Positions 1-61,162 of a stretch of DNA of 61,162 bases are shown one piece after another; the first letter of the stretch is position 1; every line of letters begins with the position of its first letter. Source of the stretch: Atractiella rhizophila (Eukaryota); NCBI GenBank assembly GCA_021432655.1, contig MU271200.1, positions 114,159 to 175,320 of the forward strand. The letters are read 5' to 3'. Below the pieces are notes generated by a model. The model worked only from the letters and a program-made list of their open reading frames with translations. It was not told the DNA's origin and searched no databases. The position numbers and the translations under genes are program-made.

Positions 1-1919
1 ACAGAAGCGGCTTTTCTTTCCACGTCGTACTCGACAGTGTACGGAGGGACCAAGGAGCGTACAACTTGCTTTTAGGGCCGTGCTGAGTGGCCCAGAAGCG
101 GTTGATGTCCTTGAAAGCGCGTGGGAGGACGAGACGGAGGATGTGTTGGAGACGGAGGGTGCGAGGGAGGGAGTGGGTGTGCGTCTTGGAGAGGTAGGTG
201 ATGGTCGTGCTGAGGGTGTGGTGTGAGATGACGAACTGGTCCGGAGGGAGGACGGAGGTCAGTCCTTGAAGGGAAGGGTTATGTAGGTTCGGACGGAGGC
301 GGAAGAAGTAGACCGCGAGCAGGTCGTTGGCTGCTTGGTTTTCGCGCAGGTGAGCGAAGGCGGAGAGGAGGAGGTTGATCGTCCGCCAGTGGAGTGGGAA
401 GAGCGGAGAGGAGGGAGAGGTTGTGGTGGGTGTCGGGGAGGAAGAGACGAAAGGGGAGGGGGAGAGGAAGAGGGTTTGGAGCAGGAGGTAGGCGAGCTCG
501 ATGGAGCGAAGGCGACGGAGGACGAAGAAGAGAAGGTCATGCCAATTCTGAGCAGTGAGATGGAGATTGGAGGCCATATTCTCTGATGGCTGTGACGGAG
601 ATGTCTGGCCATCTTCAGTTTCTTGTGGGAGGATAACCGCGCAACGGTAGCCCAAGGAGGGATGTCTTCCCTCCACGATGACCCTCCCCGTGACAGCCTG
701 CAACCACCTAACAACCATCCAATCGGTCGCACACCATCCCTTCTTCCTCTGCAAACTCTTATTAACCCGACGCCTCCGCCCTCCGCCCTCCTCCTCCCCC
801 GGCCCAACACCCCTTGGCAAATTGTGTTTCCGAAACCTCCAAAAATGTCTTACATCCCTCATCTCTCCCACCTGTACCAAGAACAACCAAAACTGGCTCC
901 ACGGGAACCCTTTCGGCACATTTCCTCCATCGAGTATCATCGGAATGAGAGGGTGATTAGCGACGGCACCCGCAAAGGGATGGTGTGAGGAAGGTTTGGG
1001 GACGAAGAGTCGGGCGAAGGCAAGAACACCGGTGGGATGCCGAAGGAAGTGGAGGGGGAGGGACTCGTACCGGTAGGCGGTGAGAAGGGTGACGAACTCA
1101 TCGAGCAGGATTCTCGTGAGGGAGAGAGGTGGGGAGTCCATGGATCGGTAGCTGAGAAGGGTACGGAGGAAGGAGACGAGTCGTGGATCGGCTGGTGAAG
1201 TGGATGGGTTCGTGATTATGTCCGTGGTGGTTGGAGGGTTTGTTTCCTTCGACGATGTGGAAGTTTCTGCCCAGCGCTCCTGCACAAACGGAAACGTTCG
1301 TCAATTGTGTATTAATGGTCAAGGAACGAAAGAGTCAACGCACTGCTTCCTCCTCATGCTTCGCCTCCTCCACCTCTAACTTTTTCTCCTCTTCATCCCA
1401 TTCTCGCATGGTGAGCGTATTCTTTTCACTCGTGGAACCTGAAGCAATAGTTGCAGCAGCCGTATGAACTTTTCTCCTTGAAGTTGAAGTCGGTCGCAGG
1501 AAAGGTGAATATGAGGATGTCGTGGAAGGAGAAAACGATTTTGGGACCCAAACGACGCCAACTTCTTCTGTCGACCCGAAGGAAACGCGACCGTCCCACT
1601 CCTTCCTCATCCTTGAGTACACATTGGCCAATCCTCGCACTACGTTCCCCGCCCCTCTCCGCATCCCTTCACCATCCGCAACCTCTGTCGCTACCGCATC
1701 CAATCTCTGGTTTTTATGGCGCTCCTCATCTAAACTCGAAAAGGTGGAAGAGGTGGAGGAGAGCTGTGTCCTAAGAGCGGAATGGGTGAGGTGGGCGAAG
1801 ACGAACGGCGCGAGGAGGAGCAGGCCAAGTGCGTCGGTAGTTGGCAATGCGCTGGGGTCAGTGAAGAGTGCGCGTGTGCCTGTCGGATGGCGTGGGCGCT
1901 GGGAGAGTCGACGGATCAT
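1..1919 (-). CDS. Partial gene (3' end runs off the window), putative mitochondrial helical-repeat/PPR-like protein
   Basis: ORF 1335-1919 starts MIRRLSQRPRHPTGTRALF (Arg-rich, presequence-like). A GT-AG intron lies at about 1280-1343. One frame then stays open from about 1278 to base 1 (WHDLLFFVLRRLRSIELAYLLLQ, TINLLLSAFAHL). The PPR call is weak. Confidence 0.55.
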
Positions 1920-2009
1920 CTAACTTTGCCATTTGAAATGGTTAAAATATTTCAAATGAAAAACAATGGCTTGATAAATGTAATGTGTAAATTTGAAATG
2001 ATTAAAGCG

Positions 2010-5000
2010 ATGAGGATTTACGCTCCCCGTCGTGTCTTCCTCGCGCTTCTGCTGCTCGTTTCGCTCCTTCTCTTCCTCCATCTCTCTTCCTCTCTCTCTC
2101 CACTCTCGTCTCCCTTCGATTCCATACTCTCACGGCACTCTTCAACGGAAAAGTACCAATGGAAGGACATAGACTTAAGGCTGCTCTTCAAACCATCGCG
2201 CGCTGCCTCCGCCACCATCAATGCTTATGACCACAGGGTGGCCAGGTGGGGTACGTTTACTTTTCTGCGAATTGAATCTGGCGGTTATCTTACTAACTGA
2301 TGTTCCCGCGTGGATAACAGTCAATCCACTCATTGGAACCAGGAACGGGGGGCACACCTTTGCTGGTGCCTCTAGGCCTTGGGGAAGCGTTAAGGGTACG
2401 TTAGACCGTTCACTCTTTTGTCGTCCTCATAAGTTGCCATTCCGCTTGGACGTGGATGAGAGTCATTGTTTATGAATGAGCGAAAACCCTGAGAGCTCTC
2501 TCTCAATTTGAAAGCTTTGTGATATAAAGATGACTAAGGCATTAAATACACAACTTTCTTATTTCTCTCATTGGAAGGGGAGGTGCTCTAGCAAGGAGAA
2601 GGGGCAGTCTCTGATTTCTGGTCATTCCGCATTCCCGAAACTATTTGTCGATGTGCAGTACGCTTCCCGTTCTTCGTCTCCGCGCGCGAACATGTGGAGA
2701 CAGCTTAAAATTGTTGCTTGGTTCGGTCCTTCGCTGGCTGCAGTGTGGATCACACTTCTTCTGGTTCTTGAATGGCCAAAAGCTCTTCCATTATTATGGG
2801 ACTTACGGTCTCGCTCATCCAACGAGTTAGAATATGTGATCATTCAGAAACTTGACCACTGAGACATTGGCATGTGCCAGCTGTGAACTTCCCTTTTGTT
2901 GAGTAAACGAGTGAAGTTTGGAATGTCGGAGGACTCGATAGCTCGCCCCTGTAACAGCTCAGAATGGGTGAGAAGTACATAGGTTGAGCATGTTGTTTCA
3001 AACATCGCTTAGCAGCTCATTGTGAACAGTAGTGAAGTTTTCTAACATGCTCAGCCATCTGTAGCCGGCGCGCCAATACTTTTACACCGACTTTATACTC
3101 TTCTTCATGCACATGCCACTTGTATAACAGAACCTCACTGATCTTCCCAAATTGCAGCGGTCGCAGACACTCTTTCCACTGACAACGCTGCTGGCTTCGT
3201 CTCAGACGACAGTCCCATCACTGGAATCTCACAACTGCATGACGATGGAACTGGGGGAACGGCGTCCTTGGGAAACTTCAAGCTGTTCCCTACTTGGTGC
3301 GACATAGCTTCCGTCGAACACGGCGATGAGGAGCGGTGCGTGGTCGAGGAACGTCTCCGTGCTGTCAACAGGGTGAATGGGAGCATCGGTCAGTTATTTA
3401 CTTCTTTACTCTATCCTTTACTTTCCTCCCCTCTGATTTTTGTATCTGATGTGTTGAGGAATAGTGGCTAAGCCGGGATCCTTCAAGATTGACCTCATGA
3501 ACGGGGTTCGTGCTGAAGTAGCGACCACTGAACGTGCGGCACTACATCGATTCACGTATTCACCAAAGCCCTTCTCAAAGGAAGCATCGCGACCTGCGCT
3601 GATGGTAGACTTGGCGAACGATTTGCACCATTCTTTCGTGTCGTTCGTCCACGTCTTCCTCTTCAGGAACTGAGGTGATGTTTGGCGGCAGGGGCAATAT
3701 CAGTTGGGATCTGATGGACTCCAAAGGAACAATCAGGGTGGTCGGCTCTGGCTCTTTTCGTCCTTCATTTGGAGACGGTTTATACCCTGTCCGTTCCCTC
3801 TCCTTCCTCCTAATTACCTAAAGGAAGAATAGGCACATTTCTGCCTAGATACCACAGATGCGACGTTTGTCCTCCCAACATATTCCTTTCCATGACAGCA
3901 TGATCGACTGAGGAGCTGGTAGGAACGTCGTCCTTTATTCGGGAACGAATCGGTATGATCGCACAAAAACTCAAGGGCTTACGAAACTCACCATGAGTAC
4001 GCCCTCCTCTCCTATGCATTCAACCTTATTAATCGAGATCGCAGCGGGCCACGGCGCGCTCATCCAGTTCCCACGAACCCGCAAGCGATTCACACAGCTC
4101 GTCCGCATTGGCGTCTCGTACCGTTCTATCGAGCACGCCTGTTCGTACGCCGAAGACAGCATCCCGCTTTACAGCTCACAAGTCTTCGACGAGCTCGCGA
4201 GGGCAGGAGAAGACGAGTGGAACTCAGTGTTGGGAGATAGGTTGAAGGTTGACTTTGGACCTGGACGAGAAGCGGAGAACAGGAAGGAGAACTTTTGGAG
4301 TTCGCTCTATAGGACTTATTTGAGCCCGAATAACGTCACGGGAGACAATCCAGGGTGGAATACGGAAGGAACTCCCATGTTTGATAGTTGGTATTGCATT
4401 TGGGACACCTTTAGAGTCGTCCATCCACTCTTCGTTATGCTCCAGCCGGAGGTACAGGCTGAGATGGTGAGAGCGCTCATTGGTTAGCCTTGATCATGAA
4501 GTCAGGAAGGGAGAAGTTGAAGATCAGTGCAGATATTTACGACCACATGGGATATCTTCCAGACTGTCGAATGTCCTTCTCACTCGGTGAGCCTCCTCAC
4601 CATGATCTCTCACAGACGGCTAACCTGGAAATTAACAGGATACAGTCAAGGCGTAAGCTCTTGCTCCTCTTGCACGATACCACCCTAAAGGATGAGAAGG
4701 GGAGCAATGCAGATTCTTTGCTCGCGGACAGTTATGTCAAGAACATTACGAAGGGCATTGATTGGGAACACGCTTATGAAGCCGTATGGCAACCCCTCTT
4801 TGTTCCATTCCACTAAATCAAAGCGAGTGTAGATGAAGAAAGATGCGACTGTTCCTCCTGATGATTGGAGGTGTGTTTTGTTTTATCCGACTCTGTTGTG
4901 TGCATGGCTAATGGTGAGTAAGGTGGCAAGGTCGAGGAGACATAGAGTTGAGGAATGAGTTTGGGTATGTGCCAGGCGATGAGTCTTTACCACGGCATGG

Positions 5001-6129
5001 GAGGGGGATAACAGGAAGGTAGGTTTTTGGTATTTCTCAGCGAGGATTATTCAACCATGATGTGGCCAGAACCGCGAGCCGGATGATGGAATATGTGTAC
5101 AATGTGAGCGTCTCCACTTCTAGGAAGATCGCTTTCTGAACAAGTGATTAAAGGACTTTTCTATTGCGCTGGTGGCACGCGGATTGGGGAAAACGGACGA
5201 TTATCTGCACTTTTTAAATGCTTCTAGGGAATGGGAAAACCTGTGGAACCCCAATTCGACTGACGACGGATTTCATGGGTTCATTATGCCTCGCCTGACG
5301 AATGGCCAGTTCAAATTCGTTTATCCCAAACAGTGCTCGCCGAAGATGTTTCAAAGCTCCTGCTATCTCACAGCACGAGGCTCCGACTTTTAGTGCGTCC
5401 ATCACACGTAACATCTTATGGGGTTAAATATTACATCATACAGCGAGGCAGCAAGTTGGGAATATTCCTTTTTCCCAGCCATGCATGATGCCTACAGGCT
5501 CATCGACAAGATGGGAGGCGATGAACGCTTCGTCGAACGGCTAGATGCTGGCTGGGATAACGGACTGTTGGACATCGGGAACGAGCCCGCCTTCCTAGTG
5601 GCATACATGTACGCGTGGGCAGGTCGACCAGCGAAGACCACAACTCGGAAGCTATGGATATTGGAGCAATCCTTCAATACATCGACCAACGGTCTACCAG
5701 GAAACGACGATGCTGGTTCGATGGGGGCGTTCGTTGTTTGGTCCTACCTCGGCGCGTTCTTATCCAATGATGTGAAATGGAACCCTGATTAATGAAGCAG
5801 GCCTGTTTCCACTTGCCGGAACCCCGATTTACCTCCTCTCCACCCCTCTCGTGCGCTCGTTCGCCATCCTCAATCCTCTCACCTCCGTAACGACGTATGT
5901 GCGGACGGTCAACTTTGATGCTGGATCAAAAAAGCCACAACATATTCAGAGGATCGAGCTGGACGGGGTCGAGTACACTCGCAACTGGATAACACATCAA
6001 GAGCTCTTTAAGGAGACGGAGACAGAGATGGTGATTGAGCTCGGGGAGGACGAGAGCGAGTGGGCAACTAGGAAAGAAGACAGACCGCCAGCTGCAGCTG
6101 GCATTGTGGATGCGACATTTGGACGCTGA
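2010..6129 (+). CDS. Glycoside hydrolase family 92 (alpha-1,2-mannosidase-like), multi-exon, N-terminal signal/anchor
   Basis: Motifs VNPLIGTRNGGHTFAGASRPWGSVK, HDDGTGGTASLGNF, WDTFRVVHPL, GSNAD, IGNEP and LPGNDDAGSMG occur across spliced exons. The N-terminus RRVFLALLLLVSLLLFL is hydrophobic. Confidence 0.93.
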
Positions 6130-6581
6130 GTACCTCGTTTTCTTTAATGGACATGCACTTTGTTTTGTTTTGCAAGTTGTATTTCATTTCTGGGACGGTC
6201 ACTACGATGAGCGCATTGCAGTACTATGGATTCCATTCTTTTAGAACCGTTTAGTAGAACATTTGTCGTTCGTTCCTACTGATCTTTGTAATGTTGCTAT
6301 GGCACAAATTCATTACTGAAGCTTGAAGCATGGTCCATTGATATACAATCAGAACTCAAACCCTGTCCATCGCCAATTAAATTCCCCAGTCAACGTTTCC
6401 CAATCCCAGATGACTTCGTATTCGTCTGTGAAAGCGAAAAGAAGCTCGTCCATTAATGTCCAATCTGAAATCAAATCATGTCCTTTGACAATTTGCCATT
6501 CATTGCTTTCTAACCGTGATAGTCCATGATCGAAGCAGTCGAAAAGAGGCAAAGCGAGGTCCATGCTTCAAAAGAGATCGT

Positions 6582-7550
6582 TTAACAAGTCCCAGGATTA
6601 AACGGATTCTTCATATTCGTTGGAAGTTAGGCGAATACCGTATATCAGCTGACATTTTTGGAAAGCGTAGGACGGTAAAAAGGCTTACCCAGTCTGAACA
6701 AAGATTGATGGTCGGTTGGGCAGACCTGAATGTCCATGGCTTATCAGTGATAAGTTCACGAAGAACAAATGATTGCTCACTGAAATTCGATCAGGTAAGG
6801 TTGGGCCGTACCAGCGGGCTGGTACGCTTGCCTCTCCACAACTCTCAACTGTTTAAAAATCCTGCTTCAGCTCATTATCACTGTGGCTGCAAATGCGACT
6901 GACTGCAAAAGGACCGCGAGGAATGGTTCCATCAGTCGGGAATTGAGCGGGACTGTGTACACTACATTGAGTCGACTTGGGACTGGGAGGAGCAAGCAAC
7001 TGACAGCGTGAGAGGGACGTTTATTTGTGCGCCTTTGGAAGTGGGTGAGAACTCGCCCAAGTCGACCAATTCGCCGCCGAATTGGGGAACAATCGAAACT
7101 ACACAGTGTCACGGATTGTTCGTGTCAGCCCGACAACATTGCATCTGTTGTTGTGAAATCAGCTGACCTTTGATGTGCGTCGTATAGACCTTGTACTGTG
7201 AGTTAGACACGGAGACCGAATTGTACTTGATCGGGATGAACCCTGCGTCAAAAAAAAGTTGTCTTAGAGGAAACAAGACAGTTAATGAGGGACATAACCT
7301 ACCGCCCCAGAGCCAGTTGGTTGTATAGGAAGATCCACCGGCAGGGGAAACCAACGATCCTACCCCGATTTCAATGAGAAATGTCTGGTCTCCCAAATTG
7401 TTCAGCTAAAGGTGACGAACCTGAAGGGCCAGGCGAAGGTGGACACTTGGAAGGTTGAGCCTTGCAATCGATAGGAAGAGGAACGACTGGCGGGGCAGGG
7501 ACACCCTGAAACAAACCAAAAAAGACTGCTGCACAGGCGATGAATTTCAT
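6582..7550 (-). CDS. Small secreted protein, family copy A (8 exons, ~178 aa)
   Basis: Manual splicing gives MKFIACAAVFFGLFQGVPAPPVVPLPIDCKAQPSKC...FSPTSKGAQINVP...PAQFPTDGTIP...LRVVERQAYQP...INLCSDWNPFNPGTC*. All introns are GT-AG and the exon structure matches copy B. Confidence 0.85.
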
Positions 7551-8260
7551 GACTTTCGCAGAAATTAAAAGCAATGAGCCCCTCTCCTCAGACTCAGCTT
7601 GGCCAGCTTTTATGGCTTTCTCGGGAACTAGGACTAGTCAACACCCACACCGTCATGTCCTGGTACTGAGTGATAATATTCAGTTGCCCACTGTTCTCAG
7701 AGCAAACTGCCATAATCGAGATCTGGATGGCATGCCTGGATGTATGCACCACTTGCTGGGCTGACCACTGAGATTTATGAAGTTGTTACGAACACGCACG
7801 TACATGAACCTTAATAATGCAACAATGCGATGGATGTTGACGACGGTGGGTCGAGGCACAGAGGGACCAGCTCCAGGGTAATGCTGGGGCGTTCCCTTGA
7901 ACATTTGGATGCTATGTTTCGGAAATTATTGCATATGTACAAAGATGGTATTTTCTGTGCTGCGCAACTTGCTCATGATGCACTTTTATGGTGTCTATGC
8001 CGAATCAACAAAATCTTGAAGTGATCCTCATTCCGATAAAAAGTTAACATTCTTTTACAAATTACGGTGCTGTCCATTTATTCTCTTTTATCTGCACATG
8101 TTGCACATTGTTGCTGCGAGCGAGCACATATTCATCATTTACGGTAAAACTTAATGAACTCAACGGAACATCAACTGTTATACATTTATGAAACCAAAAT
8201 CGTGTCCCTTGCGAGGTCCGGTCATCAGCCATCTTCCGAACATGATCGAGACTTGATTGT

Positions 8261-9329
8261 TCAACACGTTTGAGGGAGAACTGGATTCTGCAGCCATTTC
8301 AACACGTTAACGAGGTCTTTAAGTGCGGGTTGGTGACATGAAGGCTTACCCAGTCTGTGCAGAAATCGACGGTTGGCTGAGCAGACCTGAATGCCATGCA
8401 TAATCTCAGCAATAGTACATAATCCTAGGAAAATAATTGCTCACTGAAACTCGATCAAGTACGGTACAGTTGCGCCAGCAGGCTGATAGGCTTGCCTCTC
8501 CACGATTCTCAACTGTGTAGAGCGTTTGACATCAGTCATCATCGTTATCATTTTGAAGCGACGGATGGGAAGCTGGGTCGGGGAGACTGACTTGGAAATT
8601 GCCTTCAGGTATGGTGCCGTCCGTTGGGAATTGAGCGGGACTAGAAGCACACATTGAGCACTCTTGACTTAAGTCGGGGAGACTGACTTGGAAATTGCCT
8701 TCAGGTATGGTGCCGTCCGTTGGGAATTGAGCGGGACTAGAAGCACACATTGAGCACTCTTGACTTAGGAGCTAGGGAGGGAAGGAAGAGGACAGGAGCT
8801 GACTGACATGGTGACGGGAACATTTATTTGTGCACCTTTGGAGGTGGGCGAGAACGACCCGAGGTAGATCAAGTCGCTACCAGAATATCGCGGAACGATA
8901 TAAACTGTGTCACCAGCGTCAGTGCGGCACCGTATAGCTGGTGGACCGTGCTCGCCTCGGATGTGTGTGGTATAGACCTTATACTTAGAGTTGGACACAG
9001 AGACGGTGTTGTATTTAATGGGAATATATCCTGGACAAATTTAAAAAATGTTAATGCTGTAGCATCCGTGAACAGAACGCGACTCACCGCCATAGAGCCA
9101 GTTGGTTTTAAGATAAGCTCCACCAGCTGGAGAGACTAGAGATCCTATCCTCATAAATATCAGCAAATCCCAGTCCCTGTTGATAATGATGACAAGTACC
9201 TGAGGGACCGGGAGCTGGTGGACACTTGGATGGGTCAACCTTGCAATCGATAGGAAGAGGAACAATTGGGTCGGCACAAAAGCCCTGAAACAAAGTGAAA
9301 AATACTGCTGCACAAGTGATGAACTTCAT
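8261..9329 (-). CDS. Small secreted protein, family copy B (8 exons; exon 5 duplicated in this assembly)
   Basis: Spliced product MKFITCAAVFFTLFQGFCADPIVPLPIDCKVDPSKC...FSPTSKGAQINVP...PAQFPTDGTIPEGNFQ LRIVERQAYQP...VDFCTDWNPVLPQTC*. Intron positions are the same as in copy A. Confidence 0.85.
8577..8767. repeat. Tandem duplication 95 bp + A + 95 bp (probable assembly overlap)
   Basis: 8577-8671 is identical to 8673-8767 with an extra A at 8672. The mirrored allele has a single copy. Confidence 0.9.
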
Positions 9330-11271
9330 GTTGCTCGCAGAAAATCAAACAATCCCAATCTCATCACACTCAACTCAACCAGGCTTTTATAGGCTCCTCC
9401 CCAACATCCACGGGGTCATGTTAACAACAGTCAACATCAATGCTTCAATGGCCCACTGCTCTCAATGCGCCCAAGCCACATTAATGCGGGCTGAAAATGG
9501 CAACAGCGGACAGGGGCTTCTTCCATTCCTGTGTGTCAGTGAACGTACATGGCGCATCCGCTGATTTCAGTTGGCGTTTTCTGGTCTGGACTTCCGAAAT
9601 GAGCCATCTGTGATAACACCGTTCCTGTTTATGTGGGTGGAAAGGGCGAATGCAGAAGAGAAGAAATTAGAAATGCCCTGCGTCTGCTCTGAGGACGCAG
9701 TACAAGGGAAATATGGGAATTGCGCGGTAATGTGTTATGATGCATCATTAATCTCACCAGTTTTCCGCAACGTACTCTTCACTGTACTGCAGTGCTTCAC
9801 AGCTCCCCCTTCTTTCACCTATTCTCAGAGCCGCAGGTCTGAGCAACCGTATGAGCCAGAGTCATGACATTGTTTGGACGAGAATATTCGAATATCGAAT
9901 GCTTCGTTTTCCGCGCTGAGGGGGTAACTTAGTTTGTTTCGAGTTGTTTGCAAGCCATGTTAGGTTTCAGTGTGTGCTTGTGGTATTATGGTCTCCTTCA
10001 ATGTGGTACAACACAACCTTCACCGTGACTGTATCTTTGGATGTGGCCCCGTGAAGCTGTGACCCCTATCTCATTCCTTCGTTGCTGCAGTCACATATAT
10101 GATACTCGTTCCAATTACAGTTACAAATTACTCAAGCACGACACCATTTCTTATAAATTTATTTACCGTTGTCCAAGCGGGATGTTCCTCCGAAAGCTAT
10201 TGTACTATCCTCATAAATATCAGCAAATCCCAGTCCCCATTGATAATGATGGCGAGTGAGTACCTGAGGGACCAGGAGCCGGTGGACATTGGGATGGTTG
10301 AACCTTGCAATCGATGGGAAGAGGAACAATTGGGTCGGCACAAAAGCCCTGAAACAAAGTGAAAAATACAGCTGCACAAGTGATGAACTTCATGTTGCTC
10401 GCAGAAAATCAAACAATCCCAATCTCATCACACTCAACTCAACCAGGCTTTTATACGCTCCTCCCCAACATCCACGGGGTCATGTTAACAACAGTCAACA
10501 TCAATGCTTCAATGGCCCACTGCTCTCAATGCGCCCACAGCCACAATAATGCTGGCTGAAAATGGCAACAGCGGACAGGGGCTCCTTCCATGTTTGTGTG
10601 TCAGTGAACGTACATGCCGCATCCGCTGACTGCATTTGGCGTTTTCTGGTCTGGACTTCCGAAATGAGTCATCTGTGATAAGACCGTTCCTGTTTATGTG
10701 GGTGGAAAGGGAAATGCGGAAGAGAAGAAATTAGAAAATGCCCTGCGTCTGCTCTGACGACGCAGTACAAAGGGAAATATTGGAATTGCGCGGTAATGTG
10801 TTATGATGCATCATTAATCTCACCAGTTTTCCGCTACGTACTCCTCACTATACTGCAGTGCCTTCACAGCTCCCCCTTCTTTCACCTATTCTCAGAGCCG
10901 CAGGTCTGAGCAACCTAGTATGAGCTAGAGTCATGACATTGTTTGGACGAGAATATTCGAATATCGAATGCTTCGTTTTCCGCGCTGAAGGGGTAACTTA
11001 GTTTGTTTCGAGTTATTTGCAAGCCATGTTAGGTTTCATGATCAGTGTGTGCGTGTGGTATTATGGTCTCCTTCAATGTGGTACAACACAACCTTCACCG
11101 TGACTGTATCTTTGGATGTGGCCCCCTGAAGCTGTGACCCCTATCTCATTCCTTCGTTGCTGCAGTCACATATTCATTCCAATTACAGTTACAAATTACT
11201 CAAGCACGACACCATTTCTTATAAATTTATTTACCGTTGTCCAAGCGGGATGTTCCTCCGAAAGCTATTGT
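9145..11271. repeat. ~1.06-kb tandem duplication (9145-10203 / 10205-11271) containing exon 1 and upstream DNA of secreted-protein copy B
   Basis: Both units begin ctatcctcataaatatcagcaaatcc and end cgaaagctattgt. They differ by SNPs and small indels. A single A sits at junction 10204. Confidence 0.9.
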
Positions 11272-11367
11272 ATTCCAATTACAGTTACAAATTACTCAAG
11301 CACGACACCATTTCTTATAAATTTATTTACCGTTGTCCAAGCGGGATGTTCCTCCGAAAGCTATTGT
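11177..11367. repeat. Tandem duplication 95 bp + A + 95 bp (probable assembly overlap)
   Basis: 11177-11271 is identical to 11273-11367. Only one copy is present in the homologous block near 21496-21590. Confidence 0.9.
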
Positions 11368-11880
11368 TCAACATGGGATTCTTCACCGTTAGGAATGATG
11401 AAGAATTTGAAGTAAGTCAGTCGAGGAATCTTTAGGATCAAAACTTACCGGGTCCAAACAGAGACTGATGGTGGGTTGAGCGGAACTGAGTCAGATGGTA
11501 TCAGCAAAGGTTAATACCGAAAAGAATAAGTGATCACTTACTGAAACTCAATCAGGTCGGTTGCTGGTTCTTCGGCTGATACGCTTGCCTCTCCACGATT
11601 TGCAACTGCGTAGAAAATGCAGTTCCTCATCAGTATAGTCACTACAATGCGAATGTGATTGGAATAGGTTCAGGACGACTGACTCCGAAGGAACCATGAC
11701 GGGAATTGAGCTGGGCTTTGAGTTCCACATTGAGGACCTTGGAATTCAGAAGAAGAACTGAGAGCGACTGACAGAGTGGGGTGAACCTTCATTTCCGCGC
11801 CTTTGGAGGTTGGCGAAAACTCCTTGAGTTGGACTATCTTATGTCCCTTGTGGACAATGGAAACTGGTGGACCATTCAGC
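11330..11880 (-). pseudogene. Degenerate third paralog (copy C) of the secreted-protein family
   Basis: Exon remnants VSIVHKGHKIVQLKEFSPTSKGAEMKVHPTL, PAQFP, LQIVERQAYQP, SAQPTISLC and NPML. There is a frameshift near 11560 and no recognisable signal-peptide exon. A homologous copy lies at about 21550-22100. Confidence 0.65.
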
Positions 11881-13718
11881 ACACCAATGTTATCCGAAAC
11901 GTCACGTTAGAGCCCTTCCGGAAGTCCAGAAATCAAACATTCTAGTGGTTCATGAAGTTCTCCACTACCTGTGTTTGTCCTTCTGAGAAGTCATAATCCA
12001 GGAAAGTAGGGTCATATGCTTTGGAATAAACCGAATGTGCCCCCCTTTTGCCTCTTATCGCTTCAGCGGAACTGCACGTTCTTGACATTGCCAGGTTATC
12101 CACCGTTCGCGTATTCACGAACTAGATAGCTACAGTTGACCGTCGATTGAAACAGTGTTGCTCTGAGCTGTTGAGCATTGACTTGACATTGACCGCCAGT
12201 AAATGTCTACGATCTATTTTCATTTGATTTCCATTCCAGCTCTCGCAGCGTTCCACAATAGTCTGAGTTCGCTGTTACGGAAACGCTCCAGACTCCTGAT
12301 AAACCTGTGGTGGAGATATGCCAGATTGATGCGTAGCAAACGTCGCTCGACATACACATACCGAATTGACTGACTTTGAAAGTTGAACCTTTCCCGCACG
12401 TTGGTAGTTCTCCCCTTCATTGAGAAAGACAAGTACCAGCCGTCCGGAAAAATGCTTAGAAAATTAGATTCAGGATGTCTCTGTGCACTGGATGGGTTTG
12501 CTGTAAGGTACTTTACGCGCCGCTGATATCTTCAGATGAGCGGAATGCCACTTTAGCGTTCGGTGAATGGGGAGATTCCGTGAATCCTAACTTCCCTGAC
12601 AGGCTTTAACGAATTCTGATGGATGTCGCGGGACAGAACCCTTGCAAACATAGGATGTGAATCTCCCCAGTGACAAGTGGTCTCGTAACCAGTTTACATT
12701 GCTAGCAAGAAATGAGATTATCCACACGCTCTCAGCACACCTTAGAACAGGCGGCTGGATGCCTACGGGGGTCTGGTGCCTCCTTGAAGAAAAAATTCAA
12801 AAAGGAATGTCCATGAAGGATCACATAAGGATTCATGGCTCAGCCGGTGGCCATTGCCTAAGTCACTCGAGACCAACAACCTTTGTAGTGAGAGAAATGT
12901 GAAAAACAATTGCCATTCAAACTTTCTGATTCATCCTACAACACCACTGACGTTCGGAGCTTGCACACACACCTTGGATCCTTTGGAGTTCAAGAAACAT
13001 TATCTATTAAGATGACCCAACATCAAGCAAGGTTTTGGGGGAAATTGCACGTTCATGGGACGCGATCGAACGCAGGACGCGCCCTTGCTCTTCAGCGATC
13101 AGAGTTGGACGCTTGTACGACCACGCTCGTTGCCACTTCCCGGAGTCTGGCCATATGATACCACTCCGCCTAGCGTCACTTTATGCACGTCCTTCCACCG
13201 TGATGTTCCAGGTCTATCCTCCCACAGCTGGTCTTTGCCTGAACTTGATTGTCAAGAGAAGCCAGAGAAGAAACTTGAACGGAGTGATCTCAAATTTGAG
13301 TTTGCGGAATGACGATGGAAGAGGAAATTTCTCATGAGCTTGTGTGCAGGGGAATAGCAGAACAATGTCAATTTCTAATTGACCTGTGGTTGCGATAGCA
13401 AGAGAACCCATTGTATTTAAGGACACACTATTCAATAGTTGAATTTGTAACCTTTAGACAAGTCGCTAAAATAACATGAATATTATGGGCATTGATGCAT
13501 CAATCTACACTGTCAGAAGTTCTTTTCCAATCGCCAAAAATTCAGCTGCTTTGCTTCTAGTTGGACTTGACTGGAATTCTACAACCACCACTCGTCTTTA
13601 ATCTTCATCACTCGGCTCGGCTAACCCAACCGACGATCTCGAGCATAACGACGGAAAGAAAGGTAGTAGTGACATCCCTTTCTACACGCGCACTAGTACT
13701 CGGAGTGATCGCGGTGAC

Positions 13719-13990
13719 ATGAAAAAAAGTTCGAAGCGAAAGAATCAAGAGAGTGATGAGGAGCAGGTTGCGGAAGGAGAGGTCAGTTTTCTTTGCTGCT
13801 TTTTCTCTGCTGCAGCGTTCATCATTCCCCACCCAACTATCACGATGAAAGCCGAACCGGGTTCTCGTTGTCTGTGTGCAGACGGTAGACGTCTCTTTCA
13901 CTTTTACCCAGCCACACACCCTCGACTTCCAAAGCATCAAGCATCTCCTAACTCAACTCCTTGCCGACACCATATCAGACGAATCCTTTC
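13719..13990 (+). CDS. BCP1: BCP1 5' fragment truncated by the N gap (duplicate of 23096-23367)
   Basis: MKKSSKRKNQESDEEQVAEGE / TVDVSFTFTQPHTLDFQSIKHLLTQLL, nearly identical to the full copy. Confidence 0.8.
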
Positions 13991-14015
13991 NNNNNNNNNN
14001 NNNNNNNNNNNNNNN
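13991..14015. other. Assembly gap (25 N)
   Basis: Run of 25 N directly abutting the mirrored block. Confidence 1.
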
Positions 14016-17000
14016 CTAGAGATCAGAGAGGTCGACCACCTCGAATAGAATTTTGGTTGACCGAGATACCGCCACTCAGCGCAAGACAAGTGCCTACGAT
14101 GTCGTAATTGTAAAAAATTTAAACAGGTCCTATATAAGGGTAATTTATGTTGTGGCAGAGACACAGGTTGAGATTCATATTCCAGATATGGTGTGTGTAG
14201 GCTCCGCTCGTGCCAGGTGGTCGATATGCCACGGCGTGACTGCGACCACTGTGTCAAATATAGCAAGGCGCTATAAGACCGTCGCTGAACTAGATGGAGC
14301 CGAGAAAGAGCGGGTGGAGGTTCCCACGTGTTTATTTACAAGGGCAGTGGTACAGTCAGTCGAGGACAGGAGAAGGAAGGGAAGGATCAAAGATTCAGTT
14401 CTCACGAGTTACACACGAAGATCAGGGCGAGTTAAGGGTTGCCTGCCGTGGTATGGACTTCCGTTAAAGGTTCAGTCAGAGGGGCTGGGTCGAAGGGTAG
14501 GCAGCGAAGTTTTACTATTGCTACTACTGACTACAGTTTGCGAGATGTGTCAACTCTTAGCACCTCTCCGTTCGGATAGTCGGTCGACCGCGTTGACATG
14601 GCATGAACTAGCTCAAAGTCACTCGTTAATAAAAGGATCGTAATACATGATAACGACTCTAATACGTACCGTAAGTCCAGACGAGTCGGTTGGCAGCTAA
14701 AGACGTGTCTGACCCATTCGGAAGTACAGTGGTTGGGCGTGAATTTCTGGAGCAATTGCACAACTTTACGGACGTCTTAGGTCAAGAGGGAGTTTGCACA
14801 ACTTGTTAGTTCAGAGCTAGTACAAGCCTTCTACCGACTACTGCAGCGTTCCCTGTGCTAAAACCAAAGTATTTACATATTGTCAACTACAAGGCAACTC
14901 AAGTAATTCAAAATGGCATTTACTACTTATACACGAGCGAGCGTCGTTGTTACACGTTTTACACGTCCATTTTCTCTTATTTACCTGTCGTGGCATTAAA
15001 CATTTTCTTACAATTGAAAAATAGCCTTACTCCTAGTGAAGTTCTAAAACAACTAAGCCGTATCTGTGGTATTTTCACGTAGTACTCGTTCAACGCGTCG
15101 TGTCTTTTATGGTAGAAACATGTATACGTTATTAAAGGCTTTTGTATCGTAGGTTTACAAATTCCCTTGCGGGGTCGTAATGGGACCTCGACCAGGGAGA
15201 CACGGAGCTGGGTGGCAGCAGTTGTAGGTAGCGTAACAACGTAATAATTCCAAGTGACATGCACGCACAAGCATCGTTGAAGTATTTAGAGTCACACCAG
15301 TCGGGTCGTTCACCACGTATGTAGGTCCGTCCGTAGGTCTAGAGCTAATACCGTCAAACGAGAGTCTTGTCACCCGTTGACTTATAATAGTGAGTCATGG
15401 TCCTGTACTGCCACACCCACAACTGATCAGGATCAAGGGCTCTTTCGGTATTTTCGACCGGTTCGACTCAGACTCCTCTCCCCGAGTAACGAAAATTAAA
15501 GACGCTTTCAGTACTTTAAGTAGCGGACACGTCGTCAGAAAAAACCAAACAAAGTCCCACAGGGACGGGGCGGTCAACAAGGAGAAGGATAGCTAACGTT
15601 CCGAGTTGGAAGGTTCACAGGTGGAAGCGGACCAGGAAGTCCAAGCAGTGCAAAATCGACTTGTTAAATCCTCTGGTCTCTAAAGAGTAGCTTTAGCCCC
15701 ATCCTAGCAACCAAAGGGGACGACCACCTAGAAGGATATGTTGGTTGACCGAGACCCCGCCATTCAGTGCAGGGAGTAATTGACACAACAAAGGAGATTC
15801 TGTGGGAAAAAAAACTGCGTCCCAAGTAGGGCTAGTTCATGTTAAGCCAGAGGCACAGATTGAGTGTCATGTGCCAGATATGCTGCGTGTAGTTTCCAGT
15901 CGACTAAAGTGTTGTTGTCTACGTTACAACAGCCCGACTGTGCTTGTTAGGCACTGTGACACATCAAAGCTAACAAGGGGTTAAGCCGCCGCTTAACCAG
16001 CTGAACCCGCTCAAAAGTGGGTGAAGGTTTCCGCGTGTTTATTTGCAGGGAGAGTGCGACAGTCAACGAACGAGGGGAGGGTCAGGGTTTCAGCTGAGTT
16101 ACATTACATGTGTCAGGGCGAGTTAAGGGATGACTGCCTTGGTAAGGAGCGCCAGGAAAACGTCAGTCAGCGTAAACATCGGTGTCACTATTACTCGACT
16201 TCGTCCGTAAAAATTTGTCAACTCTCAGCACCTCTCCGTTCGCATGGTCGGGCGTCCATGCCGAGTTGGAATGGACTAGCTTAAAGTCACTCGTTAGTAA
16301 ACAAGAAGCACTTGAATAGTGACTATTCGGTACCTGTAAGTCCAGACGGGTTGGCTGGTAGTTAGAAACAAGTCTGACCCATTCGGAAAAAGGTAGGAAG
16401 CGAAAGGTTTTAGAGTCGACTATATGGCCTAACCAGATTGAAGGTTGCTTATACTTCTTAGGGAAATTAGGACCCTGAACAATTTGCTAGAGAAAACTTC
16501 GTACCTGCAGCGAAATGAGAAAAGCTGACGAAGCTAGTACCTGCTAGCGCCAATCTTTCGTTACTTACCGTTTACAATTTCCTGTACTAAATCAAAGACT
16601 AACCTGTAATTACCTGCTCGAAGAAAAGCGAAAGTGTTGCTTGTACTTCAGCTAACCCTAACCCTTTGCAACTGACCGTTTAAGTTAACCGCTACCTGTC
16701 CCAAACTCAAGATTACATATAGTTGCCTGGTACGAAGTTCGAAGTCATTACTTAAACACGGTATCGTTGTAATGTAGTTCCTAGTTATCCTTGCTTGCTG
16801 GCTACAAGATGATTTGCCAAGATTTTCTTACCTTAGGTATCACGACGTTACGCGAGTAGATCACTGGCAGGGTCTTTGCTTTATGTTGAACGTTTTGTTT
16901 TGTTTCACGTACAGGTAATTTCTTTTGCTCCATGAGTCGCAGGTTTACAGCGTAGGTGTTACGGTCGACGTCGACCGCCAGACAGAAGAAAGGATCAACG

Positions 17001-20000
17001 GGTGAGCGAGAGCAGGAGGGGGCTCGAGTTAGTGGTAGAGACAGAGGCAGAGGAATTTCTCGAGAACTACACAATAGGTCAACGCTCACATGAGCTGGGG
17101 CAGGTCGAGCTAGGAGACTTATACAACACCGAAAAGAACTAGGTCGTAGTTTCAACTGGCAGGCGTGTATGCAGCAATGCCTCCACTCTCCTAACTCCTA
17201 CCGCTTGCTCGCGTGCTCTCCCCACCTTTCCTCCATTTAGCCCCAAGGCCGTTCACCTTTGTTCGGACGAAGTAATTAGTCCAAGGTAAAGTGTAGCCAC
17301 CTTCTTGCGCGGCTCTATCCTGGTTTGTTGTTTTCGGGGGTAGCTTGGTCGTAGCAGCAAAGGACCATCTGGCAACCAGCTACATAACTTCCTGACGAGG
17401 TTATAGGTCTCGAAGGCTCAACACCAGAAGCGACCAGCTGGACGGGTGCGCATGTACATACGGTGATCCTTCCGTCCGAGCAAGGGTTACAGGTTGTTAG
17501 GCAATAGGGTCGGTCGTAGATCGGCAAGCTGCTTCGCAAGGAGCGGAGGGTAGAACAGCTACTCGGACATCCGTAGTACGTACCGACCCTTTTTCCTTAT
17601 AAGGGTTGAGCGACGGAGCGACATACTACATTATAAATTGGGGTATTCTACAATGCTCACTACCTGCGTGATTTTCAGTCTCGGAGCACGACACTCTATC
17701 GTCCTCGAGACTTTGTAGAAGCCGCTCGTGACAAACCCTATTTGCTTAAACTTGACCGGTAAGCAGTCCGCTCCGTATTACTTCGGTACTTTAGGCAGCA
17801 GTCAGCTTAACCCCAAGGTGTCCAAAAGGGTAAGGGATCTTCGTAAATTTTTCACGTCTATTAGCAGGCAAAAGGGGTTAGGCGCACGGTGGTCGCGTTA
17901 TCTTTTCAGGAAATTAGTGAACAAGTCTTTCGCTAGGGGGATCTTCGCCTCTGCGAGTGTAACATTTGTATAAGGTAGTAGGCCGAGCGCCAAGACCGGT
18001 GTAGTACCAACTTATTAGGAGCGACTCTTTATGGTTTTTGGATGGAAGGACAATAGGGGGAGGGTACGGCACCATTTCTGAGTAGCGGACCGTGTATGGG
18101 TTTGAGTAAGGAGTTGAGATACAGAGGAGCTGGAACGGTGGAATGAGTGGTAATCGGTACGTGTGTTGTCTCAGCCTATTTTGTTTTGTGTGGAGGTTAG
18201 TAGTCCTCCATGTCAGCGTAGAAAGAAGTAGATGTGAGCGAAACTAAATCACCTTACCTTGTTTCTCCCCAACGGTATGCCGAAGTATTCGCACAAGGGT
18301 TAGTTACGGGAAGCATTACAAGAACTGTATTGACAGGCGCTCGTTTCTTAGACGTAACGAGGGGAAGAGTAGGAAATCCCACCATAGCACGTTCTCCTCG
18401 TTCTCGAATGCGGAACTGACATAGGACTATTAAAGGTCCAATCGGCAGACACTCTCTAGTACCACTCCTCCGAGTGGCTCACTCTTCCTGTAAGCTGTCA
18501 GACCTTCTATAGGGTACACCAGCATTTATAGACGTGACTAGAAGTTGAAGAGGGAAGGACTGAAGTACTAGTTCCGATTGGTTACTCGCGAGAGTGGTAG
18601 AGTCGGACATGGAGGCCGACCTCGTATTGCTTCTCACCTACCTGCTGAGATTTCCACAGGGTTTACGTTATGGTTGATAGTTTGTACCCTCAAGGGAGGC
18701 ATAAGGTGGGACCTAACAGAGGGCACTGCAATAAGCCCGAGTTTATTCAGGATATCTCGCTTGAGGTTTTCAAGAGGAAGGAGAAGAGGCGAAGAGCAGG
18801 TCCAGGTTTCAGTTGGAAGTTGGATAGAGGGTTGTGGCTCAAGGTGAGCAGAAGAGGACGGGAGCGCTCGAGCAGCTTCTGAACACTCGACATTTCGCCC
18901 TACGACAGAAGCCGCATGCTTGTCCGCACGAGCTATCTTGCCATGCTCTGCGGTTACGCCTGCTCGACACACTTAGCGAACGCCCAAGCACCCTTGACCT
19001 ACTCGCGCGGCACCGGGCGACGCTGGAGCTACTTATTCCAACTTACGTATCCTCTCCTCCCGCATGAGTACCACTCGAAGCATTCGGGAACTCAAAAAAC
19101 ACGCTAGTATGGCTAAGCAAGGGCTTATTTCCTGCTGCAAGGATGTTCGAGGAGTCAGCTAGTACGACAGTACCTTTCCTTATACAACCCTCCTGTTTGC
19201 AGCGTAGACACCATAGATCCGTCTTTACACGGATAAGAAGGAAATCCATTAATCCTCCTTCCTCTCCCTTGCCTGTCCCATATTTGGCAGAGGTTTACTT
19301 CCTGCTTTTCTGGGTCTAGGCTGGTGGGACTAACAAGGAAACCTCAGGTAGTCTAGGGTTGACTATAACGGGGACGGCGGTTTGTAGTGGAATCAAGGAG
19401 TTAAATTATAACTCTACTTCTGCTCCTGCTTGCTGTACTTTCTTACCACGTTCAGCAAGCGGTTCAGATGGTAGTCGCGTCCAGCGCTACGAAGGAAACT
19501 CTTTTCCAAACCCCCTTATGCATTTAGCTACATCACGGCGTGCAAGTCACCAGCGATGAAGTCGTGCTTGGGGTTAAGTAATCCAGTTAGAACTTTTATA
19601 GGGCCGAATCGGTGATAAGGAGGTGTGTAGTCTATGTTTTTAGTCTCCCCTCCTTTCATTTCCTATCTCATTTCTTTATTGACTGGCTACGAGGGTAAGT
19701 GGGACAACTGTCGTGCCTCTGCAAGGAGCTGGTGCGTGGCGAGGAGTAGCGGCACAAGCTGCCTTCGATACAGCGTGGTTCATCCCTTGTCGAACTTCAA
19801 AGGGTTCCTGCGGCAAGGGGGTCAAGGTAGCAGTACGTCAACACTCTAAGGTCACTACCCTGACAGCAGACTCTGCTTCGGTCGTCGCAACAGTCACCTT
19901 TCTCACAGACGCTGGCGACGTTAAACCCTTCTAGTCACTCCAAGACAATATGTTCACCGTACACGTACTTCTTCTCATATTTCAGCCACATTTTCATAAC

Positions 20001-20528
20001 CGCGCGGCCGATGTCTACCGACTCGTACAATCTTTTGAAGTGATGACAAGTGTTACTCGACGATTCGCTACAAACTTTGTTGTACGAGTTGGATACATGA
20101 AGAGTGGGTAAGATTCGACAATGTCCCCGCTCGATAGCTCAAGAGGCTGTAAGGTTTGAAGTGAGCAAATGAGTTGTTTTCCCTTCAAGTGTCGACCGTG
20201 TACGGTTACAGAGTCACCAGTTCAAAGACTTACTAGTGTATAAGATTGAGCAACCTACTCGCTCTGGCATTCAGGGTATTATTACCTTCTCGAAAACCGG
20301 TAAGTTCTTGGTCTTCTTCACACTAGGTGTGACGTCGGTCGCTTCCTGGCTTGGTTCGTTGTTAAAATTCGACAGAGGTGTACAAGCGCGCGCCTCTGCT
20401 TCTTGCCCTTCGCATGACGTGTAGCTGTTTATCAAAGCCCTTACGCCTTACTGGTCTTTAGTATCTGACGGGGAAGAGGACGATCTCGTGGAGGGGAAGG
20501 TTACTCTCTTTATTCTTTCAACACATAA
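14016..20528. repeat. Mirror copy (reversed, not complemented) of 2545-9144
   Basis: 14016 ctagagatcagagaggtcgaccacc read backwards equals 9120-9144. About 16880-17000 read backwards equals 6061-6185. 20461-20528 read backwards equals 2545-2613. Scattered SNPs and indels separate the two copies. Confidence 0.98.
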
Positions 20529-23367
20529 CTATCCTCATAAATATCAGCAAATCCCAGTCCCCATTGATAATGATGGCGAGTGAGTACCTGAGGGACCAGG
20601 AGCCGGTGGACATTGGGATGGTTCAACCTTGCAATCGATGGGAAGAGGAACAATTGGGTCGGCAGAAATGCTCTGAAACAAAGTGAGAAATACTGCTGCA
20701 CAAGTGATAAACTTCATGTCGCTCGCAGAAAATCAGAACAATCCCAATCTCGTCACACTCAACTCAACCAGGCTTTTATATGCTCCTCCCCAACATCCAC
20801 GGGGTCATGTTAACAACCGTCAACATCAATGCTTCAATGGCCCACTGCTCTCAATGCGCCCAGAGCCACATTAATGCTGGCTGAAAATGGCAACAGCGGA
20901 CAGGGGCTTCTTCCATTCCTGTGTGTCAGTGAACGTACATGCCACATCCGCTGACTTCAGTTCGCGTTTTCTGGTCTACACTTCCGAAATGAGCCATCTG
21001 TGATAACACGGTTCCTGTTTATGTGGGTGGAAAGGGCAAATGCAGAAGAGAGGAAATTAGAAAATGCCCTGCGTCTGCTCTGAGGACGCAGTACAAAGGG
21101 AAATATGGGAATTGCGCGGTAATGTGTTATGATGCATCATTAATCTTACCAGTTTTCCGCTACGTACTCTTCACTGTACTGCAGTGCCTTCACAGCTCCC
21201 CCTTCTTTCAGCTATTCTCAGAGCCGCAGGTCTGAGCAACCTAGTATGAGCTAGAGTCATGACATTGTTTGGACGAGAATATTCGAATAGCGAATGCTTC
21301 GTTTTCCGCGCTGAAGGGGTAACTTAGTTTGTTTCGAGTTGTTAGCAAGCCATGTTAGGTTTCAGTGCGTGCGTGTGGTATTATGGTCTCCTTCAATGTG
21401 GTACCACACAACCTTCACCGTGACAGGACCTTTGGATGTGCCCCGTGAAGCTGTGACCCCTATCTCATTCCTTCGTTGCTGCAGTCACATACTCGTTCCA
21501 ATTACAGTTACAAATTACTCAAGCACAACACAATTTCTTATAAATTTATTGACCGTTGTCCAAGCGGGATGTTCCTCCGAAAGCTATTGTTCAACATGGG
21601 ATTCTTCACCGTTAGGAATGATGAAGAATTTGAAGTAAGTCAGTTGAGGAATCTTTAGGGTAATGTAGCATCAAAACTTACCGGGTCCAAACAGAGACTG
21701 ATGGTGGGTTGAGCGGAACTGAGTGAGATGGTATCAGCAAAGGTTAATATCGAAAAGAATAAGTGATCACTTACTGAAACTCAATCAGGTCGGGTTGCTG
21801 GTTCTTCGGCTGATACGCTTGCCTCTCCATGATTTGCAACTGCGTAGAAAATGCAGTTCCTCGTCAGTATGGTCACTACAATCCGTGTGATTGGAATAGG
21901 TTCAGGACGGCTGACTCCGAAGGAACCATGACAAGAATTGAGCTGGGCTTTGAGTTCCACATTGAGGACCTTGGAATCCAGAAGAAGAAGTGAGAGGGAC
22001 TACCAGAGTGGGGGGAACATTCATTTCCGCGCCTTTGGAGGTTAGCGAAAACTCCCTGAGTTGGATTATCTTATCGCCATTGTGGACAATGGAAACTGGT
22101 GGACCCAGTCATTCAGCACAACAACGTTATTCGAAACGTCACGTTAGAGTCCTTCCGGAAGTCCAGAAATCAGACATTCTAGTGGTTCATGAAGTTCTCC
22201 ACTACCTGTGTTTGTCATTCTGCGTCATAATCCTGGAAAAGTACGTTCATACGCGTTGAAATGAACAGAATGTGGACTCATAACCGGTTTACATCGCTGG
22301 CAAGAAATGAGATTATCCACACGCTCTCAGCACACCCCAGAACAGTCGGCTGGATGCCTACGGGGGTCTGGTGCCTGCTTGAAGAAAGGAATTCAAAAAG
22401 AAATGTCCATGAAGGATCACACAATGATTCAGTGAGTAGGTGGCTCAGCCGCTGGCCATTGCCTAAGTCACGCGAGACCAACTGCCTTTGTAGTGGGAGA
22501 AATGTGAAAACCATTGCCATTCAAGCTTTCTGATCCATCCTACGGCTCGAACACTACTGACGTTAGGAGCTTGTACACACGCGCCTTGGACACTTTGGAG
22601 TTCAAGAAACATTATCTATTAAGATAACCCAACAACATCAAGCCAAGTTTTAGGGGGAAATTGCACGTTCATGGGACGCGATCGACTGCAGGATCTAATG
22701 TGGACCTGGGAATGTGCAGGGGAATAGCAGAACAATGATGATTTCTCATTGACCTGTGGTTGTGATATCAAGTGAATTAATATATTTAAGGACACACTGT
22801 TCAATAGTTGAATCTGTAACCTTTAGACGAGTCGCTGAAATAACGTGAATACATGAATATTATGGATATTGATACATCGATCTACACTGTCAGAAGTTCT
22901 TTTCCAATCGCCAAAAATTAAATTCAGCTGCTTTGCTTCCAGTTGGACTTGAGTGGAATTCTACAACCACCACTCGTCTTTAATCTTCATCACTCGGCTC
23001 GGCTAACCCAACCAACGATCTCGAGCATAACGACGGAAAGAAAGGTAGAGTAGTGACATCTTTTCTACAGGCTTACTCGGAGTGATCGCGGTGACATGAA
23101 AAAAAGTTCGAAGCGAAAGAATCAAGAGAGCGATGAGGAACAGGTTGCGGAAGGAGAGGTCAGTTTTGTTTGCTGCTTTTTCTCTGCTGCAGCGTTCATC
23201 ATTCCCCACCAAATACCCCGATGAAAGGCTGATCTGGTTTTTCGTTGTCTGGGTGCAGACGGTAGACGTCTCTTTCACTTTCACCCAGCCGCACACTCTC
23301 GACTTTCAAAGCATCAAGCATCTCCTAACCCAACTCCTCGCCGACACCATATCAGACGAATCCTTTC
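20529..23367. repeat. Diverged direct copy of 10205-13990 (probable alternate haplotype or paralogous block)
   Basis: Colinear similarity from ctatcctcataaat to gaatcctttc. It lacks the segments at 12040-12679 and about 13078-13342. Confidence 0.9.
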
Positions 23368-24236
23368 CTTACAATGAGCTTGCCGACTTAATCATCGCTC
23401 AGAAGGATGTAGGGAACTTTGTCAGGGTCGCTGATAGTGAGGAGGATGATGGAGAAGGAGAAGGAGGCAAGGAAGAAGAAGCAGAAGATGACGCGAAGGA
23501 GGCAGAGAAGGAAGAAGAACCGTATCCGGGAGACGCTTACGGGTTCCTCACCCTTCTAGACTTGGATGAGCACGGTGTGCGCTTCTCCATCTCATTCTAT
23601 TCATAACTCGAACGATACTGAATCGAATGACGAACATTACAGACCAAACCTGCACTGCAAACCCTCCTCACTACGCTGGCTTCCTCCTGTCCGCACTCAA
23701 ATCCCCTGCACCAAATCCTGTCATCTCCCCCTTCGTCCACAGCCCTAATCCTCGGCGAACGAGTGGTAAACATGCCGCTAGACCTCGTTCCCCACCTCTA
23801 CCGTCTCCTCGCCCAGGACCTCCTCTCTGGAAACAAAAAATACAAATCCTATATCTTCCTCTCCCGCGTTTTTGTGCCCACCAACGACCACGAGCTCTCC
23901 TTTACTGGTACCAGCACTAACAACGAGGGAGAGGACAACAAGAACGAAGGGGAGATGCCACCGAAGAAGAAAAAGAAGAAATCAAAGTCAAATTCGAACT
24001 CAGGTGGGAGAGGGGATGTGGTGAAGGACGAGGATATGTTCCCTTACCACCCCGAAACTGTCTTCGTCGCCTCTCTCGCCTCTTCATCTTTCACCACTCC
24101 TGTCAAGTTAGCGCCGAAGCATGAAGATGGGTTGGCGAGTATACCGGGGGTGGAGAACGCTCTAAGGGTGATGTGCGTGCCTGGGGAGAAGTGGGAAGAG
24201 TTGGTTGAGGGAGTGGGGGGCTTCATGAGCGGCTAG
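23096..24236 (+). CDS. BCP1: BCP1/BCCIP family protein (60S biogenesis, Mss4 export)
   Basis: TVDVSFTF...DFQSIKHLLTQLL...ELADLII...DAYGFLTLLDL...LILGERVVNMPLDLVPHLYRLL...FPYHPE. Confidence 0.9.
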
Positions 24237-24805
24237 TAATGCTATACTCAATAGGCTGAGCTTCGTGGGTCGGGCACTCGTATAAAACTCAATAAAACCT
24301 GACTTCATCATACCCAATAGGCTGACAGTGATGAATTGATATGTATGTGGATGGAAAGGAGAATGCATGCATTGCGATGATTTGAATTTTGAGTATATTT
24401 CCACTGGACGTCTGACATCGAAAATCGATTCGAGTCGGGAAGACATAAAAGCGTTGAACGTAATTGATGCAAAGCAAGAGAAGGACGACTCTGTTTGGCC
24501 GTTTCTGCAACCTAAGCTTGGGATAACTCTGTAGACTAAGATGGAGGAGGTAAAGCACGACAGGTCCAGCAAGCGAGTGCTCGTGAGAGAACTGGAGATC
24601 GATCACCAAAGAAGCACAAGACAAACTCCGAAAAAGGGAGAGATAGAGAGGGAGAGACATCAGGAACAGCCGAATAAATAACGTTATTCCTCCGTCTTGC
24701 CACTGAAAAGAGGAGGAAGGGAGACGTAATCGATAACCACTGCAACTGAACGATGACGAGAAAAAAGTGAAGGCGGCCACATCGATCGATGTCTATATCC
24801 TTCTC

Positions 24806-27800
24806 TTACGGTATAGTCGCTGCCCAAGCAACCAAATCTACGTCGGCGACCTCCATCTTCTTCATCCATCTATGCCTCTGCATGCCAGTCCATCATTAAC
24901 AATCATCTCCATGAATAAAGCATGAAAGAACAAACCAAAAGTTGTTTCGGTGTCGGTCTCCTATTTACATCCTTCCACAGACACGCGTCCACGAAATCCG
25001 AACACTCATCGGGGAACTTTCCAGACGGCAACTTCGGGGCAGGCTCGTTGACGATGTTCTGCAAGAGTTCGAGGATGGACATCTGCTGATTGCCTCCTTG
25101 TACTGAAACCCCAGTCACTCGCACACTGCGTCGCTTCTCCGCCTTCCCACCTGCCCCAATGCCCATCATACCCATCATACCCGCGGACGGTGGCATGAGC
25201 AGTGATGCTCTCTTTGCCCTCTGGTCCGCCTCTCGCTCAGCCGCTCGAAGGAGCGCCTCCCTCCTGTTCTCAGGCCGAGAGGGCGAGAGGGTTTTGTCCC
25301 GCTCGTGAGGGTTTTGTCCCGCTCGTGAGGGTTTTGTCCCGCTCGTCCTCAGACTCTGGCTCCTCTTCGAGGGTGTGAAGTGGCCGCTCCATGTCGCTGT
25401 CGTTATCGTCGTCGTCGTCCTCGTTGGCAGAAAAGGGAAAGTGACCGAGTGCGAGTTCGATGAGCGAGATACCGAGGGACCAGACGTCGGAACGGACGGT
25501 GTATTCTGAACCCTGAATACGCTCGGGCTGTTGAAATCCACCCAACTCCTAATAAGCTTGTGGTGTAAGGGAAAACGAGGACACGCACACTCATATAAGT
25601 GCTGGTGCCAACGAAAGTAGCAGCGATACTGTTGACCAATTCACCGCTCACTCCAAAATCGCAGATTTTGACCTGTCCTGCTGAATTGAAGAGGATATTG
25701 GCAGGCTTAACATCTGATATTCTATCAATTCCTGTCATGCATGGCAACAAAGGGAAGCAAACCTCTGTGAAGGATTCGATGTACGTCGTATAGGTACGTG
25801 AGTCCTGTGACAACCGCAAAAGCGATCTTTCCAAGGATGTCAACAGGAATGGGACCCGTCTTTTTGTAAATTCCGTCAAGAGATCCTTTGTCCATGAACT
25901 GTCGACGACATTCTGTCAATTCTTACTGAAAACCTAGAGACGGAAATAACGCACCTCCAAGCACATGCAGACGTGAGGATCTGCGACGTATGCTCCATAA
26001 AACGTAACAATGAATGGATGATCGCAATCTCTCAGAATCTGAAGCTCTCTAACGATCTGTTTTCTAACAGCAGGTTTCCCTTCAATATGCACCACTTTCC
26101 TAGCCATGATCTTCCCGCTCTGTTTATGAACCACTCTAGACACAGTCCCTCCATTTCCATGTCCCAGCTCCCCATTCTCGATCCCCTCAAAGTCTTCAGC
26201 TTTTACCTCCATCTTTCCTTGCACCTCGAGATCGGCTGTAGCGAGAGAGGACAAGGAGCTTTCTGGCGTTTTGGGAGTAGAAGCTGCTGAAGAGATGCTG
26301 CTGTGTCGAGAAGGAGGGGAATCCGAATTCGACAATGGGGCAGGACGACGCTTGTTCTTCGTCGTCGTTCCGCCGGGAGATGTAGTATGGACCTCGAGCA
26401 CGGATCCAGAGGAGATGCTCTCCTTCCTCGGCGCAGGAGCGAGGAGTGGAGGGGGGCGATGCTTTGCTTTTTGTTCCGAGATGGAACCTTCACGCGATCG
26501 GGAAGGGACGACAGGTTCTTGCGACTGATTCGACATGAGGGGAGGAGGACGATGTTTCGGTTTCGGCTGCTGGATCGGGATGCTGGGCTTGGATTGGGAT
26601 TGGGAGGTGGAGGTGGAGGAAGAAAGGGATTCCCTGCTCGCAGAAGAATTGAGTGATTCGCGTGACTTGTTACCGAACAGAGGTGGGGGACGATGCTTCG
26701 GTTTTGGTGCAGGTATGGGGAGCGTCTCGGACACGTGAGGGTCGGTGTAGGCAGAAAGATCAAAGTCCAAGGGGCTGTCATCGACTTCTACCTCGATCGC
26801 GGGCTTTGGACGCGAGGTGGCTGAGTTATTCAGAAGAGGCGAGGGTCGTCGTTTCACCTTTGGAGCAATATCGAGAGGAGCAACAACTGGCACGGGTTCC
26901 GATTCGAAGCCAACATTGCTTAGGTGATCAGAATCTGTTTCGACTTCCCCTACTTCGACACGGACGCTAGTGATTTTTGGCATCGCAGGCGAGTTAAGGA
27001 GAGGAGGTGGGCGAGATCGGGGTTTGGGAGATGGAGTGAAGCGAGACGGTTGAGGTTCGGGCTCCTCTTCCTCTAACACTGGTTGCGGAGGAGGGGTTTG
27101 AGAAGACATCGAATTCGAGAGGCCAAGAGCAGGGGGGCGACGCTTAGGTCTGGGGTCCGTGCTATTCATCGTCCGTTCTTCTCCGAAGCTAGGAACCACC
27201 TGGGTTTGATTTTGGGAGATGTTTGGTGCACTGTTCGAAGCTGAGAGAGGTGGAGGACGTTGCGGTCGCAGGCGAGTGGACGGCCTCCTCTCAGGAGCAT
27301 TTTGAAACTCCTCTGGCAGCCATCCGAGCTCTGACTGACTGAGTGAACTAGTCCGCGTCCCTGAACTTGAATAAGTCGCCGCTGAGCTTCCCCGACGGGA
27401 ATATTCTGCGGGAGAAGAGACTGAGGATGTAGACGTGGAAGAGGAAGAGGCGGAATGTTGATGTCTGTATCGACTGGAAGGAGATGGACCTGCACTGGTC
27501 AAAGCAGGCGAATATTCTTGTGCCACAGCCATACCTAAGCCGCCGCCAGAAACGAAACCCTTTTTGCTGCCGAGCGAATCTCCACTCTCGCTCCTCTCCC
27601 TCATCCCAATCGAATAAGCTGAAGAAGGCTCGACTCTACCTTGGCTAGTCGTCGGTCGACTGCCTGATCCTCCCAAACTTCTTACACTCGATACACTCCC
27701 TTCTCTGCTCCTGCCGCCATATCCAACGCCTGAACCGACACCTAAGCCACCATATTCTCCTGCAGCGTAACCTTGAGGTATGGCGGGCAAATCCTTCGGT

Positions 27801-27931
27801 TGAGAAGAGGGTGAGGTATGAAAATCGGCTTGAGGCTGGTAGTCAACGAGGGTGCCAGGTTTTGCAGCACCATTGGCGAGCGAGATTCCCAGCGCCTTCG
27901 CATTCTTGTTCTTTTTCGATCCAAAAAGCAT
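24806..27931 (-). CDS. STE7: MAP kinase kinase, Ste7/Fuz7 type, with ~570-aa Ser/Pro-rich N-terminal extension; apparent frameshift at 25287-25346
   Basis: Kinase motifs [83 protein letters not shown] and [15 protein letters not shown]. The last exon is [23 protein letters not shown]. Confidence 0.9.
25287..25346. repeat. 20-bp unit x3 (gagggttttgtcccgctcgt) inside a MAPKK exon
   Basis: Three exact contiguous copies. One copy restores the frame [14 protein letters not shown]. Confidence 0.95.
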
Positions 27932-28458
27932 CTTCTACAGCACTTCTAATCGTGATAGGGCGAGTTAGGGGGAAGGGACGAAGTAGGATGGTGGTCGTAA
28001 AGAAGATGGCTTTGACGCTTTGGCCTTCACTTAAAACATGTTTGATCCCGCCCCACTGCACTGTATTCCCACGTGCCGAAACACAGATCCAAGGAAACAG
28101 AGCGTTGCAACAAAGCACAAGGAACGCAACAAGACACAAGTTCAAGGATATCGGAGGAAATGCTCCAAAACGCGACTCAAGCGTTGCTGTAAGGAATGTC
28201 GTGCTATCTTCCTCGTCGCAACACGTTATCATTGCCATGCCACGCATCCCGGCATCCACTTGACACTGCAACAGCATGATCGGCTCAATCTCGTTACAAT
28301 TTCCCTTCTTCGGTGATTCTTCTACATACAGCGGTGTCTTGCTTTCTTTTGATCTAGTTTCTCTGGATTCTTGTGATAAAAACGTGTAGATGGATCTCTG
28401 CGGTCTATGCAGTCGTCTATTGCCCCCAATTGAGAAGGCGAAATGTGAATCGTGACCA

Positions 28459-29752
28459 TTATTCAGACTCGTGGAAGACGACCATGGGCTTGAGAAAGGA
28501 TTCGGTACAGTTCCTATGCCTTTCCTTGATGTTATCGATTTCTTGAACCTCCTGGAAATACGTAATGACGATCAGCAGAAGTATTTCTCCCTGTGTCTAA
28601 AGGCTGGCAAGACGAAGAAGTCCAACATACCTCATCGGTGAGTTCAAAATCAAGAGACTCAAAGTTTCCCTTAATCCTACTTTCCGTCACGCTCTTCGGA
28701 AGAACCGAGTGTCCCTTCTTGATACCCCACGCGAGGGAGATGACGTTCGGGTCCTTCCCCCTCTTCTCCGCTATCTTCTTGATGATCGGATTCTCAGCGA
28801 CAGGGGAGTCTTGACCGCCAAGAGGCGAGTAGGCGGAGGGGTGGATGCCTTTGGAGCGGAGGAAGGCCACAAGCTTGGGTTGTGGGAGGTAGGGGTGGAA
28901 TTCGCCTGAACATCGGATGTTAGTCGTTTGTGGAGGGCGGGAACGGAAGGGGTACAAACATTGGTTCACGGCAGGCACAATGGTGGTCGTCTCAGCAGAC
29001 AAAAGCTTGGTCAAGTTGGGGATGTCGAAGTTGGATATTCCCAGAGAACGGACTTTGCCTGTCTCTGCAATCTTCTGCATTTTAGCTTTCATAACGCCTC
29101 AGCTTCTTCGCGATGAAGAAAGAAGAAAAGAGCGTACCCCAAGTCTCGACGAAATCTTCGGAAAGAGTTCCATCAGGAGCTTTGCCGATGGGCCAGTGCA
29201 TGAGATAACTACGCGTCAAATCAGTATCACATAGATCAATGCTGAAAGGAACACCAGAGGACTCACAGATCCAAGTAATCGACCTGTAGATTCTTCAAGC
29301 TCTCCTCCAAAGCCTCGTTGACCCTATGATGATCAGGATTGTTCAGCTTGGTCGTGAGGAAGATTTGGTCGCGAGGGACGCCAGAATTCTTGATGCCCTC
29401 TCCAACCGCCTTCTCGTTCCCGTACGCCATGGCAGTGTCTATGAGGAACCGAGCGCGTCAGATATCGCGCAATCAAAGGGAAGAAGAGAAGCTGACCGAT
29501 ATGCCTGTAACCCACTAGATACATGTTATCAGGTCTCATTCTGAAACAGAGAAAAGCCGAACCCTTCAACGCGACCTCGACCGCTTTCGTGACCTCCTCA
29601 GGCTTCGATCTCCAGGTGCCGAGAGCCACTGTTCACGGTATCGCGACAAAAATCACTGATCAGCTCACTGATCATTGGCAGAGAAAAGGGAAAAACAAAC
29701 CGGCAGGCATGATGTGTCCCGTGTTGAGCGTGATGGTAGCCTTGTTAGCCAT
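28459..29752 (-). CDS. Aldo-keto reductase, GCY1/YPR1-like
   Basis: ALGTWRS, GYRHIDTAMAYGNEKAVGEGIK, IFLTTKL, YLMHWP, GKVRSLGISNF, AYSPLG, SVLPKSVTESRIKGN. Confidence 0.93.
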
Positions 29753-30176
29753 TTTTGAGTACTGCTTGAGGTTTCTGAGGAGAGACAGGTTGGATATCTG
29801 CTAGCGATGAGCCCGACAGAGGATGAAGGTGGTCGAAAATCAATCTGAAAAATTTGGCGTGACGTCGATCCGTACACTCTTCCCGCTGTGGTACGTGCAC
29901 GTGCATCTCGATTACTGAAAATAAAACGGGATGGAGCCAGGTGGAGCTCTTGTGATAAAGCTTTCAGGAGCTCTCAACGATGTTCGTCTTTACTACATTA
30001 TTAGACGGGTTCTTTAAGTTCACTTCAGGTCTTCTCCATTTTGCTTCATCGCAGTCGGTAATTCTAATCTCCCGCTTGTCCCCAGCCGCTGATTTTGGTT
30101 CAAAAGGCGAGCAAGAGTGAGAGAAGACACAGACCCATCAAGTTGAATAAAAAAGGCACAGATTGAGCTTACAGTC

Positions 30177-32040
30177 ATGGCAGCACCACCTCCTCCACAA
30201 TCACCTCTTGCTCGTTACCGAGTGCTTTCTCCAAAATGTGGCCTGAGAGTCTCACCATTGCAACTTGGAGGTGAGCGCCACGACCAATGATTGTTACATG
30301 AGATTGATAAAGAGGTAGCAATGTCATTGGGACAAAAATGGGCCTTGTGAGCTTCGTACGCCAGATGTGGTACGGGAGATGTTGAGAGCTGCCTCTAGCA
30401 TGGGGACAATGACAAAGGAAGCGAGTTTTGAATTGCTGGATGAATACTATAAACTTGGAGGTGAGCTTCCGTTTGATGTTCATGTCATGGAACATTCTAA
30501 AATAATTTGTTCTTTAGGCAATTTCAGTAAGCAAGTGCCTGTCTCTCCGCCTACTGCCTTAACATTTCTGAAGTTGATACGGCCAACAACTACCATGTGC
30601 GCATTTTAGTTCCTAAGTAGATATGGAACTGAAGGTGAGATAGGAAGGCGAAAGCGAGCAATGGATCGGAGAATGGATGAAGAAAAATGGGAACAGGGAA
30701 GATATGGTGATCGCGACGAAGTACACATCTTTGCTCGAGTCCGCAAAGTCGTCGCACAAGGCCAACTATATTGGTAACGGCTCTAAATCTCTGCGTCGTT
30801 CGTGAGTGCAAGCTATCATACTGTGGTCATGGCTGATACAGAGGACAGTGTGGAGAAGTCGTTAGAAAATCTCCAAACGCACTATATTGACTTGTTGTAC
30901 CTCCACTGGTAGTAGATCACGCTGCCTGCTAAACGCGGTGCTGATGAGAAGGGTAGGTGGGACTACACCACGTCAATTGAGGAAGTCATGCAGAGCCTTA
31001 ATGTGCTGGTAACCCAAGGTAAAGTGCTATACCTTGGAGTAAGCGATGCACCAGCATGGATCGTGAGCAAAGGTAGGCTATCCGCAAAACTTTCCAGCGA
31101 CTGGCAGTTGTTCAAAGTAATCTTAGCCAACCAGTATGCTCGCGATCATGGTCTGGCCCAATTCGTGGTGTATCAAGGTCAGTGTCATTTGCAGTCTGAC
31201 GGAGCCTGACTGAGTGATCAATAATTTGTAGGAAAATGGTCCACTCTTGAACGCGATTTGGAGACTGAGTGCATCCCCATGTCTCTTGATGAGGGGATGG
31301 CCATTGCTCGTACGCTTTGGCTAACAAAACAACAGGTAGCTCACAATCAATGGTAGCATATGGTGTGCTTGGTTCTGGGAAGTTCCAATCGAAAGCCGTA
31401 AGTCTTCGCAATCAAGGCATACCGTAATTTACAATAGGGATTAAGGCTATTGAGAAACGCGAGAAGGAAGGGGAGGGACTCAGGACTTGGATAGGTCGCA
31501 ACAAACAGGATTCCAAAGAAGTGAGCTGATTTGCCAGTCACCCGTCCGAAAGCTCTTTGCTGATAATCCTACAAGATCGAAATGTCCAACGTTTTGGAAA
31601 ATATTGGAAATGAGCTAGGTGGTGCCAGCGTAACAGCAGTGGCTCTTGCATACACGCTCCAGAAGTATCCATATGTCTTCCCCATCATCGGTAAGTCACA
31701 AAAAACCAGTAGCTAGCAAACTAACGCCTGCACAGGAGGACGGAAGGTTGCCCATCTCCACGACAACCTCAAAGCTCTAGAAATTCAACTTGAGCCTCGA
31801 CATTTCGAAAGCCTGGAGAAGGTTTTGGAACACAGATGGGGATTTCCTGTAAGGGTTCTTTGTCCCTTGGTCACGCTGACGCTTGCTTCTCAGTACACCT
31901 ACTTTGGACGTCGACCAGGCGACAATTTCTTCATGAAGGCTTCTGGCCATTATGACTTTGTCAGCCCTCAGTCCGTAAGTCTACCGCTCATGATTGGCCT
32001 CAGCTGATTTGAATGTCAGGCTATACTTCCAGCAAAGTAG
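30177..32040 (+). CDS. Aryl-alcohol dehydrogenase-like aldo-keto reductase (AAD/NorA type), many short exons
   Basis: [80 protein letters not shown]. The product ends ...ILPAK*. Confidence 0.92.
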
Positions 32041-32561
32041 CGCACCTTCCAACGACATCGTTCGGATAGTGAGAGAAGAGGTAGTTCATTCAGATTCACA
32101 ATCGATCTCGTCAGAAACATACGTGAAATTCAACACCTTTCACATTAGCTGAACCCACAGTCTTGACTGCCACCAGCTTTGATAGCTTTTAATGTCACCA
32201 CCTCATGCTTCTGACATCCTCGCAGCATCACTCAAAAATGCCTCACAATAAATACCTCGCTCACACCCACAGCATTCCCTCTGCTGTACACCATGTGTAA
32301 GCCAAAAGTTCTCAGGCCGTGTCGTTATAACACACCAATGTTGCCACCTGAGACGCTGGTTAACTAGCATCCCCTTTCCTCTTCCTGCTTGTTTGTGATC
32401 CACCTGCGTTCAACTTGTCTGGTATCTGATGTCCGCATTTCGAGTGAGCGAAAATTTTGCTTCGGTTCCGTGAAGGTGAGTTGAACGAACGACGGAAGTT
32501 GGGGCAACAGCGGTCAGAGACATCTTCGCCACTTGGACTCTCCCAGTCGAATCTCTCCAGC

Positions 32562-34094
32562 ATGTCTACAGCAGTTGCAGAAGGCGCAGGAGACCGTTCG
32601 CACTTTACCTGCTTGAAGGGGTATGATGAATTGATGGATTTCGCTGGGGAATAGAGAATGTGCAGATTTGGAAAATCAAGAAGTTGGTGAAGAGCTTGGA
32701 GGCCGCTAGGGGTGCGGGAACTAGCATGATCAGCTTGATCATCCCTCCAAGAGCTCAAATCAGTCAAATTGCAAACATGTTGACCCAGGAGTGTGAGTTT
32801 CCCGATTTTTTTGTTGAATGGGCGGCGTTATTTATTGTGGTATTATTGAAGTTGGAACGGCATCCAACATCAAATCCCGAGTTAATCGTCTTTCTGTCCT
32901 GGCTGCTATTACATCGACGCAACACAGGCTCAAATTGTACAATAAAGTCCCTCCCAATGGTTTGATCATTTATTGTGGGACGATCTTGACCGATGAAGGC
33001 AAGGAAAAGAAGGGTAAGTCGTTCTTTGCCTCAAGTAAACTGATGCTGAAGGCGGTCACAGTCAACTTTGACTTTGAACCGTTCAAGCCAATCAATACGT
33101 CTCTCTACCTCTGTGACAACAAATTCCACACGGAACCCCTGTCTGAATTGCTCGAATCCGACACCAAATTCGGTTTCATCGTGATGGACGGAAATGGCTC
33201 CTTATTCGGTACTGTTGCAGGCAATACACGAGAAGTCATCCACAAATTTTCTGTCGATCTTCCCAAGAAGCACGGACGAGGTGGACAGTCTGCCCTTCGT
33301 TTCTCTCGTCTCAGAGAGGAGAAGCGGCACAATTACGTCCGGAAGGTCGCAGAATTGGCTGTCCAACATTTCATCACTAATGACAAAGTCAATGTCCAAG
33401 GTCTCATTCTTGCTGGATCGGCTGATTTCAAGACGGAACTGAATCAGAGCGATATGTTCGATCAGAGGTTGGCAGCGAAGGTCATCAAAGTGGTCGATGT
33501 CAGTTATGGAGGGGAAAATGGTTTTAACCAGGCCATCGACCTCGCATCAGAAAGCTTGAGCAACGTCAAGGTCAGCACATCTGCTATTATTCAGAGGCAG
33601 GCCTAGACTGACGTCGTGGCGCAGTTTGTCCAAGAGAAGAAACTGATCCAGAAATTCTTTGACGAGATTTCGATGGACACCGGAAAGTACTGCTTCGGCG
33701 TGGAAGATACCTTACGAGGTCTTGAACTTGGAGCTGTCGAAACCCTCATCGTATGGGAGAACCTTGATGTCACTCGTCATGTTCTTCGAGCGTCGACGGG
33801 GGAGGAAATTGTCATCTACACCAGTCCTCCACCTGCCGCTGCCAACAATGCGAATGTTGTTGGAGCTGTCAACGAGAAAATCTCCGCGAAGGACAAGGAG
33901 AAGTTCATCGATAAGGTGACTAACCTGGAGATGGAGCAGGCTCAGGAGCCTCAGAGTTTGTTGGTCAGTCTTCCGGTCAGCCCAGAAGCGTTGCGCGAAC
34001 TGAAGGATTGTGCAGGAATGGTTTGCAGAGAAGTACACCGATTTTGGAGCTCAGCTCGAGTTCGTCACGAACAAGTCTCAGGAAGGATCGCAGT
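32562..34094 (+). CDS. SUP45: eRF1 copy truncated at the duplication junction
   Basis: [15 protein letters not shown] and GGQ motifs are present. The frame breaks after [12 protein letters not shown]. Confidence 0.85.
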
Positions 34095-34914
34095 AATGAT
34101 TTGTAGGAAAATGGTCCACTCTTGAACGCGATTTGGAGACTGAGTGCATCCCCATGTCTCTTGATGAGGGGATGGCCATTGCTCGTACGTTTTAGCTAAG
34201 AAAACAACAGGAAGCTCACAATCAATGGCAGCCTATGGTGTGCTTGGTTCTGGGAAGTTCCAATCCAAAGCCGTAAGTCTTCACAATTAAGGCATACCGT
34301 AATTTAGATAAGGATTAAGGCTCTCGAGAAACGCGAGAAGGAAGGGGAGGGACTCAGGACTTGGATAGGTCGCAACAAACAGGATTCCAAAGAAGTGAGC
34401 TGATTTGCCAGTCACACGTCCGAAAGCTCTTTGCTAATAATCCTATAAGATCGAAATGTCCAACGTTTTGGAAAATATTGGAAATGAGCTAGGTGGTGCC
34501 AGTGTGACAGCGGTAGCTCTTGCATACACGCTCCAGAAGTATCCATATGTCTTCCCCATCATCGGTAAGTCACAAAAAACCAGTAGCTAGCAAACTAACG
34601 CCTGCACAGGAGGACGGAAGGTTGCCCATCTCCACGACAACCTCAAAGCTCTAGAAATTCAACTTGAGCCTCGACATTTCGAAAGCCTGGAGAAGGTTTT
34701 GGAACACAGATGGGGATTTCCTGTAAGGGTTCTTTGTCCCTTGGTCACGCTGACGCTTGCTTCTCAGTACACCTACTTTGGACGTCGACCAGGCGACAAT
34801 TTCTTCATGAAGGCTTCTGGCCATTATGACTTTGTCAGCCCTCAGTCCGTAAGTCTACCGCTCATGATTGGCCTCAGCTGATTTGAATGTCAGGCTATAC
34901 TTCCAGCAAAGTAG
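34095..34914 (+). pseudogene. Duplicate 3' half of the AAD gene (no 5' part)
   Basis: Near-identical to 31220-32040. Confidence 0.75.
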
Positions 34915-35436
34915 CGCATCCTTCAACGACATCATTCGGATAGTGAGAGAAGAGGTGGTAGTTCATTCAAATTCACAATCGATCTCCTCAGAAACATACG
35001 TGAAATTCAACACCTTTCACATTAGCTGAACCCACAGTCTTGACTGTCACCAAGTTTGATAGCTTTAATGTCACCACCTCATGCTTCCGATGTCGTCGCA
35101 GCATCACTTAAAAAAATGCCTCAGGACAAATACCTCGCTCACCCACAGCATTCCCTCTGCTGTACACCATGCGGAAGCCAAAAGTTCTCAGGCCGTGTCG
35201 TTATAACACACCAATGTTGCCACCTGAGACGCTGGTTAACTAGCATCCCCTTCCTCTTCCTGCTTGTTTGTGATCCACTTGCGTTCAACTTCTCTGGTAT
35301 CTGATGTCCGCATTTCGAGTGAGCGAAAATTTTGCTTCGGTTCCGTGAAGGTGAGTTGAACGAACGACGGAAGTTGGGGCAACAGCGCTCAGAGACATCT
35401 TCGCCACTTGGACTCTCCCAGTCGAATCTCTCCAGC

Positions 35437-37140
35437 ATGTCCACAGCAGTTGCAGAAGGCGCAGGAGACCGTTCGCACTTTACCTGCTTGAAGGGGTATG
35501 ATGAATTGATGGATTTCGCTGGGGAATAGAGAATGTGCAGATTTGGAAAATCAAGAAGTTGGTGAAGAGCTTGGAGGCCGCTAGGGGTGCGGGAACTAGC
35601 ATGATCAGCTTGATCATCCCTCCAAGAGCTCAAATCAGTCAAATTGCAAACATGTTAACCCAGGAATGTGAGTTTCCCGATTTTTTTTGTTAAATAGGCG
35701 GCGTTATTTATTGTGGTATGATTGAAGTCGGAACGGCATCCAACATTAAATCCCGAGTTAATCGTCTTTCTGTCCTCGCCGCTATTACATCTACGCAACA
35801 CAGGCTCAAATTGTACAACAAAGTCCCTCCCAATGGTTTGATCATTTATTGTGGAACGATCTTGACCGATGAAGGCAAGGAAAAGAAGGGTGAGTCGTTT
35901 CTTGCCTCAAGTAAACTGATGCTGAAGGCGGTCACAGTCAACTTTGACTTTGAACCGTTCAAGCCAATCAATACGTCTCTCTACCTCTGTGACAACAAAT
36001 TCCACACGGAACCCCTGTCTGAATTGCTCGAATCCGACACTAAATTCGGTTTCATCGTGATGGACGGAAATGGCTCCTTATTCGGTACTGTTGCCGGCAA
36101 TACACGAGAAGTCATCCACAAATTTTCTGTCGATCTTCCCAAGAAGCACGGACGAGGTGGACAGTCTGCCCTTCGTTTCTCTCGTCTCAGAGAGGAGAAG
36201 CGGCACAATTACGTCCGGAAGGTCGCAGAATTGGCTGTCCAACATTTCATCACTAATGACAAAGTCAATGTCCAAGGTCTCATTCTTGCTGGATCGGCTG
36301 ATTTCAAGACGGAACTGAATCAGAGCGATATGTTCGATCAGAGGTTGGCAGCGAAGGTCATCAAAGTGGTCGATGTCAGTTATGGAGGGGAAAATGGTTT
36401 TAACCAGGCCATCGACCTCGCATCAGAAAGCTTGAGCAACGTCAAGGTCAGCACATCTGCTATTATTCAGAGGCAGGCCTAGACTGACGTCGCGGCGCAG
36501 TTTGTCCAAGAGAAGAAACTGATCCAGAAATACTTTGACGAGATTTCCATGGACACCGGAAAGTACTGCTTCGGCGTGGAAGATACCTTACGAGGTCTTG
36601 AACTTGGAGCTGTCGAAACCCTCATCGTATGGGAGAACTTGGATGTCACTCGTCATGTTCTTCGAGCGTCGACGGGGGAGGAAATTGTCATCTACACCAG
36701 TCCTCCACCTGCCGCTGCCAACAATGCGAATGTTGTTGGAGCTGTCAACGAGAAAATCTCCGCGAAGGACAAGGAGAAGTTCATCGATAAGGTGACTAAC
36801 CTGGAGATGGAGCAGGCTCAGGAGCCTCAGAGTTTGTTGGTCAGTCTTCCGGTCAGCCCAGAAGCGTTGCGCGAACTGAAGGATTGTGCAGGAATGGTTT
36901 GCAGAGAAGTACACCGATTTTGGAGCTCAGCTCGAGTTCGTCACGAACAAGTCTCAGGAAGGATCGCAGTTCGTGAAAGGCTTCGGTGGCATTGGAGGAC
37001 TCTTACGATACAAGGTTGATTTCGGACAGATCGCAGATGCTCTGGACGAAGAAGCGGTTTGTGTTCAGACTTCATTTCTTGAATCCAACCTGACATGGTC
37101 GATGGTGCAGGATGAATACTACGATTCGGATGAAGATTGA
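35437..37140 (+). CDS. SUP45: Eukaryotic peptide chain release factor 1 (complete)
   Basis: [57 protein letters not shown], acidic tail DEYYDSDED*. Confidence 0.97.
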
Positions 37141-37851
37141 CAACCGACATGTGAACCTCTAAGCGGGAGCTACGCTAGAGAGGTTCCGTCGAACGGCAGG
37201 ACGGAGCCTGAAGCCCTTCAGCAAAGACGATCAGCGAATGTTGTTGTACATCCCTCTTGCAGGACGTCTTCCAACACTAGGGCAGCTAGCATTCATGCTT
37301 CCAAGCACAACTTCAAAGTGAATACCATCATTAGCAACTGAATCTCAAGGATGTTTATAGAATTGACGAGTTCAAAGCAGAGCGTGAAGTGGAATGATTT
37401 TGCTGACGTTGCAAGTCTCATTTAACATTCAACCCGTCCATCTTTTGTGCATGTACACAATCTAACTATCTAGTAATGCTCATCTTCCAGCTTTTGAAAT
37501 TCGTCCTAGATTCTAACGGCGTGTACGTTACCACTGGTAGTCTAGAAATCCACTCCGTTGAATTAGAGATAGCACCGCCATCGCTGGTTGAGCAGCATGT
37601 AACATTGCAGTAAGACACAGAAACATCTTGAGACTGATAAACATCTGGATGCTGTGATAAAGCAAATCATGTGGGTATTGAGGGTGGTGCCAAGTCCGTT
37701 CTTTTATACATTTTGTGCCGAAACAAGACGACGGATTAGCTAAGAGTGTAGGTAGATCTTTGGTAGGACGAGGCGAGACAGGGGGCTTATGGAGCAAGAA
37801 GAGGCGTTCGTCAATGTATAGTCGAAACTCGAACGAAAAAGTGTCGTCTAG

Positions 37852-39302
37852 TTATATTTCTCCCTTCAGTACTGCCTTGAATGCTTCGTATGACAGCCTA
37901 CATTTCAAGCGTTAGTCCAACTCTACGGCAAAGGGAAAATATGTACCAGCAGATGGCATTACTCGGCATGTTGGCCAATATTCTAGGCGTTACACCCCTC
38001 CAGAAACCCTTGAACCCGTTCCTCTCCCAAATAATCCGGAAAGCGTCTCCCATCCCACTGGCCTTTCGGATTATTGGATCGTCGCTAGTCCCTCTGGTCT
38101 GCAAGAGAGTCTTCGACACGTCTAAAGGTGTCGTCACAGCAGCAGCCACTGCTCCTGCGATTCCTCCAGCTGTGATATGGGTGAGCGGGGAATAGGTGTT
38201 GGACGGATTCAGTGTCTTTTTCAGGAACTCGTAGGTCGAGAACTGGACGGCAGTAAAGGGGACTGTCATGGTAAGGGTAGTAGGGTAGGAGACGTAGAAA
38301 GCGCCAAGTCCTTCCCGCCTATAGATTGTCCGAGCTGTTGAGAGGACTGTAGGGTAGGCCGACCCGTGCATCTGCATTCGCTGTTTGATAACTGTTCCAT
38401 CCTTCAGATTTCCTCTACTTTCAACACTGAAACACAAACCATCGAAAGGGTTCATCAGAGCATCGCTCGCAATAGTGGCAGTTGCACCAGCCATCGCTGT
38501 CAGATTACACCCCTTCAGTTTCAAGTGCTTGTCGAAGGAAAAGGTGACCAACCAGTAGCCCCAAAGTGGTGGCCCGCCTCATTACCTCCCGCCAGATCCT
38601 TCACCAGCTCGTATGTGGCGAAATAGACGGCGTGTGATGGACCTGCGCCAGCGATGACGGATGCCACTCCTCGCCATAACCTCCTGTGTCCCTCTGTCGA
38701 GGTTATCCGCGAAAACGCCTCTGCAACACCAGTGTACGTCGCTGCCCCTGAACCAGCATGTATAACCTGCATTCGAGTCTGCGAAAGGAAGAATCAATGA
38801 CTCGAACAATACAGCTTCGGAAAACTCTCCAGTTCATGTCTGCAAGGGCGGTGAGAGGAGCCCCGACATCCTCATCAGTTCAGTCATGCACATTCATGAA
38901 GATGTTAGAGATTGTAAAGCAGAGACATGGGCTCAGTCATTCAGCAATCCAATTTTGGCGGACGTGGCAATGAAGTCTTTGGAAGAGGAAACTAGGTAGC
39001 GGAGCTCGGCGCAACTGAAAGAGAGCTTCGTTCGAAAGCCCAACATCCCACCTGAGAGCAAAAGATACCCAAATCTTGAAGAGTGAAATGCGAGCGCGTC
39101 CCAACCACCACCCCCACACAAAGCTCGGGGAGGGAAAACACACCTTTATCATGTCCACAGGAAACATAACCGCGTGTTCGCTGATACCCGCCAAAGCACC
39201 AGCAAGCATATGAATGCCAAAGCTGGCATTCTCCAGCCCCTCGTACTCTATCTCCTCCTCTGGCGTCAACGGAGCATTGGAAGTTGAGGCTGTTGGCGAC
39301 AT
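37852..39302 (-). CDS. MRS3: Mitochondrial iron carrier (mitoferrin, Mrs3/Mrs4)
   Basis: EIEYEGL...[90 protein letters not shown]. Confidence 0.93.
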
Positions 39303-42300
39303 ATCCAATGACACTCCTGCGAATTTCCCAGTCTAGAATGCCTTCAAGCTAGTCTGTAAGAAGGAACTCTTCCTTGCGGGAGAAGGCTGATAAATAGGGA
39401 GATGGAGGAGAGACCAAAGGATAGGATTGGTCGTGGTTCAAAAACGCTGATGAAAAACTTTGTTACAGAAACAAACTGACAGAAAGCCAACGGCAACCGT
39501 GGCCCGAGACTTCCAAAGCTTCGCGGCAAGGATGGAGCGGACATCTCCAGCGTTTTCTTCCTTTTTCTACCACCTGAAGCTTTTCATTGGCTAGCAGTCT
39601 CACCCTTCACCATCGTGATCCAAGCCCAAGGGTTATTATTATTCCAAACAGACCAACTTCCACATTTGACTTGTCAGATACCAGTTAAATCCTGAAGACA
39701 TTCAGCCAGATATCTGCTGCTTCGAATTGGGCGTATAGGTTGGGATCGAGAGGTGACATGGGTCCAGAGGCAGCTAGGGTTTTGACCGCCGTGAAAACCT
39801 AGAGCAGACTGAGTGAGCTCACCCAAATTTTGAAACGCAAATCAAGACGCACAACATCCCAAAACCTCATCCCCCTTTCCAACTCAGCTCTCACGTTCCT
39901 AACGTTCGAGAATGCAGACTCCAACATTTCCAAAGTCTGACCCTTGGCAGCTTCCACCTTCTCCCTGTCCTCCGCGTTTCCCGCTCCAGCGCTCTTTATC
40001 ACCTCCGTTCCTCCACACATGGCCGTGACAGCGTCTCCCCATCCTTTGAACAGAATACCCATCCCCGTTCCGGTGTCAGTTTGAAATGGTAGAGAAAGGG
40101 CGATCTCGATGAAGTCCTCCCGTTGCCGCCGCGCGTCGCCACGCAGAAGCATAGAGACCGAAATCGCCTCAATGAGGGAACGGAGAGAACGATTCAGCGT
40201 CCTCAAGAAGGCATTGAAGGTCAAAAGTTCTCTTGAGAGAGGAGCAGAGCTCCAGGCTTCAGGCTAAAGCATCCACATGGTCAATGCTCAATCGAAGACT
40301 GGGAGCAATAATGTACCTTAAAGTTGAGAGAAACGATGCTGACAACACGCATGACGAGGAGCATGCTCTTCTTCTCCGACTCGTCCCCAAACTTCGGTCC
40401 ACCAGACCAGACCCTGTTTCCGTACCGTCCATTGTGGAGAACGCCACCACGAATTAGCTCCATGGCGAGGAAGAGTGTCTCTTGGAACTTGTCATTCACC
40501 CGAGCCTCTTTGAGCGCGTGATACATAGCATTACCCCAATGCGTATGCTGATGGGTAGGGAGAAGGAATCTGGTGGAACAGTCAACAGTTAGCGATACTT
40601 GGGTACAAAGTAAAGCCAGATCCTTCACCAGCTCGTATGTGGCGAAATAGACGGCGTGTGATGGACCTGCGCCAGCGATGACGGATGCCACTCCTCGCCA
40701 TAACCTCCTGTGTCCCTCTGTCGAGGTTATCCGCGAAAACGCCTCTGCAACACCAGTGTACGTCGCTGCCCCTGAACCAGCATGTATAACCTGCATTCGA
40801 GTCTGCGAAAGGAAGAATCAATGACTCGAACAATACAGCTTCGGAAAACTCTCCAGTTCATGTCTGCAAGGGCGGTGAGAGGAGCCCCGACATCCTCATC
40901 AGTTCAGTCATGCACATTCATGAAGATGTTAGAGATTGTAAAGCAGAGACATGGGCTCAGTCATTCAGCAATCCAATTTTGGCGGACGTGGCAATGAAGT
41001 CTTTGGAAGAGGAAACTAGGTAGCGGAGCTCGGCGCAACTGAAAGAGAGCTTCGTTCGAAAGCCCAACATCCCACCTGAGAGCAAAAGATACCCAAATCT
41101 TGAAGAGTGAAATGCGAGCGCGTCCCAACCACCACCCCCACACAAAGCTCGGGGAGGGAAAACACACCTTTATCATGTCCACAGGAAACATAACCGCGTG
41201 TTCGCTGATACCCGCCAAAGCACCAGCAAGCATATGAATGCCAAAGCTGGCATTCTCCAGCCCCTCGTACTCTATCTCCTCCTCTGGCGTCAACGGAGCA
41301 TTGGAAGTTGAGGCTGTTGGCGACATATCCAATGACACTCCTGCGAATTTCCCAGTCTAGAATGCCTTCAAGCTAGTCTGTAAGAAGGAACTCTTCCTTG
41401 CGGGAGAAGGCTGATAAATAGGGAGATGGAGGAGAGACCAAAGGATAGGATTGGTCGTGGTTCAAAAACGCTGATGAAAAACTTTGTTACAGAAACAAAC
41501 TGACAGAAAGCCAACGGCAACCGTGGCCCGAGACTTCCAAAGCTTCGCGGCAAGGATGGAGCGGACATCTCCAGCGTTTTCTTCATTTTTCTACGACCAG
41601 AAGCTTTTCATTGGCTAGCAGTCTCACCCTTCACCATCGTGATCCAAGCCCATGGGTTATTATTATTCCAAACAGACCAACTTCCACACTTTGCTTGTCA
41701 GATACCAGTTAAATCCTGAAGACGTTCAGCCAGATATCTGCTGCTTCGAATTGGGCGTATAGGTTGGGATCAAGAGGTGACATGGGTCCAGAGGCAGCAA
41801 GGGTTTTGACCGCCGTGAAAACCTATAGCAGACTGAGTGAGCTCACACAAATTTTGAAACGCAAATCAAGACGCACAACATCCCAAAACCTCATCCCCCT
41901 TTCCAACTCAGCTCTCACGTTCCTAACGTTCGAGAATGCAGACTCCAACATTTCCAAAGTCTGACCCTTGGCAGCTTCCACCTTCTCCCTGTCCTCCGCG
42001 TTTCCCGCTCCAGCGCTCTTTATCACCTCCGTTCCTCCACACATGGCCGTGACAGCGTCTCCCCATCCTTTGAACAGAATACCCATCCCCGTTCCGGTGT
42101 CAGTTTGAAATGGTAGAGAAAGGGCGATCTCGATGAAGTCCTCCCGTTGCCGCCGCGCGTCGCCACGCAGAAGCATAGAGACCGAAATCGCCTCAATGAG
42201 GGAACGGAGAGAACGATTCAGCGTCCTCAAGAAGGCATTGAAGGTCAAAAGTTCTCTTGAGAGAGGAGCAGAGCTCCAGGCTTCAGGCTAAAGCATCCAC

Positions 42301-42637
42301 ATGGTCAATGCTCAATCGAAGACTGGGAGCAATAATGTACCTTAAAGTTGAGAGAAACGATGCTGACAACACGCATGACGAGGAGCATGCTCTTCTTCTC
42401 CGACTCGTCCCCAAACTTCGGTCCACCAGACCAGACCCTGTTTCCGTACCGTCCATTGTGGAGAACGCCACCACGAATTAGCTCCATGGCGAGGAAGAGT
42501 GTCTCTTGGAACTTGTCATTCACCCGAGCCTCTTTGAGCGCGTGATACATAGCATTACCCCAATGCGTATGCTGATGGGTAGGGAGAAGGAATCTGGTGG
42601 AACAGTCAACAGTTAGCGATACTTGGGTACAAAGTAA
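38591..42637. repeat. ~2.02-kb tandem duplication (38591-40613 / 40615-42637): MRS3 5' half plus MKT1 3' end
   Basis: Near-identical units with a non-templated A at 40614. The duplication creates the chimeric ORF 40281-40796. Confidence 0.95.
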
Positions 42638-44765
42638 CGCACTTTCGCAGTTCCAGGAAGCGCCACAAGACGTTGGCCACAATCTCATCCTTCTTTTCTA
42701 ATAGCTATGCGGAGTTTAGGGCTACAATCGCTATCGTGGACAATAGAGACGAACCTTGCTCGGGATCTTTGGCGTCTTAGTACGCAAAGCGAGAGGGTCC
42801 TTCGTCGTTGCACCCAAGCATAAAAGCATATCGATTGTCGAAGACTGCATGACCAGTCATTCAGGGAAGAAGAGCTGACTGTTATGCTCACATTCTGTCT
42901 TCGCAACTCTTCTTCAATGAAACGCGAGTCGACATTCCAGAGGTTGACCGATTCGACCAATTGGCGCGTGTCGCCTCGAGTGTGCTGTATCAAGTGCTCT
43001 TTCGTAGGGTCAAAGTGATAGACGGCGTGCTAGAAATAGCAACGCTCAGTATTCAATGTGAAGAGAAACGGAGTGAGCTGGCACGCACGACTTTCTTCGT
43101 GTTCCAGCTCTTGTGCAACGTCTGAACGACCAAGGCAAGCGCCGCACATCGAGGGGTTGTAGGTTGTTCGGTGCAGTAGTCTCTGACGAACCTCTTCCAA
43201 TCATCCGTGTCTCCAGGTCCAGCGACTAGATCCAGTGGCACATCTTCCTTCCAATAACCGGACGTGAGGGCATTTAGCAACCGTGCATCGCAGAGACCTC
43301 GGAAGAGATGAAGGTATAACTCGTCTGGAAGACGATTGGTGTGCAGAATGTGCAGATCTGATGGGATTGCAGGCATTCCTGTTGGTCGAGGGGAGTGGGA
43401 AGGAGGGGATTGTGGAAGAGCAAGAGGAAGGGGAACAATGCATGTTGAATGAGGAGCGTTTGGCTTGTCTGAGGAGTGAGCAGTGAAGACCAAAGCGTAT
43501 TTGAAAAGCAACCTCGAGCGTTGGAATAATTCGTGATAAGCTGCTTTGTTGGCATAGGGATGGGGAAGTGACATGTAAGCTTCTTGTTGCGGGAAGGTGA
43601 ACTGAAGCACTTTTTGACCATTGGTATATTGGCGAATCAAATCAATCGCAGGCTTGAACGAGAAAAACGAAACTGGTGGACCGCCATACTGATTGTGATG
43701 TTGTTGAATCAAAGGTGGAAATGTTGGAGCATACTCGAATCCCGCGAGGATGGCGAGGTCCAAGAACTGGTCCGAGTTCAGTCCTAAATTTTGAAGGATT
43801 TCAGACTTGGAAACCCAACGGAAGTAGGGTTCGTCGGCTTTACACCCTGGAGGAGGAGGTCCAGAAGGGCTAAAGTCGATATCGAGAATCACTCTGTCCC
43901 AGAGAGGCCCAGGACTATCTTTATGAAGCGAAAGATCCCTGACGCCTGCACCCAGAGACTGCAGATCGAACATGAGAAGTTCGTCCGGACCCCAGATCGA
44001 ATGCACGTATTGCTTGGGATGCCTTTCAAGATAGAGTAGCTGGGCGATGGCGAGGTAAGGAGCGACTACAAATTCGACAGTGCGATGCTTGAAAGTCCTA
44101 TGAACCAACCTCAGAAGATCGGCCTGGAAGGAAGTTGCGAGATCTCCTGGCGGTATTGAAGGTGGACTGGAGACAGAAGACAGAGGAGAACGAGTAGAAG
44201 CAAAAAGAGACTTCGCTTCGTCCGTCCGCGCGTTTTCGTAAGCTAGCCAAGCACGAGAACAAGTTCTAGCCGTGTCCATTTCAGTCGAATGAGGAGTAGC
44301 ATTTACACCTGGAGCATGGGACATGCGTGGAGATGTAGCAGGTTGGGATGCTGAAGCAAAAGAAGGACTGGAAGGTGTGCTAGGTGTATGCGGCGGTCCT
44401 CTTGATGGAACGGAAGGTGAAGAGGTCGCGAAGGGCCTCTCCATCGAAGTCCTGATGCCATTGAATACAAACACTGGTTTGATCCTCAACCGCTCCAGCA
44501 GCTTCAGATCCTTTTCAATTTGGCTTGTAAGGGTCAAAGGCACCCCTCCCGTTGCAGAAGGTGTGTATGGTTCGACCTTGTTAGGGTTAGAAGTGACGCC
44601 TCGTAGATATGTAAGAGCATCTATACCCAGCCGAGTATTGGCTAGGGCAGTTAAGGGGGTCGTGTGGACGAGTCCACAATCGGTGAGGTATTCTTGATGC
44701 CACCAGATTACTGAATACCCATTTCACAGACGGAGGCACTCACGCTCAAAATTCCTGATACCCAT
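41709..44765 (-). CDS. MKT1: Mkt1 (PIN/XPG-like N-terminus, Pbp1-associated post-transcriptional regulator)
   Basis: TRLGIDALTYLR, GGVPLTLTSQIEKDL...IKPVFVFNG, EFVVAPYLAIAQLLYL, IPSDLH...RLPDELYLHLFRG, THQHTHWG, LSLPFQTDTGTGMGI. Confidence 0.9.
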
Positions 44766-44986
44766 TATGTTCCTAGGCTCTCTTACTCCTTGTTCAAATT
44801 GTTACCAGCGAGTTCCCTGCCCCGTCGTGACTTCCAATGTTGCACCAAAGTAGCGTTCTGTTCGTTACCACCCCAAAAAAAAACCCCAACGGAACAAATC
44901 ATTATCCAGTTTTGCTGGTTGGAGCAGCATGAAGAAGCACATTCATTTTTACATGTGTAATATATTACAAGCAACACAACTCACAT

Positions 44987-46773
44987 TCATCTCTGCGAAT
45001 CCTCAATATCGTTCAGGACGCTACCTTTATAATTCTGAACATGTACCTTCACAAAGTCATCCAAAACCCTCAAACAATTGACATTCCCTACTTGAGAGCA
45101 GAGAATATGAGCTGTTTTGATCGAATCCTCCACGGAAGTTATCGGTCGTTGCAATGCCTACCAGCAATTAGACTTGATAATTTGAACAGCACAAAACCAA
45201 GCATACCATAGAAAGGGCAGCCATGGTATAGCTGATCGATGCAATGACAGTCATGCACGTCTCCTTATCCTCCATCAGCTCAAGTTTTGCCTGATTGAAC
45301 GCGTCTTCCTCCATCTTCCCTTTCATTTCCTCCAACGACGACAATGCCGATTCTATGTTTTTCATCCACTGTCGAGCTTGATGAAAAACGATCTGCGCAG
45401 ACTCGGAGGCAGAACGGAATTCTGTTAGCACAGTTGGTGCAGATGGGCGAGGTTTGAATTCGCGCGCACGTGTCTGGAGCATGATCATCCGACACCACTA
45501 CGAACTTATCAGCCCGTGAGGCGATGGGTGGACCGAAGGCTCACGGCAATGATTTGGGTACGGAAGTCATTGCAGAGTGCAATACCCAGGGAATAAGCGA
45601 ATCGCGCCTCACTATATCCTGAGAAATCAACCAGAAATACTTGAAGCAACAAAGATGCTGACTGGAGCACGTTATTCGCCTCTGCAATTTCAGCAGCCGT
45701 CAAAAAGCTCTCCCCCAACTCCTCCCTCGGTACCCAGGAAGGCAAATACTCAACGCTGCTAGACTCGTCTCCAACTCCCTGGTGGACAGCATGGCGCAGC
45801 ATTGCGTCCTTATTGTAGGTTGGGTCCGCGTGGAGGAGAGTAAGCCAATCGCTCAAGCTGGACTTGCTTTCAATGTATGCCATCCTGAGCATTCAAAGGT
45901 TCAACGAGAACAAAATGTGGTGGGTCATTAGGAGTAGACGAACCGCAAATATTCATCCTTTAGCTCTGCTAGCTCATCCGGATCCTTCTGCGGCAGGAAT
46001 AAGCTTCGTAATGGATATCTCCTCGACATTGAGGATGACGAGACGTCGGTTTCTTGAAAGAGTGCGAACCGTAAGCTAGCACACTTGATTCCGAGCCGAA
46101 TGCGTCTGATTTCTTTTTCCCTGTTCTCCAGCAGCTTCCCCTCTAAGGCCAAACTGCCCAGGTACTCTTTCACTTCGGAAAGGATCAACAAGCTCTGGAT
46201 CAAATCAGGTTCTAGAATCTCTTCGTCTCCCCAGCGAATGCCGTGCTCGAAGATGGAGGCAAAGCGAATACCAATACCACTCACTGTCCGCCACCACTCT
46301 TGAGCCTCCTGTCCCTCCCCAGACCATTCTGCGATCTCACGAGCTTGCCTCCACGCCTCTTGCAGATTAGAAAGCACCACTTTAGCATCTGGTCGTCGCC
46401 TAGTAGAGTGGAGAGAAAGGAGGGCAGTCCTTAGGAGCTGTTCGATCTCAGGTGGGTAGGAGACGGTGTTCAGGAACAATGGTTCAACTTCTGCAGCATG
46501 TGACGATGTTTGGGTTGAAGAAGTTGGAGGTGCAGATATTTGAATTGGAGGAGCCTTTGGAAGAACGTAAAGCCCTAACGCTACGCCCACGAAGACAGTG
46601 AGTAGAAGATTGAGACGTCGTGGTAGCCGTGTTCCTCCTTTTGATGAGAAAGATGCGTAGAAGGAGTATGACCGTATCTTCTACGCACCATTGTAAGATA
46701 CACTTCAGATATATAATATAGCGCACGGGAGAATTAAACGCTGGCTTGAAGGCAGGGACCGGACAGTGTCCAT
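44987..46773 (-). CDS. Hypothetical single-pass membrane helical protein, possibly Mgr3-like; start uncertain
   Basis: Exon-like ORFs 45928-46590, 45509-45892 and 45168-45488 are linked by plausible introns. A TM segment LLLTVFVGVALGLYVL is followed by YPPEIEQLLRTAL and VSGIGIRFASIFE, which recall fungal Mgr3-like TPR proteins. Confidence 0.55.
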
Positions 46774-47073
46774 TTGTAGCGTTGAATTGCTGTCCCAACT
46801 TGAGGTAACCGTCAACTTCAAAATTCAAGCCACAAAGAACCCAAACCACGCAAGCTCACACATACGCTCCTTTTCATGCCTCTCATTCTGAGCTTTTATC
46901 AAAGTATATCAAAGCTGCAATGTTGATCACAACTTTCGAGAGCGCAATGGGTCAAGGTCAATCCTAATTCAGGCGGTGACTGCTATCTGAGGCAATGGTG
47001 GCAATGCCAAAAATGTGAGTCATCGCACAATGCGCGCGCCTCAACGACGAACCACACCACGAAGAAGAGTGGG

Positions 47074-49177
47074 ATGGAGGATTTAGCCTCCCAGGCATTG
47101 GAACTTTTTCAAGCAAAGGAATATGACGAGGCGTTAGTCGTATTTACACAGGTATGTCAAGTTTTGTCAATGCGTCAACCAAGCTCACCTCAAGTCAATG
47201 CACGAACGTAGGCGATCGACCTCAATCCGAAGTTCAATCTCTACGAAGCGCGTTGCGCAACGCTCGAGAACCTAGGGCAACTGCAGTCCGCATTGTTGGA
47301 TGCAAAGGAGTGCTGTAAACTGCAGCCGGAGTCTTATAAAGGATACTGGCGCGCGGGCAAAATCTCATTGAAGCTCAATGACACCAGACGAGCTGTCAAA
47401 TTATTGGAAGTCGCCGTGGAGAAAGCTCAGAAGGAGAAAGCGGATAATGTGGTGAAAGTGAACGATCCTTTATGGAAGTATCTTCAGCTAAATTGTTGGA
47501 ACAGAAATTGGGCAAACATATCCAGGAAGCTAAGGAAGCGGAAGCATGGCGCCAGGTTGGTGCCTCTTCCAGGGCCTTCAGTGCACATCGTCTGCTAACA
47601 AGTACAATCAGGCTTCATGCAACAATCACATTTCCCTCCTCCCACTCGATATTTTTCTCGAAATCCTTTCATACCTTTCCACAACAAACCGTGTGATCTG
47701 CGCTCATGTCTGCTCTTCTTGGCGAAGGACGATTTTCTCTTGTCCAACATTATGGGGCCAGCTCGTACTGCATGGCGACAAGTCCGAAGAAAGACTTCAG
47801 AGAAAGTGTGCTTTCTGGAAGGAAAGGCTATCTTGGATGACGAGAGCAGGAGAGCAGGGTAAAATGGCTCTGACCTCCCTCGTCGTACTCTTCGATCGCC
47901 ATTCCAAATTGGAAGCTATCGAACGAATCGTGTCTTCTAGTGGTCTGCTCGATGGGCTTCAAGGCCTGGAAGTTGAAGAAATGAGCAGTGAAGAGAGCGG
48001 ACGGGCTTTTCTTAACGCCGACATCCGTGTGAAGTTCATGAAGCTCTTTAAAACCTTATCACAACGAAAGGATTTCATGGTCCATTTACGAGTGAAAGCA
48101 AGTCACCTGCACAATAACAATCCGCTCATCGAGACTCTGCAGATGTTCCCAAATCTGGGTTCTTTCCGAATTCAAGCGGATTACAACTCGCCCACATCAA
48201 TAAATTTTCGTGATTGCCTTGCGATTCCCGACAAAACAAAATCTCCAACAGATGGAGAATCTCCGGATTTTGGACGCAAACTTGAAGAACTCGATTTGAC
48301 CGGCATCAGTTTTTCTGATTGTCCATTTCGCGAGCTCCGAAACGTTACGTTTCCTAGACTTCGAGTTTTAGACATAGGATCGTTGATCCGAGGCTCAAGC
48401 CCAACTTTGCGACTAAATTTTTGGAATCTCTCTTCATTTCTCAGCAATGCACCGAATTTCGAAGTTCTGCGGCTCCGACAGGTTGTTCTGGTGGACTTCA
48501 TTCCGGTACGAGTTAAGGATGTTGACGACGAATCAGATGATCCTCCACTTTTTCCATTGCGTAAGCTCAAACATCTGTCAATTCAAAACAGTGGAGCCTC
48601 TGCACAGCGGACGATTATTTCGCATTTCCTATCTCATTGGGTCATGCCTTCCCTTGTCGCTTTCACGGTCATAAGGTGCGACTTGGCACACGATTTCCTG
48701 CCCAATCTCTCCTCTGCATGTCCTCTCATCGAAACACTCAAATTGAATTATGTCACCATCCGCAATGTCCAAGGGGATATCATGGATCCCCTATTGACCA
48801 CGCTGCCCCCGTTTCCCATGCTCAGGACCTTGGACGTGTCAGAGTGCGCCTTCGTCAGCGACCCCTTCATTCGTTCTCTCTCCAAATCTATCCCGAGCGT
48901 CACCTTCCTCATCTTACGCTCTTGCCGAAACATGGGAGGAGCCGGGCTGTCGGATCTCGTACTTGACCGTTGGGAACGCGAAAGCAAGGATGGCAGGGGG
49001 AGAAGTGGGATCAAGTTGATCGATTTGGAAAATTGCCATAATCTTCAAGGAGATGTATTAGCTTATTTAAGAGGGCTCCCCTTTATTGATGGCGGCCTGG
49101 GAATACGGTATAAAACTAATGAGTTTAGGAGCAAAGGGAAGCTAGGAGGGAAGAAGGTCTGGATTCAAGGTCGTTGA
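47074..49177 (+). CDS. DIA2: TPR + F-box + LRR protein (Dia2/Pof3-like)
   Basis: TPR helices (ALELFQAKEYDEAL, ALLDAKECCKLQPESYKGYWRAGKI), an F-box (ISLLPLDIFLEILSYL...VCSSWR) and C-terminal LRRs (LRTLDVSEC, IDLENCHNL). Confidence 0.8.
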
Positions 49178-49365
49178 TATGACAATCTGAAGATGGTTCA
49201 TGGACATTGTTTGTGAAATACAGTCTAGGTCTTGAAGTACTGTAGGAATTTGACAAAATCTGGTCAACATTAACCTGGTTTGCAACTGGAGTAGCCAATC
49301 TTCAAACTCAATCTGATTTCCGCAGCGAAGCGGTCGGCAAAACCCAGGCTGCTTAGGGTGACCTC

Positions 49366-51425
49366 ATGCGACGAAAAAGGAAGGCTGCCACTCTAGAGAA
49401 CGAGGAAGAGGATAGCGCTATAGTCGGGAGTGAGATTGAAAGTGAGGGACCTGCGACTAAGAAACGAAAACTGCGTGCAGCCATTGAGGGTGTAACTGAA
49501 GGTGCGCAGAGTCGTCGAGCGTAACGTTGTTGCGATTCATATTCACTTATCATTCCAGATGAAGAGGCTGCAGATTCCCCAGAGCCGCTAGACACGACCT
49601 GTCCGCTCTGCTTGAAAACCTTTACACGGCCCTCGGATAAAAATCGACACTTGCGAAACGTCCACAAGGAAGAAACGGATGACAATGGCCACGCTGTTTC
49701 CCTCAAGGTGTTGAAAAGTCTCTCGATTATGGACATCGAGCAGGTTATTGAGGCGTATAAAGAAGATTTCGAGCGCTCTACTCGGGAAGAGGAAGATGAC
49801 TTTGAAGATGGAATGGTCGAAGGCGTATTGTGGACGGCGGAGGAGAAGTCGATGTTTATGAATTCTCTGAGAAGGAGAGGGAGGTGGAGAGTAGACGCCA
49901 TACTTTCGGATCTACGAGGATCCAAATCGCTCGCCCAAGTGCATGCCTACATCTCACTCCTTGATCAGGCAGTTCTGACAGAAGGAACGACGGTGGATCA
50001 TCCAGCTGCGCGAGAGTTAGGAGGCAATTGGACAGCTCTAGAGGAACAAATGGCCGCGTATCTAGTGGAAAAATACGATGAACCCTCCCGTTCAGAGTCA
50101 GCATACATCTCCATCACCTCGCTCTGTGACATCGAACCTCGTCAATCGGCAGACCCAACCTCTTCGCACACGTCGCAAGTCTCTTCCTCTCGGCCTTCTT
50201 CCCCTGGCATCCCAACCGCCCCCGAAAAGTATGAGTTCCTCACACCACAAAAGCGTCGGACCAAAGTGGGCTCTTTTCGTTCACGAATTGATGATATTCT
50301 TGCCTCCCACCCCTATAGTGCGCACAGCTTCTCGCTCACTGAATGCAAAGCCGTCTACGACGCCATTTTGTGGAGGCGAAGAAAGTCTGGCGAGAAAAGA
50401 GCGCTGCGCCGTCTTGATGAGATTGTCGACAGGATCCTGGGACAGAGAGAAGAGGTAGGAGCCGAAGAAGATATTGAGCGAGAAGAGGAAGAGGACACAG
50501 ACCAGCTGAACGAGTTACAGGAAGCTGCTGAGGTGTTTTTTCTCGGAAAAGTGGCAGCTTTGACTGAGTATGGATTCCGCTTTACCTGGAATGTTTGCTT
50601 CCCTCATCAGCCACGGTAATAGTCGCCTGCTCAAACGAACGTCTCCTGAGGGTAGCTTTACAGCGGAACCTGAAATCGCGACCTCCATAGTCGAAGTACT
50701 CCTACAACACCTCCGCGCTTTCATCTCTCGTGTTATCAAAGAAGTCATAATCTGCAGTTCTTGGTCGAGCGATACCTCATCGTACGAGGCGCGTTCTTTC
50801 TCCCTCCTTACCGCAACTATTCAGCTGATGGTGCGGATTGAAGAAAAAAATCACTGCGAATGCAATGCGCTCCGCTCTCAACAACCTCGGACTGCTGACG
50901 AGCCATGAGACAATGCAGCAGCTCAAGCATGCCATGGGCATGCGTATCACGCGGTTCCAACTTCATGACAGGACTTTGATTGACTCAGAGGACGAAGAAT
51001 CCTCGTCGTTGCCTGATGGGGACGACGAGGAAGAAGAAGAAGGGAGCTCTGAGATTTCTGATTCCACTGAACATGCACAGGAAGTCAAGGAGACGGCATC
51101 AGTCGAAGAGGTGGATTCAGCATTACCATTTGGGGAAGTAAGAAACATCGACGACTGCTTCTCTTGGGATCCTCCCAGGATGACCTATCCGTCTCAAATC
51201 GAGAGGAAACGGACTCCAGACGAGCTGTCTTTTGGTTACCGATCGCCTTCACCTTCATTTTGGGACGACGAGGAAGGGAATGTCCTAACAGATTCGGATG
51301 TGGAGCAGGATGTGGATGAGGTCAAGGAAGAGCGAGAGGTGGACGAGAGGGATGTGAAAGAGGACGAGATTTATGAGAAGGAATTATTTGAGCGCGTTGT
51401 AGGGAAAAAACATCAAAATCGTTGA
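49366..51425 (+). CDS. RRN5: Rrn5-like Pol I upstream activation factor subunit with an N-terminal C2H2 finger
   Basis: CPLCLKTFTRPSDKNRHLRNVH, a SANT-like WTAEEKSMFMNSLRRRG...SKSLAQVHAYISLL, PAAREL...WTALEEQMA and a histone-fold-like LLQHLRAFISRVIKEVI. Confidence 0.65.
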
Positions 51426-51644
51426 GAATTTATCTCTCCTCTGTCAATCCTCATTGTCCTTCTATCATGAAGCGACCTCATTTGCGTTTATCAGTAGCAT
51501 CACCCTGCTACTGAGGTGCTGCAGGTTGGCTTCTGAACGTCGCTCCGAACGAATGCTTTACAAGGGAGGTATTGACTCGGTAGTACAGACATGTACATCC
51601 TTCCTCGTATAGTCGTCTCATTCTCATCGTCGCTTGTGGGGAGT

Positions 51645-52180
51645 TCATGGGTCAACACAAACAGCCTTCCCAGGCTCTCCATGACACAAACCCTCAAAGT
51701 TGTTATCAGGCGTCCCGCACCAGTAAGGGAACGTCTGAATTCCGCCGACGATGCACGAGATTGTTTTTTCGTCAACGCACTGTCCATTGCCGGAAAGGAA
51801 AGATTTAGGCTAAGGACGGAAGAAGAGTTGGGGACTTACGGTACAGCCGTCCTCTAATGCGCGCTTAGAGGGCGAATCAACGCACACGGCTGATCCTGCA
51901 GGACCTTCGCAGACTCCCTGGGTACACATTCGTCAGAGCGTTCTTAGGAATGGAGTAGAGGAGTGAGAGCCGTACCTCGAAGTTGTTGGAGGGAACGGCA
52001 CACGAATACGGGAAGGTCTGTATTCCGTCCACGATACAAGAGATGACTGTGGCGCTCGTGCACTGTTTCAATAACTCAGACGAGATGAGCGGAAGTAGAG
52101 GACGAGAAACGAACGGTGCAGACTTCGTCAGCGAGGACGATGGAGGACAGGAGAGCAAGAGTGAGTGCAAGGTACTTCAT
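51645..52180 (-). CDS. 121-aa secreted precursor with two tandem 6-Cys domains separated by a KR site
   Basis: Exons 52180-52115, 52062-51976, 51917-51840 and 51779-51645 (all phase 0, GT-AG) give MKYLALTLALLSSIVLA DEVCTCTSATVISCIVDGIQTFPYSCAVPSNNFEGVCEGPAGSAVCVDSPSKR ALEDGCTCVDEKTISCIVGGIQTFPYWCGTPDNNFEGLCHGEPGKAVCVDP*. Confidence 0.85.
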
Positions 52181-53361
52181 GTTTCCAGTTATTTGTAATA
52201 GACGAAGTTGATGGTGCTTTGGGAGCGACGTCTGGACTGGAAGACGTCTTATATAAGTATTCACTCGAACTGTGGGCTGTCAGCCTTCAGCCAACATGCG
52301 AAACGTAACAAGGTGTGAAAGGTGGTTAGGCATCCCCATTCCTATGACCGAGGAGTGTTAGTCGTGACAGAGCATGCGGACGGGTGAGGATATTCCTCAA
52401 GGCTTTTGATTGAAGATCCCTTCAAAACAACTCGGGACTGCTTTGGACTGTGGACGAACAGGGAACGGCTAACAGGAAACAGGAAAGGCTCAAGGTGCTT
52501 CCCATGCTCTAAGTAGACTCTGGCTCACTGGCAACGGCGGAACACCTAGACTCTAAAGTCCAAACGGGATGGCTGTGACCGACTCCTCGTCTCAAACCAT
52601 GATTCGGACTAGAAATGTCAGCGTCTTTGCTTGCTCGAGTAAATCATGCGCGCACATAATATATTATTTGCAAAACCGACGCACCAGCCAAGCCTCGAGT
52701 TACGTTTCTCGAAACGAATCGACACGACTCGAATGAGTTGCACACAACGGACTGGAAGGTTCCACTCTTGATGGTAAGATATCTTTGTAAGCCATCCTGA
52801 CCAAGTCGTTTTAATAATCTCATGGAAATATAACTTGATGGAAACCTGAGTAAATGCTGCCACGGTCTTTGAGATAATCACAATCAAACAGCTCCACATT
52901 GAGCTACTGTCAGGCTCAAACTGACACTGTAGTACTCCGAGTCTCTCAAAGATGGAATAACAACGCATGGGGACACAAGGAATGATGGATCCTGAACGAG
53001 AACATGTGGCTCCCAATTTCTCCAAGTGAGATGTCATGAAGAGAAACTCCATGATCTTAGCACAAAAATAATGGTTGATGCTCGCCACGGTGTCAAGATG
53101 AACATATAGTATTTTGTGATTGTCATCCTGGAATTTGAGCAAGCGCACAACATCGCACTGTTATTTCTGCACAGAAATCTCACCCAGCAGCTTCCCGAGT
53201 CCGTTCAGCCGTTCAGCAAGTATCCAACGCATCTCTCCCTCCTCCATTTCATCACACCACTCTCGTTTGGTGGTTTTGTTCAACATCTACTTCAACTCCA
53301 CGCCCAACCAGAAAGCCACACAAAACCACGACGAAACGACTGAAAACGACACATCTACACG

Positions 53362-55310
53362 ATGTCGCACTTGCGGTGAGCCAACATCCCTGACACGTAA
53401 TCGTAATGCATAGCTAATGTGAATCCAGCAGCTCCTCGCGCAAGCGTTCCTTCTACTCGCCCTCTCCCTCGCCCTCGCCTCCTCAGCCGCCCGCGCGTGC
53501 CTTCCACAGCATCAACATCGCCAGGTCCGACTGGCTCCCGACTCCCCCGACGCGCGAGAAGCAGGGTGCGTGGGAGTGGATCAAGGGACGACGGAGGCTC
53601 GTGTTCGGCGGTGTCGTGCTCTTCCTCTTGTTGCGCTTATGGGTCTCCTCTTCTCCTTCTCCTTCTCCGCCTCCTTCTTCATCTCCCCCGCCGCTGTCGC
53701 AGTCCAACACAACTGCGACCATACCTCCCACAGCGTTGCAGCTGATCAAGCCTACACCTGTGCCCCTCCTCCGGAAAGCAAGACCTCCTCCCACTCCGCC
53801 AGATCCGAACGAGAAATACCTCTCTTACCTCCCGCACAGCGGGTTCCACAACCAGCGCATCTCACTCGAGAACGCGCTATCCCTTTCCCTTCTCCTCAAT
53901 CGGACTCTCCTCCTGCCTCCCGTGTGGTTGGGGACAGCCATTCCGTATATCAGCTACAGCAAAATGTACGATCGATTGCGCGCCGCGAGCAAGAAGGGAT
54001 TAGAAGGGTGCAAGCGGGAGAGGGGATTGAGTAGGGAGTGTGTAGGGTATTGGGACTGGACCATGGTCGGTTGGGAGACTTTCGTTGATCTCTCAGGATA
54101 TGAGGAGCAAGGAGGAAGGGTCGTGGATTGGTGGGAGTTTTCGGAGTCTTGGATTGGGGAGAAGTTGGGGGTAGAGCGCGAAAGAAGCCTCTCTAGTTCC
54201 TATAAGGCCATACAGAAGATCTTACAGGAACAAGGGAGCTTGGTCGGGAATGGAGACGTGTTTGAAGTCTGGGATGAGAAGCTATACCAATTCCGCATAT
54301 CCAGCGTCTCTCCCTCCACACTCTCTGCCCTCTCCACCATTCCCCCACCCTCCTCACCTCCAACACCACCACCCACCGGTCTTTCTTCCAGCCTCTCCAC
54401 CGCCGAAGACAGATACTACATCTACAACAAATACCTATCCGTCCTACCACTCAGCGACCTCAAAGAGCGGACAAAAGACCACGCCCTCCTCGCCCTCGGA
54501 ACACTCTTTGGGACCACTCGCCTCCACTTCTTCCCCCGCTCCTCTCCCGAATACTCCGCTCGCTCCCTCGCTCGCAAGACCATGGTGTTCAACAATCCCG
54601 GACTCAAGAAGGTCGCGGACGAGATCGCGTCGACCTTACGCACGTTCGCTGCTCGTCAAGCCCAGGGACGAGGTGGTGGGCAAGAGGGGTATTGGGCTGT
54701 TCATTTGAGAGTTGGGGATGGCAAGTTTAGAGAGTATAAGGAGAAGAACGCGTTGAGAGTGTTTGGAGAATTGTTGAGCGAGATGGGTGTCTCCAATGCC
54801 ACCAAGGAGGAGTTGGTGGATCGGTGGAGGAATGGAAGACAGGACGGAGAGGAGAAGAGGACAGATGGGAAAATAAGTCGTCCTTTCAAGCTGCTCAAAA
54901 GGCTAGTCGGTTTCCAAGCAGAGAAAGAGCAACAACAAGAGCCCAAGCTCGTCTGTCGCTCTCCCCCACACTCGCCATCCCACCTCCTCCCCTTCAACCG
55001 TCCCCTCTTCATCGCCACCGACTCGCCCACCCTCCACGACCGCGCCCTCGAGCTCTTCACCACCGCCTTCCCCTGCGTCTTCACCCTCGCCGACTTCTCC
55101 ACCCTCCAGTCGTACCGCGAAGTCGTGGAGGGATGGTACGTCGAAGCGGATGGCGTCGCGCTGGGTCCGATGATGCCCCCGTTTTTGGATGCGATGGTCG
55201 CGGCGAGAGGAGAGGCGATCGCGGGCACGCCGGAGAGCACGTTTTCCAAGTTTGCGACAGATGTTTTGTGGAGGGTCGAGAGGGGATTGGAGATCGTGGA
55301 GCGCGGTTGA
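53362..55310 (+). CDS. O-fucosyltransferase-like type II membrane glycosyltransferase
   Basis: A short exon MSHLR and an intron precede a TM segment and Pro-rich stem, then EKYLSYLPHSGFHNQRISLENAL, LLNRTLLLPP, YWAVHLRVGDGKF, LFIATD and GTPESTFS. Confidence 0.85.
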
Positions 55311-55533
55311 TCGGAATGGTTCAAGCGGAGGAGGGAATGAGCCTTCAGGGAAAGGTTTAGGTGGTTTGGGAATGCTTAGATCTTCGTGGTAGATATTTTC
55401 GTTACTTAGTTTGAGGAGAGTACAAGTTGGTGACTCAAAAGTGCATATTCAGCTAGCATGTTTATCGTATTCCAGGTCTGGGTTAGTTGCTGGGTTATAC
55501 CATGTCGTGACAGTCCTCTATCTATGAATCTAT

Positions 55534-57607
55534 CTAATCAAACTTGATCTTCTTCGCTGTCCCTTTCACGTCATCCCTATTGCGCCATGGAAGCCAATGT
55601 CGTCAATAAATGCACTCTGACTGACTGAGGGAAAGGGATGGACGACTAACCGGAAATGGTTGCCATATGAAGAATGCACCTTCTTCTTTATTGTGGTTCC
55701 CCATTGAAACAGGTCCTCAGGAGGTTCTATGTCACCCAACCACGTTAGAAGCGCATCAGTGGGAGGAGGATGAGATGCTTACCCTGTCCAGCATCCTTGA
55801 TCACACGAATCAGCTCGCCGGCGTGTGATGAATCCTCGGAAGTGAAGAAAGTCACACTCTTGCCCTTCCTACCCGCTCGTCCACAGCGACCGATGCGATG
55901 TATATAGTCCTTCACGCAGACAGCTCAATCAGTATTGATATGAAGCGCGAGAGGAACTGAATCACTTCGATGGTCAGGGGGAAAGTGACGTTAATGACCA
56001 CCTCAACGTTTGGAACGTCAAGACCGCGAGCGGCGACGTCTAAGAAACATTTCTAGTCAGCAGAGTGAAAACGAGAGGTCGTGCATAGGTGACGCACCTG
56101 TGGCGACGAGAAGAAGGGTGCGACCTGCACGGAAATCCTCGAGAGATTTTATTCGTGCATCTTGCGACATGTCGCCATTAATGCATCCGACAGAGTAACC
56201 TTTGCTGTTGAGCATATTGTACAGCCTTGTAGCCTGCAATTGTTGAGGCCATATAACGTCAATAAGAGTAGCAAAGCTGGAAGCAATACGCACCTCTTTC
56301 TTGTACAGAGCGAAGATGAGCGCCTTCTTGTCAGCCTTGCCCTTCCCAGGTTTGAAACCCTCCTCCTGTAACGACTTTACGAGTCTGGTCTCTTTTTGTC
56401 TCCCATCACTCAGAACATGTACGACCATCTGGACGTCTTCGTTCGCCCTCAACTCATCCACGCCAACGGTCACTCGCACTGCTCCATCCCTCATGAAATT
56501 CTCGCAAAGTCGCCTCACTTCCATCGGCCAGGTAGCGGAGAACATGGCGGTTTGCCTCTCCTCCTTTCCCTTACAATGAGATACGATCTTTTCCAAATCC
56601 ACTTGAAAGCCCTTCTCCAACAATCGATCCGCCTCATCCACCACAAGATAACAAACGTTCGACAAATCCAAGTTGCCTTCGTTGACGAGATCATTGATCC
56701 TCCCAGGCGTCCCAACGACAATTCGCTTGCCCTCTTTGAGCGCCTGGACCTGAGGAGGCTTCGGGACACCGCCGTAGATGCAGATGGTTTCGGGAGCAAA
56801 AGAAGGGAGGAGATCGTTGATGTTCTGTTGGATCTGAATGGCGAGTTCGCGCGTTGGTGACAGCACTAGGAGGGCTGGCTTTTTATCCTTCCCTTTCCCG
56901 CTCCTGGAGGAGGAAAGGAGGGAAACGAAAGGAAGGGAGAACGATAGCGTCTTCCCACTTCCGGTCTTCGAGATACCAATCAAGTCGTGTCCTGCGAGGA
57001 GGAGGGGAAATGTGATGCTTTGGATAGGAGTCGGTGCTGTGAAACCCTTTAGTTCCCATCAATGAGTCGATCAAGTGTGAAGATAGAAATGGAAGCACAC
57101 CTCAACTCCCTTAAGCAACGAATCAGAGACTTTCCCTTTCAGCCCTTCGAACTTGCGAATCGGGGTAAAAGTACTTGAAACGGCAGGAGGATCGAAAGAA
57201 ATCCGTGATTCCTCGAAATACGTGGAGTAATCTTCAGTTGGTGCTTCGATGGCGACTTTTGTCTTCTTCGGCGAACCGTCATCCCCTTCTTCAACACGTT
57301 TCCGCTTTTTATCTTTCTTCCTCTTCGAATCTTCAGTGGCACCGTTCGCATCACCATTAGCCTCGTTCGCTACCTCAACAGGAGATTCTTCAACGATCAC
57401 ATTCTCCTTCCCGTTCGTTTCCGCTTTCTTCGCTTTCTTTTCAGCCTTCCGTGCCTTCTTCTCCTCCTTTTTCAAACGCATTTCATCCTCCTCCTCCTTC
57501 GAGCCCTTCAACTTCAAAAGATCACTCGTTGTTGAGAGCGCTTTGGAAGCCTGCTTTTTCACCCTTTTCTCTTCCTTTCGCTTCTGCTTTTTCGTGTCCA
57601 CTGACAT
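55534..57607 (-). CDS. DBP3: DEAD-box RNA helicase Dbp3
   Basis: Lys-rich N-terminus, [70 protein letters not shown]. Confidence 0.93.
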
Positions 57608-58022
57608 GTCAAGATCTAGGTTCAACAGTTGGGTATTCCGTTACTGGTATTAATGATTCTAGGCTTTCTATAAGGTGACGGGAGGAAGTAACACTGTATC
57701 CTGCGCGGCTCACTCAATTTTTTTGAATCGGTTGTTGATGATTGTTCCTGCAGGGCATGTGACATGACTCTTACCATGGAAACTGACACAGGATAAGCTA
57801 TCCGAAAGTCACAAAATAAAGATGGGATGGGTTGATAACCTGACTTGTGGGAAACTCCTTCCAATGACATGAACTTAGTGGGATGGAAGAATGGGCAGAA
57901 ATGGGAAGAAAATTGCAGGACACTCAAGAAAATTTAACTACTGCGTGCAGATCGTACTGATAGCTTTCGCTATACCACAAACAAACGACAAAACATGACG
58001 AAGTCGAAAAGAACACAGCTAC

Positions 58023-59896
58023 TCAGGGCAGACGAGTTGAGGAAGTTCGGCGCCCATAGTTATGTACCTTGACCTTGTTTGGATATTCTTCCTCCGTGAC
58101 CTTCTCGAAGTCGTGGATGAACGCAGAGATATCGTCCGTAGCTTTAGACATAAACTTCAGCCTCATCCTATAGGCTGAGATCAGCTTTTCGTCGGAGAGA
58201 TAGTATTCTGAATCCCTCGTAGGCTTCAGACAATCTCGGTCGAAGTTATACCACCGACCGACTTCTCGACTCAGATACAGGTAGATAAGACCGAAGGCAT
58301 CATACACGTCCTTGATGATGGCGTCAATGATGCTACGCGAGGCGTGCTGGGGAAGATTTCGTTTCGTTGGCCAACTATTATCCGTCACGAGCTTTAGGGG
58401 GAAGGCGGATTGAGAAGTAAGCTGCAATTCGGCTAACGAAAGAGAGGTCAGAAACAACTATGATGACGGGAGATCTACCTTTTGAAAGTCGCTTGAATTT
58501 CAGCCATCGTAAAATTTTTCGACGAGGAGGTAACATAGATGGGCTGATAGACGATGAGCTGTCGATGGAAGATGAGGAGACATGATCCAGTAACAAACTC
58601 ATGGTCAGAAAAAGCGTTCCCTCCTTCCAAACTGACTCTAACCAAAGGATAACCTCTCTGAGAGAATGTTCATCTCCTGCCAAGCTGTCGGTACTGTTGC
58701 ATATGTCGGTACGATTGAGCTTTTGTTGATTAATCAAGTCGACACAAAACGCGGACCATTTCTGACGGAAGAGCTGATAGGCGGAGAGAGCGATAAGAAA
58801 GGAATATCGCATGCCGTGAAGGACTAGATGTAGTTCTAAAGGTAAGCGTTCCCATTTGTTTCGCACTTCCTCGTCGAACCATTTGAGCACCTGCGAAAGG
58901 AACTGGAAGAGGTAGAGCGGAGTGTGCACGATCTCTTCCATGGTGAGAGCAGCATGGGGCTCATTGCAGACGAAGGTCGGTCTTAGCGCTTGAATCTACC
59001 TCCTCATTAAACCCTGCGCATGAGCACACGAAGTCCTCACCTCTTGTGACGGCTCTTTTTACCCGTACGTCAGCTGTGTTTTCCGTATGGGACGCTACTT
59101 ACTACGAAGTACGGGGATAGGCTGAAAAAGGTCCCTTCGATATTGTGAAACTGTCAACGGAAACTGGTACTCGCTGAGTCGGCGGTAGCTCTGCTGACAA
59201 GATGCCCATCCATCTGCGAACGCGACGAGTTGTTCCTCTTTGAGTTGCTTGATGTTTGGCCGAATACTCCGAAAGTCAGAAGAGATCTTGGACCAAAAGT
59301 GATAACACGAAGCAAATAAGTGCCGCAGTCGAGTAAAATGTCCAGAAAGTCGTTGGATTCCAGCTCCTAAAGTCCATTTAGTTCTCTGCAGACTCGTGCA
59401 ATTTAAGCGTACCAATTCTGCCAAGACGAGAATTCATGCGTCGATAGAACAATATATGGCGTGTTATTTGGACTCTGAGATTTGCGGCTTCGGCAGTGAA
59501 GGCTTGTTCGAGATTCTCGCCTGCCTCACTCAGCTTTCCCAAAAGCGTGTCACACAAAGCAAAATGTGCCACAACATGTGCAAAACGATTGTTAGTAACT
59601 GTCGCCCATAATTTAGAATTCTTGTCGCTCCATTGCCGCGGTTCGAAGGTCGCAAAAGAATTTGTCAATTTATCAGCATCCATGAAGCACCACCCAAAAA
59701 TTTGAGAGAGTAGAAGCAATAGATAGCGCAAGTCGAACATTAGGACAGCCGTCGGTGGAGGGGAGACACAAAACACACTGTGCAAGCCAGAATCAATGTC
59801 GTCTAAGGACTCGACCAGATCGAAAAGCACATGCTCGAGGGATCTGAGCAATTCAGCATGTTCCTCAACCAAGTGGGGTGAAAATACTGAGCTCAT
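58023..59896 (-). CDS. Hypothetical multi-exon orphan protein
   Basis: A chain of same-strand ORFs (59378-59896, 59095-59424, 58378-58941, 58023-58457) has protein-like helical composition but no recognisable motif. The splice structure was not resolved. Confidence 0.45.
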
Positions 59897-61162
59897 GAGA
59901 AGTAGAACTGAGGAGCTGTCTCTTGATGGTGTTCTGGATGGATCATTCCCTTCGGTTCAATGGTCACAGAAAGAGTTGAAATACTTGTCGAACTCTAAAG
60001 CGATCATATTTAACGTTGTATGACAAAGATCAGCTAACCTAGATTTTCATTGTTAATACATCAGAAGAGGGTTCCGAAAGCTATTTTGAAACTGCTAGAG
60101 CACAAAGGGGACAAATAAATCACTGTTGTAAATCTAATAAACCATTTCCCTTGGATGCTTGTATTCTTCACAGCGACCGTTCTTTAGATTTACGACCAGA
60201 ATAGATACGTTCGAAACCTAAAAACCTGATGGCCTGATGCCCCACCTCTTTCATTTATTAGAACTCATCCTGTTCCTATCTTTGTAATTTTTTACACTTG
60301 CTCAGTGATAAAAAAAAATTCATGCGGATTAACCGAATTTCTAGCATCGCAGACTTGGAGAATGTGACCATGGAAGCTCTCAGAGCAGCAGAAAAAATTG
60401 TGATAGTCGATCAGGAAAAGCATTTCGACGCCTGGTATCCAAATCTTATGAAGCTTCGACACTGGAGTGAAAGGTTCGCTGTTTAACCCAACTGATTTTA
60501 GTTGGTTTTTGGCAGGACTGAACATGTCAGCAAAGATTTCAGGATCAAGGTTGCAGAAGTGTTACATCTGTCTGAAAAGTCGCTTTACAGCTGGCTGGAC
60601 CGCAAGATATATGCTACTATCTACATTGTTGAAGCGAATGTCGACAAATGACGGAGATTGTTGGCGCCACCGAAAAGGCAGCGCAAAAATCTGTAGAAAT
60701 TATCTAAACCATCAACAAGACGGCAGATGATGGAAAATTGTTGCGCATATTGGATCACTGATGCCGTTTGACTTTAGAATCAATACAGCTAGAGGGCTCA
60801 GTGCTACACGGAACGCATCTTCTTCGGCACTGCTGCGATGCTCGCGCTCACTTCTGAACGATCTGTGCTCCATTCTCAGGAACAGAAGGTATCTGCCATC
60901 AAGAAGCTGTTTAAGCCTTTGGGCGCTTTGGTACGTGATGCAAGCTCCCTTGTTCTCACTTGATGAGAGTATGGAGTAGTTCAGACGCCGATATTGGTCG
61001 TCGTACTATGAGCCTCCTTTTCAACATCAACACATCGCAGACAGCCATCAAAGAGTCCCGGGGAGCTGAAATGAACGCATTGGTTGGATTTACGAAGCTT
61101 TGATACTTCGTCTCCCCTCGTTCCACGCCAGTTGACACATTCCCGCCGCCAACCTCACTACC

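Follow-up and report, generated by a model that had tools for sequence, protein, structure and literature searches.

A 6.5-kb block on an Atractiella rhizophila scaffold is almost certainly the second allele of a neighbouring locus, string-reversed during assembly

The window analysed here, a stretch of 61,162 nucleotides from Atractiella rhizophila (assembly GCA_021432655.1, contig MU271200.1), carries one locus twice on the same scaffold, at 2545-13990 and at 14016-23367, on either side of a gap of 25 N. These copies are haplotype 1 and haplotype 2 of the locus, and the scaffold thus holds a false haplotype duplication. In the haplotype-2 copy the first 6513 letters, and only these, are printed in reversed order without being complemented. 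This part, 14016-20528, is called block B in the following, and its partner in haplotype 1, 2545-9144, copy A. We conclude that block B almost certainly does not exist as DNA and is instead the haplotype-2 allele of 2545-9144, the letters of which were reversed in silico by the assembly software. The original prediction, made from the letters of this stretch, had likewise seen a string-reversed second allele in it; the mirror alignment, the bias of the differences towards one codon position and the alleles found in forward orientation in sequencing contigs all agree with this reading.

The mirror match and the layout of the two haplotypes

When the letters of block B are reversed without complementing, they align with 2545-9144 over the full length, which confirms that 14016-20528 is a mirror image of copy A. 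The global alignment comprises 6630 columns with 6363 matches, 120 mismatches (70 transitions and 50 transversions) and 147 gap columns, 117 of which hold a letter of copy A only and 30 a letter of block B only; 6363 of the 6483 aligned pairs are identical, and the gaps amount to 31 indel events. A BLAST comparison of the string-reversed window as query with the window itself returned the match in two pieces: 20528 down to 14393 runs along 2545 to 8671 (97.4% over 6158) and 14487 down to 14016 along 8673 to 9144 (98.5% over 472). Further reverse-only matches of at least 100 bases were not found in this comparison. The correspondence of 14016 with 9144, also part of the original prediction, is exact, as the final 60 bases of 2545-9144 equal the final 60 of reversed 14016-20528 and the terminal 265 bases are without any difference.

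The match is real. Local alignment of block B with 2545-9144 scored 12 in forward, 12 in reverse-complement and 16 in complement orientation, against 5736 for the reversed string; none of the 6483 31-mers of the printed block recurs, on the one strand or the other, in the rest of the window, against 3879 of 6483 once the block is reversed. Because of these differences chance is excluded. Block B is a complex coding sequence of 46-49% G+C. With the other orientations at noise level, it was also correct to say that the block is hidden from BLAST as printed.

The gap at 13991-14015 is the sole run of N in the window. Past 20528 the sequence is in normal forward orientation and resembles 9145 onward, with 94%, 92%, 87% and 90% identity in successive BLAST pieces; overall the forward matches between 9145-13990 and 20529-23367 range from 87 to 95%, and the duplication ends where 23367 corresponds to 13990. 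Haplotype 1 continues beyond copy A, from 9145 up to the gap, and starts there with a tandem pair of units, U1 (9145-10204) and U2 (10205-11272), which are about 94% alike, and haplotype 2 has one such unit. From 20529 onward the latter is identical to U2 (10205 onward) for 95 bases and to U1 (9145 onward) for 33. The earlier statement that base 20529 continues exactly as 9145 does is true for these 33 bases, but thereafter the identity is 94.1% over 1059.

The boundary 9144/9145 marks both the start of the tandem repeat and a rise in allelic divergence, which is about 2% before it and at least 6% after it. If block B is un-reversed in place, its equivalent of 9144 is followed directly by the equivalent of 9145 at 20529, the two being neither separated nor overlapping. 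In the printed order it is the 9144-equivalent that adjoins the gap and the 2545-equivalent that adjoins 20529.

Genes of the locus and the coding signature of block B

Copy A is the forward allele and contains a GH92 gene and two small protein genes. The gene for the GH92 glycoside hydrolase lies at 3142-6129 on the plus strand and has short GT..AG introns. All seven stop-free frames of copy A within 3142-6129 match profiles of the N-terminal or the catalytic GH92 domain (PF17678 and PF07971), in one case with a score under the curated cut-off. The contigs of X3, one of three public sequencing runs described below, are spliced and place four introns in this gene at 3643-3691, 3789-3832, 3865-3922 and 3997-4044. 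The first small protein gene (7109-7637, minus strand) consists of the frames 7371-7637 and 7109-7405 and begins with an N-terminus that, by eye, is hydrophobic and signal-peptide-like. Its paralogue, the second small protein gene, is spliced and extends over 8100-9344 on the minus strand, the coordinate 8100 being approximate, with frames 9108-9344 and 8765-9040; judged in the same way, its start is likewise hydrophobic and signal-peptide-like. Four CT..AC joints in X3 fall into this gene, at 8288-8349, 8385-8442, 8513-8591 and 8641-8807. Seven of the eight introns seen in X3 thus measure 44-79 nt and one 167 nt. A profile search found no Pfam family for either small protein gene. The first exon of the second one spans 9144/9145, and its haplotype-2 copy is therefore cut by the reversal at 20528/20529. 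Elsewhere in the window there are genes for eRF1, MKT1, a mitochondrial carrier, an F-box and a DEAD-box protein. This gene content and the short introns point to a eukaryote, in all probability a fungus.

The two alleles differ in the manner of a gene evolving in forward orientation. For the 503 GH92 codons of copy A that lie in Pfam matches, each codon was compared with the aligned letters of reversed block B, inserted letters being skipped. Along these codons 26 bases differ, at the first, second and third codon position 2, 2 and 22 times, respectively (binomial P for at least 22 at the third position, 1e-7); 19 codon changes are synonymous, five are non-synonymous and none creates a stop. 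Three synonymous changes which the original prediction had pointed out, CTG/TTG at 5565, ATC/ATT at 5574 and CCC/CCT at 5586, are present. In the frame 8765-9040 (minus strand) of the second small gene all five differences are synonymous and at the third position; the CCG/CCC change which had been reported for the last exon was not found there, the nearest one being GGG/GGC at the codon ending at 8860, next to the four other synonymous ones. Furthermore, the ends of all eight introns defined by the spliced X3 contigs are retained in reversed block B.

The third-position bias and the kept splice sites can only have come about while the block was being read in the same direction as copy A, and the reversal thus came after. 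The earlier view that it evolved as a normal coding allele is thus substantiated by codon positions, splice sites and, as set out below, contig alleles. As printed, 14016-20528 encodes nothing that we could recognize: in a profile search none of its 24 stop-free frames of at least 70 aa matched GH92, and the single profile match obtained was to an unrelated family and below the cut-off of that family.

Five single-base insertions of block B fall into Pfam-matched GH92 exons, behind 3479, 3501, 3560, 5929 and 6042. The former three sum to 3 bases; in the last exon the reading frame is shifted by those behind 5929 and 6042. The five insertions may be genuine or may stem from errors in long reads that were left unpolished. 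Since no short read can be mapped to a reversed string, block B would have remained unpolished, and this may explain single-base insertions in exons. The original prediction had spoken of a recoverable second haplotype. That the block is the second allele is in line with this; however, with five such insertions in the GH92 exons the recovered sequence is not a clean one.

Second-allele variants in public sequencing contigs

Three public runs were found with 15529-25528 as the query: X1 and X2, which are DNA runs of one sample from organism A, and X3 from organism B. The data used are Logan contigs, not raw reads, with a single depth value for each contig, and were mapped on 2001-22000 of the window at 90% likeness. 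X1 and X2 may come from the source sample of the assembly itself and are not independent of it. The word shares for the query, half of which is block B, were 0.37, 0.35 and 0.21 in these Logan contigs and were not used as support. All 18 bins of 2001-14006 are covered by Logan contigs in X1 and X2, copy A included, and in the nine bins of 14007-20009 the contig depth is 0 in X1, X2 and X3; this was likewise not used as support, uncovered parts being equivalent to no finding in Logan contigs.

Real sequencing contigs contain the private alleles of block B, and they carry them in forward orientation. Among the variant letters listed for contigs on copy A, 27 of 40 share both place and letter with the reversed block (208 further variant letters lie beyond those listed); with 120 differing sites in 6600, chance would give about 0.2. 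Listed indels give the same picture: nine of the 12 on copy A are of the block type, five of them exactly and four within 1-4 bases. A contig joint from 8576 to 8673 skips 96 bases, which are the 96 columns of the alignment that hold copy A only. Between 6337 and 6813 both alleles are found in one sample, with a depth of 200 of 353 in X1 for the other allele, from which it follows that the organism is heterozygous. Finally, contigs of X1 and X2 join 9144 straight to sequence of the 10205 type, whose first 95 bases equal those from 20529 on, a junction that an un-reversed haplotype 2 should show. The remaining listed alleles on copy A, 13 of 40 letters and three of 12 indels, are not those of the block. 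Either the three runs hold further variation, or they stem from a somewhat different isolate.

The contigs also bear on the part of the duplication that is written correctly. Between 9145-13990 and 20529-23367 substitutions predominate (the first unit, for instance, has 44 mismatches and 10 gap events). We had considered that 9145-13990 might be raw long-read sequence and rejected this idea, as the differences are mainly substitutions and contigs of X1 and X2 map there. Judged by their sequences, 9145-13990 and 20529-23367 are diverged alleles and not the product of raw read error. The latter stretch, into which contigs map from 20529 on, is the correctly written start of the contig to which block B is attached.

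Origin of the reversal and its meaning for the assembly

To our knowledge templated synthesis yields copies that are either direct or reverse-complemented, and it never yields a reversed one. Because templated processes make no reversed and non-complemented copy, the reversal has to be an operation on a string of letters. Within this artefact reading, block B is probably sequence that was added on the left to the contig starting at 20529. A break between contigs is to be expected at 9144/9145, since there the divergence jumps and the tandem repeat begins. This contig would then have been lengthened on its left side into the gap, with long reads as the probable source, and the extension might have been prepended nearest base first, in the order in which the bases were found. 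A different slip would have the same result, namely that a string from the opposite strand was complemented and not reversed. Either of these slips would lead to exactly the printed order, with the 9144-equivalent at the gap and the 2545-equivalent at 20529.

The same letters could also have arisen from a separately assembled haplotig or scaffold component of 6.5 kb whose reverse complement was left half done during scaffolding, gap closing or file conversion, as complementing without reversing yields the same letter order and the gap bounds block B on one side. We regard such a component as rather unlikely. On un-reversing, the block joins 20529 without gap and without overlap, which is expected of an extension of the same contig and would be a coincidence for a separate piece; the join therefore favours the extension. 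Still much less credible, and with no positive sign in its favour, is a reversal after assembly: the deposited assembly would then be correct, and the block would be due either to a record corrupted in handling or to a stretch planted as a test. The span begins at the 25-N gap and ends at the boundary of divergence and repeat, and these are landmarks of an assembly, not arbitrary cuts. Moreover, block B carries real variants of the second allele, so it is no mutated copy of copy A.

The idea that the genome itself contains the mirror copy, be it a natural mirror repeat or the product of some unknown process, is so improbable that we attach practically no weight to it. Natural mirror repeats are short, of low complexity and adjacent, for example homopurine-homopyrimidine tracts which form H-DNA. 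Block B has in common with them that the symmetry of its letters is seen in reverse only. It differs from them in being 6.5 kb of complex, coding-grade sequence at 46-49% G+C, in the distance of 4.9 kb between the arms and in showing allelic divergence. Its codon bias and splice sites make sense only backwards, its alleles are found forward in real contigs, and no templated process is known to make reversed copies.

An in silico reversal of the second allele can be compared with two kinds of artefact that have been described. False duplications split by a gap form a described class (Ko et al. 2022, Genome Biol, PMC9516828). As far as the class is characterized in the parts of that text available to us, our case resembles its heterotype form in that two allelic copies lie on one scaffold with a gap in between (2545-13990 and 14016-23367 flank the 25 N), in that haplotype-specific variants are found in reads (here, among those listed, 27 of 40 letters and nine of 12 indels, in contigs), and in that genes are falsely duplicated or cut. 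In contrast to that form, part of the second copy is reversed here without complementing: 20529-23367 aligns with 9145-13990 in direct orientation, whereas 14016-20528 does not (12, 12 and 16 against 5736) and aligns only as a reversed string, a case for which those parts of the text give no parallel.

The second kind is the overfilled gap. In the accessible parts of the PBJelly paper (English et al. 2012, PMC3504050) a gap is defined by at least 25 N and 'overfilled' gaps are described; according to corresponding parts of PMC3504050, PMC9635638 and PMC7757076, in such gaps both flanks have been extended and no overlap between them is detected. Going by these parts, our case is similar to an overfilled gap of the PBJelly type in the persistence of the gap and in an N run of 25, the minimum of that program, a length which is not program-specific. 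Extension of the flanks by kilobases may be a further point in common: the layout is compatible with an extension of the right flank by 6513 bases, and 9145-13990 may or may not be one of the left flank, its differences from 20529-23367 being mostly substitutions, not indels that resemble read errors. The original prediction had named PBJelly as typical of a 25-N spacer. This program is a compatible candidate, since the length fits its gap definition, but the writing of such a spacer was not found in the available parts of the three texts, nor was a bug of orientation. A full-text search of the literature for string-reversed blocks in assemblies gave none among the matches listed; these concerned synthetic control sequences and unrelated topics.

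A block of this kind is missed by the usual checks because aligners try only the forward and the reverse-complement orientation. It escapes self-alignment, the purging of duplicates, read mapping and polishing. In the present case 6.5 kb of meaningless sequence were added to the assembly, and from the 24 stop-free frames of at least 70 aa, which reach up to 207 aa, a gene caller could make orphan proteins. Such errors can be screened for by comparing each assembly with its own string-reversed copy. The same window also contains two direct duplications, at 31220-36970 and 38591-42637, whose copies abut exactly and differ at the level of alleles; they cut conserved genes and may be false tandem duplications. 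Gene counts taken from this assembly therefore need care.

As the organism has no mirror DNA, the biological interest of the finding is low and its value lies in data quality. It is conceivable, though on balance we doubt it, that a systematic bug in the extension of contig ends or in gap filling is at work, and that more reversed blocks of kilobase scale stand beside short N spacers in this assembly and possibly in others from the same pipeline. If so, these would escape BLAST as well as read mapping, polishing and the purging of duplicates, the genome size would be inflated, genes at the junctions would be cut and orphan gene models would be seeded. Each of these blocks would then hide a recoverable, unpolished stretch of the second haplotype.

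Probable false duplications downstream of the reversed allele

Two direct duplications lie further along the window. The first consists of 2.9-kb units, 31220–34094 and 34095–36970, which abut exactly and share 97.4% identity. Both units carry eRF1 frames, the first copy being cut in mid-frame at 34094, and in one frame of 789 nt, 12 of the 14 differences between the units fall at third codon positions. Judged from the sequence, the pair is probably one locus falsely duplicated where a gap was closed, with the second allele placed in tandem. The units diverge from each other to the same degree as the two alleles of the reversed locus, copy A (2545–9144) and the un-reversed block 14016–20528.

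The second duplication has 2.0-kb units, 38591–40613 and 40615–42637, with 99.5% identity and one spare base (40614) between them. Their junction creates a frame on the minus strand, 40281–40817, which combines a match to the C-terminus of MKT1 with a match to mitochondrial carriers. The stretch 38591–42637 is probably another duplication made by the assembly, yielding a chimeric gene.

Differences between the assembled haplotypes

Haplotype 1 holds two tandem units of 1.06 kb that are 94% alike, U1 and U2 (together 9145–11272), versus one such unit in haplotype 2. In the contigs of X1 and X2, two DNA runs of one sample, 9144 is joined directly to 10205, the first base of U2, and the contig depth in bin 9338–10004 is far below that of the adjoining bins. 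U1 may be a true extra copy of haplotype 1, or it may be a further artefact. The GH92 exons of the reversed block contain five single-base insertions relative to copy A (behind 3479, 3501, 3560, 5929 and 6042 in copy A numbering); these are either true frameshifts of haplotype 2 or unpolished read errors.

Small genes and expression

A tandem family of small genes on the minus strand (7109–7637, 8100–9344, about 10160–10424 and 20529–20720) encodes proteins whose hydrophobic N-termini are almost the same and which match no Pfam family; they look like putative small secreted proteins. The family sits where the locus diverges most.

Over window positions 2001–14000, the contigs of run X3, from organism B, are spliced at GT..AG; X3 is therefore an RNA data set, from a related organism. 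This shows that the GH92 gene (3142–6129, plus strand) and the second small gene (8100–9344) are expressed in organism B.
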